IMG/VR virus record: IMGVR_UViG_3300025769_012369
Span: 1 to 54,764 of that record
Length of the DNA stretch: 54,764 bases
Source of the DNA: a virus
Lineage: Duplodnaviria > Caudoviricetes
Reading direction: 5' to 3' (one strand)
Of this stretch, positions 1 to 54,764 are shown one piece after another. Within the stretch, counting starts at the first letter, position 1. The number at the start of each line of letters is the position of its first letter. The notes beneath the pieces are model-generated. The model searched no databases. It was not told where the DNA came from and was given only the letters and a program-made list of their open reading frames with translations. The position numbers and the translations under genes are program-made.

Positions 1-154
1 ACTGATTTTCTTGACATAGGCCCCCTTCGCTCCCTTGCCCGCGGTCAGTTTCCAATGCACCGTGCCGCTCCATACGTTCTCGCTCATGCTGGTCGAGCTG
101 AGTGCTGTTTCAACGAGCACCTGGCCGGGCTTCAAGTTGAGTGCCGCTTGCTGA
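1..154. repeat. Terminal direct repeat, left copy (contig circularisation overlap)
   Basis: Bases 1-154 match 54611-54764 except G127 vs A54737. The repeat lies inside a reading frame that continues across the join. Confidence 0.97.
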
Positions 155-3100
155 TCCTTCTTCGATGAAAAGTTGATCTTCCGGCTGAGCATGGTCCCGG
201 GTTCAAGCGGCTTACTTGCTTTCTCGACGGCCTCCATCGCTTTCTTTGCGCCGGGTAGCGGGTTCAGCTTCCTCATGGAGTCGTTCCACTTCCCGTAATA
301 GGTGTTCCCCGTGTACATCCTGATGTGGTCAATGTCGATTTTCTCGACGCCGTCCACTCCTGCCGTTGGCGTGAACTCGTTCATGAGCTTATTCATCTCC
401 GAAGTCGAGGCCCAGGGTTTGACCGCTGGTGGTGGCGGCGGTGTGCCTCCAGGGATGTCGTCAAGCTGTAGGTAGGCTCCCAGTTCAGAGAACTTGACCG
501 TGCCCTTGCCCTTGGTGTCGAACTTCTTGATGGCCTCCGAAAAGTTCTTCTTCTTGGTGACCTCATCGACCACTTCCTTGTGGTATTCCTTGAGGCTCTC
601 AGGGAGGTCTTTCGCCATGCTGGCCAGGGCCTTGGTCTTCCCCTGCTTTGCCAGGGTAGTGATCTTCTTCGCCAAGGTGGCCTGGGTGTCCGGATCGTGT
701 TCCAGCACCTCCTGCGCGAACTGTTTGAGTTTGGGCGACGGTGGCAGGGTGGCGATGTAGGCCTTCAGCTTGGTCTTGTCCTTGAGCTTGGCCAGCTTCT
801 TCAGTTCCTTCACTGCCGCCTTGTTCGATTCGACCTGTTTCTTGTTACTGCTGACGAAATTCGGTTCGGCCGGGAAGGCCGTCGACGGAGCATCCGGCAG
901 GACGAGGTTCATCGGGTTGTCGATGGTCTCGTCTCCCTGGGTGCCGCCCGTGGGGAACGGTTCCATCTCTCCCGGCTCAAAGGTGCCGTCGATCAGGGAC
1001 TGCTGCAGGGCCTTCTTATAGGCGTGGGTCTTCTTCTCGTAGTAGTTGCCCTTCTCCCAGGTCGCGATCTTGTCGAGCTTGGTCGTGTCGCCCGTTTCAT
1101 AGGCCTCCTTCGCCGCCTTCCAAATCTTATTCACCTTGGCCGTGGCGTGCGCGTTGGTCCACTTGCCCGGCTTCGGTGGGTAGCCTGGGACCGGCTTCGG
1201 TGCTGGTGCCTTGGGTCCGGTCGCCTCGGGTGCCGGGGCAGGCTTGTTGACAGGCTGCTCAGTCTTGGGCTTGTCCGGCAATGCCTTGGCCTCCAAGTCG
1301 GCCTGCCACTTGGCGATGTTGTCACGCCGCTTCTTCAAGCGATCGGTCATGGCTGCTTTGTCGGCCTTGGTCCCGTGGCCATACTTGTCGACCACCTTCT
1401 TGATCTGGTCGTCACTCAGGCTTGTGACCTTCTTCGCGGACTCGATCAACTGCAGGTCGGTCATCTTGCCGTATACCTTGGCTGCCCACGGGTTCTTCGC
1501 GGGGTCGCGCATGTCGTTGACCTCGTCGGCGTTGTCGTTCCAGTCCGCGCCCTTGCTGGCCCCCTGAGCGCGGAACTCCAGTGCGCCGCCCACGTCCACG
1601 ACCTTGATGCCTTCGTCGGTCATCAGGGTGTTGTCGCCCCCGGTGCCGATGCTGTCCCAGTTGGCCAGCCAGGCGTGCGTCACAAAATCCTTCTGCGCTT
1701 GGTGGATGTAGTTCGGCGTCTTGAGGCTGTCGCCGATCTTCACCCCGTCCTTCCATTCGGTCGCTACAGCCGCTTCCGAGCCCTCAGTCTTGGCCGGGTG
1801 ATACTTGGCCACCCCGGCACCGGCCAGGTCGGTCAGGCGTGCGGCCAAGATTTCGTTGGCGGCGTGCTTCGCGCTCTTGGGTGTCTTGACGTAGAACTTC
1901 TGCCCGTTCAGTTCCATCTGCTGCCCCATGTTGGACCCAAGTTGCCCGCCGACCACCTTGGCCTGGCTGAAGTCCAGGACGCCGGACTCCGCTGCAGGTG
2001 ATTCGCTGGGGGCGTCGGTCAGGGCCTCGGCCGTGTTGCCCGCCTTGATCTTGGCGATGGCGAGGGCCTGCGCCCAGGCAACGGCCTTCTGGGTGCTGCT
2101 GGGTTTGTCGGTGTTGATCGGGGTGTATTCCTCCAGGGTGGTCAGGTCGCCCTCGGCCTCCAGCTTCTTGATCCAGCCGACCTTGTTGGTTGCCCACTTG
2201 GGAGGCCCGCCCTTCTTCCCGGCCCATTGCTCAACGTCGGGGTAGCCGTCGTCATCGGTCGCGCCCTTGTATTTCCATCCAGGCTTCACGCCCTTGGGTT
2301 TGATGGTGCCGATCTTGGCTGCAGACTTGTCGGACGTGGTCGCCTTGGGCTTCGGTTCCGGCTCAGGCTCCGCTGCCTGGTCTTCCTCCGTGGTCACCAG
2401 GGCTTTGACCTGGTCGGGCTGCACGAACTGCATGTCGCCCGCGGAGTCCTCAAACAGCAGGCCGTCCTGCTCCCCGTCGTTCTCCCATCCGTGGACCGTG
2501 CCCCCGACTAGGATGCCGTCGATCTCCGCGACAACCTCGGAACCCTTGCCTGCATCCATCACCTGGTCAGCGGTGGGGTTGTGGTTGGCTTTCTCCGGTG
2601 TGACTAGCTCGGATTCAATGTCCTGTTTGCTTGCTTCTTCGACTACGCCCGTCTCCATCGTCTCGACGCTGGACGGTGGCACGTTTTCATTCGTCACCCC
2701 GTTTTCGTCCTCGATGACCATCGTGCCATCTTCGTTGATCTGCTTCACCTCACCCTGCAGGCCGGACTCCAGTTCATTGACCTCGTCGCCGACTGAAAGT
2801 TCGGTGCCGTCTACGTCGGTGGTCTTGAGCTTGGGCGCAGACTGAACGGCTTCGATCTGGGCCTCCTCGATCAGCATCTCGCCGCCGCCGCCCTTGGAGT
2901 CCGCTACCCACGTCTCCGTGGCCTCGTCATAGTCGACCAGGGTGTATTCGGTGTCCCCTTCCCCGGCGATCTTCACCTTGTCGCCGTAGCCAACGGGCGT
3001 GCCTGGTCCGACCTTCTTCCAATCACCCTTCGCCTGGTCTCCCTGGGCCTTGCCGTTGCCCTTCTTCTCGCCGCCCTTGCTGGCGTCCCCGGCTCCCGCG

Positions 3101-4584
3101 TGACATTCCTTGTTCGGCGAGATGAACCCGTCGCCGCAGGGAACCCCGCCACTGCCCTTGTCGTCGGCGTTTCTGATGGCCCGTCCTGCGTCGGAATCGC
3201 GGCCAGGAGCGATTTGCCCGGTCCCTCGGCTATGCTCAGGCTCCAAAAGGCCCCGATGCCGCAGAAAGCGATTCTTGCGGGCCTCGATCCAGGACGCCAC
3301 CGGGGCCGTGGTGTCCCCTTTCTGAAGCCAGGTCGCGAACTCGGCGGCTTTCATGGAAGTCACCCCGCCAATGCGGGCCGGTCCCAGGCCGTCAGAGAAT
3401 GCGGCCGTGTAAGCCTGGACGGCCATCTGCCGGGACGGGAACCCGATCATGGCCTTGCCCTCGTCATACTCCCCGGTCATGGGGTGGATTTGGTCGATCA
3501 CGTAGACGTAGGGTGCCTCGAAATTGTCGAACAGGTAGCAGTCGAACGGTTCGCCGTCTGCCGCCCGGTGCCCATTGATCCGGCCGTAATAGGTCGGCAT
3601 CTGGACAGACCATGCTTCCCCGCGGTGGTCGGTGCCTGACCTGGTCTCGCCTGGTAGGTATTCGATCACAATGCCCAGGCCGTGAAACGGGAACCGCATC
3701 CCGTCCCTGGTCAGCTCGACCGCTGGCCCTGGTTGGGGGCCTCCCCGGTTCGTCAGGGCGGTCAGCACGTCGCCGATGAACTGGAAGCCTGGTCCCAGGG
3801 ACTTCAGCAGGGCGTCCTTGAACGGGTCGTCCAGCTTGATGGTGGCCTGCAGGTCGTCGTTGAATCCCAGATCGGCCTTCTTCACCTCCTGGCCCACCTT
3901 GATGATGCCCAGGCGTTCGGCTTCGTCACGGTCGACATCCATCACATCCATGCCACTGTTGAAATCGAACGGGGGATAGGGTTGGCCGAAACGGCTGATC
4001 TTGGTCCAGATCGGATCATTCTTCAGGGCGATCATGCGGCCGTTGTAGAGCTTGCCCCCTGCAGCCCTCCACCTGCGCGGCCAGTCACGCGGCTCGAAAC
4101 GGTCTTCGGCGCGGAACAGCTCCTGCGCGGGCCATAGGTCCAGCACGGTCTCGTCCTGGCCTTGTTGCCAATAGCCGTAGCCTCGGGCCATCTCGGTGTT
4201 CGTCTTGATGATCAGGTTCAGCCGCTGGTCGGATGACAAGTCGCGGATGGTGCCCTTGTGTTCGCCGGGGTCGTAGCCCATGCGGGCGTGAATGTCCTTC
4301 AGCTTGGCGCGGGCCGTGCCGATGTCCAGGCCTTCGGTGTAGACCCCGGCCGGTGCGCTTGGGTCGAGCTTTTGCTGCGGGGCCAGGATGTCGTTGATCA
4401 CCGCATCCAGCTCCTTCAGGTAGGCCGCGTTCGCCGTGCGTGCGCTGAACCTGGCGCGGGCCTTCAGGGATGCGTCCAGCTTCTCCAGGTCTGCACTCGA
4501 CAGGGTGGTGGGGACGATCCGCTTGACCTTGGTGCTGTCCAGGGCCTCCTCGAAATCAACAGGCTGGTCGAACAGGTTGCTCAT
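1..4584 (-). CDS. MuF-family head morphogenesis protein fused to inorganic-pyrophosphatase-like, HipA/PI3K-like kinase and ADP-ribosyltransferase domains; continues across the join to 54479 (1571 aa total)
   Basis: Translated by hand: ATG at 4584 (MSNLFDQPVDFEEAL), no in-frame stop down to base 1, then continues at 54610. MuF-like motifs RLNLIIKTNTEMARGYG and PYPPFDFNSGM. InPase-like segment IEYLPGETRSGTD...YYGRI...DGEPFDCYL...YDEGKAMIGF. Kinase motifs GGQLGSN/FYVK/NEILAARL/WLANWD...DN/VDVGG. ART motifs LSRK/SSTS/NEGEVLLP. Position after gp36 fits a Mu-like head operon. Confidence 0.88.
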   Translation of the reverse strand, partial: MSNLFDQPVDFEEALDSTKVKRIVPTTLSSADLEKLDASLKARARFSARTANAAYLKELDAVINDILAPQQKLDPSAPAGVYTEGLDIGTARAKLKDIHARMGYDPGEHKGTIRDLSSDQRLNLIIKTNTEMARGYGYWQQGQDETVLDLWPAQELFRAEDRFEPRDWPRRWRAAGGKLYNGRMIALKNDPIWTKISRFGQPYPPFDFNSGMDVMDVDRDEAERLGIIKVGQEVKKADLGFNDDLQATIKLDDPFKDALLKSLGPGFQFIGDVLTALTNRGGPQPGPAVELTRDGMRFPFHGLGIVIEYLPGETRSGTDHRGEAWSVQMPTYYGRINGHRAADGEPFDCYLFDNFEAPYVYVIDQIHPMTGEYDEGKAMIGFPSRQMAVQAYTAAFSDGLGPARIGGVTSMKAAEFATWLQKGDTTAPVASWIEARKNRFLRHRGLLEPEHSRGTGQIAPGRDSDAGRAIRNADDKGSGGVPCGDGFISPNKECHAGAGDASKGGEKKGNGKAQGDQAKGDWKKVGPGTPVGYGDKVKIAGEGDTEYTLVDYDEATETWVADSKGGGGEMLIEEAQIEAVQSAPKLKTTDVDGTELSVGDEVNELESGLQGEVKQINEDGTMVIEDENGVTNENVPPSSVETMETGVVEEASKQDIESELVTPEKANHNPTADQVMDAGKGSEVVAEIDGILVGGTVHGWENDGEQDGLLFEDSAGDMQFVQPDQVKALVTTEEDQAAEPEPEPKPKATTSDKSAAKIGTIKPKGVKPGWKYKGATDDDGYPDVEQWAGKKGGPPKWATNKVGWIKKLEAEGDLTTLEEYTPINTDKPSSTQKAVAWAQALAIAKIKAGNTAEALTDAPSESPAAESGVLDFSQAKVVGGQLGSNMGQQMELNGQKFYVKTPKSAKHAANEILAARLTDLAGAGVAKYHPAKTEGSEAAVATEWKDGVKIGDSLKTPNYIHQAQKDFVTHAWLANWDSIGTGGDNTLMTDEGIKVVDVGGALEFRAQGASKGADWNDNADEVNDMRDPAKNPWAAKVYGKMTDLQLIESAKKVTSLSDDQIKKVVDKYGHGTKADKAAMTDRLKKRRDNIAKWQADLEAKALPDKPKTEQPVNKPAPAPEATGPKAPAPKPVPGYPPKPGKWTNAHATAKVNKIWKAAKEAYETGDTTKLDKIATWEKGNYYEKKTHAYKKALQQSLIDGTFEPGEMEPFPTGGTQGDETIDNPMNLVLPDAPSTAFPAEPNFVSSNKKQVESNKAAVKELKKLAKLKDKTKLKAYIATLPPSPKLKQFAQEVLEHDPDTQATLAKKITTLAKQGKTKALASMAKDLPESLKEYHKEVVDEVTKKKNFSEAIKKFDTKGKGTVKFSELGAYLQLDDIPGGTPPPPPAVKPWASTSEMNKLMNEFTPTAGVDGVEKIDIDHIRMYTGNTYYGKWNDSMRKLNPLPGAKKAMEAVEKASKPLEPGTMLSRKINFSSKKDQQAALNLKPGQVLVETALSSTSMSENVWSGTVHWKLTAGKGAKGAYVKKIS

Positions 4585-4588
4585 TGCG

Positions 4589-5035
4589 TCAGATCACCGC
4601 CTGGTTGTCTCCCTTCCACATGCTGGTGCGTGCGACGATGCTCGGTTTCGGTGAACCGATGACCTCGTCCTCGGGCGTGATTGCTTCCTCGATCTCAAAG
4701 TCACCACGCGCCACCGCCTGCAGCAGCATACGGCCTTCCCTGGCTGCGTCCTTGCGGACACCGTCGGGGTCGATGATCACGCCACCGGCTCGGGACATGA
4801 TCTGCATGATGATCAGGGCGACCACGGCGCGGATCAGTTTGCTCGGGATGGTCAGGCCGTCCTCCAGGGTGAACTGCTTGGCGATGTAGCCTCGCGCCTC
4901 GTCCACAACGTCGGTGATGGTTTCGGCAATGGGGTCGTCGTCTCCGACTCCCACAACTGCCGCACGAAACGCGCTCAGTTCTGCATCGCTGAGCTGCCTT
5001 TCGATGTCCGCTTCGGTAATCGTTCGCCAAGCCAT
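4589..5035 (-). CDS. Mu gp36-like head-tail connector (DUF1320-like)
   Basis: MAWRTITEADIERQLS...DEARGYIAKQF...LLQAVARG resembles the gp36 family; follows the capsid gene. Start placed at ATG 5035, downstream of the terminator. Confidence 0.75.
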   Translation of the reverse strand: MAWRTITEADIERQLSDAELSAFRAAVVGVGDDDPIAETITDVVDEARGYIAKQFTLEDGLTIPSKLIRAVVALIIMQIMSRAGGVIIDPDGVRKDAAREGRMLLQAVARGDFEIEEAITPEDEVIGSPKPSIVARTSMWKGDNQAVI

Positions 5036-5051
5036 GGCTACACGGAAACAG

Positions 5052-5083
5052 AAAAGGGGCACCCCGTCAATGCAGGGTGCCCC
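5052..5083 (-). terminator. Intrinsic terminator after the major capsid gene
   Basis: Minus strand reads GGGGCACCC-loop-GGGTGCCCC followed by TTTT. Confidence 0.75.
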
Positions 5084-5104
5084 GTGATTCAGGTCCAGGG
5101 TCGT

Positions 5105-6031
5105 TTACGACGCCGAGACGGTGAGCAGTTTGCCCGCAGGGGCGTTGATCACCTTGATGTCCTCGGACCAGTCGAACTTCGCGATCTCCACACGGCCGTC
5201 GTCGCGGTCGTAGGAACCGGGCACCATGTATTGCCCCGCCAAACGGAACGTCTTCATGAAGCTCGGGTCACGCCGGGTCGGGGACTCGCGCCGGGCGAAG
5301 ATCAGGACGGCCGCATCGAGCAAAAAGCTCATGCTGGATGCCTTACCCTCGGCAGCGGTGTCCTCTACCATGTAGCTGCAGCGGACCTCGGGGTTGCCCA
5401 GGAGCAGACCGGAGGCCTGTTCCGTGGTCACGTTCGGGATCGCGCTGCGAACCGCGTTGGTGAACCGGGCACGCACCTTGTCGGCGTTCTTGAACAAACG
5501 CCAGGCGGTCGCACCGAACAGCACGCCGACACCCATGAGGGAACCGTAGGCTGCGGCCTTGATGACCTCCAGGATCTGTTCGTCGATGTCATCGACAGGG
5601 TCCGCGCTGCTGTCCCAGACCTTTGCGCTCGGGGTCAGGGCGGCAACGCCAGCGGCCAAGACGCGCTTCTCATGGGCCAAGGCAGAAACCTCGGCGATCA
5701 GGTCAGCACCTTCCTTGATCGCGGACTCAAGCTGCGCCTCTTCCAGTTCCTCCAACTTGTCGACCGGGAAGTCGAGAGCGTGCGGCTCGCAGTTGTAGGT
5801 CTGGTCCTCGGCGTCGAAGCTGAGTTCCGTTGCGCGTCCACCCAGGCCACGCAAGGTGTCCGGAATGTGAAAGCGGTGTTTCTCGTCGTATTTCTTGTAC
5901 CGGCCAACGGAGGTCGGAACCTCCACGGTCGGGGCCAAGAAATCGGCGACCGGCTGGATCGCGGTTTGTGCCGCGCCCTGGGCGTATTCCCGAATGATCG
6001 GGTTGGAACTGAGGTCGGATAGTCTTCCCAT
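5105..6031 (-). CDS. Major capsid protein (HK97 fold)
   Basis: 308 aa, after the protease and decoration genes and followed by a terminator; ADFLAPTVEV...WDSSADPVDDI pattern typical of capsid-E-like proteins. Confidence 0.8.
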   Translation of the reverse strand: MGRLSDLSSNPIIREYAQGAAQTAIQPVADFLAPTVEVPTSVGRYKKYDEKHRFHIPDTLRGLGGRATELSFDAEDQTYNCEPHALDFPVDKLEELEEAQLESAIKEGADLIAEVSALAHEKRVLAAGVAALTPSAKVWDSSADPVDDIDEQILEVIKAAAYGSLMGVGVLFGATAWRLFKNADKVRARFTNAVRSAIPNVTTEQASGLLLGNPEVRCSYMVEDTAAEGKASSMSFLLDAAVLIFARRESPTRRDPSFMKTFRLAGQYMVPGSYDRDDGRVEIAKFDWSEDIKVINAPAGKLLTVSAS

Positions 6032-6092
6032 CGTCTTATTCTTTCGTTCGTGGTTGTTGTCGGTTTGTTGCCGTCGCTAGGTCAGCCCCTGC

Positions 6093-6839
6093 TTACACGG
6101 TGGTGACGGGGGGACCGGCCACGCCGGACAGTCCGACGATGATCCAGCCGACCGTATCGTCGACGTATTCCAGTTCAGCCCGGTCCCCGGCATCCGCGAA
6201 CTCGATGGTCGCCCATCCGGTTGAGGTGGCAGGGGTCAGGGTTCCGGCACCGCCGTCGACAACCAGCGTGATGCTGAGTCGCTGCCCGGCAACGCCGTCT
6301 GCGAGGGTCAGGGCCTCGACCCCGCCCGTGGTCTTGCTCACGTGCCGGTGGGTGACCGGGATGACGAGCGTTGCACCGGCCACGGCGACGTTGCCGCCAC
6401 CGGGAACAGTGACCTGACGAGGGTCAGGGCGCACGCGGACCAGGGCACCGGCGTCGGCGTCCTTGTCGGCGATACCCGGCGAGAACACTTCCTCGGGGCC
6501 GGTTGCGCTGGACGAACGGAGCGCACGCACCTTGCCCTTGTCGGCAGCGGTGGTTACGTCCGCGAGTTCAACGCGCTGGCCCGCCTGGATGCCGTCCTTC
6601 GCGACTAGGAACACGTTGCGGTTGGGGTTGAGCGGCCGAACATCGGACGCTTCATCTTCGCCCAGGCCGTTCTCGACGACGTAGAGGGCGCGGTCACTTT
6701 GTGCGGTGGGCAGCAGAACTTCCGGTGTGTTGGCGTCCTTGCGGGACATCTTGACCAGGTAGCTCTCCTTGCCAACGAGGGTCTCACCAGAGTTGACCGG
6801 GTAGATGCCCTCCTGCGTGTTGCTTTGGAGTGGATTCAT
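6093..6839 (-). CDS. Capsid decoration/cement-like protein with beta-rich C-terminal extension
   Basis: 248 aa between scaffold and capsid genes; Gly/Ala/Val/Thr-rich beta composition. Confidence 0.55.
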   Translation of the reverse strand: MNPLQSNTQEGIYPVNSGETLVGKESYLVKMSRKDANTPEVLLPTAQSDRALYVVENGLGEDEASDVRPLNPNRNVFLVAKDGIQAGQRVELADVTTAADKGKVRALRSSSATGPEEVFSPGIADKDADAGALVRVRPDPRQVTVPGGGNVAVAGATLVIPVTHRHVSKTTGGVEALTLADGVAGQRLSITLVVDGGAGTLTPATSTGWATIEFADAGDRAELEYVDDTVGWIIVGLSGVAGPPVTTV

Positions 6840-6903
6840 TGGATCTTATTCCTTCGGTTTTTGGTTTCGGGGTTGGTCCCTTCGGGTCTTCCTCTGGGGT
6901 GAT

Positions 6904-8373
6904 TCAGATCTGCTCGACGACTTCTTTCTGAGCCATTGCGAACGCACGGCGGTAGGGCACCCGCAGGCTGGCCTGCAGTTCCTTCGCCCGGTTGGCGATC
7001 TTGTTTGCATTGGTGGTCGCCTGGGTGCTGGCCTGGTCCTTGGTCAGCTCGGGCGCGGCGGGCCGCTGTTCGCGGTTGTAAACCGGCGCAGGCCGGTTCG
7101 CCTTGGTCGTCGGTTTCTTCGCCTTGATGGCCTTCAGGAGCTTGATCGTGCCGGTGCGGTTGGCCAGGAGCTGCCTGCGCATTTCCTGGGGGTCACCGAT
7201 CACGGATTCATAGTCCTTCAGATCGCGCTCGACCAACTCGTTCAGCATTCCGCTGTTGCGGTTGCGAAGCCGGTTGACGTATTCGTCCTTCTCCTCATCG
7301 TCCATGTTGGCGATTTCCTCGTCGGTCGGGTCGTCCTCGCTGTTCATCACCTTGTTGGGGTCTTCTTCTTCCCCAGGGGTGGCCATGTTGGCGGTGGGAT
7401 ACTCAAGCTCCTTCGGGTCTGTCTTGGGCGGCGTGGGTTTCTGCTGCTGCGCCATGTTGGACATGGTGCCATCGACAGCGGCCTGAACCTGCTCGTCGGT
7501 TGCCTCTGGTGGGAGACCGAGCAGGGACAGCAACATAGTTCTGTAGTCCATGGTATTTTGGTTCCTTACGGGTTTGCTCGCTCCGCAGTTGGGTTCCACT
7601 GAGCGGTTGTCGTTTGACAAGGGCACCATGCCCTTGAGGTTGGGGTCATTGGTCAACGCCAGGCTGTCCAGGCGCAGGGGACGCAGGCGACCATTTCCTG
7701 CATCCTCCATCTCGTCGCGCAGCCATACCGGCGACACAAGACGATAGTCTCCGTTCTCGACTGCCTCCCGGCCGGTCTTTGACCAGCGGATGCGTGCCCA
7801 GAGTCCATTCGGCCGGTTCTGCATCGCGGTGATCCAACCGGCTGCACGGCTCTCATGGTTCACGTCCAGGCTGAAGTGGTCGAAGTCGACCAGCACGCCT
7901 GGGAAGTTGGGTTCCTTGGAGGCTTTTCGGAAAGCGTTCAGCATTGCACCCATCGCTTGTTCGTCGAGTAGTTGTTCGGTGCCGCTCTCTCGGTGGGTGA
8001 ACTGCCCCTTGGGTGCGATGTGGTACCAGCCGTCTTTCGGGAGGCTGAACCCGTCCTGGGTTCCCTGGTCCCGATTGATCAGGGTGCACTTGCCAGTCAT
8101 GCAGTCGGACCGGCCTCGGTTGGCGATCTTCCGGTTGCGGAGTAGGGCGCGGGCAAGGCGGGCCTGATGAGATTCGTTCTGTGGCGTTGTGGCGGGCTTG
8201 GGCTGTGGTGTGCCCTGGGAACGGTTGCGAAGCCGTGTCGCGCCCGTGGGGACGCCGGAACCGGCCCCCTGGTTGATCGTGGGGGCAATGGAACGGGTCT
8301 CCTGGTCCACGGGCTGCGTGATCGACCGGAATCCGGTCGTTCGCTGTGGGCCTTTGAATGCCGTCTTCTTCAT
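6904..8373 (-). CDS. Mu I-type prohead protease with C-terminal scaffold
   Basis: VLVDFDHFS, AAGWI, LWARIRWS...YRLVSPVW, LALTNDPNL protease motifs, then LLGLPPEATDEQV and an acidic/helical scaffold region. Confidence 0.88.
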   Translation of the reverse strand: MKKTAFKGPQRTTGFRSITQPVDQETRSIAPTINQGAGSGVPTGATRLRNRSQGTPQPKPATTPQNESHQARLARALLRNRKIANRGRSDCMTGKCTLINRDQGTQDGFSLPKDGWYHIAPKGQFTHRESGTEQLLDEQAMGAMLNAFRKASKEPNFPGVLVDFDHFSLDVNHESRAAGWITAMQNRPNGLWARIRWSKTGREAVENGDYRLVSPVWLRDEMEDAGNGRLRPLRLDSLALTNDPNLKGMVPLSNDNRSVEPNCGASKPVRNQNTMDYRTMLLSLLGLPPEATDEQVQAAVDGTMSNMAQQQKPTPPKTDPKELEYPTANMATPGEEEDPNKVMNSEDDPTDEEIANMDDEEKDEYVNRLRNRNSGMLNELVERDLKDYESVIGDPQEMRRQLLANRTGTIKLLKAIKAKKPTTKANRPAPVYNREQRPAAPELTKDQASTQATTNANKIANRAKELQASLRVPYRRAFAMAQKEVVEQI

Positions 8374-10040
8374 GCTTCTGCAGTTTCCATTCCGTTGAAC
8401 AGTTCGGCCGTCATGGCTCGCTCCATGACCTTTGCGGACTGCGGTTCGGTGTTGATCTGCTCGAGTATGGCGGGAAGCTCGGCCTTCAACTCTCGGAGTT
8501 TTTTATCACGTTCACGCACATCGTCAATACGCATTATTGCCTCGATCCGGTTGCGGACCGGCTCCAGGTCGTGCGCCATCGCTTCACCTACCTGGTCTCT
8601 TGCGGTGCGTTTAATTCGTTCCCCGGCCTCCAGTTGGCTCGACCGCTCTATGGCGCGGAGTTGGTTCGCAAAGAACCGTTCCAGCTTGGCGGCGGTCTGT
8701 TGGTGGCCCTGGGGAACCTCCTTACATACTTCCCGAAACAGTTCCATCGCACGCTTGTTGCGGAACTGCAGCCCTGGGGCGGGGCTGAGATTCGCCCCGG
8801 CTTGCGCCGGGACTGGGCTTGGGGCTGCACCGGGGAATCCGCTTTCCATGCCAGGACCGCCCGCCGCGTTCTCCTGACGGGTCAGCTTCAGGCCCGTTTT
8901 CTCCGACACCTCTGCGGCGTCGGCCTGCAGTCCTGCGCCCGAAAGTGCGACGACGTTGTCGACCAGCTTTTGCGTGTCCTCCACGTCCTTTGCCGCAAGC
9001 TCAAAATAGACAAACGGCTCAGGGGCATGTGGGAACTTCTCCATGATGTGGAGGTCAAGCAGTTGGGACTGAATGATCTCGCTGATCTCTGCAGCCTCCG
9101 CAATGGCCAGTTCGTCGAACGTGTCCATGTGGGAATCGCTTTGCCCGCTCCCCAGGCCGGTCGGTTCGTTCAGGACGGTCAGTTTCCCGCTTGTCCCGGC
9201 CAGGACAATCTGCTGGTCCTGATAGTCGACATGGTCACGGAACGGGTTCATGCCGCGCTCACCGTCCTTGATGGTGGCAACGGTGGCACCGTTTGGCAGG
9301 ACACCGCGTGCGTCACTGATCACTTGGTCGGCGAAGTCCTGCCACTCGGCAATGTTCTTGTTCTGGCTGCTGTTCTCCGGTAGCTGGATGAAAATCGGGG
9401 GGATGCCAAAGGTCTCGATGAACCCGTCCCAGTCTTTCTGCGACAGGTTCTTGCGCATGTGGGCGATGGCGGCGATCTCGTCAATGGGGTCGTCCACTTC
9501 TCGGATCACGAAGCCCACCGGATTGATGGGTACCCCGTTGTTGCTGTTGGCGAGCTTGTCGAACCTCCAGCGGTTGTCAGGGAACCGCTTGCACCAATGC
9601 CAGTGTGGGACCGGCTCCAGGTGGTAGGGCAGGCCGTCGTTGTCCCAGTGTTTCTCCAAGTGGCTGAACCCTCGGAACTCCGCCAAGGCCAGGTGGTCGA
9701 TGGCTTCCTTCAGGTTGTCGATCCCCTCCAGAAGCTCGCGAGCATAGGCTGCTTGGTCCTCGGCCATCTGCTTGAACTGGAACTTCACCCCGGTTGGGTC
9801 CAGCACGTCGCTGTTGATCTTGATGTCCCAGTCCAGTTTCTTGATCGCGGCCTGTCTGCGCTTCTTGACCGCTCGCAGGGTGGCGTCCCGTTTCTCGATG
9901 AATCTGAACAGCCATTGCAGTTCGGAATACCATCCGCGCTCAGCCGCTTCCAGCAGGTAGCCGACTCGCAAAATGGTCAGGCCACGCAGCGGGTTGAACT
10001 GCTGCCGCCAGACCATGAAACGCTTCTGATACAAGTTCAC
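8370..10040 (-). CDS. Portal protein (Mu gp29/DUF935-like)
   Basis: 556 aa between TerL and protease; RGFSHLE, DWDGFIETFGIP and GLGSGQSDSH motifs resemble DUF935 portals. Confidence 0.85.
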   Translation of the reverse strand: MNLYQKRFMVWRQQFNPLRGLTILRVGYLLEAAERGWYSELQWLFRFIEKRDATLRAVKKRRQAAIKKLDWDIKINSDVLDPTGVKFQFKQMAEDQAAYARELLEGIDNLKEAIDHLALAEFRGFSHLEKHWDNDGLPYHLEPVPHWHWCKRFPDNRWRFDKLANSNNGVPINPVGFVIREVDDPIDEIAAIAHMRKNLSQKDWDGFIETFGIPPIFIQLPENSSQNKNIAEWQDFADQVISDARGVLPNGATVATIKDGERGMNPFRDHVDYQDQQIVLAGTSGKLTVLNEPTGLGSGQSDSHMDTFDELAIAEAAEISEIIQSQLLDLHIMEKFPHAPEPFVYFELAAKDVEDTQKLVDNVVALSGAGLQADAAEVSEKTGLKLTRQENAAGGPGMESGFPGAAPSPVPAQAGANLSPAPGLQFRNKRAMELFREVCKEVPQGHQQTAAKLERFFANQLRAIERSSQLEAGERIKRTARDQVGEAMAHDLEPVRNRIEAIMRIDDVRERDKKLRELKAELPAILEQINTEPQSAKVMERAMTAELFNGMETAEA

Positions 10041-10072
10041 GCTTCAGGGAGTAACATTCGGGGCACAGCGGG

Positions 10073-11599
10073 TCAAGTGTAGCTTCGGTCCCGCCGCTTG
10101 CTCAGGGATCGGCCCCGCCGCCCTGGGGTGCTGGTCGGGATAGGTGGGTTCACCTCGCTCGCAAGGTAGTTGAAGGCCCCGCTCACACCGTCCACCTGGT
10201 CGTCGTTCTCGCTGGCTGGGAAGGCCTCCAGCTCCATCTCGAAATCGGGAATCCACGGGCCGCGCACCAGGAACACCTTGCCCTCCTTGGCAGCGGCAAA
10301 CAGGCTCAGGCACCGGGTTAGCTTGTCCTTGTTCACCTTCACCGATACGCACGGCACCTGGGGCGGTAGGACTTCGACCAGGTTCTGCCGGGCTGCTTCG
10401 AATCCACCCACGGCCTCCATCGCGATGACGTGTTCCTCCTGCTGCGCGATCTCGGCGATCTTGTCCCGTGCGACCGGCCAGGTCCACTTGCCCTTGGTGA
10501 TGCCGAACACGTAGAAGCGGCCGTCCCGGTCCATCGCGCACCTGGCTCCCGCGGTGAAGTCGTTCTCCTCTTTTTCGTCGGTGGCCGTGTCCCAGAAGCG
10601 CACCCACCGCAGGCCCTCGATGGGCATCTCGTCGGCGTTGATGTGCTGCAGCCATTCTAGCTTGCAGTAGTTGCCGCCCTTGATCACCGGTCGCTGCCGA
10701 TACATGGCGGTCCAAATGTAGTCCAGCATCGTGGCTTGGATCAGCTTCAGCTCCTTCAGCGGCCAGCGGTTCGGGTCCAGGGCCTCCCCTGGCTTGCGCC
10801 CCATTAAGTCACCTTCCTCAGCGATGGCGGGCAAAATGATCTCCTCCCAAGTCTCGGAGTCGGGGTCGATGTCCGCGTCCTCTAGTCGGGCCTTGATTTC
10901 TTCCTGGCGCGACGGGTCAAGGAAGCGGCCGACCAGGTCATCTTTGTGCCAGCGGGTCATGATGATGATCACCACGCCCCCTGGAGACACACGGGTTCGG
11001 CCGGTCGACCAGTACCAGTTCCAGATGCGTTCACGTTCGCTTGCGCTGTGGGCGTGCGCGTAGTCCTTGAACGGATCGTCAACAACCAGGACATCGCAGC
11101 CTCTGCCGGTCAGTGTGCCCTGGGTGCCGACTGCCAGGTATCGCCCACCGTCCTGGGTTTGCAGGTCGTTCTTTTTCTGGGTGTGCTTGGACAGCCTGCT
11201 GTCGGGGAACGTCGCCTTGTATTCGGGCGAGCGCATGATCTCACGGCACTCGACGGCGTGATCCTGGGCGAGGTCGCCCGAGTGCGAGACCATCGCGAAC
11301 TTGAGGTTGGGTCGCTTGCCCAGTGCCCAGGCCACAAACTCGATGGCGGTCAGGCGGCTCTTACCGTGCCGGGGAGGCACCGAGATGATCACCCGCTTGT
11401 GGCCCTTGGCTGAGTTTGGCCCGATGGAATTGAAAACGTCGTGCAGGACTTCGGCCAGGAACTCATGGAAACCGCTGACCTCGTAGGCCGGGTCATGCAG
11501 CTTGGTGAAGGTCAGCAGGTCGTTCTGCGCCTTGGTCCGTATCCGGCCTGCCGTGGTTGGGACCGGCTCAGTGGTTGCCGTTCCCGTTGCCATTGCCAT
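10073..11599 (-). CDS. terL: Terminase large subunit
   Basis: Walker A VPPRHGKS, Walker B LVVDDP, IMTRWH, nuclease motifs RFWDTA and DDQVDGVSGA. Confidence 0.95.
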   Translation of the reverse strand: MAMATGTATTEPVPTTAGRIRTKAQNDLLTFTKLHDPAYEVSGFHEFLAEVLHDVFNSIGPNSAKGHKRVIISVPPRHGKSRLTAIEFVAWALGKRPNLKFAMVSHSGDLAQDHAVECREIMRSPEYKATFPDSRLSKHTQKKNDLQTQDGGRYLAVGTQGTLTGRGCDVLVVDDPFKDYAHAHSASERERIWNWYWSTGRTRVSPGGVVIIIMTRWHKDDLVGRFLDPSRQEEIKARLEDADIDPDSETWEEIILPAIAEEGDLMGRKPGEALDPNRWPLKELKLIQATMLDYIWTAMYRQRPVIKGGNYCKLEWLQHINADEMPIEGLRWVRFWDTATDEKEENDFTAGARCAMDRDGRFYVFGITKGKWTWPVARDKIAEIAQQEEHVIAMEAVGGFEAARQNLVEVLPPQVPCVSVKVNKDKLTRCLSLFAAAKEGKVFLVRGPWIPDFEMELEAFPASENDDQVDGVSGAFNYLASEVNPPIPTSTPGRRGRSLSKRRDRSYT

Positions 11600-12257
11600 T
11601 GCCGTTTGATCCGTTCCCGTTGGCCCCTGGTCCGATGCGCCTCGCCCGGTCCCAAGGATTCAGCCCGTGCTTTCGCCGGACTTCTCGCTCGATGCTTTCC
11701 TCCAGGACAGCGATCAGGTGCGGGGCAGGCAGCACCTCGTCCAGGCTCGGCGGGGTTTCGATCTCCAGTTGCTTGGGCGCGTCCAGGCCCAGGAGTGCCG
11801 CCTCGCGCTCCATCGCCTTCAGAATGACCATGTGCCACCTGGGGTCCGCCAGGCGTTCCTCGTTCTCCACGGATGCGAAGCTCTCCCGGCCCTGGGTTGC
11901 TCCCTGCTGCCCCTGGTTGCCCCCCTGGGGCGTTCTGTCCTTCCACCCCTGCTTGGAGGACTTGCGGGGCGTTGTGGACTGTTCCAGGCGAAGCCATGCG
12001 TCCCGTTGCAGTTCCTGCAGGGCGACCAGTTGCCGGTTCTTGAAGGTGGTTGTCACATTGACCGCCTGCTGCTTCCACTCGGCTTCGATGAGCTTGGCGT
12101 CCTTGGCGACCATCTGCTGGCTGATTGAGTAGTTGCGATTCTCCGCAAGCCATTGCGCCACCGCAGCTTGGGTCATTCCTCGAGCCAGCAACCCGGCGAT
12201 GACCGGCAGGTCGGCCTTGCGCTGGGCTGGGGTTCGCTTGTGGACTGGGCTGGCCAT
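11568..12257 (-). CDS. terS: Terminase small subunit (N-terminal HTH)
   Basis: Directly upstream of TerL; HTH-like GMTQAAVAQWL...ISQQMVAKD; REAALLGLDAP motif. Start placed at ATG 12257. Confidence 0.7.
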   Translation of the reverse strand: MASPVHKRTPAQRKADLPVIAGLLARGMTQAAVAQWLAENRNYSISQQMVAKDAKLIEAEWKQQAVNVTTTFKNRQLVALQELQRDAWLRLEQSTTPRKSSKQGWKDRTPQGGNQGQQGATQGRESFASVENEERLADPRWHMVILKAMEREAALLGLDAPKQLEIETPPSLDEVLPAPHLIAVLEESIEREVRRKHGLNPWDRARRIGPGANGNGSNGNGNGNGNGNH

Positions 12258-12291
12258 CGTCTTACAACTATTGCAACAACTACGCGGGCGA

Positions 12292-12777
12292 TCAAGCCAA
12301 TGGGCGGCACGTGGCCTGCACCTTCCCATCTTCGGTGCCCTTAATCTCCACCTGGATAATCGGGATCGTCTCGCTGTTCACCACCGCAACCAGGCGTTCG
12401 CGCATCCACGCACCCACGGGGTTGCGCTCGATCTCCCTGGTGATGGACTCCACCGGGACGCCCTCACGTTCTGCCCATGCCAGGGCGTGTTCGGTTGCCT
12501 GCTGGTTGATGGTGCCCAGGACGCGGTTCATGGTCTGCAGGGCCTGCATCTGCATCTGCTGCAGTTGGCTCCCTACATGCCGAAAGCTCGGGTCAGCAAA
12601 CGGTCCAGGAATTCCTCGCTCGATGCTGGGCTCTCCAGCTTGCGCTTCGCCGCCCGCAGGCTGGCTTGGTGGTGCTTGTTGAGCGGGATCTTCAACAGGA
12701 TGTCGGACTCGCCCCTTGCTTGCGTGGTTTTCGGCTGTGCCGCTTTTGGTTTCGGTGTTGGTTTGTATCCCTCCCAT
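12292..12777 (-). CDS. Hypothetical protein (start uncertain; may begin near 12555, MQMQALQ)
   Basis: Fills the gap between the ParB-like gene and TerS; the longest version overlaps the ParB-like gene by about 205 nt. Confidence 0.5.
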   Translation of the reverse strand: MGGIQTNTETKSGTAENHASKGRVRHPVEDPAQQAPPSQPAGGEAQAGEPSIERGIPGPFADPSFRHVGSQLQQMQMQALQTMNRVLGTINQQATEHALAWAEREGVPVESITREIERNPVGAWMRERLVAVVNSETIPIIQVEIKGTEDGKVQATCRPLA

Positions 12778-13196
12778 GAGAATCCTTTCAGTGCTGCGAT
12801 GCCTTGTCGTTGTTCGTCAGTGAAGGGCATTGCGGCTTGAGGCATCACCCGGTCCAGCTCTGCCAGTCGAGTCGCCAGTTCGATGTCGTTTGCGTCGTGA
12901 TTGGTCTCGTTCGTGATGATCGCAATCTGCTCCGCTTCCTCGGTGTCGATCTGACCAAGGTCGAAGCACATGGCTTTCTTGAGGCCCACACGGCGCATGG
13001 CCTGCAGGCGGTGGTTTCCGTTCACCACCTCCCAAGTGCCGTCCCCCATGTCCCGCACGATCAGGTTCTGCACCTGGCCGTCCTCACGGATTGCTTGCTC
13101 CAGGCGTTGGGCCATGAAGGCATCGTCGTCCTTGTAGTTCCAATCGGCCGTGCGGAGCTTGTCCAGGTCGATCCATCGTTGTTGCTCAGTCTGCAT
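12573..13196 (-). CDS. ParB/Srx-like domain protein (copy 2)
   Basis: ADWNYK...EDGQVQNLIVR...VVNGNHRLQAM (ParB N-terminal GxHR motif). Confidence 0.85.
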   Translation of the reverse strand: MQTEQQRWIDLDKLRTADWNYKDDDAFMAQRLEQAIREDGQVQNLIVRDMGDGTWEVVNGNHRLQAMRRVGLKKAMCFDLGQIDTEEAEQIAIITNETNHDANDIELATRLAELDRVMPQAAMPFTDEQRQGIAALKGFSWEGYKPTPKPKAAQPKTTQARGESDILLKIPLNKHHQASLRAAKRKLESPASSEEFLDRLLTRAFGM

Positions 13197-13839
13197 TGAT
13201 CACCTCCAGTGCCTTGAGGAAAAAGGCCTCGTCGTCTTCGATGCCCGCCTCCTGCTTGGCGATGTCCCAGCGGTCGGCCAGTTCCCCGGTCAGGGTGGCG
13301 TCGAAGGTGGGGTCTCCCGTGGCTTTGTCCTTCTTCAGTTGGCCGGTGCCTGGGTTGGGTTTGTAGTCCTCGAAAGTCATGGATGCCATCGCGGCCATGT
13401 CGTTGATCTGGTCGGGCGTGTAAGGCATCGCGGCCTCCAACTCCCCCATGCCGGTCTCCTTCATTCTGGCGACAGCCCGGTTCAGCTTGATGTCGTTGCT
13501 GGGGAAGCGGGTGTGGTTCAGCTTGATTGCCTGGGCGATGGCGACCTCCCGGTTCACCCGGCCCAGGTTGTAGACCCATACCTGCGCCCCTGGGGTCATG
13601 AGCTGCAGCCGGTGGTTGCCGTTGCAGACCTCCAGCTTGCCGTCCTCCAGCTCTCGGACCAGCAGAGTCTCGATCTGTCCCAGGGTCTTGAGGGATGCGG
13701 CCAGGGTGCCCTGCAGTCGCTCGTTGGTGGTCTTGTAGTTCCAGTCGGCCGGAACCAGGTTTTCCACATGCACGTTCAGGTAGCCCGTGTCATAGGTGGC
13801 CTCGGCCGGGGAACATCCGTCTTTAGTGTCGTCAGTCAT
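13186..13839 (-). CDS. ParB/Srx-like domain protein (copy 1)
   Basis: ADWNYK...LGQIETLLVRE...VCNGNHRLQL; paralogue of the adjacent gene. Confidence 0.85.
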   Translation of the reverse strand: MTDDTKDGCSPAEATYDTGYLNVHVENLVPADWNYKTTNERLQGTLAASLKTLGQIETLLVRELEDGKLEVCNGNHRLQLMTPGAQVWVYNLGRVNREVAIAQAIKLNHTRFPSNDIKLNRAVARMKETGMGELEAAMPYTPDQINDMAAMASMTFEDYKPNPGTGQLKKDKATGDPTFDATLTGELADRWDIAKQEAGIEDDEAFFLKALEVINAD

Positions 13840-14380
13840 TGCGCTTGCTCAGTTTCAAGTAAATCAGAGTGCAGACCACGCCGCCCAAGAACTTGCTCCC
13901 GGCCTGTCCGGCGCAAAGCATCAGGCTCGGGTCATCGAAGGCCAGGAAGGGGAACACCAGGCTGTCAACCGTGGCGGCGAACAGGTTACTGACGTTCATC
14001 TTGAACCACCTGGCTGTGTGGGGGCCGCACATGGCGTAGACGACGGTATTCATGATCATGGCGCAGGCGAACGCGACCGTGCTTGCTAAGGCGATTCGGC
14101 CGGCGTCCTGGTTGACCAGGTAGGTCAGCACTGATCCCATGGAGACCAGGCCAAGCATCTTTGCCCAGAGTCCCCGGCTCTCCCATCTGCGGTGCAGGAC
14201 ATCCCGCACCAGCATGTCGAAGGGAATGAGAATCCAAGCGGTCAGGAGCAGGGCGGGCTGACCCCATTCTTGGACGGCCAGATTTGCGCCCAGGATCGCG
14301 CCCAGGAAGGCGAGAACCAGGGGGGCCGCTGTGAGCAGGCCCCCCTGGTCGTCCGATTGCTTAGAACGCGAATCCGTCAT
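13832..14380 (-). CDS. VUT/YhhQ-like 7-deazaguanine (queuosine precursor) transporter
   Basis: Multi-TM hydrophobic protein with ANLAV, IPFDMLVRDVLH, RIALAS and NVSNLFAATVDSLVFPFLAF; in the que/dpd operon; ATGA-coupled start at 14380. Confidence 0.75.
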   Translation of the reverse strand: MTDSRSKQSDDQGGLLTAAPLVLAFLGAILGANLAVQEWGQPALLLTAWILIPFDMLVRDVLHRRWESRGLWAKMLGLVSMGSVLTYLVNQDAGRIALASTVAFACAMIMNTVVYAMCGPHTARWFKMNVSNLFAATVDSLVFPFLAFDDPSLMLCAGQAGSKFLGGVVCTLIYLKLSKRND

Positions 14381-14814
14381 CCCATCTTGTGGGCTTTCAG
14401 GTGCGCCAGGTGGGTGTGGGCCTCTCCCGTGGTCTTGCAGGCTTCGGCCTGGTCGCAAAGTCGGCGCATGTCCTTCACCCGGGCAGTGAAGACACCACCC
14501 CCGGCTTCCAGCTTGTTCGCTTCGCTCCGCACCCGCTCGATCTCGCCCTTGAGTTCGTCGGACAGGGCCGCGTCGGCTTTGGAAAGCTCGGGGTCAGGGG
14601 TCGGCTCGGTCTCGGCCTCCTGGGTGTCCGGCTCATCCTCAACCTGGGGCTTGTCGTCGGTGGGGTCGTTCTGCACGGCCGCAAGCTCCTCGGTGGGCTG
14701 ATCGGTTTCAATGTCCGCGTCTCCTTGGGTAGTTCCCTCGGGCTGGGCCGGACTGATCTCGTTCTCGGCATCCGTGGTCGGTGCCGCCTCTTTAGTCTTC
14801 TTTTTCTTGCTCAT
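14377..14814 (-). CDS. Acidic, largely disordered hypothetical protein
   Basis: MSKKKKTKEAAP followed by a D/E/P/T-rich tract; ATGA overlaps with neighbours at both ends. Confidence 0.7.
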   Translation of the reverse strand: MSKKKKTKEAAPTTDAENEISPAQPEGTTQGDADIETDQPTEELAAVQNDPTDDKPQVEDEPDTQEAETEPTPDPELSKADAALSDELKGEIERVRSEANKLEAGGGVFTARVKDMRRLCDQAEACKTTGEAHTHLAHLKAHKMG

Positions 14815-15752
14815 GCTGCTGTCCTTTCTGTTGCCCAAAGGGACCGGACTGGTTCCCCTGAGTAGTGCCGGGCGTTTACCCAGCGGTTCATTTTGTTCAT
14901 CTCCGAGACCTGCACCGCGTTGGCGAATGCGTAGGACTTGGAAGCGTCGGTCAGCTCTTGGTAGCCCTCGTCGGTCAGTCGCCTCAGCCTGGCATCGTAG
15001 AGCGGTCGTTTCTCGTTCACCAGGCGTTGGAACTCAGTCTGCCGGGTGCTGATCGTGTGGAGCCTGCCCGATGATCGGAACAGGAACCCACGGCCGAACT
15101 TTCCAGGGGCAATCCAGGATGTCGAGTCGCAGGTCGTGAATCCTGGTTGCATCAGTAGGGTCGGCTGTGTGCAGCCCAGCAGGTGGATCTTCACATTGGG
15201 TCGGATGTCCCTGGCCTTGCCGATCATGGACTTGACCGCCGTCTCGATGTGCTTCGGCCCTTTGCAGATGATTCTCAGCTCGGGGATGCTGATCGCGACG
15301 TATGGGTATTGCCGGACCAGGTCTCCCCAACCGGTTTCACCTTCTTCCAGGTGCCACACGAAGATGGTCCGCTCAGGTGCCCACCGCTTCGCAAACACGG
15401 CTCGGAGCTTGGCCAGGCTTTCCAGGCCCAGGACTTTATGCACATCCATCTCGACAACGGTGCCCTGGTAGCCAATAGCCTCCATGTCGTCCAGGTAGGT
15501 GTGGGTATAGGCCTCCAGCTCGTCGTGTGTCCGCTTCACTCCCTTCTCGGCTCCGAACATCATCGTGAACAGGCCGCTGTCCATGATCCACTCGGCCCCC
15601 ATTCGCATGAGCTTTTGGTAGGCCCGGCCGTAGGTCTGGGCGTCCCGGCCGCGCACGGTGTTGTAGTAGCTCGTCAGCATGTAGGGGTGGTCAGCCATTG
15701 CTACCATCCACATGAAGTTCAGGCTGTCCGCTCCCGCGCAGAACAGCTTCAC
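14811..15752 (-). CDS. dpdA: DpdA-like 7-deazaguanine DNA transglycosylase (TGT fold)
   Basis: GTGA-coupled start (MKLFCAG); WIMDSGLFT, VEMDV, FVWH, KIHLLGCT and CDSTSW motifs of TGT/DpdA paralogues; in an operon with folE/queD/queE. Confidence 0.8.
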   Translation of the reverse strand: MKLFCAGADSLNFMWMVAMADHPYMLTSYYNTVRGRDAQTYGRAYQKLMRMGAEWIMDSGLFTMMFGAEKGVKRTHDELEAYTHTYLDDMEAIGYQGTVVEMDVHKVLGLESLAKLRAVFAKRWAPERTIFVWHLEEGETGWGDLVRQYPYVAISIPELRIICKGPKHIETAVKSMIGKARDIRPNVKIHLLGCTQPTLLMQPGFTTCDSTSWIAPGKFGRGFLFRSSGRLHTISTRQTEFQRLVNEKRPLYDARLRRLTDEGYQELTDASKSYAFANAVQVSEMNKMNRWVNARHYSGEPVRSLWATERTAA

Positions 15753-16114
15753 CGGATCACCTCCACGATGGCCCCGTTCTCCCCGTCCTCCATGACCTCG
15801 CAGCGGTCCAGGTCGAACTGGTTGGTCAGCCAGTGCGCAATGTGTTCGCACGATAGGGGGCCGAAGTCGCACGGCCGTCCAAATTCGAACTCCAGTTCAT
15901 TGGTTACTTTGCGGCCGAACTCGATGATCTCGATCTCCCGGTTCGCATACTTTACCCGCTTTTCGACGCGGATGTGGAACAGGTGCCGATGCTCCGCGCA
16001 AAGATACTGATGCTGTTCTCGTGCCCCAGGCCAGTTGTGGAAGCCTTCGACCTTAACCGTGGCCACGATGGAAGTCAGGCCGGTGCCGGGGATTTTGTTC
16101 GGGTCGGCGTTCAT
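15749..16114 (-). CDS. QueD-paralogous T-fold protein, DpdL-like (putative CDG decarboxylase)
   Basis: 121 aa; [16 protein letters not shown] (LxxxHRHxF), SCEHIA and EDGENGA motifs. Confidence 0.7.
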
Positions 16115-17025
16115 TTCAGCATTGAGTAGAATTCGGCCCGTGCGGCCGGGTCGGCTTTGAACAGTCCAGTCAACGCGCTGGTCTTCATGACGCTGTTCTG
16201 CTTGCGGACTCCCCGGCAAACCATGCACTGGTGCTTGGCCTCGATGTGGACCGCCACACCCTTGCACTTCTCAAGGTTGTCCCCGATGGCCTGGGCGATC
16301 TGCTGGGTCATCTGTTCCTGGATCTGCAGGCGGCGTGCGTAGGTGTCCACCACGCGGGCCAGCTTGCTCAGTCCGTAGACCTCTCCCTCGGGGATGTAGG
16401 CCACATGCGCGGTGCCGGTGAAGGGCAGCAGGTGGTGTTCACAAGTGCTGTGGAACTCGATGCCGGTGCAGACGACCATCTCGTCGGCGTCACTCTTGAA
16501 CTTGGTGCCCAAGACTTCGGCCGGGTTCTCCCGCATCCCCTGGGTCAGTTCCAGCCAGGCCTTGATCACGCGCTTGGGTGTGTCGCGTAGGCCCTCCCGG
16601 TGAACGTCCTCCCCGAGGAACTCCAGGAGTCTCACGACCAGGCTCTCGGCGTCCTGCGTTGGGTGTTCCTCCCAAGGGAAATGCACCCATCCAAGGTCTG
16701 GCTCTTTGAGCTTGTCGACCAGGGCCAGGAAGGGCTTCCCAGGGTGCAGCGTTCGCGTGCGACCGCTGTCGATGATGTCATCCACAAAGGCGTCGGCCAC
16801 TTCAGGTGTGCGGGCGATGTGAATGCCGTGCCGCTCATGCAAAAGGCCCGCGACGATTGCGCCTCCCCTGGGGATGCCGTAGACCATTGGCGTCTGGTCG
16901 GCCGGTAGCTTCAGGTGCTGCAGCTTGACCAGGAGCTGATCCAGTCGCTTGTTGATGTCGGCCCAGGTCAGGACGTTGATTACAGGACTTTTGTCAGCTT
17001 GTGCGTCTGCACGCTCAGTTTCCAT
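16111..17025 (-). CDS. folE: GTP cyclohydrolase I with N-terminal type I phosphoribosyltransferase-like domain
   Basis: FolE motifs [35 protein letters not shown]-terminus LTWADI...YGIPRGG...[11 protein letters not shown]...WVHFPWE resembles xanthine/guanine PRTase. Start uncertain (17025 or 17043). Confidence 0.92.
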
Positions 17026-17567
17026 TGCGGGTTCTCCAGGCATAGGTCGATGCAGTGTTTCAGGTTGGCGGGGTCCGGCTGGTCGCCGGTGAACATGGGG
17101 GACAGGTAGTAATGGTCGGCCTCCAGCTTGGCCTTGTCCGGCTCAGGCACTCCAGGCTGTCCGGTGTGCCGGACATAGCGCAGTTCGTGAACGTGGCCCT
17201 TGAAGTTCTTTGCGACGACGTGGTCGGCCACCTTGGGGCTGCACGCGACGTGGTCCAGGACTAGGTCACCGATGGGCTGGCTCCCGTTTGTCTCGAGGGC
17301 CTGCTTGTATCCGGCAGCGCGGAACAGTTCGACCGTCTCTGCCTTGAGTTGCAGCAATGGCTCTCCCCCGGTCCAGACGATCCACTTCCCAGGGTGCTTG
17401 CTGATTTCCTTCAGCAGTTCCTCGTCGGTGAACTCCCGGCCGCTGTTGAACTCCGTGTCGCAAAAACCGCACGCCAGGTTGCAGTCAGCCAGTCGAATGA
17501 AAATCGACGGGTGCCCGGCTCGGAATCCTTCGCCCTGCAGGCTGTAGAAAATCTCGCTGACCTTCAT
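16980..17567 (-). CDS. queE: 7-carboxy-7-deazaguanine synthase (radical SAM)
   Basis: [20 protein letters not shown] (CxxxCxxC), [20 protein letters not shown]. Confidence 0.95.
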
Positions 17568-18037
17568 CGTTTCCAGGGCCTCCAGGCTGTCGCGCTGTTC
17601 TTCTGGTCTTCGTAGAGCTTGATGCTTTGCACCCAGGCGCGGCCGTCAGTCTCCTGGGACACCAGGGCGGTGAAGTTGTCCAGGAACCACTCGGCCAGGC
17701 CTTCACAGGAACAGTCCGTAACAGTGGTCAGTTTCAGGAAGCTCAGCGGGGTGCCCTCGTTCCAGTTGCCCAGTGGACCGATCAGGGGATCGGTCTCGTT
17801 CAGAACCAAGGCGTGGTCAAAGTGCTTCTCGATGTATTGCTTCAGGTAGCCCAGCCCGCCGAAGTCGACGACGAAACCGCAGGCGTCCCGTTCCTTGGCG
17901 GCGAACGTCACTTCGATGCTCCAGTTGTGGCCGTGGATGAATCGGCAATGCCCGGCATGGTTCGGTTGCCGGTGTCCAAACGGTATGTCGGCGAACAGCT
18001 TCGTGCAGGTGATGATCGGCTTGTCATTGTCTTGCAT
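17564..18037 (-). CDS. queD: 6-carboxy-5,6,7,8-tetrahydropterin synthase
   Basis: GHR...HCRFIHGHNW, VVDFG, FDHALVLN, SCEGLA. Confidence 0.93.
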   Translation of the reverse strand: MQDNDKPIITCTKLFADIPFGHRQPNHAGHCRFIHGHNWSIEVTFAAKERDACGFVVDFGGLGYLKQYIEKHFDHALVLNETDPLIGPLGNWNEGTPLSFLKLTTVTDCSCEGLAEWFLDNFTALVSQETDGRAWVQSIKLYEDQKNSATAWRPWKR

Positions 18038-18070
18038 GGTTCGGTTGTATCAGGTCGCCGGGACCAGGGC

Positions 18071-18111
18071 AAAGAAAAACCCGCCTACCCTGGGGAATGG
18101 GTAGACGGGTT
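18071..18111 (-). terminator. Intrinsic terminator just upstream of queD
   Basis: Minus strand reads AACCCGTCTACCC-ATTCCCCA-GGGTAGGCGGGTT then TTTCTTT. Confidence 0.8.
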
Positions 18112-18141
18112 CGGGGCTGTGCCCTTTGCGCCTGGAAAGTG

Positions 18142-18405
18142 CTATCCTCCCAGGCTCCTCATTCTGGTCAACAGGCATCCGAAGGCCTGCTCGATAGGGA
18201 GGCCGACAGTCAGTTGGGTGTGGGCCTTGTAGAGTGCCCACAACTGGCCGTCGCAGGTGCCCAGATAAAACGCGGTGTGCACTGCGTAAAGGACACGGCC
18301 CGACTCGTCGAACTTGAGTTTGACGGTCGGGCCGGTCTGCTCGGAGTAGGCTTCGAACTCCGTGATCAGGTCAGCCTTCTCGCTTTTTGATAAGAACGGT
18401 GACAT
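18142..18405 (-). CDS. Hypothetical protein (87 aa)
   Basis: MSPFLSKSEKADLITEFEAYS...; ends just before the terminator. Confidence 0.55.
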   Translation of the reverse strand: MSPFLSKSEKADLITEFEAYSEQTGPTVKLKFDESGRVLYAVHTAFYLGTCDGQLWALYKAHTQLTVGLPIEQAFGCLLTRMRSLGG

Positions 18406-18601
18406 TCTGGCTTTGCTCGTAGAATCCCTCGCCGACCAGATAGCGCATCGCGTGGCCCGCCCAGCGGCGGCTGTGCCCCGGTGCTTCAACCAGGCAAACG
18501 TCCTCGTTCTTGACCTTGCCCAACCGGGCGACCATGTAGCCGCCCGGTCGTCCGGTTCCGATTTTGACGGTGTGATCAACTTTCATGTGTTGCATGTTCA
18601 T
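18371..18601 (-). CDS. Hypothetical protein
   Basis: MNMQHMKVDHTVKIG...; fills the gap after the basic-protein gene. Confidence 0.5.
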   Translation of the reverse strand: MNMQHMKVDHTVKIGTGRPGGYMVARLGKVKNEDVCLVEAPGHSRRWAGHAMRYLVGEGFYEQSQNVTVLIKKREG

Positions 18602-18630
18602 CGTGGTGTCGTGTTCTGAGTTGCGTTTGA

Positions 18631-19452
18631 TTACTTGGCGGCGGTCTTCTTCGTGACCTTCTTCGTGACCTTGGCCGGGGTGGCGTTGGCCTTGCGATAG
18701 GAACCCTTCAGGCCCTGTTTCTTCATGTGCCAGGGCATGGAGCGCACCACCACCTTGGTCTTGTTCACGTCGCCGCCGAACTGCTTGACGACTGCCTCCG
18801 CGATGGCCTGACAGGTGTGCTTGCCCTCGGCCAGCATGGACTTCATGAGGGCGACCTTGCCGGTGCCGCGCTCGGCGATCTTGGTCTTCGGGGTCAGGCC
18901 CTTCTGCTTCAGGTGCCACGGGCGGCTGCGGGCGATGGTCAGGTTCTGCTCCAACGTGCTGTCGGGGAAGTTGCCCAAGGCCTTCTCGGCGATCTGCCGG
19001 GCGGTCAGCCCTCCCTTCAGAATCAGGCTGTCAATGTAGGCGGTGCGGCTCGGTCCCTTGTCTTCAGACTTGGGCTGTGCGGGCTTGGACTTCTTCTCGG
19101 CTTTCGGCTTCGCGGCCTTGGCCTTGGACGCCTTGGCGGGTGCCTGGGGCTTCGTGGCGGGTGCCTTGAACATCTTGGGCTGCTCCTGGTATGCATACTC
19201 GCCCGACATCTTCATGGTTGCCTTGAAGGCTTTGCCGTTGGGTGCGCGGAAGATGCAACCGAACGGCTGCTTCAGCATCTTCTCGATGACAACCCCGGCC
19301 TTCTCCGCGATGGGGTTCAACGGCTTTTGGTAATCGTTGATGTCTTCGTACTGCTTCTCGTCGGACCAGCGTCCGGCCAGGTATGCCATTTTGTCTCCCG
19401 CGTTCTTGTAAAAGGTTGCGGCCTCTGTAGTGGTGTTCTTGTTTTTGCTCAT
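18631..19452 (-). CDS. Lys/Ala-rich basic DNA-binding protein with two tandem HTH-like repeats
   Basis: KASKAKAAKPKAEKK linker; repeats LTARQIAEKAL...RSRPWHLKQKG and HTCQAIAEAVV...RSMPWHMKKQG; tail KVTKKVTKKTAAK. Confidence 0.7.
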   Translation of the reverse strand: MSKNKNTTTEAATFYKNAGDKMAYLAGRWSDEKQYEDINDYQKPLNPIAEKAGVVIEKMLKQPFGCIFRAPNGKAFKATMKMSGEYAYQEQPKMFKAPATKPQAPAKASKAKAAKPKAEKKSKPAQPKSEDKGPSRTAYIDSLILKGGLTARQIAEKALGNFPDSTLEQNLTIARSRPWHLKQKGLTPKTKIAERGTGKVALMKSMLAEGKHTCQAIAEAVVKQFGGDVNKTKVVVRSMPWHMKKQGLKGSYRKANATPAKVTKKVTKKTAAK

Positions 19453-19481
19453 TGTCTTGTCTTGTCTTGTGGGGTTTTTGG

Positions 19482-19706
19482 TTAGTTGGTTGTCGTGAAT
19501 CCTCGCAGATAAAGCCACACGGCTTCCTCAAGGGTGAATCGCTTGATTGCAACGCATTGCTTCCCGCCAAGGAAAGCGCGCCAGGTCGTTTTCTCTCCGC
19601 TGCCGGTGCGCTCGAAATACACGTCGTTGGCCCGGTTGTACCAAGTGCCGTTTTCGTGTCTGGTGAGTTCAAGGTCTCCTTCGTCGGTGCGTATTGTCGT
19701 TGTCAT
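19482..19706 (-). CDS. Hypothetical protein (74 aa)
   Basis: ORF track; fits the gap between neighbours. Confidence 0.55.
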   Translation of the reverse strand: MTTTIRTDEGDLELTRHENGTWYNRANDVYFERTGSGEKTTWRAFLGGKQCVAIKRFTLEEAVWLYLRGFTTTN

Positions 19707-19746
19707 TGTGGAAGCACCTTCCCACTCCAGGCCCAGGCGTCAACAG

Positions 19747-21474
19747 CTACGCAAACAGTTTTTTCAGGACCATCTGGGCGGTGATGTTCCCGGCCTGCTT
19801 ACTGGTCATGTCCTCGGCCTCCCCGGCGATGACCTGACGGATCACCCCGCGTTTGGATTCCAGGAGGTCGTCGATGACCTTGTCGATGTCGAAGGCTTGA
19901 AGCCAGATCGCGGTCACGGGCCTGGTCTGCCCGATGCGGTTCAGCCGGTCCTCGGCCTGGTCCGCGTCTCCTGGGGTCAGTGGTCGGTCGTGCAGAATTG
20001 CGTAGCAGCCCGCGGTCAGGTTGATCCCGACTCCTCCCTTGTCGTGCGTGCAGACGAATGCGGGAAGCTGTTCGGCTTGGAAGTCATCGACCACCTTCAT
20101 GCCGCCCTTGTAGTCGCCGTCGAAGCAGGGCACGCCCAGGGCCTTCGCGATGGTCTTCGCGCTGTCCTTGTAACTGGTGAAGATCACCGGCCGGTGGTTC
20201 TGTTCCATGATCTCCCCGGCCAGCTCCAGGGTGGTGTCGATCTTGGCCTGGCTCGCGGCCTTGCGGATAAAGGTCATAAGGGCGAGTGCGCCCCCGGCTG
20301 AGTCGATAGTCCCGGCCGCAACGCGCTTCTGGTATTCGGTCTCGGCCTGGCGGTAGATGGTCTCAAACTCTTTGCGCATCTTGGGTGTCACTTCGACCTG
20401 GGCGATCTGCCGGGTCTTGGCCGGGAGGTCCAGCACGTCCTCCTTCATGCGCTGCAGCAGAACGGGCTTGATGCGTCGATGTAGCTCGGCCGTGTTGGAT
20501 GCGCCCCCGGTGTCCCAGACTGAACGCGGGTTCTTAGTTCGCTGTTTGCACTTGCCGCAAGTGATCTCTTTTGTCCTGAAATTGTATCGCTGCCGGTTGT
20601 GGTTTCCGCATGGCTTGCATGACCATGTTATCCAACCATCCTCGACCGTTGCCCGGCCGTAAGTCACCTGCTTGGCTCGACAATACTTCTTCTCAAACTC
20701 GCGCTTGTTGATGGAAAGGGGATGCCCTACCGCCCGCAGGAGTGGGAACAGGTTGACCGGCTTCCCGTTCTTCATGGGTGTGCCGGTCAGCAGAAAGGCG
20801 TATTTTGCAAGCCCAGCAAGGGCCAGGAATCGTTTTGTGCGCTGGCTGGCTATGTTCTGGGCGAAGTGGGCCTCGTCTGCGATCAGAACGAATTCTCGCT
20901 CCCTGGCGTTGCGCTGGGGTATCTTGGCCCAGGAGTGGACCGCGACGACCGGGTGCGCCACCTTCTCGACTTCCTTGCGCCAGTTGTCGATCAGGCGGGC
21001 CGGGCAGATCACGACGGTGTGCAGGCCATCGCGTTTGTAAAGGATGCGGGCAGCGACCAAAGCTTGCCTTGTCTTGCCCAGGCCCATGTCGTCGCCCAGG
21101 ATTCCCTTGCGGACTCCAAGCAACCAGGGGATTCCAAACCGCTGGTGCTCGTAGAACCCATTCCCGTCTGCCTGGGTCTCGTTTAGCGTGGCCAGCACAT
21201 CCGGCGATTCGTCGAGCTTTGCCGCCTGAAGGACTTCGTTCAAGTCGTCGGTTTGCTTCTGCACCGCGTCGTTGAAGTCGACCGCCCAGGATGCATCCCC
21301 AAACTCCGTGGCGACATCCAGGACGGCGTCCATTGGATACTCCCACACGTTGCCGTTGAAGTTCCGATACTGCCGGAACCGCCCAGCGAGTCGTCGCGCC
21401 CTGGCGACCAGGTCGGGAGTCGGGTCAAAGGCGACGGCCACCTTGCCATCCTTGAGGCAAACTACCGCCGCCAT
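19747..21474 (-). CDS. SNF2-family ATPase (SMARCAL1/HARP-like) with Zn-ribbon insertion
   Basis: LGDDMGLGKT, LIADEAH, LLTGTP, GGVGINLT, QAEDRLNRIGQ; CKPC...CGKC insertion; HARP-like N-terminus. Confidence 0.9.
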   Translation of the reverse strand: MAAVVCLKDGKVAVAFDPTPDLVARARRLAGRFRQYRNFNGNVWEYPMDAVLDVATEFGDASWAVDFNDAVQKQTDDLNEVLQAAKLDESPDVLATLNETQADGNGFYEHQRFGIPWLLGVRKGILGDDMGLGKTRQALVAARILYKRDGLHTVVICPARLIDNWRKEVEKVAHPVVAVHSWAKIPQRNAREREFVLIADEAHFAQNIASQRTKRFLALAGLAKYAFLLTGTPMKNGKPVNLFPLLRAVGHPLSINKREFEKKYCRAKQVTYGRATVEDGWITWSCKPCGNHNRQRYNFRTKEITCGKCKQRTKNPRSVWDTGGASNTAELHRRIKPVLLQRMKEDVLDLPAKTRQIAQVEVTPKMRKEFETIYRQAETEYQKRVAAGTIDSAGGALALMTFIRKAASQAKIDTTLELAGEIMEQNHRPVIFTSYKDSAKTIAKALGVPCFDGDYKGGMKVVDDFQAEQLPAFVCTHDKGGVGINLTAGCYAILHDRPLTPGDADQAEDRLNRIGQTRPVTAIWLQAFDIDKVIDDLLESKRGVIRQVIAGEAEDMTSKQAGNITAQMVLKKLFA

Positions 21475-21638
21475 GTCAGGCGCAGGAGTTTGCCGCACCA
21501 GTCAAACGGCGCGGCGATGGCGATCATCATCCACATGATCAAATAGAACAGGAACCAGTCGAAGCGGCTCCAGTGCGCCCCATAGTTCTCAATCGCAATG
21601 CGGTCCTCTGAATCGTTGGGGTCGTAGCGGTGCTTCAT
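21462..21638 (-). CDS. Small membrane protein
   Basis: MKHRYDPND...WFLFYLIMWMMIAIAAPF hydrophobic segment; ATGA-coupled start. Confidence 0.5.
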   Translation of the reverse strand: MKHRYDPNDSEDRIAIENYGAHWSRFDWFLFYLIMWMMIAIAAPFDWCGKLLRLTWRR

Positions 21639-21778
21639 CGTTGCCTCCGTGGGCAGGTTGTTTTCATCATAGTGTTCCTTTCTCGTTGTCTTTGTCTTGT
21701 AACAAGGGTCTTGCATGAATCTGCCACGCGCTCGGACTCACTACAAGTCCCGCATGTGATGCACTTCTCGGCGTTCAT
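21635..21778 (-). CDS. Small Cys-rich protein (47 aa, CxxCxxC); not in the ORF track
   Basis: MNAEKCITCGTCSESERVADSCKTLV...; ATGA overlaps with both flanking genes. Confidence 0.45.
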   Translation of the reverse strand: MNAEKCITCGTCSESERVADSCKTLVTRQRQRERNTMMKTTCPRRQR

Positions 21779-22122
21779 TGCACGGCCTCCTTGAACTCGT
21801 CGGTGAATTCCCCGGCGTCGGTGAACACCGGACCGTCCTCGTCGCCCAGGCTGAACCAGAGCGGATACGGGTCGCGGCTGTTGTAGTGGGTGAACACTTC
21901 GACGGTGTAGCCTTCCCGGTTGTAGATCCGCAGATTTTCGACGGACAGGTATCCGGTCGCCGGGTCTTGCATGATGTGGAACCCGGTCCCTGGGGCGTCG
22001 TGATCGAAGCCCAGGCCCTCGGGTGCCATCTGGTCATGGATCTTCAGGCAGAGCTGGCCCAGGCATTTCAACAGCTTGGCCTCGTTGAATAGGTCGCGAG
22101 GCAAAACGCGGTGGTAGTTCAT
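21775..22122 (-). CDS. Hypothetical phage protein
   Basis: MNYHRVLPRDLFNEAKLLKCLGQL...YNSRDPYPL; ATGA-coupled. Confidence 0.7.
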   Translation of the reverse strand: MNYHRVLPRDLFNEAKLLKCLGQLCLKIHDQMAPEGLGFDHDAPGTGFHIMQDPATGYLSVENLRIYNREGYTVEVFTHYNSRDPYPLWFSLGDEDGPVFTDAGEFTDEFKEAVQ

Positions 22123-22343
22123 ACGGGTTGATCCTTTCTCCATTCGGCATGTTCCAGGGCAAGGCGCACGTCGGTGCCCTGGGCGATGTCCTCGGCCGCG
22201 ATGCGTCGGGCGTGCGCGGTCTCGCGGGATGCACGGGCAAGGTCCGGCCGTCCGGCTTCCTCCTGCCGAGCCGCCATTCGTTCGTGCAGAGCGGCGGCGG
22301 CTCGGCAGTGGGATTCGTAGAAGTGGGTTCGCTGTGTTTTCAT
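22119..22343 (-). CDS. Hypothetical helical protein
   Basis: MKTQRTHFYESHCR...; ATGA overlaps at both ends. Confidence 0.6.
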   Translation of the reverse strand: MKTQRTHFYESHCRAAAALHERMAARQEEAGRPDLARASRETAHARRIAAEDIAQGTDVRLALEHAEWRKDQPV

Positions 22344-22831
22344 TGGTCGCATTCACAAAGGCCCTGGTTCGGTGGGCAGTCGCATTCGTTGGGGCACCCG
22401 CACCTGTAGCGGGCGAAGAACTCCGTGCAGGCTTTGCACTTTGCCGGTGCTTCGTCCTCGGCATAGGCCGAAGGGATGCGCTCGCCGGTGTGGGCGCAGT
22501 ACAGTTCGGCGTCCTCCCAGTTTATTGCGCACGCGACTACGCGCCAGCCGTCCCGGTGCTTGTTTTTGATCGAGTCGATGATCAGGCGCAGCTCCTCGCG
22601 AACGGTCTTGAAGGATAGGGCCGCTCCGTCATCGGTTAGGAAGTAGAGCGGGTAGCCGCCCGGCCAGGCGAATTTCTCGGCTCGCAGGGTCGCCTTGAGG
22701 TCGGCCACGGTTTCAATGTGCGTGTGGGTCATTTTGTAGTTCGGCCGGACTGCCTTCGACAGTCGTGGCCCCCGCGTGTCGTACAGACCGCCGTCCGCTT
22801 CGCTGGTGATCAGGTGCCTTGGTAGACTCAC
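22340..22831 (-). CDS. Hypothetical protein with Cys-rich C-terminus
   Basis: FAWPGGYPLYFLTDDG...INWEDAELYCAHTGERIPSAY, then CKAC...CGCPNECDC...CEC. Confidence 0.75.
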   Translation of the reverse strand: MSLPRHLITSEADGGLYDTRGPRLSKAVRPNYKMTHTHIETVADLKATLRAEKFAWPGGYPLYFLTDDGAALSFKTVREELRLIIDSIKNKHRDGWRVVACAINWEDAELYCAHTGERIPSAYAEDEAPAKCKACTEFFARYRCGCPNECDCPPNQGLCECDQ

Positions 22832-23232
22832 CGCCCACCTCCCGCCGCCTGGAACCGTCGTAGGTAACGCAACGTCGCCGCCTTTCGGTGGCCGCTCGGA
22901 CCACCGTTGTGTATTCTTGCCATCGTCGCTGAGTCCCCGGCCGCGTAGGCCTTGCGAGCGTATCGCCTCATGTAGGCGTCGACGACGCGGCTCGCGTAAG
23001 CGAGGTCGGCGACGTCCTCATAGCGGCCTTTGATCGTCCGGTCGAAGGCGACGGCGTCTTGCCAGTAGGCGCGATGTATTTGCAGCGGACCTCGTGCCGC
23101 GCCGCCGTCCCCGATGACCGCGCCCAAGCGACCGCCTGTTTCGACTTTGTGGATCGCGTCGATGAATCCTGTGGGAAGGTCTGCCGTGGCAGCCGCCGTT
23201 GTGATAAATAAAATGGTGAGTGTCGTTTTCAT
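22828..23232 (-). CDS. Lysozyme-like muramidase (i-type/destabilase-like) with signal peptide
   Basis: MKTTLTILFITTAAATA signal-like N-terminus; AIHKVETGG, GPLQIHRAYWQDA and ARIHNGGPSG. Confidence 0.8.
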   Translation of the reverse strand: MKTTLTILFITTAAATADLPTGFIDAIHKVETGGRLGAVIGDGGAARGPLQIHRAYWQDAVAFDRTIKGRYEDVADLAYASRVVDAYMRRYARKAYAAGDSATMARIHNGGPSGHRKAATLRYLRRFQAAGGGR

Positions 23233-23270
23233 GTTCTCGTTTTTGTTGGTGATCAGGTGCTTGGGCAGAC

Positions 23271-23462
23271 TCACGGTGCAACCTCCCCGGCCAGGATACG
23301 GAGCGGGTCGCAGTCCCGGTCGCGGATTGCTGACAGGACGGCCTCCAGGGCTTCGACCCTGGCCTCGGCCTCCAGCTTGTAGTCCCCCGCCGTTGCCGCT
23401 GCCAACTCAGATTGCGCGGCGGCGGCGGCGGCGATCAGTGTGATGGGATCGGGGCAGCTCAT
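23271..23462 (-). CDS. Small Ala-rich hypothetical protein
   Basis: MSCPDPITLIAAAAAAQSE...; ATGA-coupled to the upstream gene. Confidence 0.55.
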   Translation of the reverse strand: MSCPDPITLIAAAAAAQSELAAATAGDYKLEAEARVEALEAVLSAIRDRDCDPLRILAGEVAP

Positions 23463-24073
23463 GCGTCCTTCCACTTGACTACCTCGACCAGGTCGGTGGG
23501 GTTCATGTCGACGGTGTCTTCGCCCGGCTCCAGGACAAACTCTAGGTGCGTGCCGACCTCGGTGATGAGCAACACCTCGCAGTGCTGACTGCCGTGCTTG
23601 ATGGTGTCGCCTTCCAGGATGTGCTGCGCCTCGACGCGGCCCGGGTTGTGGAAGTCGGGGAAGGATTCCTCAACGTCCCGTGCCACCGGGTCCGTGATGT
23701 CGAGCTGTTGCTGCCGCTTGTCGTAAGTCTTCCAGTAGTGCTTGTGCGACCTCTGATCCAGCTCGCGCATGACACCCCAGATTCGGGAATACTTGGAGTT
23801 CTTCCGGTCCTGATCTTTGCGGGTGTGAATCATCGATTTGAAGTTGTTGTAATCGACCAGCTCGGTCAGGTAGGCCATTACCCGGTGGTAGGTGGCTTCG
23901 TTGACAATGATTCGGAACTGATAGTCGCTCGTGGGCCAGTCGTTCAACTTGGCCTTGATCTTCAGAGCGTCCTTCAGATTCTGGATGTCCTGCTTTTCAC
24001 GTGCGCGGATGTGATACTCGTTTTTTGCTTTGCGGGTGATCGAGTAGAACCCGGCTTTTGTCATCAACCACAT
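23459..24073 (-). CDS. Hypothetical phage protein
   Basis: MWLMTKAGFYSITRK...IRAR...DYQFR...VDYNNFK; first gene after the repeat-containing intergenic region. Confidence 0.75.
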   Translation of the reverse strand: MWLMTKAGFYSITRKAKNEYHIRAREKQDIQNLKDALKIKAKLNDWPTSDYQFRIIVNEATYHRVMAYLTELVDYNNFKSMIHTRKDQDRKNSKYSRIWGVMRELDQRSHKHYWKTYDKRQQQLDITDPVARDVEESFPDFHNPGRVEAQHILEGDTIKHGSQHCEVLLITEVGTHLEFVLEPGEDTVDMNPTDLVEVVKWKDA

Positions 24074-24107
24074 GGTCGGTGTTGCCTTTCTTTGTTGTTG
24101 TCTTGTG

Positions 24108-24127
24108 CGGTTGAACTGTTTCAACCG
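24108..24127. promoter_or_regulatory. Inverted repeat, operator-like
   Basis: CGGTTGAA-CTGT-TTCAACCG (perfect 8-bp arms) about 35 nt upstream of the 24073 start. Confidence 0.4.
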
Positions 24128-24186
24128 TGCGCTGAGTGTCTCAGGACTGTGGCCAGGCGTCAACAGGCGCGAATTGACTGATCCAC

Positions 24187-24280
24187 CCAGCGAATGGAGC
24201 GTTTCTGCCAGCGAATGGACGTGTCGGGCCAGCGAATGGACGTGTCGGGCCAGCGAATGGACGTGTCGGGCCAGCGAACG
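24187..24280. repeat. 21-bp tandem repeat array (iteron-like)
   Basis: CCAGCGAATGGACGTGTCGGG x3 exact (24208-24270), a degenerate copy at 24187-24207 and a partial copy at 24271-24280. Confidence 0.95.
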
Positions 24281-24312
24281 AAAAAGCCCGACCAGGTTTC
24301 CCCGGCCGGGCT
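24281..24312 (-). terminator. Intrinsic terminator after the DUF932-like gene
   Basis: Minus strand reads AGCCCGGCCGGGGAAACCTGGTCGGGCT followed by TTTT. Confidence 0.75.
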
Positions 24313-24331
24313 GCTTGGTTGGTGGTGGTGC

Positions 24332-25333
24332 CTAATTGGTGTAATTCAGTGCCGCCATGTCCTCCAGCTTGAGGTCGCCGGTCAGGATGGCCTGGGCGGT
24401 GCCGAAAGCCCGGCCCTTCACCCTGGCTCCGTCCGTCATCCAGGACCGTTTGAAACGGCAGGTGTCTTCGCGCAGGGCCTTGACGTGGTCCTCGTATTCG
24501 GTGACGGCGTTGTACGCGGCCCAGAGCGTGCCCCTGACGCCCTGCAGGTCCATCCCGGTTCCGGTCTCCCAGAGCCTCATCAGCTTGGGCTGTGCCTGCC
24601 ATACCGGACCGGCGCACGCGGGGCGGTCGTAGACTGAGCGGATAAAGGCCTCGGCCTTGGCGTCGTTCATCTTGACCCTGGTCATGGCCTGAAACACCTC
24701 CGTTGTGGCCTTGAAGTATTCCCGCGCCTCCTTGAGCATTTCCCCGGCCCGCTCGACGGCGATGCCGACGTTCTTGCGGTGCGGGATCTTGACCCAGTTT
24801 GAATGCTCCTGCAGTGCGGCCGTCAGCGTGTTCCAGCACACGACTCGGCCCGAGCAGAACCCGGTCAGGACTGAGTTCACCCCGTCGTGCCCGTTGGCAA
24901 TCAGCATGTATTGACGAACGATGTCGTCGGCGATAATGGCGACCTCCTCCTTGAAGCGGGCAAGAATCCAAACCTGTCGCCCTTCGTCCAGAACCCCGGC
25001 CGTCTCAAAGGTGATCTCCCCAGACTCCTTGAACGGGTTGAAGGCGCGGAAGGCGTCCACGTTCTGCAGCACCTCGTAATCCTTCTTCACGATGCCCAGG
25101 ACAGACTGCCCAGCGGGCTTGTCGTCTCGGTGCGTGGCCCAGTGCGTCGGCACGCTGACCACTTCTCCGTCATCCGCGCCGTCCACGTAAAGGGTGCGCT
25201 TGCTGACGGTAAAGCCCAGGCCCGCCTTTTCCATGCAGTCCTCGACCGTGTTGCATTCCTCGACCACTTCGCCCTTGCCGTGCCAGGGCACGATGTTGGA
25301 AGCGGACATCATTGTTTCTACTTTGTCACTCAT
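24332..25333 (-). CDS. DUF932/DUF945-like phage/plasmid protein (TIGR03299-like)
   Basis: VPWHGKG, YEVLQNVDAF, ETAGVLDEGRQVW, NGHDG, RVVCWNTL, GTLWAAYNAVTEYEDH. Confidence 0.85.
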   Translation of the reverse strand: MSDKVETMMSASNIVPWHGKGEVVEECNTVEDCMEKAGLGFTVSKRTLYVDGADDGEVVSVPTHWATHRDDKPAGQSVLGIVKKDYEVLQNVDAFRAFNPFKESGEITFETAGVLDEGRQVWILARFKEEVAIIADDIVRQYMLIANGHDGVNSVLTGFCSGRVVCWNTLTAALQEHSNWVKIPHRKNVGIAVERAGEMLKEAREYFKATTEVFQAMTRVKMNDAKAEAFIRSVYDRPACAGPVWQAQPKLMRLWETGTGMDLQGVRGTLWAAYNAVTEYEDHVKALREDTCRFKRSWMTDGARVKGRAFGTAQAILTGDLKLEDMAALNYTN

Positions 25334-25457
25334 GTCGTTTTGTCGTTGTCTTGTCTCCTGGATCGCCAGGCCGTGTTCCGTTGTGGAATGCCAGCACCTT
25401 CCAAACTTCCCCCGCTGTGCCAACCTTGAATTTGGGCAGTTCACTGTTCGCGCTCAT
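25326..25457 (-). CDS. Small hypothetical protein (43 aa)
   Basis: MSANSELPKFKVG...; fills the gap between genes. Confidence 0.35.
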   Translation of the reverse strand: MSANSELPKFKVGTAGEVWKVLAFHNGTRPGDPGDKTTTKRHE

Positions 25458-25797
25458 AGTTCTTCCCTTTCTCCGTTGCGACCAGCACACCGCACTTGTT
25501 ACCCGCCTCATTGATCCGCGTTCCGATTTTGATCACATAGCCGCCTGCTTTGAGTTGCGTTCCTATCCCGCTCACCTTGTGGGGTTCGCTTTCCATGACC
25601 TCGCAGAGTTCATGCACTGTCATGCCCTCGTTGCCCGCGCTCACTATGAGGCGCAGGGCCTGGCGGTTGCGTGCGACCAGGGTTTGCTTGGCCTTGTTGA
25701 ATCCGGCAACGCTTTCTGGGTTGCCGCGATGTTTGTTTTTGCAGATGTCCCGCTGCGCCCAGGCGAACAGGTCATCAGGTGGTGGTGTCGTTGTCAT
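25441..25797 (-). CDS. Winged-helix DNA-binding protein
   Basis: GMTVHELCEVMESEPHKVSGIGTQLKAGGYVIKIGTR wHTH pattern. Confidence 0.7.
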   Translation of the reverse strand: MTTTPPPDDLFAWAQRDICKNKHRGNPESVAGFNKAKQTLVARNRQALRLIVSAGNEGMTVHELCEVMESEPHKVSGIGTQLKAGGYVIKIGTRINEAGNKCGVLVATEKGKNYEREQ

Positions 25798-26218
25798 TGT
25801 CTTGTAGGTGCAGCACGAATTGCCACGCGGTTCGGAGGTCAGTCGCGACCAGGCATCTCCAGCCGTTGGCCTCCATGTCCGCTATGCAGTTGTGCTGCGA
25901 TTTTCTTGGTTTCTTCCCCGGTAGTTTGAACTCAATCGCGACGGGGATTCCCGCGACTGCGAAACAGAAGTCCGGCAGGCCGACACGTTGCCCGGTGGGC
26001 TTATCCGGCCTGCTGTAGATGTAGGCGATCCTGCGGGCTTCCAGCATCTTCTGAAACGGCTTGTGCAGGTCTTCTACTTCCCGCTGTGCTTCGACGGTCT
26101 GGCGCGGACCCAGGGCGTCAGGAGAGGGCACCCTGGGTGGAGGCACCTCCTTCTTCCAGGAACCGTCCGGCCATTCGTGGAAGCCCAGTCGCTTCAGTTC
26201 TTCAGCTTGGATTCCCAT
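25775..26218 (-). CDS. VRR-NUC-type PD-(D/E)xK nuclease (possible Holliday junction resolvase)
   Basis: GLPDFCF...AIEFKLPG...RKSQ...NGW. Confidence 0.8.
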   Translation of the reverse strand: MGIQAEELKRLGFHEWPDGSWKKEVPPPRVPSPDALGPRQTVEAQREVEDLHKPFQKMLEARRIAYIYSRPDKPTGQRVGLPDFCFAVAGIPVAIEFKLPGKKPRKSQHNCIADMEANGWRCLVATDLRTAWQFVLHLQDNDNDTTT

Positions 26219-26652
26219 ACGCGCTTTGCGACCTCACAGAGTTTGTCCCAGGTGCTACACAGCCAGTCCTCGGGGCGGTGGTTGCGTGCCGCGTATTCGA
26301 CAATCGGCTTGACGGTCTCCAGGAGTGCGGTCGCCTCGCAGAAGTGTTTCATCACGTCCGTGCCGTCGAAACCCTGGCAGACGAATACGTGAAAGCCGAC
26401 AATGCGGCCTTGCTTGCTTCTGACCGGGAACTGCATCCGGTCGTAGGTAAGGGTCTCGACTGGCTTGGCCGCGTCGTCGTAGGTCGCCAGCGTCACGGGC
26501 TTGATCGTTTCGTCTCGCATGCTGATTTGCTTGGTGCCCTTCTCGACGATGACCGGCTTCCCGTGGGCGGGGCCGAACATGCAAAGAATGGTTTCTTCGG
26601 TTTCGGGGTCTTTCGTCTTTCCAAAGCCGTCCAGGATTATGCTTCTACTCAT
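26194..26652 (-). CDS. Hypothetical protein
   Basis: 152 aa with the ACAAGACA leader; CMFGPAHG motif. Confidence 0.7.
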   Translation of the reverse strand: MSRSIILDGFGKTKDPETEETILCMFGPAHGKPVIVEKGTKQISMRDETIKPVTLATYDDAAKPVETLTYDRMQFPVRSKQGRIVGFHVFVCQGFDGTDVMKHFCEATALLETVKPIVEYAARNHRPEDWLCSTWDKLCEVAKRVWESKLKN

Positions 26653-27145
26653 TGTCTTGTGGTGTGTTCCATTCGCCAGGCCCGGCGATCAGTTTCAGGT
26701 TGGTGTGGTGGTCGCTTTGAATCTCCCTGGCCTCGCCCGGGTGGTCGTGAATCCATGAATGACACTCGGAGCATACCGGGAGCCAAAATCGTTCGTCGGA
26801 TAACAGCGAGCCTTGACGGCCGCGCTGGTGGTGTAGGTCAGTCGCCAGGGCTGGGGTGCGTCGGGCCAGGCCGGTCGTGGCAATCCCGATGGGCTTGCAG
26901 GCGCAGCAAAACCAGGTCTCTTTGAACCAGGCTTTCTTTTTGCGCTCATACTCCTGTCGGGCTTTCCGCATCCGGTCGCTGACCGGGTTGGGTCGCTTCT
27001 GCCTGGGGCGCGGTGTCTTGCGCCCTGGTCGGCCCCTGGGGGCGTTTGTCGGGTCGGTCGGCTGTGCCGCGTCCTCGATCTGTTTCCAGAGTGCAGGGGG
27101 GCGTTTCTCGCGGCGGCGTTGGATCGGTTTCGGCTTACTTGCCAT
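26645..27145 (-). CDS. HNH/Zn-finger-like protein with basic N-terminus
   Basis: CCAC...DLHHQRGR...LPVCSECHSWIH. Confidence 0.65.
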   Translation of the reverse strand: MASKPKPIQRRREKRPPALWKQIEDAAQPTDPTNAPRGRPGRKTPRPRQKRPNPVSDRMRKARQEYERKKKAWFKETWFCCACKPIGIATTGLARRTPALATDLHHQRGRQGSLLSDERFWLPVCSECHSWIHDHPGEAREIQSDHHTNLKLIAGPGEWNTPQDNE

Positions 27146-27557
27146 GCCAAGGCCTTTCCTTTGCCGGGCGAGTTTGCTTCAGGAAATACTCCTTTGTCTG
27201 CCTGGCCTGAGTCTGCTCATGACGGCGTTGCTGCTTGAGTTCGTCGCGCAGCATCCCGTCCACAAAAAAGTCGATGTCATTCATGATCTCCTGACAGGTG
27301 AATGCCGCCAATGCTCGGCGTGCAGCCTTGATGTGGATGCACCGAAAGTTGACACCCTGCACATGGATGCGGTCCTTCTTCGGCCCTTTGCGGAACTGGA
27401 AGTCCTCGCAGTCGCATTGCCCGTTGCCGTCCATTGCGATCAGGTCGACACGGTGTGATTGAGGGCGGGTCTGCGATTCGACGTAGTAGACCATCTTCTC
27501 GCCAGCAATCGGTGTCACCTCCAGGGGCGACTTGGCTTCCTGTAGGTTTATTTCCAT
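27135..27557 (-). CDS. SWIM-type Zn-finger protein
   Basis: CDCEDF...CIHI (CxC...CxH). Confidence 0.7.
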   Translation of the reverse strand: MEINLQEAKSPLEVTPIAGEKMVYYVESQTRPQSHRVDLIAMDGNGQCDCEDFQFRKGPKKDRIHVQGVNFRCIHIKAARRALAAFTCQEIMNDIDFFVDGMLRDELKQQRRHEQTQARQTKEYFLKQTRPAKERPWHGK

Positions 27558-28093
27558 GCCACGGTGACGTTGATTACTCGACCGCTGTTCCGGCCCATTG
27601 CCTGGAACAAAACGTCCAGGGATGTCGGAAGGGCTGGCGCACGTTCAGCGTCGTCCATGCGCGACCGATAGATGCGCGGGACGGACAGCTCAAACGTGGT
27701 GCTGGTCTCGTCGTCGGATTGCTGCACTTCAAACACTCCTTCCTGCTTGAGCACCTGGCTTGCCAGGCGTTGAAGCAGATCGCGGAACGGGGCCGCATCG
27801 AACTCGGGGTCCGGTTGAAACGGGGCCTTGGTCTTCGGTGTCTTGTCGTCCGGTGTTATCAGCTCGTAAACGACTGCCCGGCCGGTTCCCATTGCCATGC
27901 GTTCCAGCAGGTAGCGCACGGCCTTGAAGGTCGCGCTCCGTTTACCCAAGAGCTTTCCAAAGTCCGCGGCGTTCATCCTGATCGTGAACTTGGTGGTCGC
28001 CCTCCCGATGTCCGCTTCGTCGATTATCAGGTCGTCGTCGTAGGTCACCAGGTGCCCGATGATTTCTTCAATGATTTCTCTTATCTTGTTCAT
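27548..28093 (-). CDS. KhpA-like KH-domain RNA-binding protein with a second degenerate repeat
   Basis: IREIIEEIIGHLV...FTIRMNAADFGKLLGKRSATFKAVRYLL...GRAVVYELI follows the KhpA (UPF0109) pattern; the second half repeats the same topology. Confidence 0.72.
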   Translation of the reverse strand: MNKIREIIEEIIGHLVTYDDDLIIDEADIGRATTKFTIRMNAADFGKLLGKRSATFKAVRYLLERMAMGTGRAVVYELITPDDKTPKTKAPFQPDPEFDAAPFRDLLQRLASQVLKQEGVFEVQQSDDETSTTFELSVPRIYRSRMDDAERAPALPTSLDVLFQAMGRNSGRVINVTVAWK

Positions 28094-28130
28094 GTGTTGT
28101 TTCCTATCAGTTTGCACTGAGTTGTTCAAG

Positions 28131-28155
28131 GAGCCTGGGGAAAACCCCCAGGCTC
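28131..28155. promoter_or_regulatory. GC-rich hairpin between genes, no clear U-tract
   Basis: GAGCCTGGGG-AAAAC-CCCCAGGCTC, a perfect 10-bp stem upstream of the KH gene. Confidence 0.5.
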
Positions 28156-28163
28156 CGCGCTGT

Positions 28164-28580
28164 TCAGTCCTCCTCCAGTTCTTGCTGTTCGCCCTTGGGG
28201 CCGTCGTCGGCGTCGAAGGGCAGCTCGGTCTGGTTGGGGTCCGGCACCTTGACATCGAACTTCTCTCCAAACGCTTCGGAGTAGCCAATGCGCCCGGTGA
28301 TCTCGGGCGGGGTGTTCATCCGGTCCACCTTGATGCTGAACCCAATGTTGATCGCCTTGGTCTCGGTCCGGTTACAGATCGTGTTTATCTTCGGATAATG
28401 GGCCGCAAGAGACTTGCTGGCCTGCTGGATCGCCGTCGCGTATTCAAGGACGATCCATTCGTTCTCACTGAGCTTGGCTGGCAAGGCCTGCTGGGCGATG
28501 GCTTTCCAAAGGTCCATCGTTCCCACGTCTACATTTATCGCGTTGTGCGGTGCCTGATTCTGTCTGTTGCGTTTTGCCAT
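28164..28580 (-). CDS. Hypothetical protein with acidic C-terminus
   Basis: MAKRNRQNQAP...DPNQTELPFDADD; A/C-rich leader. Confidence 0.7.
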   Translation of the reverse strand: MAKRNRQNQAPHNAINVDVGTMDLWKAIAQQALPAKLSENEWIVLEYATAIQQASKSLAAHYPKINTICNRTETKAINIGFSIKVDRMNTPPEITGRIGYSEAFGEKFDVKVPDPNQTELPFDADDGPKGEQQELEED

Positions 28581-28634
28581 GTGTCTTGTCGTTGTTGTTG
28601 TTCTATGCGATTGGCCGAGATGCACTGCGCGTCC

Positions 28635-29513
28635 CTATCTGCCAAAGTATTCACCCCGCGTCTCTGCTCGGCGGGACTTGCCCTTGAAGTCCAGCAGGTG
28701 CGCCGATGCTCGAAAGCGGTCGGCCATGCGTGCCCCGATTGCTTCGGCAAGCTCTGCCCTGTTCAAGTTGGTGGTCAGCACGGTCTTCATTCGGTGGCCG
28801 TGCCGGTAGTCGAGGATTTCATGAATCAGTGGCAGCTCGTCGCGGTAGCCTCCCCCGGTGCCAACGTCATCGAGCACCAGCAACTTGGTCTGCTTGAAGG
28901 TGTCGACAATGTTCTGGCTTTTGCCGGTCCCATAGTTCGCCCTGATCTTGCTCAACAGCTCGGTTTGGGTGCGGAACGTCCCGCCTCGGAACTCGCGCAT
29001 GATGCACACGGCGGCGAAGGATTTCCCGTTCCCGTAGATCGGGCCGGACAATACCAGGAACCCGGCGCGGCCGGTGGCGAATTTCTTGCAATGCTCCAAC
29101 AGCTTGGCCTCGTCCACGTCCCGGCTTTTCCAGGTCTCCCAGGACGCGCTTGCCAGGATCTCGGGAACCCCGCATCGGATCAGCCATGCGTTGCGCTCCT
29201 TGGCCTTCTGCTCCTGCTGGCAAAGCTCGCACGGTAGGTGAACGATCCTCACCCGGTCCCCGGCCTCCCTGGTCTGCAGGACGGATTCCCGGTCGTTGAT
29301 GCTCCTCATTTGTCCAGGGTGCTTGTTGCACTCCTTCTTCACCAGGCCGTGCTGACCCGCGACTCGGTAGATCGTTTCGAGTTCGTGGCGGCTTCGTTCA
29401 GCAATCGCGTTGAGTCTGCCCAGGGCTTCCTCCAGGGATTCACTGACCGGCTCGGGGTCCGGTGTGGGCTTGTTTGGCTGTGGATCAGGTCCAGGCGGTT
29501 GAGTCGTGTTCAT
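28635..29513 (-). CDS. DnaC/IstB-like AAA+ helicase loader
   Basis: CNKH...CELC Zn motif, Walker A SGPIYGNGKS, Walker B LLVLDDVG, TTNL, RMADR; follows the replication initiator. Confidence 0.88.
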   Translation of the reverse strand: MNTTQPPGPDPQPNKPTPDPEPVSESLEEALGRLNAIAERSRHELETIYRVAGQHGLVKKECNKHPGQMRSINDRESVLQTREAGDRVRIVHLPCELCQQEQKAKERNAWLIRCGVPEILASASWETWKSRDVDEAKLLEHCKKFATGRAGFLVLSGPIYGNGKSFAAVCIMREFRGGTFRTQTELLSKIRANYGTGKSQNIVDTFKQTKLLVLDDVGTGGGYRDELPLIHEILDYRHGHRMKTVLTTNLNRAELAEAIGARMADRFRASAHLLDFKGKSRRAETRGEYFGR

Positions 29514-30303
29514 TGTCGTTGTCGTTGTCGTTGTCGTTGTCTTGTGGTGTTGCAGTGTGGGTAATGGCTGTCGGGAAATCAAGTTTCAGTTTCCTGACGT
29601 TGGTTAGAAACCCCGCAATGCTGATTGAATTGTCGATGTGGATCGGGCACCGGCTCTTGTTGGTTCTTCGACGCGACCAGGCCAGTTTCGCGAGTAGGAT
29701 CAACTCCCCCGGTGGGGTGGTGTTGCGCTTGAAGTAGATCGCGGCCTGTCCCGCGTCCTTGCCGTCGACATCGTAGGCCTGGCCCTGCTTCTCCAAGTAT
29801 GCGTCCACCCACATGCCGATGAACTCCTTCGCTCGCCCTTGGGCGGGCGGTTCCTTCTTATTACTGGTTCCCTCATTCTTATTAACATGATGTCTCGCAA
29901 GATGTGGTTTTTTCACGATGTCGGTCTCCAGATCGTGGATTTCAACATCTGGTTTTTTCGCCGTCTTGATGTAGATCGGTGAGTCGCTGACCAGGTAGAC
30001 CCAGCGGACGATTTTGCCTCCATCCTCCTTCTCCTTGGTCAGCTTGATGTAGCCCGCGTCCCGTAGTTCCTGGATGGTCTTTCGGGCGGTGTGTTCCTTC
30101 ACCTTGCTGCGCTTGCAGATGTCGGTCACGTTCATGCGCCAGTTCCCCGGCTTGCCCAGCAGGTAAGCCATAAGGCCCTTCGCCTGCAAAGATAGCTCTG
30201 GGTTTTCGGTGATGGTCTTCGGTACGCGTGCGAACGGGTCTTCGCTGCGCTTGTCGATCCTGATTGTCGATTGACGGTCTTTCTCGGCTGTGCTCTTGTT
30301 CAT
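29485..30303 (-). CDS. Phage replication initiator (N-terminal wHTH)
   Basis: FARVPKTITENPELSLQAKGLMAYLLGKPGNW...IQELRDAGYI; upstream of the DnaC-like gene. Confidence 0.8.
   Translation of the reverse strand: MNKSTAEKDRQSTIRIDKRSEDPFARVPKTITENPELSLQAKGLMAYLLGKPGNWRMNVTDICKRSKVKEHTARKTIQELRDAGYIKLTKEKEDGGKIVRWVYLVSDSPIYIKTAKKPDVEIHDLETDIVKKPHLARHHVNKNEGTSNKKEPPAQGRAKEFIGMWVDAYLEKQGQAYDVDGKDAGQAAIYFKRNTTPPGELILLAKLAWSRRRTNKSRCPIHIDNSISIAGFLTNVRKLKLDFPTAITHTATPQDNDNDNDNDNEHDSTAWT
29514..29545 (-). repeat. (GACAAC)n hexamer repeat in the initiator/DnaC overlap
   Basis: Minus strand ACAA-GACAAC x4-GACA-ATG; encodes DNDNDNDNDN in the initiator and forms the leader of the DnaC-like gene. Confidence 0.9.
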
Positions 30304-30333
30304 GTGTCAGTGCGATGTGTGTTTCAGTTGAAG

Positions 30334-30368
30334 CCCCGGCAGGTGGACACCCTGCCGGGGTCTTTTTT
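30334..30368. terminator. Hairpin with the T-tract on the plus strand (antisense or bidirectional terminator)
   Basis: CCCCGGCAGG-TGGACAC-CCTGCCGGGG-TCTTTTTT on the plus strand, between the sulfotransferase and initiator genes. Confidence 0.55.
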
Positions 30369-31191
30369 ATAGAGCCAGGGCTTTCAGTTCTTCGTAAGTG
30401 TCCCGGCAACCTTCTTCGATGATGTTGTTCAGTTCCCCGGCCCTCCCGATGTTGGCCTGGTCCTCGCGCACCAGGCTGATTGCCCGGCCAATGTGTTTCG
30501 GGTCCACTGGCGGCATCCCGGCGCACTTGTCCACAATGTTAAAAAGTTGGGGAATAACTTCCTCCGGTCGGGCGACCAGGCGTTCCAGGCAGACGACGGA
30601 CCCGCCCTGGCTCCGGTGATCGCGAACGGTGCGCTTCCAGAGCTTCACAAAGTCCTCGGGGCTTGATGCGCCCCAGTAGCGTTGCCTCATGGAGTCGAAC
30701 ACGTCCTGCGGATCTCGGATGCAGAACAGCACCTGCGCCCCCTTCCAGAGTCTGAATACCCGGTCGCGTTCGTGGACCAGGCCCGGCTGCTTCTCGGCAA
30801 AGATGCTGCACCCGTTGGTTAAGGCCCAACCGCCCAGAATCGCCTCGGCGAATCGTCGGACCACACCCTGGCGGCTGGGTTCGTGTTGCGTGCAGTGCAA
30901 CCAGGTGGATTGCAGCCTCTCCTTGGTGAAATAGGCCGCAGGGTCTCCCAGCATGTTGAACGGGTCTGTGACGCATTTGGAGAGCTTTTCGGCCCAGTGA
31001 ATGCCCAGGATGGTGTCGAACACATCCGCAGGTTCCTCGCCGCGTTCCCAGCCCGTCAGGGACCAGTTGCTGCCGAAGATCAGTCGCGCTTCGTTGAAGG
31101 ATGCGACACGCGGGTGCGCTCCCAGGATGCGAGCAACGAGAGACGTTCCGCAACGTCCCGTGCCCCCGGTGAAAATGGGTTTCGTGATCAT
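30367..31191 (-). CDS. PAPS-dependent sulfotransferase-family protein
   Basis: PIFTGGTGRCGTSLVARILGAHP (5'-PSB loop), EKQP, IRDPQDVFDS (3'-PB motif), LERLVARPE; ATGA-coupled to the helicase. Confidence 0.82.
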   Translation of the reverse strand: MITKPIFTGGTGRCGTSLVARILGAHPRVASFNEARLIFGSNWSLTGWERGEEPADVFDTILGIHWAEKLSKCVTDPFNMLGDPAAYFTKERLQSTWLHCTQHEPSRQGVVRRFAEAILGGWALTNGCSIFAEKQPGLVHERDRVFRLWKGAQVLFCIRDPQDVFDSMRQRYWGASSPEDFVKLWKRTVRDHRSQGGSVVCLERLVARPEEVIPQLFNIVDKCAGMPPVDPKHIGRAISLVREDQANIGRAGELNNIIEEGCRDTYEELKALAL

Positions 31192-32864
31192 ACCGCCGTG
31201 CCCCCCTTGCTGACGCCGCCCGGGATCAGTTCCCAAAGGTAGCGGCTCGGCTCGACCGGCTCGGGCACTCCTCGACGGTATAGGGGCGGGCGGTTCGCGC
31301 AATAGGAAACATGCAACGTCTCCCTGGCCCTGGTCACGGCGACGTAGGCCAGCCTTCGCTCCTCCTCAACGTCCAGGCCCTTGCGGGTGCCGGGGATGAT
31401 GTGGTCCTCGAAACCCATCACCCAGACATGGTCCCACTCCCGGCCCTTCGCGCTGTGGATAGTGGTCACGGTGACGCCTTCCCCGGTTTCATCCTCATGA
31501 AACAGGTCGGCCGCTACCGCGACACCCAGCTCGCCCACGGTCTGAATCTCGGGCATGTCCTCCAGCATGGCGGCAAACAACTCGCAGGACTCGACTCCGA
31601 CGCCCAGGTTGACCGCCATGAGTTCCGGCACGTCTGCAGGTTTGGAGTCGTAGGGCAGGTTCCAGCGGCTTTGATTGATCGAAACGCCGTTGTAGGCGGC
31701 ATTCTGTGCGACCCTCGCGGCCTCTGCGGGTCCGTCCGTCTTCTCGATGATCATGCGAGCGATCGTATCGTTGAACGGATTGGCGATCAGCATCAGGCAC
31801 TGGCGGGCGAATGCCCAGTCTTCCGGCACCGGCTTCAGTTCCTTGGTGTTGATCGGAATCCCGACGCCGCCCAGGAGGTCGGTCAGCGACTCGCGCAGCT
31901 TGTTGATCCGAACCAGAATGGCCACCTCGGACGGGTTGGGGTTCTGGGATTGAAACCATTCGACGAACTGGCCCATCTCCTCGGCCGGTGTTTTGGCGGG
32001 CGGGCACACATGCACATGGCCAGCGGTGCCCGTCATGCTTTCGGTCTGCTTGCTGAAGCGGTTGACGTTGTTCTCGATCAGAGTCTGCGCTGACAGGCAA
32101 ATCTGACGACCGCTCCGGTGGTTGCCCTGAATGAGCAACGGCGGGGTCAGGTCGGCCTCGCGCAGAATGAGATGCGCCTTGCCGCCTCGGAACGAATAAA
32201 TGGCCTGGTCGGGGTCGCCGACCATGAACAGCCGCGAGTGGATCGCAAGGGCGTTGTAGATGTCGAAATCCAGATAACCGGAGTCCTGCACCTCGTCGAC
32301 CATGAGGACATCTGCCCCAAGGTGGAAGCCGCGCACGGCCAGGGTCTTGGCGTATTTCAACATGCTGTCGTAGTCCAGAAGGTTGTTGTCCCGCAGGCTC
32401 CCGTAGAAGGCTCCCAGGACGGCGTTCTCTTTCGACCGGCTCACTTCCTTGTGAGTGGGGTCGAACCGTTCGTCGGCTTCCTTCAGGGCCTTCTGGGAAC
32501 CGCGATACTTGAGGCGTTCCGCGCACTGCTTCAGGAGTAGCTTTGACATTTCCTCGTCTATGATGCCCAGCGGGGCCGTGCTGAATCCGACCTCGGTGCG
32601 GTAGAGGTCGATTAGTCGGAAGGCCATGCCGTGCAGGGTGCCCACGTATCCCGGCTTGATTTCGCCCAGACGCTTGCGGACCTCCCTGGCCGCTGCGTTG
32701 GTAAAGGTCACAATGTGGATGCCGCTCGGGGTGTAGCCGTTCTCGACCAGGTGCCGCACCTTGGCGATCAGGGTGTGCGTCTTCCCGCTACCAGGGCCAG
32801 CAATGACCAGGGCGCGGCCGTCGTTGTTGTTCACAACATGTTGTTGTTCAGTCGTCAGTTTCAT
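31188..32864 (-). CDS. UvrD/Rep/PcrA-like SF1 helicase
   Basis: AGPGSGKT, TFTNAAA, VDEVQD, VGDPDQAIYSFRG, NHRS, TIHSAKGREW, EERRLAYVAVTRA. Confidence 0.95.
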   Translation of the reverse strand: MKLTTEQQHVVNNNDGRALVIAGPGSGKTHTLIAKVRHLVENGYTPSGIHIVTFTNAAAREVRKRLGEIKPGYVGTLHGMAFRLIDLYRTEVGFSTAPLGIIDEEMSKLLLKQCAERLKYRGSQKALKEADERFDPTHKEVSRSKENAVLGAFYGSLRDNNLLDYDSMLKYAKTLAVRGFHLGADVLMVDEVQDSGYLDFDIYNALAIHSRLFMVGDPDQAIYSFRGGKAHLILREADLTPPLLIQGNHRSGRQICLSAQTLIENNVNRFSKQTESMTGTAGHVHVCPPAKTPAEEMGQFVEWFQSQNPNPSEVAILVRINKLRESLTDLLGGVGIPINTKELKPVPEDWAFARQCLMLIANPFNDTIARMIIEKTDGPAEAARVAQNAAYNGVSINQSRWNLPYDSKPADVPELMAVNLGVGVESCELFAAMLEDMPEIQTVGELGVAVAADLFHEDETGEGVTVTTIHSAKGREWDHVWVMGFEDHIIPGTRKGLDVEEERRLAYVAVTRARETLHVSYCANRPPLYRRGVPEPVEPSRYLWELIPGGVSKGGTAV

Positions 32865-32933
32865 TGTCTTGTCTTGTTGTTGAAAGGGCCGGGAGCGTGA
32901 ATGCCCCCGGCCCAGGTTGTGGTTGATGGTGGA

Positions 32934-34847
32934 TCAGAGTTCGATGACGTGCAACGCCTCGGGCATGTCTCCGGACCCGTAGAAGCGCGTCTCCCAGTCC
33001 GTCAAGATGCACTGGTCGATGATGCCCTTCTCGATCAGGGTCGCCATGTGGTGAACCAGGTCGGCGCGGACCGAGTGCTGGCAAACGCCGATGTCGTCGA
33101 TCATGACCAGCTTGATCGGAGACTGCACGGCCAGGGTGACAGCGACCGCCGCCATCGCGATGGCTTTCTCGGAACCGCTGAATGCGTCGAACGGAATCCA
33201 GTCGCGCCCGTCCCACCGGCCCAGGTCTCCGTCCCGGTAGTCAAGGGGCGTCTGCAGCAGGCAACCGCCGATCTCGTTCAGCTTGGTGATCAGCGGCCCG
33301 AACGTGGCCTTGACCAGTTTGTCCTTGGTCTCCTCGACCACCTTGACCGCCGCCTTGTAGATCGCGACCTCGGCCGCGCAGATAGCCGACTGCGCTTCGG
33401 CCTTGGCCCGCTGCTTGGTCTTCTCCCGCTTGGTGATCAACAGCTTGACCTGGGCCTGCAGTTCGGTGTTCGTCTGCTCAAGGTGAGCATACGCCGCCTG
33501 CTCGGTTGCAAGGTCCGCTGCCCAGTCGTCCGGCGTGGCGTCCTTGACGGTGTCCTTTGCTGTGTCGATGGTGGCCTTGCGCTTCCTGTCGGCCTCGATG
33601 TCGGCGGCGGTGCGCTTCAAATCAGACCGCTGGTGCCCCAGGCTAATCTGCTTCCCGCGCACGGCGTCATCGGATTCCTGGGCTTCCTGCAGCTCGGTCT
33701 TCACTTTGGCGATCTGGGCCTCGATCTTCTCGCGTGCGGCCAGGGCTTCGTTCAGGGCTGTGTCCAGTTCCTTGAACCGGGTTTCCAGAGTCACTTTCAG
33801 GTTGGTGTCCCAACCTTCCGACGACACCTTGCAGAACGGGCACTCGGTCATGTGAACCAGTTCGTCCAGTTGGAGTTGCACGTCCTTGTGGTCCTTGGCG
33901 ATGGCGCGGGTTTTCTCCGACTCCGTGCCCAAGGCTTTCTGCAGCTCAGGCAGTTGGGCTTGCAAGGCGGGTGCCTTGGGCCGGTAGGCCTCGACCTCTT
34001 CCTCGAGTTTGCCCAGAGCATCCTGCTTCTCGTTGTGAGCCTTCACGTCAGGGTTGACCATCTGCGACTGAAGGGCGTCGATCTTGGCCTTGGCCTCGTT
34101 GTAGGCTGACAGCTTCCCGCGCAGGTCTTGCTGGCGGGACAGGTTCTCCTTGAGGGCGCGAGCGTTGGCCTCCTGCTTTGCCTCCACGGCCGGGTCGACC
34201 GATGCTTCATCGGACAGTTGCTCCGCGCCTTCGATCAGGCCGATCATCCGCTTGTTTGCTTCGGCGGCTCCCTTCCCGTTTTCCTTGAACTGCTTCATCA
34301 GCTCGTCGATCCATTCGTGCAGCGGTGCGTCTCCTTTCGCGGCGACCAGGGCATCGACGGCGTTCAATGCCGTGGTGTGGTCGTCGGTGTGCTTCTTGCC
34401 AAGGTTGATCGCCTTTAGGTCCGTGCGGAGCGTGGTCCCGGTGATCTCCACCTTGCTCATGTCCAGGATGCCCATGAGATACTCCGTGCGCTTTTTCCCG
34501 CTCAACCCGAGGAAGGCGCGAGCGTCGATCAGCACGTCAGGGATCTCCAGGCCTCCCGGCACGTTTTCGGTGCGCTTGACCGCTCCGCGTTTCAGTTCCC
34601 AGTTGCGGCTGACAGTGCGGCCGTCGTCCAGGGTGATCGCCGTCGTCAGGTCGGTGCCCTTGGCGAACTTGAAAATGGCCTGGTTCTGTTTGCCCGCGTT
34701 GGGGTGCCAACCGGACATTGCGAGCTGTATGGCGTCAACGTGGGAGGTCTTGCCGGACCAGTTCGGGCCGGTGATTGCGGTCAGTGGTTCCAGGTCCGCG
34801 TTGATGGCGCGGCCTTTGATGTTGGTTACAAGTTTCTTGATTCTCAT
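32934..34847 (-). CDS. Rad50/SbcC-like SMC-family coiled-coil ATPase
   Basis: Walker A GPNWSGKT, long coiled coil with central CPFC hook, signature FSGSE, Walker B VMIDD. Confidence 0.85.
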   Translation of the reverse strand: MRIKKLVTNIKGRAINADLEPLTAITGPNWSGKTSHVDAIQLAMSGWHPNAGKQNQAIFKFAKGTDLTTAITLDDGRTVSRNWELKRGAVKRTENVPGGLEIPDVLIDARAFLGLSGKKRTEYLMGILDMSKVEITGTTLRTDLKAINLGKKHTDDHTTALNAVDALVAAKGDAPLHEWIDELMKQFKENGKGAAEANKRMIGLIEGAEQLSDEASVDPAVEAKQEANARALKENLSRQQDLRGKLSAYNEAKAKIDALQSQMVNPDVKAHNEKQDALGKLEEEVEAYRPKAPALQAQLPELQKALGTESEKTRAIAKDHKDVQLQLDELVHMTECPFCKVSSEGWDTNLKVTLETRFKELDTALNEALAAREKIEAQIAKVKTELQEAQESDDAVRGKQISLGHQRSDLKRTAADIEADRKRKATIDTAKDTVKDATPDDWAADLATEQAAYAHLEQTNTELQAQVKLLITKREKTKQRAKAEAQSAICAAEVAIYKAAVKVVEETKDKLVKATFGPLITKLNEIGGCLLQTPLDYRDGDLGRWDGRDWIPFDAFSGSEKAIAMAAVAVTLAVQSPIKLVMIDDIGVCQHSVRADLVHHMATLIEKGIIDQCILTDWETRFYGSGDMPEALHVIEL

Positions 34848-34876
34848 TGTCGTTGTTTTGTTGGTGAGTGGATGGA

Positions 34877-35743
34877 TCAGAACGGGACGTTGTCCTCGTC
34901 CACGTCCTCGTCCTGGGTTTCGGGTTCAGGTTGGGGTTCGGGTTGGGGTGCCGGTGCCTGCTGCTGCTGGGCCTGGCTCTCCTTGCGTGGCGGGTAGGGC
35001 AGTTCGCGGATGTGTCCGCCCCGGCCCAACTCGATGAACATCGACGTTGCGATGCCTTGGAAGTGTTCGGCGGTCAACTCCATGCCCGGGTTCGCGGCGT
35101 GAAAGTTGTTGGCGACCTTGACAGCCTGAGCCAAACAGAGTTCGTGTGCGTAGCCGCACTTCTCCAGGGCCATCCAGATTTTCTTCCTGGGTGTTGCCCC
35201 CTGATCGCCGCTCTGCGCGGCCGGTGGTGCCTGTCGGCCATGGGAAGGCCTCGGCTCGGGTTGAGACGGCTCAGGGCGGGATTGTGGCGCGGGGCGGGTG
35301 CCCTGGGGCGGCGGGGCGGTCCGGTGTACGGGCTGTTCGCCTGGATGTTGTTGCGGCTCCTCCCCGGTGGAGTAGCCCTGGGCGTCGGACTGCATGGCGG
35401 TGTCGATGGTGGCTGATGGCGTGATCCAAAGGATGCGCGTCACGTTGCCGTTGTACTCGTCATCCTTGGTCTTCAGCCCGGTCCAACCGTTCTTCTCGGA
35501 GTGCGTGCCCATGATGAACACCTCGACATTCTCCCAGTCCTGGCCCAGGTGGTCGCGGTTGTTCAGGGTCGCCTTGATCTCGTTGCCTTCCTTGTCGGTC
35601 ACAACGATGTCCTGGAATGACCAGGGTTTTCCACGGGTCTCGCCCGTGCGTGGTTTGTAGACTTTCGTCAACTTCCCGTGAACCGCCTGCAATGGCATGT
35701 CGGGTGCCATCTGGAAACAGGACGGAATGCTTGCTACCTGCAT
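34877..35743 (-). CDS. Single-stranded DNA-binding protein (OB fold)
   Basis: N-terminal OB-like strands, Pro/Gln linker, acidic tail ending DEDNVPF (SSB-type C-terminus). Confidence 0.75.
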   Translation of the reverse strand: MQVASIPSCFQMAPDMPLQAVHGKLTKVYKPRTGETRGKPWSFQDIVVTDKEGNEIKATLNNRDHLGQDWENVEVFIMGTHSEKNGWTGLKTKDDEYNGNVTRILWITPSATIDTAMQSDAQGYSTGEEPQQHPGEQPVHRTAPPPQGTRPAPQSRPEPSQPEPRPSHGRQAPPAAQSGDQGATPRKKIWMALEKCGYAHELCLAQAVKVANNFHAANPGMELTAEHFQGIATSMFIELGRGGHIRELPYPPRKESQAQQQQAPAPQPEPQPEPETQDEDVDEDNVPF

Positions 35744-35891
35744 TGTCTGCCTTTCTCTTTTGTCTTCTAGTTGATGGGTCGCGGCTCATACCTGTCGCCG
35801 CTTCCCGGTTCGATCTGAGTCTGCCGACTCAGTAGATTTCCACAACCTCAAATTAGATGAACGTGCCCTGCTCCGACGATGAGCATGTTTC

Positions 35892-36182
35892 TCATGGTCG
35901 TTTTAGGTAGGATGTGATCCAGCGTGTCGTCGCCGCGATGTTTTTAAGTTGGACTTCATCGCGGTCAGTATTTCGCACTGCAATGAATGTTAGCTGCCAT
36001 TCGTCGCGAATGCAGATCAACAACTGATCGACGGTCGTTCCTATGTATCCGTCGAAATTGCAGTTGTCGTCTGCGCGGTAGGTCAGGCCATCCTTTCCAA
36101 TGTGGGCTGTGAATTCCCATCCATCGTGCCACTGTGATAATGCAGCGCGGATTTCAATCAGGCGTTCGATCTCTGTTTTCAT
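35892..36182 (-). CDS. Hypothetical protein, lower-GC insert
   Basis: 96 aa, visibly more AT-rich than its neighbours; ACAAGACAAG leader. Confidence 0.6.
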   Translation of the reverse strand: MKTEIERLIEIRAALSQWHDGWEFTAHIGKDGLTYRADDNCNFDGYIGTTVDQLLICIRDEWQLTFIAVRNTDRDEVQLKNIAATTRWITSYLKRP

Positions 36183-36256
36183 CTTGTCTTGTAGGTCGCC
36201 GCGTCCCCGGTTCCACCAGGCCCCAGTTCAGTCAGCGGATTGTTCCACATGGAACA

Positions 36257-36850
36257 TTAGTCAAGAACCAGGGGCGCGAACACGTCTAAATTCTCGAAAA
36301 TTCGGCTGTGCTTGTTGAAGGTCGGGAACTCAAACCCAACTTTGCCGCCCACCTCAATGGCGTTGTGGTTACGGACTCGGTAGCATGGACCTGCGTAGCC
36401 GACACTCCCCATGTCTCCCCAGGCGTGAAACAGCAGGGCCTTGGATAGCGTCACGGTCAAGTCACCCGGCGCGTGCCAAACGTCGATGCGCTCAACCTCG
36501 GGTGGAATAGGTGCGTTTCGGTCCAGGGCGGGGTTGAGGAAGATCAGACGCTTGAAGACCGGGCGAAGCCAGGCCGCGTTCAGGAGCTTGCGGCACCCGT
36601 CGCTGTGGCCCAGGCCGGTGATCTCATGCTCGCCATCCAGAACTTCGGCATCGGACAGCTTCTCAATGATCTGCCGCGCACGCAGCTCGTTGCGAAAACG
36701 GCTACGGGCGGCGGCGAAGAATTCGAATCCACGGTCAGCTTCAAGGAAGCGATACCCACGGGCCTCGGCGTAGGACCGGAATCGGTCCGTCGTGGCGGCT
36801 CCGTTGTCCCTGACGTTGAAGCCGTGGGCGGTGATCAGGACGGGCTTCAC
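36257..36850 (-). CDS. Alpha/beta hydrolase (lipase/esterase-like)
   Basis: AHGFN oxyanion motif, GHSDG nucleophile elbow, LNPAL, PGDLTV Asp, C-terminal KHS His. Confidence 0.8.
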   Translation of the reverse strand: MKPVLITAHGFNVRDNGAATTDRFRSYAEARGYRFLEADRGFEFFAAARSRFRNELRARQIIEKLSDAEVLDGEHEITGLGHSDGCRKLLNAAWLRPVFKRLIFLNPALDRNAPIPPEVERIDVWHAPGDLTVTLSKALLFHAWGDMGSVGYAGPCYRVRNHNAIEVGGKVGFEFPTFNKHSRIFENLDVFAPLVLD

Positions 36851-37428
36851 TCCCTGAGTCGTTCCAGGTCTTCGATGACGTTGCGATCAGCACCGGCATT
36901 CGTCGCGGCTTCGATGGTGTCCCCGACCTGGTCCTTGGATGCCGGGATCGGAATGCCCTTCGCGGCCAGGAACAGCTTAGTGCCTTCCTTGAGGACTTCG
37001 GCAAATTCCTTCACCTTGGTGTCCCGGTCCAGCTTGGCGATGCCATAGGCTCTATGCGTTTTAGCCGTGGCGTTGGTCTTCTCACCAGTAAACCCCTCCA
37101 TGCTGTCCTGGGCTGCAATACCGCCGCCGTGGGTCACCCCGTGGTCGTGTGACTCACTTGCGATGCCCAGCTTGACCGGCAGGATCTCGATGCCCAGGAC
37201 GTTCAGGAGCGCGAAACGCTTCCCGCCCTTTGCCATGCTTTGAATCATGTCAGCAAGCTCTGCTTTCTCGGTGGCGTCCTCCGCGCTCAAGTATGCGGCG
37301 ACAATCTCTTTCGGCACCCCGGCATAATTGTCGTTGTGGTCGCTGTGGCCGTGGCCGCTCGAGATGCATCCTGTCAAAAGGGTAACACCGAGCGCAAGCG
37401 CGATCAGTCCAATCAGGCGAATTGTCAT
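36847..37428 (-). CDS. Lipoprotein
   Basis: MTIRLIGLIALALGVTLLTG-C signal II/lipobox; start placed at 37428. Confidence 0.75.
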   Translation of the reverse strand: MTIRLIGLIALALGVTLLTGCISSGHGHSDHNDNYAGVPKEIVAAYLSAEDATEKAELADMIQSMAKGGKRFALLNVLGIEILPVKLGIASESHDHGVTHGGGIAAQDSMEGFTGEKTNATAKTHRAYGIAKLDRDTKVKEFAEVLKEGTKLFLAAKGIPIPASKDQVGDTIEAATNAGADRNVIEDLERLRE

Positions 37429-37468
37429 TGTCTTCACGGCATCCCTTTTATCAGAACGGCCGCGCCGG

Positions 37469-38044
37469 TCAAGGTGCTTGTGGGTGCCCCTTGGTGGGGT
37501 GCGGTGCGTGTACTGTACTATCTGTTTTCGTTCCCAAATTCCAGCGTGCGGACCCGTAGTAGTCAATCCGGTCGACGCGCTCCTCCAGCCACATGCGGTG
37601 GTTGAGACTGTTTCTGTTTTCCAAGTCGCTGATCTTGTCGCGGTAGGTCTGCTCGACATCCATCTTTTCCCGCAGATTCTGCACCTCCAACAAAACGGTT
37701 TCGGGGTGGCCCTCCTTCTCGGAGTGTTCTTCCAGGCGATTCAATCGGTGCTGGATTGGGTACCATACCAGGGTACCCACCATGCCAATGGCGACCAGCA
37801 TCACGGAAAGCGATTGCCAGTTCGTTTTGCCCTGCTGGGTCAGCGAGTGTTGAACCGCGTTTGTTAAGCCGTCGATCTTTGAGTTTGTGGTCGCCGCGAT
37901 GGCCTCCATGCGTGACTCAATGGCGTCGTCCCGGTCATGTAGGTGCCCGATCTCCGTCATGATCGCCTGCAGCCCTTTTTCCTCTTTCTCTAGTTGTTTC
38001 ATGGCGCGTCGTATTCTGTTCGTTTTAGCGGCGGCGGTGCTCAT
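37469..38044 (-). CDS. Coiled-coil protein with one transmembrane segment (holin/spanin-like candidate)
   Basis: TM segment WQSLSVMLVAIGMVGTLVWYP flanked by heptad-rich helices; at the end of the tail operon. Confidence 0.6.
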   Translation of the reverse strand: MSTAAAKTNRIRRAMKQLEKEEKGLQAIMTEIGHLHDRDDAIESRMEAIAATTNSKIDGLTNAVQHSLTQQGKTNWQSLSVMLVAIGMVGTLVWYPIQHRLNRLEEHSEKEGHPETVLLEVQNLREKMDVEQTYRDKISDLENRNSLNHRMWLEERVDRIDYYGSARWNLGTKTDSTVHAPHPTKGHPQAP

Positions 38045-38453
38045 TGTTTCCTTCGATGGGCCACTTGTCCAGTGGGCAGGTTTCCGTTTCCAGCCAGAGC
38101 TTGAGTCGCGTGCATCCGCACGCTCTACATTTCCCAAGTCCCGCATTCGCGGTGCCGTCCCATCTGTCGCAAGCTCGGCAAGTTTTCATGCGCTCATTGA
38201 AGCGCGGTTCGTCTACCGTAGCAAATCCTGCCTTGGCCCACTTGCTCATGGCCTTGGCGAAATTGGTCACCATGTCGATGGCTGTGGGGTGCCTGGTCGG
38301 GTGTGCCCTGCTGATCCGGTCATAATCCTCGCGGCTCAGTTGAACCAGGTCACCGACCGGCGTGCCCAGGCGTTCCACGTCGGCGAGGTAGGCTGCTGGG
38401 TCGTCCTTCAATTGCGCGGCCTTCTCAATCAGTTGTCGACTGATCTGCATCAT
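38025..38453 (-). CDS. Cys-rich Zn-binding hypothetical protein
   Basis: ERMKTCRAC...CRACGC...CPLDKW; ATGA-coupled start. Confidence 0.7.
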   Translation of the reverse strand: MMQISRQLIEKAAQLKDDPAAYLADVERLGTPVGDLVQLSREDYDRISRAHPTRHPTAIDMVTNFAKAMSKWAKAGFATVDEPRFNERMKTCRACDRWDGTANAGLGKCRACGCTRLKLWLETETCPLDKWPIEGNNEHRRR

Positions 38454-38956
38454 GGCGCGGGGACCGGCTCCAGCCAAACACAGTTGAGCAACGAACCGTA
38501 AGCCGGATCGACGGTCGAAACCTGGGTAAACGTCACCTTGTCGGTGGTGTTCCCTGGGACGGTCCAGCGATAGCGGGTGAACCCCTTGTTCCATGGGAGG
38601 ATAATGGTCTCGTTTACAGGACCGAATTGAACACGCACGGATGTTTGGTCCCCACGGCGATTCTCCCCAGCGAGATACACCACAAAGTAGTGGTCTCCCT
38701 CTCCTGTTGCCCATTGGTCTGTCGTTCGGATGGTGGAGTTCCCGGGAGTCCCGGCCAGGTCTATGAACCGGCCCTGTCCTGGGATGATTACAAACTGGCA
38801 TCCCTCACCGACACCGTCCGTCTTCCCGCGCAGGAGTTCCCAGGTCGGGGGAAGTGGAGCGTTCAGCCCGCACGGAGCGGTTGACCAGTCCTCGCTGAAA
38901 ATCGCGCTTTCGGGAATGACGCACGCGCAACACCCACATGGACCGTTCAGCTTCAT
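38450..38956 (-). CDS. Small beta-sandwich protein with Cys-rich N-terminus (putative tail-associated)
   Basis: MKLNGPCGCCAC...FIDLAGT...YGSLLNCVWLEP; ATGA overlaps at both ends. Confidence 0.6.
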   Translation of the reverse strand: MKLNGPCGCCACVIPESAIFSEDWSTAPCGLNAPLPPTWELLRGKTDGVGEGCQFVIIPGQGRFIDLAGTPGNSTIRTTDQWATGEGDHYFVVYLAGENRRGDQTSVRVQFGPVNETIILPWNKGFTRYRWTVPGNTTDKVTFTQVSTVDPAYGSLLNCVWLEPVPAP

Positions 38957-41004
38957 TGGGGATCGTAGGGGTCGCTGCAGAGAAACAGAGCTTTCTTGTC
39001 GACGCCCTCTACGCATACGTCGATTTCGCGGATGTAGAGCTTCTTCCCAAGGCACTTTGACAGTTCGATCAATACCTGGCTGTCCGGCTCCACCTGGCCC
39101 GATGACGTGGCCTCGGTCTTTTTGGCCTGCAGGTTGAACGCCAGGTTCTCGGCGTCGAATACCATCTTGGCGATCTGATCAATCCCGGCCGCGTCGTTCA
39201 CGTTTGCGATGGCCTCCTTCCTCATGGTCATCTTGCCGACGCCTTCGTGTGCCTTGTCCGTGTCCTGTCCTGGGCCGTGGGTTGGGTTGGTCACCTTGCT
39301 GCCGGACACTTGGCCGCTGGATTGCGTTCCCGGTGCTGTCCACCGTTCCCTGGTTCGGTTGACCATCAAAAGCTGGATCAGGTCGCCGACGCCCAGGTGC
39401 TTCGCGACTCCAATGTTCACCTGCGTCGTTCCGGCGTCGATGTTGAACGTCACCTGCTGGACCAGGCTGCGCATGGTTGCCCATGCCGCGTCACCGTTCG
39501 TCACGTTGACCACGTTGCCCATGCCAATCACCGTGTTGTCGATCTCCTGGGCAGCAAGTCGAAAGCTGCCGTCATACTGCAGTTCGTTCAGGGCGTTGTA
39601 GTATGCCTCGGCCAGTCCGGTCGGGATCGGGTCTCCCGCCTGGAAGCTGTCCAGCTTCTGCCAGGTTCCCGTGTAGGCGTTCGTCGCGTTGACTCTCAAA
39701 TTGAACGGTTGGCGCAAGAAGGCGGTCTCGACTCCGTTGGCGGTCACCTTTTTGTAAGCGGCCGTCCCCTTGAGTGTGTAGGACTGAAGATCGACCTGCA
39801 CCCCGGCAATCGGCGCGTTGGTCTTGTTCCACCAGCCTGGCGTCAAGCTGCCTTCCACGATGTCGTTGAACAGGGCGGGAGGGACACCGACTCCGGTGTT
39901 GTAGTCGTATTCGCTACCGTCTGGGTAAATCACTTTGTCGACCACCGCACCGAATGATGCGACATCGACCTCGCCCGTGTTCGCCAAGCCCAGCTTCTCC
40001 AGTAGGTAGCCGTAACCCAGGCCGCTGAACGCCATCGTCCTCGTGGTCACCTGGGCCTCGGTGTATTGAACCGAGAACCCTTGCAAGGGGATGGTCATTA
40101 CCAGGACTCCGAACCCGACCTCGTTGGTGTTCGCCGGGTAGGCGTCGGGCGTGGTGGTCTGCCAACTGTTCCCATTCACCTGGTTGGTTTGCTGATACTT
40201 CAGCAGCACGCCGGGCACCTGCAGGTCGTGACGCGGGTTAAGGTGGCCCTGCATGATGATGTCGCCCCCGGTGGTCCCGTCTCCGTTCTTGAATTCCTTC
40301 GCGGTCAGGTCGGGCCGGCGTTTGATGTGCAACGTCGGCGGGCTGGTCGTGTAGTCGAACCAGGTCACCGCGTCCGGCATCCATCGCAGTTGCTTCTTGA
40401 TGACCTCGGCGCACATGATGTCCTCATGCTCGTCCTTGGGGATCTCGACGCCCGGGTAGTCGTTGGCCTTCTGCAGCTCGGGCGACACCGGCACAGTCTG
40501 TTGTCCGGCCGCGTAGGTGTAGAAGTCGATCACGTCTTCAAGCTGTTCCTGGGTGTTCAGAAAAACCCCGTTCACTCCCTGGTTCAGAATGACGTGCGAC
40601 AGGTAGCCGCCGACCAGGCTGCTTGCGGGATTAGATGGGTCAACCGCCTGATACCACTTCTGCATGTATTCCAGCCGCTCCAGCCAACGCCAGGGACCGC
40701 GCACGGTGTAGTGGTGGGCCTCGGCACCGGCTCCCTGCTCCTGGGGATGCTGCTCAACCCATCCCACAAAATAGACCGTCTCCGTGACCGCAAGCGTGTC
40801 CAAGTTGGTGATCTGCTTGCGTAGGGTCAGCTTCGTCTCGTATGGGAACACCATGGCCGTCTCCCATTGCTGCACCGGCATGGTGAACTTGAGTTCGTCG
40901 GCGGCTTGGCTGCGCAGGGTCAGCGACAAGTTGCGGATGTTCCATTCGCCCGCGGTCTTCTTGTCCCCGCCAAATACTTCGATTGTCCAGTCGGTGCGTG
41001 TCAT
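38953..41004 (-). CDS. Tail tip/hub protein
   Basis: 683 aa directly after the tape measure gene; LTLRSQAADELKF...YFVGWV...YTVRGPWRWL hub-like N-terminus. Confidence 0.65.
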   Translation of the reverse strand: MTRTDWTIEVFGGDKKTAGEWNIRNLSLTLRSQAADELKFTMPVQQWETAMVFPYETKLTLRKQITNLDTLAVTETVYFVGWVEQHPQEQGAGAEAHHYTVRGPWRWLERLEYMQKWYQAVDPSNPASSLVGGYLSHVILNQGVNGVFLNTQEQLEDVIDFYTYAAGQQTVPVSPELQKANDYPGVEIPKDEHEDIMCAEVIKKQLRWMPDAVTWFDYTTSPPTLHIKRRPDLTAKEFKNGDGTTGGDIIMQGHLNPRHDLQVPGVLLKYQQTNQVNGNSWQTTTPDAYPANTNEVGFGVLVMTIPLQGFSVQYTEAQVTTRTMAFSGLGYGYLLEKLGLANTGEVDVASFGAVVDKVIYPDGSEYDYNTGVGVPPALFNDIVEGSLTPGWWNKTNAPIAGVQVDLQSYTLKGTAAYKKVTANGVETAFLRQPFNLRVNATNAYTGTWQKLDSFQAGDPIPTGLAEAYYNALNELQYDGSFRLAAQEIDNTVIGMGNVVNVTNGDAAWATMRSLVQQVTFNIDAGTTQVNIGVAKHLGVGDLIQLLMVNRTRERWTAPGTQSSGQVSGSKVTNPTHGPGQDTDKAHEGVGKMTMRKEAIANVNDAAGIDQIAKMVFDAENLAFNLQAKKTEATSSGQVEPDSQVLIELSKCLGKKLYIREIDVCVEGVDKKALFLCSDPYDPQ

Positions 41005-43595
41005 CGGGTGTCCAGTCGGATGTTGGCGATGCGCTCGTTCTGGGCCTCCATCTGCGTGGCCAGGTTCTCAAGTTGTTGCCGGGTCAGTAGCTGTCCGTTG
41101 GCCGTGATCTGGAAAAAGTTCCGCATCGCCTCCTGGAACAGCTGGGACTGGTTTGCTTGGTCGCCCTGGGCCTGCTGCAGTGCCCGGTCAGCGGCCGCGA
41201 AATCGGCTCCACCCACTTGGCTTGGATTCGTGGCCGGTCGTGCGTTGAGGGCACTTCCCGCTGTGCTGACACCCCCGGTGCGGTTCAAGTCGATCTGGGA
41301 CGATTCTGCGGCCGATACGGCAGCTTGTAGGTCGGGGCGTTGCTGCAGGGCTTGGATGTCGGCTACGCTCCCCCCGGTTTCCGCCTCGGCGATCTTGCGC
41401 TCGTCGATCATCTTCTCCAGCTTGATCTGGAGATCCTCGGCCGCTCGTTGGTTCGCAATGGAACCCTGAGCGGTCCCGGCCTGGTTCGCCAAGGCGGTGA
41501 ACTTGTCGATCTGCTTTCGTAGGTTGTCGACGGCGTCACGGAACTGCTGGTTTTCGACACGGGACATTTGGTTGACCGCTGCTGTGTCGGACTTCAGTTT
41601 AAACTCCTCGACCGCGGACTTGGAAGCGTCCATCGTGGCCTCCACCTTCTTGCGGGCGTTCTCCAGGGCGGCGTCGTTCTGTTCCCTGGTCTCCTTGAGG
41701 GTTTCCAGGATGCCCTTCTTCAGAGACTCCAACTCCTGCATCCGCTTCATCGGTCCCTGCACAACCTGCTCGCTGGTGATGAGGTCGGAGCCTTCAACGG
41801 CTGCGCGGCCTGCTTCCAGCTTCCGGCGTCGGGCGTCCTGGCCCTGGCCGATGGCTCGATCCCGTGCTTCCTGAAGTGCAGATACGCGCTTGTCGATTTC
41901 CGCTTTCTCCGCGTCGGTGGTGGGTTGGAAGTAGCCCGGCCCCATGCCGGTTACGTCGGGGTGGTAGGTGCCGTCACGTCCTGCCAGGGCCTCCCTGATC
42001 TGCGTGTCCAAGGTGCCTACACGAAACTGTGCCGCCTGTTCTTCCCGTCCGGCCTGCTGGCGGTCCTGCAGTAGCTTCAGGGCCTTGTCATACTCCATGA
42101 CCTGCTCCTGAAGTTCTTGGTATTTCCCGGCGATGAATTCGGCCGTCGCCCGGTTCGCCTCAATCACCTTGTTGTTGTGTTCCAGGGTCCGCGCCAGGGC
42201 AAGTTGCTCATACCGTTGCCGGATCTCAAATTCCTTTTTGATGGCGGTCTGCTCGTCGACACCACCGCGCCCCGCGCCCAGCTTGCGCTTGCGTTCCAGT
42301 TGGGCGAGCTCCAGGGCCATCTGCGCGTTCGCCCGACGATCCTCTGCTGCCTTGAGCCGGTTCAATGCCGACTCCTCCTCGGCCAGGGCCGCGGCTGCGT
42401 CCCTGGTTGCGGCCGCTAGGTCTTTCTGCACCTGTTCCAGGTTCTTGGCGATCCGATCCTGATCCTCCATCGACATCGTCAGGTTCTCGGTCGCGTTGGC
42501 AAAATCGTTCACCGGGTCAATGGTGGTCGTCAGCACGTCGGCCCAGAACCCCGTCACCAGGATGAGTTGCTGCATGATTTCTTGCAGTATGCCGGACTTG
42601 CTTATCCAGTTGCCGATCCCCCCAAAGAAGTCGCCCACGTTGTTCTTCAGGGTCGTGAACTGCCCGGTCAAGGTCTTGGTCTTGGCCTCCAGCATTCCAC
42701 CGCCACGCTGGGCAAGTTGCTCATAAAGTTTGTCCAGGGTCTTGGTCTTGTCCCCCATGTCCTCCACAACAATGCCGTATTCGGAAAACATGCCGAACTG
42801 CCCCTGCAGTGCCCTTTTGATGACCATCGACGCAGACTCGATGTTACCGCCCATGAGGCCCGCCAGGTTCTTGACGGCCTCCATGTCCTTTTGTAGTCGC
42901 TGGGTGTTGCTGCCGAACTGAAGCAGGTTTGCGGCGGCTCGGTTCCAGCGTTCGTCCCCGACGTTTGTCGCGCTCTGGAAATCGTTGCTCAGAGCCTGGA
43001 TCTGCTTTCGGACCTCTGGGACGTTCTGCCCCATGTTCTTCAGCGCGTTGTCCAGCTCCGCGACTGCGTCCTGCTTTTGCGAGAATTCGTCCAAGGCCCT
43101 GCGGGCACCCTTCAGTGCGGCCGTGAACCCCATCACGACCACGGCGAGCTTGCCGAAGGCTGCACCCATGCCCGGCAGCTCCTTCCCGGCGTTGATCATG
43201 CCCTTGAGTCCACCGCCTGCGCCCTTGTAGGCGTCACGCAGCTTCATGGCGTCGTCCTTGAGCTGCCCCAGGCCCTTCTTCTGTTCCGGTTGCTCGGGAG
43301 GCTTGATGTTGTGTTTCTTTTGGAGCGAATCCAGTTGCTCCTCAAGCGGGGCCGTCTCGGCTCCCATCTCACGCATCTTGGCGATGGTTTTCTCCAGGCC
43401 GTCGGCGGCACGGACTGCCGCTGCCGCTTCTGAGTTGAGCGCGGTGTCCAGCTTGGTCAGCTCGGCCTCGAGATTCTTGGTCTCCCCTCCCGCCTCCTTG
43501 GTTGCATTGATGGCCTCCTCAAGTGCCTTCTTTGTCTTCTCGGCGTTCTTGAGGTCACCAACGGTCTCAATCTCAATGCGGAACTCGTTGCCCAT
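41001..43595 (-). CDS. Tape measure protein
   Basis: 864 aa Ala/Glu/Gln/Lys-rich helical protein; AVKNLAGLMG...GQFGMFSEYGI...TLTGQFTTLKNNVGDF TMP-like segment. Confidence 0.85.
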   Translation of the reverse strand: MGNEFRIEIETVGDLKNAEKTKKALEEAINATKEAGGETKNLEAELTKLDTALNSEAAAAVRAADGLEKTIAKMREMGAETAPLEEQLDSLQKKHNIKPPEQPEQKKGLGQLKDDAMKLRDAYKGAGGGLKGMINAGKELPGMGAAFGKLAVVVMGFTAALKGARRALDEFSQKQDAVAELDNALKNMGQNVPEVRKQIQALSNDFQSATNVGDERWNRAAANLLQFGSNTQRLQKDMEAVKNLAGLMGGNIESASMVIKRALQGQFGMFSEYGIVVEDMGDKTKTLDKLYEQLAQRGGGMLEAKTKTLTGQFTTLKNNVGDFFGGIGNWISKSGILQEIMQQLILVTGFWADVLTTTIDPVNDFANATENLTMSMEDQDRIAKNLEQVQKDLAAATRDAAAALAEEESALNRLKAAEDRRANAQMALELAQLERKRKLGAGRGGVDEQTAIKKEFEIRQRYEQLALARTLEHNNKVIEANRATAEFIAGKYQELQEQVMEYDKALKLLQDRQQAGREEQAAQFRVGTLDTQIREALAGRDGTYHPDVTGMGPGYFQPTTDAEKAEIDKRVSALQEARDRAIGQGQDARRRKLEAGRAAVEGSDLITSEQVVQGPMKRMQELESLKKGILETLKETREQNDAALENARKKVEATMDASKSAVEEFKLKSDTAAVNQMSRVENQQFRDAVDNLRKQIDKFTALANQAGTAQGSIANQRAAEDLQIKLEKMIDERKIAEAETGGSVADIQALQQRPDLQAAVSAAESSQIDLNRTGGVSTAGSALNARPATNPSQVGGADFAAADRALQQAQGDQANQSQLFQEAMRNFFQITANGQLLTRQQLENLATQMEAQNERIANIRLDTR

Positions 43596-43633
43596 GCTTT
43601 TATTTAGATCAGGTCAAGGCTGAATCGACAAAC

Positions 43634-44686
43634 CTATTCAGTCTCCTTGTCCTCGTTGCGGTCTGCGAAATACTGCTCCATCTCCTGCACTACGTTCAGC
43701 TTGTCGGTGTTCCAGCGCAGCGTCCCGTCCTCGTCGTAAATCAGTTCCTTTGCCGGGTCGACGCCAATTACAATCTTGCTCCGGTAGGCATACTGCCGGT
43801 CTTCCCTGGTCCCGTGGAACAGGTGCTTCACCCTGCAGTGGATGACGCCGATCTGCCCGCGCACGTAGCGATGGACCGGCTCACCCCACCGCTTCATGTC
43901 GTCGATGAACTCATGGTTGTATTGCTTGAAGAACCAGGTATCCCAGAACCCTTGAAACCCGCCGAAGGTATGCACCGCGTCACCGCCCCCAGTGATCATC
44001 TTGTCATAGAGTCCATCGAAGCGGGTGAACAGTTCCCGGTGAACTGCCCAGGCTCCCCCTGGTCGGCCCTTTCCATGGGGCGGTCGCTTGTTCGGGTCAT
44101 CGCGGCCCAGGACGCACCACTCTTGCGCCAGGCTTGCGCTGTCGGCCCGTGTGATGGTCTTCAGGTCCGGCCCAAGGTCGTCCATGTAGTTCCAGCACTG
44201 GACGGCCGGGATGTGGTCGAGCCGGTCGCTTGCCTCCCAGGCCCAGTCATGATGCTCCCAAAGCATGTCACAATCCACGAACGCGATCTTTGTGAACCTG
44301 GGCGGGACGATCCGCTCGCAGTGGTTCAGCAGGTTCTCTTTGTGCATGAATCGCTCCTTGACCGGAACATGCACCGTCTCGTTGTTGTGGATCGTGGGCT
44401 TGTGCCCCGGCAGGACTCCCTCGGCTGTGTAGACTGGAACACCTGCTCGTCGTAGTGCGTCGAGAAACAGGTCGTAGTTCCGTCTCAGGTTTCGGGTTCC
44501 TGCAGGGTTGTAGTAGCAGGTAATGACAGCGATGTCTGTTCGGACCGGGAAGGGTCTTCGCTCTGGCGTTGTGGTCTGAACCGGCGTCGGCGCGGTTGGT
44601 TGCTCGGCTTGAATACCATGCTCCCGTTCTTCCGCTGTCGTTGGCTGGGCTTTAGACGCACCGCTTTTGTCATACCATCGCGGCAT
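43634..44686 (-). CDS. GT-A-fold glycosyltransferase-like protein
   Basis: AVITCYYNP, HKENLLN, FVDCDMLW (DxD), GGAWAV, GGGD, HLFHG. Confidence 0.7.
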   Translation of the reverse strand: MPRWYDKSGASKAQPTTAEEREHGIQAEQPTAPTPVQTTTPERRPFPVRTDIAVITCYYNPAGTRNLRRNYDLFLDALRRAGVPVYTAEGVLPGHKPTIHNNETVHVPVKERFMHKENLLNHCERIVPPRFTKIAFVDCDMLWEHHDWAWEASDRLDHIPAVQCWNYMDDLGPDLKTITRADSASLAQEWCVLGRDDPNKRPPHGKGRPGGAWAVHRELFTRFDGLYDKMITGGGDAVHTFGGFQGFWDTWFFKQYNHEFIDDMKRWGEPVHRYVRGQIGVIHCRVKHLFHGTREDRQYAYRSKIVIGVDPAKELIYDEDGTLRWNTDKLNVVQEMEQYFADRNEDKETE

Positions 44687-44701
44687 CGATCACCGGGCGG
44701 T

Positions 44702-45115
44702 TCAGTCGCAGGTGATTGAGAACGCGGCCGCCAGCCAGCGAGGCGTGTCGCCGGATACGATGGAACGGCTCTGCGTCAAGGCACCCCAGAACAGCAGGTT
44801 GCCGCTGCTGGAGGCGTCGTAGATGCCCCAATGCGTCACGGTTCCCCAGTTGGCCGATGCCTGCGGGAACTGGACCGTGGTCCCGTTCTCCTTCTTCGAC
44901 ACCCCTGCCGTTGTGGTGGCCGCTGGAAAGTTTGTATCGTTGTTTGTCATCTCCACGCGGGCGTAGCTGCCCCCGGTGACCTCTGTTCCGTTTCCGTCGT
45001 CGTCCGGCGCGGCCGTGAACAGGGCGAAGTAGACATTCGTTGGGGCCGTGTAGGCGGCTGCTCCCAGGACGTGGTCCAGGATTTCCTTTTCGAGATAGTT
45101 GCTTGCTGCACTCAT
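44702..45115 (-). CDS. Small tail protein
   Basis: SNYLEKEILDHV...ALFTAAP...EVTGGSYAR...FPQASANWGTVTHWGIYDA...GNLLFWGAL, a widespread phage tail family pattern. Confidence 0.8.
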   Translation of the reverse strand: MSAASNYLEKEILDHVLGAAAYTAPTNVYFALFTAAPDDDGNGTEVTGGSYARVEMTNNDTNFPAATTTAGVSKKENGTTVQFPQASANWGTVTHWGIYDASSSGNLLFWGALTQSRSIVSGDTPRWLAAAFSITCD

Positions 45116-45126
45116 ACGTTTCCTTT

Positions 45127-47799
45127 CTATGCTTCATCGCCCATCGAAGCAATCGCGTAATCATGCTCGATGTCGATTCGTTGGGCCGATGTCCAGGCCC
45201 AGTTCCAAAAGTGATAATACGTTCCGGACTTCGGGTTCTGTGCCCCACTGGTCGATGTCGGGTGCGTCCCGTTCACGTGAGAACCAATCTGCCCGTCAGG
45301 CAAATAAAATACACTCGGCACCCCGGTTCCTAGTGTGCTTCCCCATACAACCAATCGGCCGGTTGTGGTGATGGCGGCGGCGATGGCCTGGCTTGAGTAG
45401 GTGCTCAACGCTACGTCGATGGCTCCCTCGTCGATCACAAAGTCAGGGATGGCTGCGGTCACTGCGGCGTCTCCACCCAGGGGAAACGTCACCGTGCCGT
45501 CTTCCTTCAGGGCAATTGCCATGTCTCCAGATACCTTGCACTCGATGAACCGCGTCCCTGATCCGCTGTCGTAGTAGCTCGCGCCTGCGGAATCTGTGAT
45601 TCGCAACCGCCCAGGTGATTTGCGCCCCCCGACCAGGTAGGCGAACCCTGCGTAGGTGAATGCCTCGGCACTTGGGTCGATGTAGGCGAACTTCCCGTTG
45701 GCCCGGTTGTTTCCGCGCATGTGGGAAACTGGTCCCGACATCGGCGGCAAGGTCAGCCATGTGCTTCCGCTGATCTTGTAGAGTTCAGCAGGCCAGGTTG
45801 TGCTGGTGTAGAACTGATACTCCGTCGCAGGAACCGGCACGCAGTAGATGCCGCCGACCGTGTCCTTTGCGACGAACAGGCTTCGCAGGTATTGATACCT
45901 CGGGCGCATCATGCTGGCGGTGGGCTGCGGACAGTTGCCCCATGCAAACGTGATCTGCGGCTTGCCCGTGGCTACACCGTACGCAGCTTGGAAGAAATAC
46001 GGGTAATTGTTGTTCGACACGTAGCCGACTGCGATGTCCTCGGTGAATTGATGGAACAGCGCGTTGTCTCTCGTTATGATCGGTTCGACATGGTATTCGG
46101 CCGGGGCAGTTGGGTTTCCGAACACCTGCGCATTCCCTACTTCTTCTGGAACGTAACCATAAGAGCCAATCACTGGATACTTCGAAATGATGGCGCGATG
46201 CCCCCACACACCACCGTCATACATTTTGGGGTTGTGCCGGGCGACCCAGAACTTCGGCGTCGTAATGACGTGGATCATGTCCTCACGCCAACCTGCAGAC
46301 GTGTTCTTGCTGAACTCAAACTCGCTTGCCTTCTTGAACCAGGACGCAGGCAGCAGGTCGTTGTTGTTGTAGGTGTCCGGCCAGGCCCAGACATTCCCCG
46401 CTACGGGTGGTCCTGCAGCGACCTGAATGCTCATCGCGTCCTGGTTGCCCAGCTTCACAATCTCGAAACCAACTTCGTGATCGAACTCCATGCTGCCCTC
46501 GTCGGCGGCATCCGTTCCCAGGGCCATCTCGAGGGTTAGGTTCTGCTCGATGATGCCCTGCGCTTCGAACACTTTGAAACCCATCTTGGTGCGGGTGTCT
46601 CCGATGTAGCTGATGCTCATGCTGCCGCCGTTGTAAAAACTGACCGCATACCACTTGTAGGGCTTGTCGTTGGTGATGGTGATTTCCTTCACCTCGTTCC
46701 AGTCCCAGTCTAATGCCCCGTTCTCATAGAGCTTTTCCCACATGAATTCGCTCGTCGGAGTCTCCAGTGTCGATCCCCAGATGCGGACGCCCCTTGGAAC
46801 CCACCAAAGCGTGGCTTTGTTGAACTTTCCGAGTCTGAACCGCTTTGCGATTGCGCCTCCGGTCTGCGGGACGCGCACGGCTAGAATCGGAAGGATGTCC
46901 TTCCCTTGGTAAGCCGAGTAGGGCGCGTTCGTCAGGTAGGTGCTGACGTAGTTCGCGTCGTCGTTGGCCCCGTAATAGGCCGGGGTTAGCTGATACGGGT
47001 TCCAACCGTAGGCGTCCTTGATCTCGACGTTTACGTTGAACACGTCAGCAGGGTCCGGTGGGTTCGCAACCAGTATGTAGGGCGGGGAATGGGTGTTGCC
47101 CTCTCCGATCAGCAGGCGGGCCTTCTGCGGGCTGGGGGCGTCGTCCCCGGTGAAGGGGTTCCAGATGTCCACGTACGCGGCCGCGTCCTCCAGGAACTCC
47201 ATCTGCGCCGTGCCGACCAAACTCATGTCCATTGTGATCAGAGACGTGCTGTGCTGGAACCGCATCACTGCAGCCGCTCCAAGATCCCAATAATTCGGCC
47301 CGACCTCTCCAACGAACTCGATGTCAGCAGTCGCTGCAAGCTCGACGGGGTTGCCCTCCACGGTGCCGATGAACTCGACCTCCTCGGTTGCAGCAATGGC
47401 CATGTCGGCAGTCAGGTTCGCGGACGGGTTCCCGAATGACATCGCGCTGTGCGCTGTCAGGTTCCGAAGCAATTCAAGGATCGGTGCCCCGTCGATCACC
47501 TGCATTGCACCGGCCGCTTCAAGTTGAACGTCCAGGCCCAAGTTCTGGTCGCCGCCTTCGAAGTCCATGAACACATCCTGCGACACCAGGACGATCTCGC
47601 CCTCGTCCACGTTGACCAGGTCGGACAGCCTGCAGATGAAAGGCATCTCGGCCGTCGACTCCAGGACGTTGTCCATCGTGAGCGCATCGCCTCCGGTGGC
47701 GAAGTCCATCGACACAGCGGAAGCCATGGATACCGGGTTGCCGGACTCAGCAACGCCAGCGTGGTGCTTCCTTCTGTGGTGTTCGTGGCCCTGGGGCAT
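45127..47799 (-). CDS. Tail fibre / receptor-binding protein
   Basis: 890 aa; N-terminal periodic beta repeats (LxAxAxMxF), an aromatic-rich lectin-like middle and propeller-like C-terminal repeats. Confidence 0.6.
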   Translation of the reverse strand: MPQGHEHHRRKHHAGVAESGNPVSMASAVSMDFATGGDALTMDNVLESTAEMPFICRLSDLVNVDEGEIVLVSQDVFMDFEGGDQNLGLDVQLEAAGAMQVIDGAPILELLRNLTAHSAMSFGNPSANLTADMAIAATEEVEFIGTVEGNPVELAATADIEFVGEVGPNYWDLGAAAVMRFQHSTSLITMDMSLVGTAQMEFLEDAAAYVDIWNPFTGDDAPSPQKARLLIGEGNTHSPPYILVANPPDPADVFNVNVEIKDAYGWNPYQLTPAYYGANDDANYVSTYLTNAPYSAYQGKDILPILAVRVPQTGGAIAKRFRLGKFNKATLWWVPRGVRIWGSTLETPTSEFMWEKLYENGALDWDWNEVKEITITNDKPYKWYAVSFYNGGSMSISYIGDTRTKMGFKVFEAQGIIEQNLTLEMALGTDAADEGSMEFDHEVGFEIVKLGNQDAMSIQVAAGPPVAGNVWAWPDTYNNNDLLPASWFKKASEFEFSKNTSAGWREDMIHVITTPKFWVARHNPKMYDGGVWGHRAIISKYPVIGSYGYVPEEVGNAQVFGNPTAPAEYHVEPIITRDNALFHQFTEDIAVGYVSNNNYPYFFQAAYGVATGKPQITFAWGNCPQPTASMMRPRYQYLRSLFVAKDTVGGIYCVPVPATEYQFYTSTTWPAELYKISGSTWLTLPPMSGPVSHMRGNNRANGKFAYIDPSAEAFTYAGFAYLVGGRKSPGRLRITDSAGASYYDSGSGTRFIECKVSGDMAIALKEDGTVTFPLGGDAAVTAAIPDFVIDEGAIDVALSTYSSQAIAAAITTTGRLVVWGSTLGTGVPSVFYLPDGQIGSHVNGTHPTSTSGAQNPKSGTYYHFWNWAWTSAQRIDIEHDYAIASMGDEA

Positions 47800-47802
47800 G
47801 GC

Positions 47803-50800
47803 TTATGTCCAGACGACTGGTTCCGTGGTGGTTTCCTTATACTGCATTCGGGCTTGATGCAGCCGGACCTTGTCCCCGGCCGTGTCGTTCCCGTGGGTGC
47901 CTTTGCGCCTGATCCTGATCCACATTGTTGTGGTCTGGCTGTGGGTGCCGGACGGGGTCACGTTAAACACCGGGCTGTGCTTCTTCTCCGCGATGTCCGG
48001 CAACGTGGTGTCGACCTCCACTTCGGCTGGCCAGGCAACACTGTCGATGTCGACCTCGTCTTCGATCAGAACCGCGCTGACTCCGAACCGGGCAATGTTG
48101 CCCGCGACAATGCTTCCCTGGCCCTGCAGGACCAGCTTCATCTTGAAAGCGTTCCCGTCCCACTCCTGGGGCAGTGTCGTCTTGATCTGCACCTGCTCAG
48201 CGGCCGCGTCGGCGAACAGGTAAAGGTCGGCGACTCTGTTCTCGGTCGCCGTGCTGTTGACCGCGGCCTCGGCTGGGTCCGCGCTGGGTGGTGTCATGGA
48301 GGCAGCATCGAAGACGCGCTCCCGGTAGCTGCCCACGTTGACCGATGCGGAGTCAGAAACCAGTTCGTGAATCCTCGCGCCCGTGGCGTCGATCATTACC
48401 CCTCGTCCGATGGGTACCTCGCCATAGGCTGCGAACTGGCCCACGACGAAAATCAGGTCATCCGATACCACGACCACCTGAGTCGGGCGCACACCTGCAA
48501 ACCCGGTGAACTCGACCAGGTTGATGCCCTGTGCGTCCACGCGATACAAGTTCCAGGCTGTCACGGCCGTGCCGTTGATGGTGGTCAAGTTGCCGGTGAA
48601 GTAGATGCGGCCCAGGCTGTCGATGGCCAGGGGGATCACATGGCTGTCGGCGTCCTTGGTGCAAGTGAAGTCGAACCCGGTGAAGGGCGTCCCCCTGGTT
48701 CCGGCCGTCCCGGCGTTCAGTTTGATCAGGCCGCTGCCGTCGTCATTGCTGCCACCTCCCCAAATGTAGTCGCTCCCGCCGTCATGGCTATCGCTGCCCC
48801 CTGCGACGATGTAAGCCCCGTTCGGGTCGGGGATGATACAATCTGCCCCGGCATTCCATCCAACGCCCCCTTGACTGCCCCAGAGCGATTCAACGGCCCC
48901 TGTGAAGACGCCGCCCGAGTCCTCGCAGAAGTCCAGGGCCTTGATTGCCTGGGGATTGTCGGTCGAGCCGTAGGTCGCGCCCGGTTTGCTGGTCAGGTAG
49001 GCGTAACACCCGATCACCGCCAGGTTGTTGAAGTCGTCGTCACCCGTCTCTGTGAACAGGGTCGCCCCCGTGTAGTCTGTGACGCGCAGCGTGCGATGGG
49101 TCAGCAGCAGAATCTTGTCCTCGAGAATGTCCAGGGCCAGGAGTTCGTCGGTGCCGCTCACCGCGATGGTGGCCGGGCTGGTCCAGGTGCCGACCACTGC
49201 GCCCAGGGGCGTGATCATGTGAACCCATGCAGAGCTGCCCCCGTTGTAGGTGGTCTTCGCGTTGTGGCCGATCAGCAGGTTGCCTCCCGGCATCACCTTG
49301 ATGTAGCTCGGGCCTGCGCTGAACCCGCTGCCTGCATCGAACAGGGGATCGACCTTGCCGTATCGGTCCAGCTTCACGATCCCAGGGGCGGGCACGTTGT
49401 CCCAGGTGGTGAAGTCGCCAATCAGGAAGATCCAATTCCCAGACTGCACCGCGTTGTTCACGTTCCCGTTCGCCCATCCGATTTCACTCAGGTCGAACCG
49501 CGCCTTGTCGGCCGCTGACATGAATCCGGCCGCTCCGCTGGTTGCCAGGCCCGGCATCGGGTGCGTGTGGTCGCTGTGGCTGAGTTTGCCGCTCGTTCCG
49601 ACCGAACCGGCCCCGGCTACGGTCAAGGCTCCAGGTGTGGACGTGGAGAACTGATAGTCGGAACCCTGGGCAAGCAGGCCCCAGGGTAGACCACTGCCCA
49701 CGTTGGCCGGGTCGTCTGGATCGTTGTCCAGGTTCCCGTTTTGCTGGCTGATGTAGGTGCTGCCCAGTCGGAACACAGCCTGGCCAATGGTGTAGGTCGT
49801 GGCCTCGTTGTAGGTGCCCTGCCAATCGAAGTCGGACGGGAGCAGAACCCAGTTATTGATGTCGCTCGCGTCCGTGCCGTTCAGCCAATAGATCCGGTTG
49901 TTGTCCACGCGCAGGGCGATGTCGCCCTTGTTGGCGGTCAGGGCCAGCATCGTGGTCTGGTCCGCGACTGATTCATGAACCGAGCCGTGCGCCTTGAGGA
50001 TGTTGACGACGTTCGTCGCAATGTCGGCCGTGTTCTGGGCGATGTCGTCAATCAGGTCTTGGATTGGTGCGGCTAGGGTGTAGCGGGCGTCGGACTCCTC
50101 GGCAGTGTAGTAGCTGGGACGGTAGACCATCGCCGTCACCAGGGCGTCAGGTGTGCCGGACAGTGTCACCTCAGTCGTCCCCGCGGTGAAGCGGGTCTCG
50201 GTGGTCGTGATCACGTTGCCGTCGTTGTCGATCTGGGTATCGTTGGCTCCCTTCTCCCAGGTGTAGACCTTGTTCGCGGTCACCGCCAGGACGTAGTTGC
50301 CGCTGCCATCGTAGACGGCCCCGTTGGGGATCAGGGAATCCCCGACCACCGGGCTGTTCTCCAGGGTGCCCGCTCCGTCTTCGTGTACGGTGAGCAGGGT
50401 CGCGCCCAGGGTGATCTCCTTCGCAGGCGTGTCGGTGGTCAGGGCATAGAATACCAGCCAGAGCTTGCGCGTGTTCGCGCCCTGCATGTCGAACCGGCTG
50501 TTGGACGTTGCAATCTCAAACGTGGCGTGCTGATCCGTCCCGGCTGTGAAGTTGGCGAGAACCAGGCTCCGGTTGATGTCCGCATACGCGACGGTCTCCT
50601 CGTAGATGTTGGCCCCTCCCAGGTCGTCGGGGTCTTTGATGACCAGGTTCACCGAGTCGAAGCACGACACATCGACCAGGGCGTCGTTTTCGAAAAAAGC
50701 GGCTTCGATCTTGATGTCGTTGCCGCGCCAAATCTCGGGCGCTTGTGAAGTCAGCGCATCTTGAAACTGGGTGCGCTTGTTGACGATGACCTTCGGACGG

Positions 50801-50823
50801 ATTCTCGATGTGCAAAATGGCAT
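47803..50823 (-). CDS. Tail fibre/baseplate adhesin with CBM-like and beta-propeller repeats
   Basis: About 1006 aa; BppU-like N-terminus, WQGTYNEATTYTIGQAVFRLGSTY (CBM5/12-like), LIGDFTTWDN...IVKLDRYGKVDPLF delta-60-like repeats. Confidence 0.7.
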   Translation of the reverse strand: MPFCTSRIRPKVIVNKRTQFQDALTSQAPEIWRGNDIKIEAAFFENDALVDVSCFDSVNLVIKDPDDLGGANIYEETVAYADINRSLVLANFTAGTDQHATFEIATSNSRFDMQGANTRKLWLVFYALTTDTPAKEITLGATLLTVHEDGAGTLENSPVVGDSLIPNGAVYDGSGNYVLAVTANKVYTWEKGANDTQIDNDGNVITTTETRFTAGTTEVTLSGTPDALVTAMVYRPSYYTAEESDARYTLAAPIQDLIDDIAQNTADIATNVVNILKAHGSVHESVADQTTMLALTANKGDIALRVDNNRIYWLNGTDASDINNWVLLPSDFDWQGTYNEATTYTIGQAVFRLGSTYISQQNGNLDNDPDDPANVGSGLPWGLLAQGSDYQFSTSTPGALTVAGAGSVGTSGKLSHSDHTHPMPGLATSGAAGFMSAADKARFDLSEIGWANGNVNNAVQSGNWIFLIGDFTTWDNVPAPGIVKLDRYGKVDPLFDAGSGFSAGPSYIKVMPGGNLLIGHNAKTTYNGGSSAWVHMITPLGAVVGTWTSPATIAVSGTDELLALDILEDKILLLTHRTLRVTDYTGATLFTETGDDDFNNLAVIGCYAYLTSKPGATYGSTDNPQAIKALDFCEDSGGVFTGAVESLWGSQGGVGWNAGADCIIPDPNGAYIVAGGSDSHDGGSDYIWGGGSNDDGSGLIKLNAGTAGTRGTPFTGFDFTCTKDADSHVIPLAIDSLGRIYFTGNLTTINGTAVTAWNLYRVDAQGINLVEFTGFAGVRPTQVVVVSDDLIFVVGQFAAYGEVPIGRGVMIDATGARIHELVSDSASVNVGSYRERVFDAASMTPPSADPAEAAVNSTATENRVADLYLFADAAAEQVQIKTTLPQEWDGNAFKMKLVLQGQGSIVAGNIARFGVSAVLIEDEVDIDSVAWPAEVEVDTTLPDIAEKKHSPVFNVTPSGTHSQTTTMWIRIRRKGTHGNDTAGDKVRLHQARMQYKETTTEPVVWT

Positions 50824-50833
50824 GGCTTGCTCC

Positions 50834-51241
50834 TCATGTTGGGACGGTTGACTGCAGCATACCGCCAACCGCCGTGTAGGTGTATCGGGTCGTCACTCCC
50901 ACATGATCACCGTCGAGGGCCTGCAGTTTACCCTTGGCGAAGTAGTATTTCCTCTCTGCGCTGTTCTCGTCGCGGATCGTGATCGTGATGCTGTCCACCA
51001 GGACTGGCAGCAGTGAAGCGTGCAGCAGCAGATGATCGTACGCGTCGAACAGGGTGGCGTGTTCCTTGATGACGTGCAGCGAGATGGACGCGGACAGGTT
51101 CTCCCGGTCGAACGTGTCGATGTGTCGAGCGCGGGGATACGCCTGCGACTCGATGATCCGGCCAGTCTTTACCTTGAACTGACTGACTGGATCACCGAAG
51201 TCGCAGAGGACGTATTGACCGATCTCGAACTTTACGTTCAC
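50834..51241 (-). CDS. Putative tail protein
   Basis: 135 aa, GTGA-coupled to the major tail gene. Confidence 0.55.
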   Translation of the reverse strand: MNVKFEIGQYVLCDFGDPVSQFKVKTGRIIESQAYPRARHIDTFDRENLSASISLHVIKEHATLFDAYDHLLLHASLLPVLVDSITITIRDENSAERKYYFAKGKLQALDGDHVGVTTRYTYTAVGGMLQSTVPT

Positions 51242-52176
51242 GACGCGGCGACAGTGTAGAACGGATCAGGTGCACCGGCTGTGAAGCCGCGAGTCGCGAT
51301 CAGGCCGATCTCGCCCTGGCGCAACGTGACGTTTCCGAACTGGAACCCGGCAGACTTGAGCTGCGCGGCCTTCAGGGTGATCACAACTCCCGTGGCGGTC
51401 AGGGCCAGGTCGTTGCTGTTCGCGTTTAGGGATCGCCCGCGTGCGGCCCCGGTGTCTTGCACCAGCAAAGCGGTGTTGATGTTGGCCTCTGGGATGTTGG
51501 CCGGGATGCACTTTGCCATCGCTCCCGTGCTCGCGAACTTCATGTCGTAGGTGCCAATGTCGTCCATCGGCACCGGACTTGTCTGAAGGTCGAAATCAAT
51601 CGTCCAACCAGTTTGCGTCTCGATGTCGTCCCAGGGCGAGGAACCCCACGCGGCCGCGAGCGGCTGGGTCAGGATCGCAGCGGGGTCGAACCCGGTGTCG
51701 GACCAGGCGTTGCTGGCGATGGTGAACAGCGAATCGGCCGTCGACCACGCGGTATTGTCCTTGCGGATCGCTGTGAACTCGACCGCGCCAATCATGGTCT
51801 CGGACGCGCTGCCGCGAATCGTCGGGATCTTGGTCAGGGCAGCGGCCGGGAACGTGTAGAGCTTCCCGTCAACGGATTGGATGGTCAGCGGGATGTCTCC
51901 CGAGCTCTCCCCGTAGCTGGCCCCGTCGAAGATCGACGCGCCCACGGTGAAGGCCCCATACGGCCAAAGGATTCCCAGGCTTTCCCACTCGCCCGCTGGT
52001 TCGAAGCTGATGACCGCCATCACGTCGATGGCTCGCTCGTCAACTTTTCCGTATGCGGCGACCGGAACTTCCATTGTCTGGATTTCGGTCTGCACGCTGA
52101 TGTCGCCCTTGGAATAGAACACACCTCCTCGGTATGTTACGCGGGCCGGTCCTGCAATAAGGCTTGCTCTTGTCAT
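51238..52176 (-). CDS. Major tail tube protein
   Basis: 312 aa beta-rich protein with two similar halves, after the tail terminator; no sheath gene present. Confidence 0.7.
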   Translation of the reverse strand: MTRASLIAGPARVTYRGGVFYSKGDISVQTEIQTMEVPVAAYGKVDERAIDVMAVISFEPAGEWESLGILWPYGAFTVGASIFDGASYGESSGDIPLTIQSVDGKLYTFPAAALTKIPTIRGSASETMIGAVEFTAIRKDNTAWSTADSLFTIASNAWSDTGFDPAAILTQPLAAAWGSSPWDDIETQTGWTIDFDLQTSPVPMDDIGTYDMKFASTGAMAKCIPANIPEANINTALLVQDTGAARGRSLNANSNDLALTATGVVITLKAAQLKSAGFQFGNVTLRQGEIGLIATRGFTAGAPDPFYTVAAS

Positions 52177-52221
52177 TTTGTTGTCTCCGGTTCGTGTTTA
52201 TGCGGCGGCATCGTGGCGATA

Positions 52222-52626
52222 CTAGGTAAGGTCACCGCTTTTGCAATCTCCGATTGCCTGCCGGACACTCTCGCAAAACGGTCGGTCCAGGTGGGCGTCG
52301 GGGTGAACGCCTGCGATCTGCAGGCCTGCTTTCTTCAGTCCCATGTCCACTGACATGGCTCCCAGGGCGATGCCCACCGACCGGCTCAGTCCGGCCGAGC
52401 AGTGGATCAGCACCTTCGGATAGTTCTGCCTCAGCCAGATTGCCGTTCTCACGGCGTGGATGATCCTTCGGCTGTCGTTTGCCCCTGTGTCGGACAAAGG
52501 CACCCAGAAACGATGTGGTGCCTGTTCTGTGCCTTTTCTGCAGACGTTCAGGACCGCCCCGTCCCTGGGGAATTGTTCGGCGTCGTTGTGGTTGCCGACG
52601 AATAGTTCTTCATCAACTTCAATCAT
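52222..52626 (-). CDS. Dual-specificity protein phosphatase
   Basis: LFVGN, VLNV, PLSD general acid, VLIHCSAGLSRS (HCxxGxxR). Confidence 0.9.
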   Translation of the reverse strand: MIEVDEELFVGNHNDAEQFPRDGAVLNVCRKGTEQAPHRFWVPLSDTGANDSRRIIHAVRTAIWLRQNYPKVLIHCSAGLSRSVGIALGAMSVDMGLKKAGLQIAGVHPDAHLDRPFCESVRQAIGDCKSGDLT

Positions 52627-53357
52627 GGCTGTTCGTAGAATCCTCCTGCCATCGCACTGTCGATCATGTCGGCCTTGCTCGCGACGGCGTGCAGCATGGC
52701 CAGGTCGTTGACGTAGTTCAGCGTCACTGCCCCAGTGTAAAGCGTTCCATTGCCCGCGTGCGGGTAGGTGCCGTCGGTGGTGTAGTAGACCGACGCGCCC
52801 GCCTCGTTGTTGGTGATGGTCACCGACACCGGGTTGCCGCTCGTCGCGGACAGGGTCGGAGCCGCGCAGACTGCAACACGTGCCTTGTCGGCCTCCCGAT
52901 ACTTGAACCGGACCTCGTAGGCCAGGGGTGCGATTGGGTCTTCGACCGGCACGATGGTCGGGTTTTCGGTCGAGAGGACCGTGCAGAACCCTGCAGCCTG
53001 AAAATGATTCATCACCCGCAGGATGCGCCTGGCCAGGGCCAGGGCTGATTTCCCGGTCCCGTTGGCCCCCGTGTTGAATACCGGGTTCTCCAAGACGCGG
53101 AAGGCCTGCTCAGTGTCCAAGGGCGACTGCTGGATGGCCTCCGCGAATGTCGATGCGACCGGCGACATGACCATGATGGCCGCGCCCACCTTGTCGGTCC
53201 GTGCAGTCATCACGGCCAGGCTGTTGGTGATCTTCGATTGCAGGTTCTCAATGCGCTCATAAAAGATCGGCACGTCGGCGAACCACGGGTCGGCAAGCAG
53301 TCGCTCCCGTAGGATCAACTGCATCTGTTCCAGGATTAGGTCATTCGGTGCGCTCAT
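52623..53357 (-). CDS. Tail terminator-like protein with C-terminal Fn3-associated/chitobiase-type Ig domain
   Basis: APTLSATSG...VTITNNEAGASVYYTTDGTYP...LYTGAVTL; position after the neck gene. Confidence 0.65.
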   Translation of the reverse strand: MSAPNDLILEQMQLILRERLLADPWFADVPIFYERIENLQSKITNSLAVMTARTDKVGAAIMVMSPVASTFAEAIQQSPLDTEQAFRVLENPVFNTGANGTGKSALALARRILRVMNHFQAAGFCTVLSTENPTIVPVEDPIAPLAYEVRFKYREADKARVAVCAAPTLSATSGNPVSVTITNNEAGASVYYTTDGTYPHAGNGTLYTGAVTLNYVNDLAMLHAVASKADMIDSAMAGGFYEQP

Positions 53358-53980
53358 TTGATCTTCGCTAGTTTGCCCAGGGTCGTTTTCATGGTGGCGA
53401 TCAGCTCCTTGTCCTTGGGGATCACCTCGGGCGTTGGTTTCTGGTTCACCGACCGGCGCAGGACGTAAAGGATGTTCCAGCGTGCCCGCAGGCGTTCGCC
53501 CTTCTTTCGCTTGCCCTTGCCGTTCCTGGGTGTGGTGTCGCCCGGGATGCCCAGGGCGACCGGTTTACCGTCCTTGTTGAATACCAGCTTCAGGTCAGGG
53601 AACTCGGATGCACGCTTGCCGTGGGCCTCGGCTGCGACCGGGATGGTCAGGAACTTGGTCGGGCCGCTGCCGGTGCTGGAATTGTTGCGCCCTGGTTTGA
53701 TCTGCCCGCCATAGATGCGCTGCTTGATTCCCACATGGCTGATCCAGACGATCACCAGCTTTCCGTCCTGCTTCCAGTGCGTGGCCCGTGCTGCCTGGGC
53801 GTAGAAGTTGGTTCGCTTCCCTCCCAGCTTGTTGGGGTTGGCCCTGTTGTATCGGAACAGGTGGTTGCGGACGTGGGTTTGCACTGCTCGTCCAAGGGCC
53901 GGGCGCACCTTGTCCATCTGCAGGCTGTTGATCATGGCCTGCAGTGGCTTGGTCGCGTAGTCCTTGACGGTGATCTTCAT
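53354..53980 (-). CDS. Neck/tail-completion protein (Mu gpG-like)
   Basis: Basic 208-aa protein, QRIYGGQIKP...KFLTIP; follows the MuF locus. Confidence 0.65.
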   Translation of the reverse strand: MKITVKDYATKPLQAMINSLQMDKVRPALGRAVQTHVRNHLFRYNRANPNKLGGKRTNFYAQAARATHWKQDGKLVIVWISHVGIKQRIYGGQIKPGRNNSSTGSGPTKFLTIPVAAEAHGKRASEFPDLKLVFNKDGKPVALGIPGDTTPRNGKGKRKKGERLRARWNILYVLRRSVNQKPTPEVIPKDKELIATMKTTLGKLAKIK

Positions 53981-54474
53981 TCGTCGTCGTCGTCTTCCTC
54001 GATTGTGGGGTCGGTCCCCATGAGTCTCTGCGCGGCCAGTGTAATCATGGCTCGCATGTGGGCGGCAATCTCAATCGGCGGCTCCCCGCTCTCCTTCATG
54101 TCCTGAAGGGTCTCTGTGAACTCGACCACGGTGACGGTGAAAAACGATTTCAGCACCTCCTCCGGTGTCTCCCCTCCGAACATGAGAACTTGCTTCAGGT
54201 AGCGGTCGACGTTGCCCCGCGTAAACCAGGCGGTGCCTTCGAAGTCCTCCGACTCGCTGAATAGGATCGGGGTCAGGGTTGCCATCTGCTTGTCGATCCA
54301 GGCCTCCAGCTCGTCCTCACTGGTTCCGTCGTCGTCCCACCATTCGATGAACTCCGCGATGAACTGCTGCACGATGCCGCGCACGTTGCTGAAGTTGCCC
54401 AGGCTGTTCTCTCCGTTGGCCTGCGCGATGGCTTGCTTCAGGAATTCGTCGTCTTGTTCTTGTGGTGTGCTCAT
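53977..54474 (-). CDS. Acidic helical protein; candidate immunity protein for the MuF effector
   Basis: 165 aa, very D/E-rich; starts 4 nt after the MuF-ART stop. The ORF is well supported; the function is inferred. Confidence 0.6.
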   Translation of the reverse strand: MSTPQEQDDEFLKQAIAQANGENSLGNFSNVRGIVQQFIAEFIEWWDDDGTSEDELEAWIDKQMATLTPILFSESEDFEGTAWFTRGNVDRYLKQVLMFGGETPEEVLKSFFTVTVVEFTETLQDMKESGEPPIEIAAHMRAMITLAAQRLMGTDPTIEEDDDDE

Positions 54475-54478
54475 GCGT

Positions 54479-54764
54479 TCAGTCGTTGAAGATTACCGCC
54501 TCGACAATGATCGGGTTGCCAGTCGACACGATGCCGGTGTGCTTCTGCACCTTCTTGATCACGTAGCGGGTGTTTGCCGGGAGCAGCACTTCGCCTTCGT
54601 TGCTATAAGCACTGATTTTCTTGACATAGGCCCCCTTCGCTCCCTTGCCCGCGGTCAGTTTCCAATGCACCGTGCCGCTCCATACGTTCTCGCTCATGCT
54701 GGTCGAGCTGAGTGCTGTTTCAACGAGCACCTGGCCAGGCTTCAAGTTGAGTGCCGCTTGCTGA
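54479..54764 (-). CDS. C-terminal ADP-ribosyltransferase end of the MuF polyprotein (same gene as 1-4584)
   Basis: ETALSSTSMSENVW...SAYSNEGEVLLPANTRY: STS and ExE motifs of R-S-E ARTs; in frame with 1-4584 through the terminal repeat. Confidence 0.88.
   Translation of the reverse strand, partial: QQAALNLKPGQVLVETALSSTSMSENVWSGTVHWKLTAGKGAKGAYVKKISAYSNEGEVLLPANTRYVIKKVQKHTGIVSTGNPIIVEAVIFND
54611..54764. repeat. Terminal direct repeat, right copy
   Basis: Matches 1-154 with a single mismatch. Confidence 0.97.

Follow-up and report, generated by a model that had tools for sequence, protein, structure and literature searches.

The window, i.e. the whole stretch of 54,764 nucleotides that was analysed, carries on its minus strand a head module, a giant gene divided between the two ends of the record and a gene for a small acidic protein. 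The main features are as follows.

4589..11599, minus strand: upstream head module (PHROGs), comprising the six genes below
10073-11599, minus strand: large terminase
8370-10040, minus strand: portal
6904-8373, minus strand: protease
6093-6839, minus strand: 248-aa gene
5105-6031, minus strand: major head protein
4589-5062, minus strand: adaptor-like gene
1..4584, minus strand: main part of the giant open reading frame (ORF; aa 1-1528), with its ATG at 4584, 4 bases past the stop of the adaptor-like gene
54479..54610, minus strand: last 43 codons of the giant ORF (aa 1529-1571, including E1533-G-E1535) and stop TGA
54611..54764, no strand: terminal duplicate of window bases 1-154, with one synonymous mismatch
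53977..54474, minus strand: 165-aa acidic protein, 4 bases downstream of the giant ORF (5-protein HMM)

The giant gene follows, on the same strand, the genes for the terminase, portal, protease, major head protein and adaptor-like protein. It is therefore placed after the major head and adaptor-like genes, whereas its counterparts in SPP1 and Mu lie directly after the portal gene. In the related loci, an adaptor-like gene was found in 45 out of 80, and a homologue of the 208-aa tail-side gene in 56 out of 80. PHROGs returned only InPase-bearing families for the giant protein, and none for the four downstream genes tested.

The reading frame across the record ends

In the ORF listing, the minus-strand frame 1..4584 encodes 1528 aa from its ATG and is still open at base 1, while a second minus-strand frame (54479..54763) is open at the end of the window and contains an 88-aa ORF (54479..54745). 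Window bases 1-154 are repeated at 54611..54764 except for one base (G at 128 vs. A at 54738). This mismatch is synonymous, both translations reading ...LNLKPGQVLVE... When base 54764 is joined directly to base 1, the frame is lost and a stop is met after 14 further codons. With the 154-base duplicate taken out, the frame continues through 54610..54482 to the TGA at 54479-54481, giving an ORF of 1528 + 43 = 1571 aa. The stretch 54611..54764 is thus the overlap left by the assembler, and the genome, circular or circularly permuted, has about 54,610 bp; IMG/VR lists the record as “linear”, with a CheckV completeness of 100. We also considered the 154-base repeat as a physical terminal repeat of a linear genome and rejected it, since it would cut the gene and independent contigs cross it.

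The continuation of the C-terminal ADP-ribosyltransferase (ART) tail is real DNA, because 54479-54763 is itself contiguous and translates to this tail, sharing 51 residues with the end of the 1528-aa piece. Furthermore, the nearest homologue (P0004, 1919 aa) is collinear across the join and has the same ...IFND terminus. Logan contigs of four freshwater runs cover 30, 30, 28 and 30 of the 30 bins of window 1-4700, without substitutions or indels; three of these runs are not flagged as a possible source of the window, while run X2 is. In a 31,294-base contig of run X2, window 1-4700 lies at positions 7070-11769, so that the DNA extends 7 kb beyond base 1, and a 616-base contig of run X9 likewise extends past this base. 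Among the sequencing runs listed as holding the window, none was of RNA. The ends do differ at one base and the IMG/VR class is linear, as would be the case if the long frame were an artefact of the contig ends, but the contiguous tail, the collinearity of P0004 to its final residues and the independent contigs passing base 1 leave this explanation a negligible probability. The sequence-only reading had already proposed a 1571-aa frame from ATG 4584 to the stop at 54479, of which only an 88-aa fragment was listed. This frame holds once the overlap is removed, the fragment is present, and the stop or frameshift that it named as a check is absent from the contigs of the four runs over 1-4700. 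Its motif positions were also right (R1468 at 181-183, SSTS at 88-99, GGQLGSN at 1930-1950, YVK at 1885-1893, WLANWD at 1654-1671, VDVGG at 1585-1599 and the E-G-E of NEGE at 54590-54598).

Domains of the giant protein

Along the protein, all on the minus strand, we distinguished the following regions.

3748..4584, minus strand: divergent MuF-like domain (aa 1-279); a family HMM matches Mu gp30, without Pfam match
4174-4212, minus strand: MuF-like motif IIKTNTEMARGYG
3949-3981, minus strand: motif PYPPFDFNSGM, replacing the Y-P-P...N-C-R-C stretch of Mu gp30
3322..3696, minus strand: InPase, a polyvalent-type, family I pyrophosphatase-like OB domain (aa 297-421; Pfam PF18823)
3538-3561, minus strand: InPase acidic motif ADGEPFDC
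3103..3138, minus strand: linker motif C-G-x-G-x-I-x5-C (aa 483-494; alignment A3)
2350..3027, minus strand: acidic Gly/Glu/Asp-rich region (aa 520-745; composition)
1282..1983, minus strand: atypical protein-kinase-like domain (aa 868-1101; AF2 model and structural matches)
1885-1887 (K900), 1852-1854 (E911), 1654-1656 (D977), 1630-1632 (N985), 1594-1596 (D997), minus strand: kinase residues, with the G-loop GGQLGSN
385..1167, minus strand: Lys-rich, probably helical spacer between kinase and ART (aa 1140-1400), conserved with P0004
1..372, minus strand: N-terminal two thirds of the ART (aa 1405-1528), with R1468 and S-S-T-S; remainder at 54482-54610

The domain order first read from the letters alone (MuF, InPase-like, SH3/KOW-like repeats, HipA/PI3K-like kinase, ART) survives for the most part. 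The InPase and the ART are both recovered by Pfam, the latter with its conserved R/S-T-S/E-x-E residues, and the kinase fold is supported by structure prediction, with CtkA closest and invariant catalytic residues. The MuF domain belongs to a divergent branch that a family profile recognises but Pfam does not, and the repeats remain unconfirmed.

Proteins of the MuF family (Mu gpF, SPP1 gp7) are located in the capsid at the portal. A profile of 70 members of the MuF-like family matched Mu gp30 at 37.3 bits, its positions 29-147 and 190-218 aligning with Mu gp30 31-148 and 175-203, i.e. colinearly and overlapping the Pfam Phage_Mu_F region (59-188). Among 12,589 sequences, only four matches were found outside the family at E<=0.01 (Mu gp30, 1.3e-9; L132, 3e-6; P0149, 2.2e-5; L125, 1.1e-4), and all four were also found by an independent SPP1/Mu-seeded MuF profile. 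Conversely, family members are found at E 1.4e-7 to 1e-4 when Mu gp30 is the phmmer query. SPP1 gp7 was not matched by the family HMM (0.1 bits), and hhalign against an SPP1-dominated mixed MuF alignment was weak (29 columns, probability 44%). Pfam PF04233 Phage_Mu_F (gathering score 29.6 bits) matched neither aa 1-296 at E<=10 nor any of the 70 family members at E<=1, and a six-frame scan of the window detected no Phage_Mu_F gene, giant ORF included. The structure model of this region is of middling quality (pLDDT 66). In BFVD, it has weak matches only (best E 6.9e-3, none at E<=0.001), although five of the top ten are named head morphogenesis, GpF-like, MuF-like or minor capsid proteins, and VIA alignment against 48,161 PDB chains gave nothing above Z 5.5, with short helical matches only. 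No solved MuF-like structure was therefore recognised for this model, which does not make the fold new. From these sequence comparisons, we assign aa 1-279 to a divergent MuF branch lying below Pfam's model.

The C-terminal partners among the 70 members include PBECR3 (7), PBECR2 (2), ART (2), InPase (1) and NUDIX (1), and the fused domains are typical of MuF proteins. One member (P0159) is fused to a Portal_Mu domain, and stand-alone forms of the N-terminal domain occur in viral and genome contigs. The partner repertoire of the family comprises PBECR nucleases, ART, NUDIX, Zeta toxin, 2H and topoisomerase.

The InPase domain matches PF18823 over profile positions 13-135 of 135 (E 3.6e-33; 114.7 bits vs. 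a cut-off of 26.8). The acidic residues D343, E345, D348, D374 and E375 are present; pyrophosphatases carry the motif D-x-D-x-x-D, whose second Asp is Glu here. A further match is with the C-terminus of the Pa193 portal (sequence 9b41_L; E 1.7e-15), and the portal-fused InPase of Pbunavirus offers a link to the virion. As the Pa193 portal structure models residues 94-528 only, the portal-fused InPase part is without a solved structure. The linker motif that follows recurs in other MuF-like carriers (P0004, P0154, P0157 and P0158; A3). For the acidic region, where the SH3/KOW-like repeats had been read, the single Pfam match is sub-threshold (KOW4_SPT5, E 0.025; 14.9 bits vs. 27). In the pairwise local alignments of three candidate repeat units, 81, 120 and 198 of 300 shuffles scored as high or higher, and searching the ESM Atlas with this region (aa 520-745) brought no usable match.

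The spacer that precedes the ART gave only sub-threshold Pfam matches (OSCP, EF-hand). R-S-E ARTs of the Alt/VIP2 type, with an ExE loop, form a clade associated with arginine modification of proteins. Since the ART domain spans the window ends, it was scored in pieces: PF03496 ADPrib_exo_Tox matches the contiguous tail piece (E 6.9e-13; 48.8 bits vs. a cut-off of 23.4), and aa 1416-1525 gave an Lmo0066 ART match (E 0.0018). In P0004, profile positions 13-193 of ADPrib_exo_Tox are covered in one piece. R1468 (L-S-R-K) aligns with the R-G/R-K of the homologues, S-S-T-S lies at 1496-1499, and the serine and both glutamates of E1533-G-E1535 are invariant in eight sequences (A6). The C-terminus is thus a predicted Alt/VIP2-like R-S-E ADP-ribosyltransferase.

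The kinase-like domain and its association with ART

The AF2 model of the kinase-like domain has a pLDDT of 89.7. Foldseek gave at least 500 PDB matches at E<=0.001, with kinases throughout the matches listed, and VIA scores were highest for CtkA (Z 15.4), followed by CotH (12.8), PI4KIIalpha (12.7), MavQ (12.6) and HipA (11.6). The best structural match, Helicobacter pylori CtkA (3akj/3akk/3akl), superposes with an rmsd of 3.5 over 209 residues (Foldseek E 5e-8, TM 0.57-0.60). None of G883, G887, K900, E911, D977, N985 and D997 varies among 19 sequences, and each is found on the secondary-structure element where it would be expected, the roles being assigned from position in the fold. The model thus predicts a bilobal kinase fold of the HipA/CtkA/PI3-4K-like branch with intact catalytic residues. 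Compared with the CtkA and HipA kinases, the window domain differs in its low identity (11-16%), in a catalytic loop N-W-D-x7-N peculiar to its family and in its location inside a phage structural polyprotein. CtkA is also the cargo of a mobile element, the tfs3 ICE, according to parts of PMC5536186.

Pfam HipA_C and HipA_2 did not match the window protein at E<=1, and NCBIfam did not match the 1528-aa piece. Among the homologues, HipA_C matches 6 out of 27 (best E 1.7e-18), while those inspected singly gave sub-threshold HipA_C, HipA_2 and PI3_PI4 matches (HipA 13-24 bits) on the same N-lobe. Searched against PDB sequences, profile A1 retrieved no kinase but only ARTs, owing to the ART segments of homologues included in the alignment. 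The domain is present in 3781 representative proteins and at least 588 viral contigs; it is without a Pfam or NCBIfam model, and we found no paper describing it under the terms searched. A (pro)phage polyvalent kinase family of Verrucomicrobia, in which an insert separates the catalytic His from the Asp and the whole C-terminal subdomain is missing, is described in part of PMC5512222. The window domain is similar in its H-x6-D (HAWLANWD) and in its Verrucomicrobiota prophage relatives, and may or may not be a member of that family.

An ART was found in 118 of the 150 best representative kinase-like homologues with local profiles and not detected in 32. It is C-terminal to the kinase in 111 and lies at most 40 residues from the protein end in 108 of the 118. 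By Pfam, 19 of 27 kinase-like homologues carry ADPrib_exo_Tox, and others have a DRAT-type ART instead. Of 66 untruncated kinase ORFs from viral contigs, 39 also include an ART. Moreover, 25 out of 153 proteins have extra kinase-like copies, the second copy (A2 consensus) being without the catalytic Asp of NWD and the Asp of D-x-G-G. Such an association would be expected if the kinase-like domain and the ART formed one functional unit, so that the effectors numbered two (InPase and kinase-ART). The kinase-like domain may then serve to choose or prime the target, to control the ART or to attach a second group to what the ART has modified. We see this as possible but doubtful: the five catalytic positions are invariant, which would be expected of an active enzyme, 32 out of 150 representatives have the domain but no detected ART, stand-alone proteins of 263-290 aa carry it as well, the two domains are on separate genes in Gordonia phage Mareelih, and co-occurrence alone is no proof of a joint mechanism. 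Of the three effectors first counted on this protein, three predicted enzymatic domains indeed stand, but with the kinase tied to ART in so many representatives the two may act as a single effector, and the count may be too high.

In a stronger and still more doubtful version, the kinase and an R-S-E or DRAT ART would be an obligate two-enzyme cassette, widespread in phages, with the downstream acidic protein as a co-packaged inhibitor or chaperone. The cassette would then write a composite, “hardened” mark, e.g. by phosphorylation of the ADP-ribosylated target or of the ADP-ribose, blocking removal by host hydrolases; alternatively, phosphorylation would gate the ART. If true, this would be a new host-takeover or counter-defence mechanism delivered from the capsid.

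Relatives, the downstream acidic protein and the proposed role

The relatives are mostly Verrucomicrobiota prophages, those of the MuF-like domain lying in bacterial contigs of 1.8 and 3.5 Mb, and the host of the phage probably belongs to the Verrucomicrobiota. The same architecture is present in P0004 (InPase and ART by Pfam) and in a 1554-aa protein (L010: MuF-like, NUDIX, InPase, kinase-like, ART). The combination of InPase, kinase and ART was found in only 2 of 150 representative homologues, in agreement with the rarity expected from the sequence alone.

Polyvalent and MuF-fused effectors are an already described class (in parts of PMC5512222, PMC5576092 and PMC9503650). The giant ORF belongs among them, as a rich example and not as a new kind. 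With Mu gp30 and SPP1 gp7 it shares a gene in the head module, and with Mu gp30 an N-terminal homology across the Phage_Mu_F region. With MuF toxins it has in common a variable C-terminal effector, ART tips being reported on 14% of 191 MuF toxins (PMC5576092, in part). These toxins usually have a single tip, whereas the window protein has three enzymatic domains, and the words “kinase” and “pyrophosphatase” are absent from the main text of PMC5576092. Polyvalent proteins carry many effector domains per virion-associated polypeptide, with InPase as a defined domain that is fused to portals too (PMC5512222, in part). The window protein is alike, its InPase, kinase-like and ART domains lying on one chain in the head module, but differs in the R-S-E ART that shares the chain with InPase. 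T4 Alt belongs to the same ART clade, as judged by Pfam family and R/S-T-S/E-x-E residues, and the same route from head to host is proposed here. Alt is a packaged, injected ART, for which the account in PMC5512222, as far as covered, mentions neither MuF nor InPase nor kinase.

Phages of about 90 kb (Jeremy and Touem01 of Pseudomonas, fHe-Yen8-01 of Yersinia, ST4 of Aeromonas) encode giant “ADP-ribosyltransferase” proteins with the same order, kinase-like then C-terminal ART, at 30-36% identity. As in the window, a homologous acidic protein of about 160 aa follows. In contrast to the window, the Jeremy protein has no InPase or MuF by Pfam, a separate NUDIX or phosphatase gene follows in these phages, and their genome type and neighbourhood are unlike those of the window. 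The kinase-like and ART protein of fHe-Yen8-01 bears the depositor's note “phage particle associated protein” in its GenBank record, and the small downstream protein is annotated likewise; a literature search turned up no paper on this phage.

For the 165-aa acidic protein, the HMM match (E 9.8e-7, 23.5 bits) is the top one among 484 window ORFs, the next having an E of 0.52 and the best of 1000 shuffles reaching 11.0 bits. BLAST against the Jeremy counterpart was not significant, so that the kinship is visible by profile only. An acidic protein of 159-167 aa follows the kinase-ART gene in all six loci inspected by hand, as one would expect if the giant protein were a MuF polymorphic toxin, i.e. 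a prophage weapon or lysis-lysogeny modulator, with the acidic protein as its immunity protein. For MuF toxins, ART tips as well as immunity genes lying downstream have been reported (parts of PMC5576092 and PMC11699363), and MuF-like relatives are found in prophages. Nevertheless, we consider this unlikely: in a wider sample, the acidic family was beside only 7 of 39 kinase-ART ORFs (with an insensitive profile), the protein is without an NCBIfam or PHROGs family, its fHe-Yen8-01 counterpart is itself particle associated, and the enzymatic domains are in series, unlike the usual single-tip layout.

We find it fairly likely that the product of the ORF is a polyvalent minor head protein of a freshwater tailed phage, packaged via MuF, with an enzymatic cargo ejected with the DNA. 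Packaging and injection are suggested by the position in the head module, the MuF homology and the annotation of the Yersinia phage homologue. Through the MuF domain, the protein would enter the prohead whole and in a few copies; the remaining protein, as cargo, would exit with the DNA and act early in the infected cell. There, the InPase would hydrolyse pyrophosphate or a nucleotide-like phosphoanhydride, the CtkA/HipA-like atypical kinase being the second and the Alt/VIP2-type R-S-E ART with its ExE loop the third putative part of the cargo. It is possible that the giant protein is processed by the prohead protease. We note that 1571 residues are a large cargo for a capsid holding a genome of 54.6 kb. 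Head morphogenesis is the annotation given to MuF proteins, Mu gp30 is listed as “minor head protein and DNA pilot”, and the gene is co-oriented with late structural genes, all of which would also fit an undelivered protein whose work is confined to the producing cell or to the capsid (head morphogenesis, DNA packaging or pyrophosphate clearing). We hold this to be very unlikely, because the kinase and the R-S-E ART are without a known role in capsid assembly, the fused repertoire of the MuF-like family consists of host-directed effectors, and T4 Alt is a precedent for an injected R-S-E ART (PMC5512222, in part).

The giant ORF is a clean natural case of a MuF carrier with three predicted enzymes. 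It points to a very common kinase-like domain, nearly always upstream of an ART and without a Pfam family. In addition, a MuF branch missed by Pfam is now assigned and linked to Verrucomicrobiota prophages. Injected phage proteins decide the first minutes of infection, but apart from T4 Alt and the P1 Dar proteins few are known to have been studied. If the kinase and the ART act together, they would represent a new kind of combined protein modification in the conflict between phage and host, and a defined domain pair. The small acidic protein family, for its part, recurs just downstream of kinase-ART genes in other phages.

Reading frame and gene neighbourhood

The minus-strand frame starts at ATG 4584, with 4 bases between it and the stop codon of the gene upstream, and reaches base 1 of the window without a stop, encoding 1528 aa (P0001). 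At the other end, a frame of 94 aa (P0002; 54479-54763) runs off the window, and its first 51 residues are identical to the C-terminal 51 of P0001. These pieces therefore form one ORF of 1528 + 43 = 1571 aa, which stops at TGA 54479-54481. Window 1-154 repeats 54611-54764 with a single, synonymous mismatch (G/A at 128/54738). As a direct join of base 54764 and base 1 breaks the frame, this 154-base overlap must be trimmed before joining, which the sequence-only reading had done implicitly. The record (54,764 bases, 60.6% G+C, CheckV completeness 100) has the IMG/VR class 'linear', and the single mismatch is probably the reason for this class in a complete circle or permuted genome.

This frame across the join had been proposed from the sequence alone, and three independent lines uphold it. 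First, the nearest homologue, P0004 (1919 aa), shares 72% identity with the giant protein over aa 1-495, 39% over most of the remainder and the same terminal IFND. Second, window 1-4700 was recovered from four freshwater metagenome runs with zero substitutions or indels in their Logan contigs (30, 30, 28 and 30 of 30 bins); one of these runs, X2, is flagged as a possible source. Third, two contigs extend beyond base 1, one of 31 kb from X2 and one of 616 bases from another run, X9. We consider an artefact of contig ends to be almost inconceivable. Every motif coordinate of the sequence-only reading was also correct. Opposite the kinase region, the plus strand has an open frame of 473 codons (580-2001), which most likely results from the high G+C content; the homologues belong to the sense frame.

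Nearly all long ORFs of the window are on the minus strand. Those upstream of the giant ORF are the following:

10073-11599, minus strand, large terminase
8370-10040, minus strand, portal
6904-8373, minus strand, prohead protease
between the prohead protease and the major head protein, minus strand, 248-aa gene
5105-6031, minus strand, major head protein
4589-5062, minus strand, 157-aa adaptor-like protein, directly upstream of the giant ORF

Beyond the join come small genes of 165, 208, 244, 134 and 312 aa, in this order, then an 864-aa protein matching tape-measure families and the replication genes. This gene order places the giant gene in the structural module where head genes give way to tail genes. 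A role of the giant protein purely on the assembly side seems to us very improbable.

The MuF-like N-terminus and its distribution

The first 279 residues had been read as a MuF domain. Pfam gives no match to this region even at E 10, and Phage_Mu_F is absent throughout the window. The call holds at the level of a family profile, which we built from 70 members (the window and 69 of 80 viral ORFs; L036, L047, L051, L054, L068, L069 and L081-L085 were omitted as apparent near-duplicates by length and identity). This profile matches phage Mu gp30, the MuF prototype, at 37.3 bits, with HMM 29-147 aligned to Mu 31-148 and HMM 190-218 to Mu 175-203; Pfam Phage_Mu_F covers residues 59-188 of the same protein. 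In the second aligned piece, PYPPFDFNSGM lies opposite Y-P-P-N-G-W-N-C-R-C of Mu gp30. The only outside matches at E<=0.01 in a database of 12,589 sequences were Mu gp30 (1.3e-9), locus L132 (3e-6), protein P0149 (2.2e-5) and locus L125 (1.1e-4), and an independent MuF profile seeded with SPP1 and Mu sequences also matches all four. In Akkermansia phage Chantilly, the protein annotated 'head morphogenesis' scores 105.8 bits with the family profile. Counting against the MuF call, hhalign with an SPP1-dominated MuF alignment covered only 29 columns at 44% probability; SPP1 gp7 did not match the family profile, and none of the 70 members matched Phage_Mu_F at E<=1. The AF2 model of the N-terminus is only fair (pLDDT 66) and matches BFVD entries weakly (best E 6.9e-3); of the top 10, five bear names of the head-morphogenesis, GpF-like, MuF-like or minor-capsid kind and five are nameless. 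On these profile comparisons, we assign aa 1-279 to the MuF superfamily, as a divergent branch of Mu type that escapes Pfam.

The same module is carried by nine proteins of 840-2674 aa with very unlike C-terminal Pfam domains (Topoisom_I + 2H, Zeta_toxin, ART-PolyVal, PPDK_N), one of them with Portal_Mu in front. It was encoded by 107 viral contigs, of which 80 were kept, and is mostly stand-alone there: 78 of the 80 stop-to-stop ORFs have 238-588 codons, and only L010 (1557) and L021 (1058) are longer. Extensions among the 70 aligned members (PBECR3, 7; PBECR2, 2; ADPrib_exo_Tox, 2; InPase, NUDIX and LPD1, 1 each) are of types known on MuF proteins. From 115 genome contigs, 80 were likewise kept, and only two members carry extensions of more than 250 aa, both kinase-like.

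By their titles, 72 of these 80 genome contigs belong to Verrucomicrobiota and related PVC bacteria (Opitutaceae, Kiritimatiellae, Chthoniobacterales, Akkermansia, Lentisphaerae), a few of the genera being ones we take to be PVC members; the eight exceptions are L178, L183, L209, L215, L221, L222, L233 and L235. Two matches lie inside contigs of 1.8 and 3.5 Mb and are therefore prophages. This MuF-like branch (genome contigs L172-L251) marks a PVC prophage lineage undetected by Phage_Mu_F. We infer a Verrucomicrobiota host for the window's phage, which the sequencing-run search found in freshwater metagenomes only.

Enzymatic domains and the regions between them

The InPase-like domain was confirmed at aa 297-421 (Pfam PF18823, E 3.6e-33). 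Its acidic motif is A-D-G-E-P-F-D-C, in which the Glu stands where the classical pyrophosphatase signature has its second Asp. The domain is also found at the C-terminal end of the Pseudomonas phage Pa193 portal sequence (9b41_L, E 1.7e-15) and likewise ends other Pbunavirus 'minor head proteins'. According to the accessible text, the published Pa193 portal structure spans residues 94-528, with the InPase part outside the model (PMC11456595). Passages of Iyer et al. 2017 define the domain, note portal fusions and propose that it hydrolyses PPi or nucleotide-like signals (PMC5512222).

Between InPase and kinase (within aa 430-860), a C-G-D-G-F-I-S-P-N-K-E-C motif (window 3103-3138; aa 483-494), also present in P0004, P0154, P0157 and P0158 (homologue alignment A3), is followed by an acidic stretch. 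The SH3/KOW repeats proposed for this stretch stay putative: there was one sub-threshold Pfam match (E 0.025), and pairwise tests of three candidate units did no better than shuffles. The motif at aa 483-494, in the general form P-C-G-x-G-x-I-x5-C, recurs between domains in several MuF-like carriers; it may serve as a processing site or form a metal-binding knuckle. At least one E-x-H-P-R-x3-G-x-F motif stands at domain boundaries in many kinase-ART homologues (alignment A1), and a degenerate copy, EHSRGTGQI, lies just past InPase (window 3211-3237; aa 450-458). Lys-rich helical stretches flank the kinase (aa 760-850 and 1140-1345; window about 385-2300) and look alike by eye (K-x-W...G-D...L...Y-x-K-K), with pairwise scores that are borderline at best (5/300 and 6/300 shuffles reached the two best pairs); stretches of a similar kind are present in homologues P0029 and P0148.

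The kinase-like domain (aa 868-1101) has no sequence match in Pfam, NCBIfam or PDB. An exhaustive HMMER search of representative proteins retrieved 3781 homologues at E<=0.001, 2391 at E<=1e-10 and 501 at E<=1e-30, mostly large multidomain proteins. An AlphaFold model from an alignment of 18 short homologues reached pLDDT 89.7 and pTM 0.86. By Foldseek, its top matches in PDB are H. pylori CtkA chains (E 5e-8 to 2e-6, TM 0.55-0.60), followed only by protein kinases among the matches listed. A Foldseek-independent structure search gave CtkA (Z 15.4, rmsd 3.5, 209 aligned), CotH (12.8), PI4KIIalpha (12.7), MavQ (12.6), HipA (11.6), Fam20 (11.1) and actin-fragmin kinase (9.6). In the homologue alignment and the model, residues at positions that a kinase requires are invariant:

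G883 and G887, Gly-rich loop
K900, strand end
E911, helix after the K900 strand
D977 and N985, N-W-D-x7-N loop
D997, V-D-V-G-G, past two short strands

In addition, sub-threshold HipA_C, HipA_2 and PI3_PI4_kinase matches of homologues fall on the same N-lobe. Because of these structural matches, invariant residues and N-lobe matches, the earlier label 'HipA/PI3K-like kinase' is right for fold and catalytic residues; the domain is not in the Pfam HipA families. Two to five kinase-like copies occur in 25 of 153 proteins (P0005-P0016 and others). The second copy looks like a pseudokinase, since the alignment A2 consensus lacks both the catalytic and the metal-binding Asp.

The C-terminal ART (aa ~1405-1571) was also read correctly: the tail piece matches ADPrib_exo_Tox (Pfam, E 6.9e-13), the front part matches Lmo0066, an ART of Listeria (E 0.0018), and the motifs are conserved, the Ser and both Glu being invariant in eight aligned sequences:

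R1468, L-S-R-K, aligned to R-G/R-K of homologues
1496-1499, S-S-T-S
E1533-G-E1535, E-x-E

An ExE loop goes with arginine-specific transfer. The R-S-E type corresponds to the Alt/VIP2 clade of Iyer et al. (PMC5512222).

Kinase-ART pairing, small neighbour and proposed role

ADPrib_exo_Tox was found by Pfam in 19 of the 27 top kinase-like homologues, with DRAT in others. With local profiles, 118 of the 150 best representative homologues have an ART; in 111 it lies on the C-terminal side of the kinase, and in 108 of the 118 it closes the protein. The kinase-like domain occurs in at least 588 IMG/VR contigs; in the 80 kept, 66 kinase ORFs have an uncut 3' end, and the same ORF encodes an ART in 39, an SPP1/Mu-type MuF in 9 and InPase in none. 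InPase, kinase and ART together were found in only two of the 150 representatives (P0004 and P0133), and also in L010, which has NUDIX too. The architecture is thus richer than usual, as first proposed. Since this triple is so infrequent while its parts are widespread, the giant protein is, judged by domain content, a rare, rich combination of common parts. That kinase and ART make up one unit, as the main refinement or rival of the role favoured below, seems to us rather unlikely. In Gordonia phage Mareelih (L091, genes 76-79), the kinase-like domain is in a 734-aa protein directly after the portal, the usual MuF position, and a separate 'ADP-ribosyltransferase' gene stands two genes further on, a split form of the cassette.

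Unrelated phages encode an acidic family of 159-167 aa immediately past the gene for kinase and ART. It was present at all six hand-inspected loci, namely the window, L010 and phages Jeremy, Touem01, fHe-Yen8-01 and ST4, four of the six being similar ~90-kb phages:

window 53977-54474, minus strand, 165-aa acidic protein, 4 bases downstream of the giant ORF
L010:12702-13190
L001:5722-6225
L088:4728-5231
L089:5854-6333
L090:5693-6190

A profile of the other five ranked the 165-aa protein first among the 484 ORFs of the window (E 9.8e-7, against 0.52 for the next one), at 23.5 bits, against 11.0 for the best of 1000 shuffles. In a wider sample the family adjoins 7 of 39 kinase-ART ORFs, by a profile that is small and insensitive. 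It has no match in NCBIfam or PHROGs. The GenBank record of Yersinia phage fHe-Yen8-01 notes both the giant ART protein and the small one as 'particle associated protein'; our literature search found no paper behind these notes. The small protein could be an inhibitor, a chaperone or a structural partner. A MuF polymorphic toxin with this neighbour as its immunity protein appears distinctly improbable.

The anatomy of the giant protein is largely that of the sequence-only reading; its function we infer. Probably, this is a polyvalent protein that its MuF domain anchors, that is packaged in the head and that leaves together with the DNA; InPase, kinase and ART would then target molecules of the newly infected host, as T4 Alt does.

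Published work already covers each of the four domain types, as well as the idea of packaged multi-enzyme proteins (PMC5512222, PMC9503650, PMC5576092). Compared with published polyvalent and MuF proteins, the MuF branch of the giant protein lies below Pfam's reach. Iyer et al. 2017 state that an R-S-E ART was not seen in a polyvalent architecture (PMC5512222), whereas the giant protein has one; MuF-Alt/VIP2 fusions are noted in the accessible text of their 2022 paper. The giant locus also differs from published systems by its kinase-ART pairing plus recurrent small neighbour. No description of this pairing was found in our literature search, a point that supplementary tables outside its reach could alter. 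The terms 'HipA', 'PI3K' and 'CotH' are absent from the main text of PMC5512222, 'HipA' and 'protein kinase' from PMC3482391, and 'kinase' from PMC5576092. PMC5512222 does describe a kinase family in Verrucomicrobia prophage polyvalent proteins, which, compared by description rather than through the alignments of its File S2, may be the same domain.

Follow-up and report, generated by a model that had tools for sequence, protein, structure and literature searches.

The best-described relatives of the protein domain analyzed here are the xanthine-guanine phosphoribosyltransferases (XGPRTs, or Gpt enzymes) of E. coli and Yersinia (PDB 1a95-1a98, 1nul, 4jls, 5xtk and 6kp5), which are free-standing proteins of 152 residues with a type I phosphoribosyltransferase (PRT) fold. 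Type I PRTs bind PRPP through a characteristic motif, in which a hydrophobic strand is followed by two acidic residues and then by ..D(S/T)G.T, and they close a flexible loop, loop II, over the transition state; removal of this loop greatly lowers the kcat of HGPRT. In XGPRT, the base pocket presumably includes K115, W134 and D92. The PRT fold has also been used for sensing, in PyrR and PurR, where the pocket for a nucleotide or PRPP serves regulation.

A second point of comparison is the pathway by which phages modify their DNA with 7-deazaguanines. The clusters of the Queuovirinae (PaMx25, NP1 and VpKK5) and the DpdL-type clusters (Hutinet et al. 2023) encode queD, queE, folE, either queC or dpdL, dpdA and sometimes yhhQ. 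The published scheme, which runs through FolE, QueD, QueE, QueC or DpdL, and DpdA, does not include a PRT domain on FolE and says nothing about the guanine that is expelled or the GTP that is consumed. The word "phosphoribosyl" is absent from the main texts of PMC10516641, PMC10484667 and PMC5699537, the supplementary files of which may mention such a domain, and a literature search returned no description of a PRT-FolE fusion or of guanine salvage in connection with DpdA.

A PRT-family enzyme is encoded together with FolE, QueD and QueE in a different setting, the biosynthesis of tubercidin (TubE) and toyocamycin (ToyH), and the TubE pathway lacks QueC and uses a decarboxylase, according to PMC6112128. 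TubE, however, is a separate protein of 194 aa from an actinomycete secondary-metabolite cluster without DpdA, whereas the phage clusters almost always encode DpdA.

Here we describe a PRT-FolE fusion in an IMG/VR virus record of 54,764 bp that looks complete, which in its entirety we call the window. What is new is a minimized, Gpt-like domain in a recurrent fusion, for which we propose a function.

The fusion gene and its neighbourhood

In the window, FolE is encoded within a tightly packed minus-strand operon, in the order QueD, QueE, PRT-FolE, a DpdL candidate, DpdA, a small acidic ORF and a YhhQ/Vut_1-like membrane protein (Table 1). Both the set of genes and their arrangement agree with the published phage 7-deazaguanine clusters. 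The 3' end of QueE overlaps the start of the fusion gene by 46 nt, and the ATG of the DpdL candidate overlaps the FolE stop codon as ATGA. DpdA probably starts with a GTG at 15752, directly after the DpdL stop, and its N terminus, VKLFCAG, aligns with the MKLFIAG and MRLFIAG starts of annotated relatives.

The DpdL candidate has no Pfam match, and as a single sequence searched against the PDB it retrieved just a hypothetical protein (E = 0.056). It carries LCAEHRHLF, which fits the DpdL signature LxxxHRHxF that replaces CxxxHGH of QueD in the main text of PMC10516641; the same text proposes DpdL as a CDG decarboxylase and models it as acting on the base. On the basis of this motif and of the lack of any QueC match in the 54,764-bp record, we assign the sequence to a QueC-less, DpdL-type 7-deazaguanine cluster. 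A megablast search of the 4.3-kb cluster against GenBank phages returned no match. The record likewise has no match to DNA polymerases of family A (PF00476) or family B (PF00136), and it encodes DnaD-like and DnaC-like loaders and helicases.

Table 1. Features of the 7-deazaguanine cluster in the window. Residues of the fusion protein are counted from the ATG at 17043.
Feature	Coordinates	Strand	Basis or remark
QueD (PTPS family)	17564..18037	-	PF01242, 7.7e-22
QueE (radical SAM)	16980..17567	-	PF04055, 5.2e-8; in-house QueE profile
PRT-FolE fusion gene	16111..17025	-	ORF, 304 aa
Predicted minimal XGPRT-like type I PRTase domain, residues 7-125	16669..17025	-	AlphaFold, Foldseek, VIA, profile against PDB
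PPi loop, P58-R59-G60-G61	16861..16872	-	Aligned to XGPRT S36-R37-G38-G39 (1a98); invariant or nearly so in 74 sequences
PRPP / 5'-phosphate loop, D88-D89-I-I-D92-S-G-R-T96	16756..16782	-	Aligned to XGPRT D88-D89-L-V-D92-T-G-G-T96
K111	16711..16713	-	Aligned to XGPRT K115; conserved in >= 90%
W119-V-H-F-P-W-E125	16669..16689	-	Aligned to XGPRT W134-I-E-Q-P-W-D140
FolE (GTP cyclohydrolase I) core, residues 134-309	16117..16644	-	PF01227 and NCBIfam FolE models
DpdL candidate (QueD paralogue)	15749..16114	-	phrog_17812, 6.8e-24
DpdA (DNA 7-deazaguanine transglycosylase)	14811..15752	-	phrog_887, 1.5e-19
YhhQ/Vut_1-like membrane protein (preQ0 transporter family)	13832..14458	-	PF02592, 5.7e-10

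The fusion ORF would encode 310 aa if translated from the ATG at 17043 (16111..17043, minus strand). The second in-frame ATG, at 17025, has GGAG 8 nt upstream, a site that the ATG at 17043 lacks, and in the database this protein (P0001) is called as the 304-aa form that begins there. The ATG at 17025 is therefore the most likely start, and it coincides with the end that the sequence-only reading had given for the domain. These two ATGs are the only in-frame start codons ahead of M53, which itself sits just ahead of the PPi loop, so that a folE start downstream of the domain, which that reading had allowed for, would be impossible without internal initiation that cuts the domain.

The ORF reads through the motifs of the N-terminal domain and then into the FolE core. 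The motifs that had been listed from the sequence alone are all present, both in the translation and as codons read off the DNA for PRGG, DDIIDSGRT and WVHFPWE. The FolE core scores 237.6 bits against PF01227 (E = 8.1e-71, cut-off 27) and 226.1 bits against TIGR00063 (cut-off 181.6), and its CEHH, GLSK and HQCM motifs are intact in the alignment (A6). CEHH and H.C, which we take to be the Zn and catalytic motifs of FolE, occur in a 14-residue segment and in KHQCM, respectively. In the AlphaFold model of the full-length protein (pLDDT 94.1, pTM 0.86), the PRT domain joins the FolE helix 128-142 directly, with no linker, and is predicted to pack rigidly on this N-terminal helix.

A minimal XGPRT-like domain

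Profile searches and structure prediction together show the first ~120 residues of this FolE to be a homologue of the enterobacterial-type XGPRT (Gpt), pared to its catalytic core. Searched on its own, the domain of the window reaches only 13.1 bits against PF00156 (E = 0.059), below the gathering cut-off of 26.3 and with just 10 residues matched, and an NCBIfam scan returned no family at E <= 0.1. The single sequence retrieved XPRT chains from the PDB at E = 0.033-0.036, and phrog_8995, "phosphoribosyl transferase", was matched at 1.4e-6. Across the family, PF00156 is matched at E <= 1e-3 by 17 of 144 aligned sequences (143 relatives and the window domain). A profile built from 76 N-terminal domains cut from the loci matches XGPRTs of the Yersinia/E. 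coli type at ~1e-10 (5xtk, 1.4e-10; E. coli 1a98, 1.3e-9), with profile positions 2-110 laid end to end over chain residues 2-140, and HPRTs at only 8e-4. The homology thus extends over the whole XGPRT chain.

The predicted structure leads to the same family. The model of the domain alone, made from a 74-sequence alignment (pLDDT 92.0, pTM 0.80), has 31 Foldseek matches at E <= 1e-3; Yersinia and E. coli XGPRTs lead, with 6kp5 the best (2.7e-5), other purine PRTases come next, and the top matches all belong to these two groups. When the model was compared with 48,161 chains by VIA-align, XGPRT again came first (Z = 10.5). Eight chains have Z >= 8, namely six named PRTases, PyrR (1w30, Z = 8.6) and 5vog (Z = 9.7), which is titled a hypothetical protein and has ppGpp bound; PurR (1o57) reaches Z = 4.7. 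The alpha/beta core of the type I PRT superfamily is thus found by AlphaFold, Foldseek and VIA-align alike, and the PRPP-binding motif is present as a 12-residue stretch at residues 85-96. The claim made from the sequence alone, that a purine-PRTase-like domain is fused to FolE, is supported by this fold, by the profile homology and by the recurrence of the in-frame fusion described below.

The same comparison shows what has been lost. The domain has ~120 residues against 152 in XGPRT, and two deletions account for the shortened loops that the sequence-only reading had described. The first removes the flexible catalytic loop II, which connects strand 2 with the PRPP strand: a stretch of ~20 residues of XGPRT is left unmatched, and in the model only ~8 residues (77-84) bridge the two strands. 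The second removes ~9 residues of the hood. Relative to the consensus of the family, which we call mini-PRTs, the helix after the PRPP loop is another ~4 residues shorter in the window protein. The domain therefore departs from the full Gpt layout of ~152 aa, in which loop II and the entire hood are present, and the two deletions are the reason why we do not file it as a Gpt orthologue. A natural PRTase-like domain of ~120 aa without the flexible loop offers a useful way to test which elements a type I PRT requires to catalyse its reaction.

The ligand site, by contrast with the deleted loops, has been kept. The RGG of the PPi loop and the DD..D.G.T of the PRPP loop are shared with XGPRT, and the three residues that we take to form the XGPRT base pocket have equivalents in K111 (K115), W119 (W134) and D92 (D92), with FPWE in the place of QPWD. 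Among 74 full-length homologues, which share 30-64% identity with the window protein, P58, G60, G61, D88, D89, I90, D92, G94, T96, W119, P123 and E125 are invariant and R59, F122, W124 and K111 are conserved in >= 90%; all invariant columns of the entire full-length alignment fall in the PRT motifs. The same picture emerges from 144 representatives at 50% identity. Judged from these alignments, the PRT ligand site is under strong purifying selection.

We also compared the pocket between cluster types, with 146 unique domains of which 96 come from QueC-type clusters, 30 from DpdL-type clusters and 20 from loci in which neither gene was detected. No ligand-site column differs between the QueC-type and DpdL-type clusters; K111 is conserved at 0.92 and 0.97, respectively, and the only difference is I90 or L90. 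Since the pocket is unchanged, its ligand should be one that is common to all of these clusters, that is, guanine, a guanine nucleotide, PRPP or CDG.

Distribution in viruses and bacteria

Viral gene clusters for 7-deazaguanine DNA modification carry this fusion in well over a hundred cases. A word-indexed protein search returned 160 proteins at E <= 1e-3; PF01227 is present in 116 of the 120 matches listed, and a precomputed PF00156 annotation in only 2. When 1.84 billion representatives were searched exhaustively with HMMER, 451 matched at E <= 1e-3, 60 of them at E <= 1e-10. Among GenBank phages, the domain occurs in 32 records, always under a folE gene, out of 402 records with a FolE match, and the phages concerned infect Pseudomonas (PaMx25/NP1-like), Vibrio (VpKK5-like), Stenotrophomonas, Xanthomonas and Variovorax. 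The characterized 7-deazaguanine phages 9g and CAjan manage without it.

Two scans of IMG/VR added 80 and 75 further loci, and the neighbourhoods were read with profiles built from the genes of the window and of three annotated phages; three contigs are represented twice in the locus set, as L002/L050, L006/L087 and L014/L147. A single stop-free frame spans the PRT domain and FolE in 82 of 84 and 75 of 75 loci (157/159 in all), and in the two split loci the PRT gene still lies directly upstream of folE. A DpdA gene was recognized in 77 of 84 loci and in 64 of 75. With the count restricted to loci that have 5 kb or more on each side, the figures are 46/47 and 19/19 (65/66, the exception being L038); because it was by their PRT domain that the loci had been picked, the link to DpdA is weak as a test.

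The mini-PRT is not confined to FolE. It is fused to FolE2, the other GTP cyclohydrolase I family (P0141; PF02649, 4.7e-59), to a MazG-like pyrophosphatase (P0248; 2.9e-28), to a second PRT domain (P0148), to a PNK-like domain (P0209) and to tails of no recognized family, and one protein of 264 aa found on two contigs (P0242) joins it to a DpdA-like segment (phrog_887, 7e-11). Short mini-PRT proteins keep only the first helix of FolE. Some of them may be cut gene calls, and P0009 and P0113 look like frameshifted fusions. The second of the IMG/VR scans above was made with an alignment of 32 short proteins (A5), in search of standalone viral mini-PRTs, and its 75 loci were all FolE fusions.

The domain also occurs in bacterial chromosomes. 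In a scan of one genome per species that returned at least 11 loci, six lie in chromosomes of Dehalococcoidia/Tepidiformaceae MAGs, five as FolE fusions and one (L164) as a domain with no FolE detected. Within 8 kb of these loci there is no DpdA or QueCDE, and the loci occupy at least three different contexts among ordinary metabolic genes. We considered whether they might be carried by prophages and rejected this, the neighbours being CoA-transferases, 2-oxoacid:ferredoxin oxidoreductase, YebC, Ada, a peptidase, a cyclophilin, enoyl-CoA hydratase and thiolase. The fused copy is also not the sole FolE, as each of the five genomes has a second, canonical one (205-254 bits). In the four of five fused copies that were aligned, FolE is degenerate, with CEHH changed to CERH, CENH or CEKH and GLSK lost, and every PRT motif is intact. 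The five genomes have 6-7 PF00156 matches each, none of which reaches the TIGR01203 Hpt cut-off (best 44.9 against 150 bits).

Proposed guanine recycling and other possible roles

Taken together, the conserved PRTase-like domain on FolE in so many viral clusters looks like a missing component of the pathway. In what we regard as the best reading, at a probability of roughly 45%, it is a 6-oxopurine (guanine) PRTase that returns the base to the GTP pool. The N-terminal domain would bind a 6-oxopurine (guanine, perhaps xanthine or hypoxanthine) together with PRPP and form GMP, which Gmk and Ndk of the host would convert to GTP, the substrate of FolE. Each base exchange by DpdA would free one guanine and cost one GTP for the incoming 7-deazaguanine. 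The fusion would then return the base released by DpdA to the precursor pool and would remove guanine, a potential competitor of the incoming base in the exchange. Joining the two proteins would also ensure 1:1 co-expression and place the PRT domains on the FolE oligomer; direct channelling of the substrate is ruled out, because two kinase steps lie between the PRTase and FolE reactions.

Several lines of evidence lead us to prefer guanine recycling: the closest relatives are Gpt enzymes, the equivalents of the base contacts are kept, DpdA is present at almost every viral locus with full flanks, and the pocket is the same whether the cluster is of the QueC or the DpdL type. Its fusions to FolE2 and to MazG-like and second PRT partners also link the domain to the GTP cyclohydrolase step and to nucleotide metabolism, and the DpdA-like segment of P0242 links it to DpdA. 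DpdA has been identified in all phages with these modifications, which implies that insertion is post-replicative (main text of PMC10516641). Other findings count against it. These are the deletion of loop II, the sub-threshold Pfam score of the window domain, the limited spread among phages with a FolE match, and the two kinase steps between GMP and GTP, owing to which the enzymes that are fused do not catalyse successive reactions. The Dehalococcoidia fusions, which have no DpdA nearby, further indicate that guanine released by DpdA is not the sole rationale and that the fusion is not tied to DpdA alone. If the domain does salvage guanine, the mass balance of the pathway would be closed, and the exchange reaction may be pulled forward.

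An alternative, which we consider unlikely, is that the domain is a ligand-binding module and not an efficient enzyme. By analogy with PurR and PyrR, which use PRT folds in a comparable way, it would bind a guanine nucleotide, PRPP or (p)ppGpp and thereby tune or stabilize GTP cyclohydrolase. The lack of loop II speaks for this reading, and the occurrence of the domain on both FolE and FolE2, which differ in oligomeric state (main text of PMC5699537), suggests that the common link is the GTP cyclohydrolase step. The domain is moreover retained on the Dehalococcoidia FolE paralogues, the short, seemingly standalone forms keep the first FolE helix on which the model packs the domain rigidly, and ppGpp-bound 5vog and PyrR are among the best structural matches. 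However, the equivalents of all catalytic and ligand-contacting PRT residues are invariant, including the Asp aligned with D92 and the RGG loop, and a pure binder need not keep all of them. The fusions to MazG-like, PNK-like, second PRT and DpdA-like partners, and the short proteins, also fit an autonomous enzyme better, and unlike PyrR and PurR, the window domain lacks any part for binding RNA or DNA and resembles Gpt far more closely in sequence. Were the domain to sense nucleotides, it would be the first regulator of the phage 7-deazaguanine pathway.

Distinctly doubtful is a role as a 7-deazapurine PRTase after the manner of TubE and ToyH, in which CDG or preQ0 and PRPP would be converted to a 7-deazaguanine ribonucleotide, alongside DpdA or instead of it. 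We give as little weight to the specific form of this idea, in which the loop-less mini-PRT is the phage counterpart of TubE/ToyH, does not act on guanine, and makes the ribonucleotide on the surface of the FolE oligomer. TubE, a precedent that the sequence-only reading had not cited for its second option, the conversion of 7-deazaguanine to its nucleotide, is described as a CDG-specific PRPP transferase whose cluster encodes FolE, QueD, QueE and a decarboxylase but no QueC (PMC6112128; bioRxiv 10.64898/2026.04.15.718813). The window cluster follows the same logic, with FolE, QueD, QueE, a DpdL candidate and no QueC, and because clusters of both the QueC and the DpdL type pass through CDG, the unchanged pocket would be compatible with it.

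The presence of DpdA speaks against such a route, as DpdA uses the free base, for which a PRTase of that specificity would be a competitor. In the published model, insertion takes place after replication and DpdL acts on the base (main text of PMC10516641). The closest relatives are XGPRTs of the Gpt type and not HPRT-like enzymes. The Asp equivalent to D92 of XGPRT, which we presume to contact N7 of the purine, is invariant, yet 7-deazapurines have no N7. Finally, the window phage encodes no polymerase of family A or B that might favour a modified dNTP. The sequence-only reading had used this last point as its reason to prefer guanine recycling; the observation holds for the window phage, but it does not carry over as an argument, since some phages with PRT-FolE relatives encode DNA polymerase A. 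A domain acting on CDG or preQ0 would give the pathway a nucleotide branch, in which case many phages that encode DpdA would also run a nucleotide-level route, feeding a host or phage polymerase or a pool sink, and the scheme of base exchange only would be incomplete.

That there is no real fusion, the upstream stretch being a separate small gene or non-coding and folE starting downstream, is scarcely credible: the two split loci and the record of PaMx25 (JQ067084.3), which starts folE at an internal Met, can be cited for it, but the frame is continuous at all the other viral loci, the split loci keep their PRT gene directly upstream of folE, the only starts ahead of M53 in the window precede the domain, and in PaMx25 itself the PRT domain is in the folE frame within a single stop-free ORF (L001 3905-4804).

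Annotation mostly misses the domain, which falls below the Pfam threshold. In PaMx25, the "hypothetical protein" placed over the PRT domain is a CDS (3877-4251) in another frame. At the split locus L038, the downstream folE ORF opens with an N-terminal stretch that, by eye, bears an HNH-like motif.

Partners and insertions of the mini-PRT

The mini-PRT, the N-terminal XGPRT-like domain of about 120 residues that is fused to FolE, has also been fused independently to FolE2, which represents the other family of GTP cyclohydrolase I. The protein in question (P0141; 564 aa) is encoded on a single 6,664-bp JGI contig, and a stretch of about 160 aa with no assigned family links its mini-PRT to FolE2 (PF02649, 4.7e-59). 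Further database relatives carry a DpdA-like segment (P0242, found on two contigs; phrog_887, 7e-11), a MazG-like pyrophosphatase (P0248; 2.9e-28), a PNK-like C-terminal domain (P0209; 1e-17), a second PRT domain (P0148) or a Cys-rich tail with no assigned family (P0021, P0045 and P0166).

The fusion gene also hosts selfish elements. FolE is interrupted by an intein with an HNH domain in a 583-aa relative (P0178), and at locus L038, where PRT and folE are separate genes, the N-terminal part of the downstream folE ORF contains an HNH-like motif that was picked out by eye. Fused ORFs of about 600 aa are found at two other loci, L007 and L061.

Chromosomal paralogues and the PaMx25 annotation

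Five chromosomes of Dehalococcoidia/Tepidiformaceae (genomes G001-G005) each carry a canonical FolE and, amid housekeeping genes, a second, PRT-fused FolE paralogue. In the four aligned copies (L160, L166, L167 and L168), the FolE motif CEHH is replaced by CERH, CENH or CEKH and GLSK is absent, and all of the PRT motifs are kept.

In Pseudomonas phage PaMx25 (JQ067084.3; L001), the PRT domain lies in frame with folE in a single stop-free ORF. The record places a 125-aa "hypothetical protein" across the PRT domain in a different frame and gives folE an internal Met as its start, which is probably a mis-annotation.

Genes near the cluster end in the window

The 153-aa ORF is highly acidic and of low complexity, and it has no convincing family, its sole match (IFT57, E 0.004) falling below threshold. 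At the cluster end is a gene of the YhhQ/Vut_1 family, of which the E. coli preQ0 transporter is a member; among mini-PRT loci, this family was matched only at L035 and at one of the 75 loci from the second IMG/VR scan.

Coordinates of the features discussed and of other phage genes in the window
Feature	Location	Strand	Remark
YhhQ/Vut_1-family membrane protein	window 13832-14458	-	PF02592, 5.7e-10
153-aa ORF	window 14377-14838	-	between dpdA and YhhQ-like gene
SNF2-type helicase, DUF932 protein, ParB-N protein, DnaC-like and DnaD-like loaders, large helicase (phrog_1967), SbcC-like protein	window 19747-21498, 24332-25444, 12573-13196, 28635-34847	all -	
Mu-type portal and terminase	window 8370-11599		
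PRT-fused FolE paralogue	about 7970-8940 in each of L159, L160, L166, L167, L168		
folE ORF with HNH-like motif	L038 8473-9432		
Fused ORF	L007 7992-9794		
Fused ORF	L061 7887-9635		
PaMx25 fusion locus	L001 3877-4807		stop-free ORF 3905-4804
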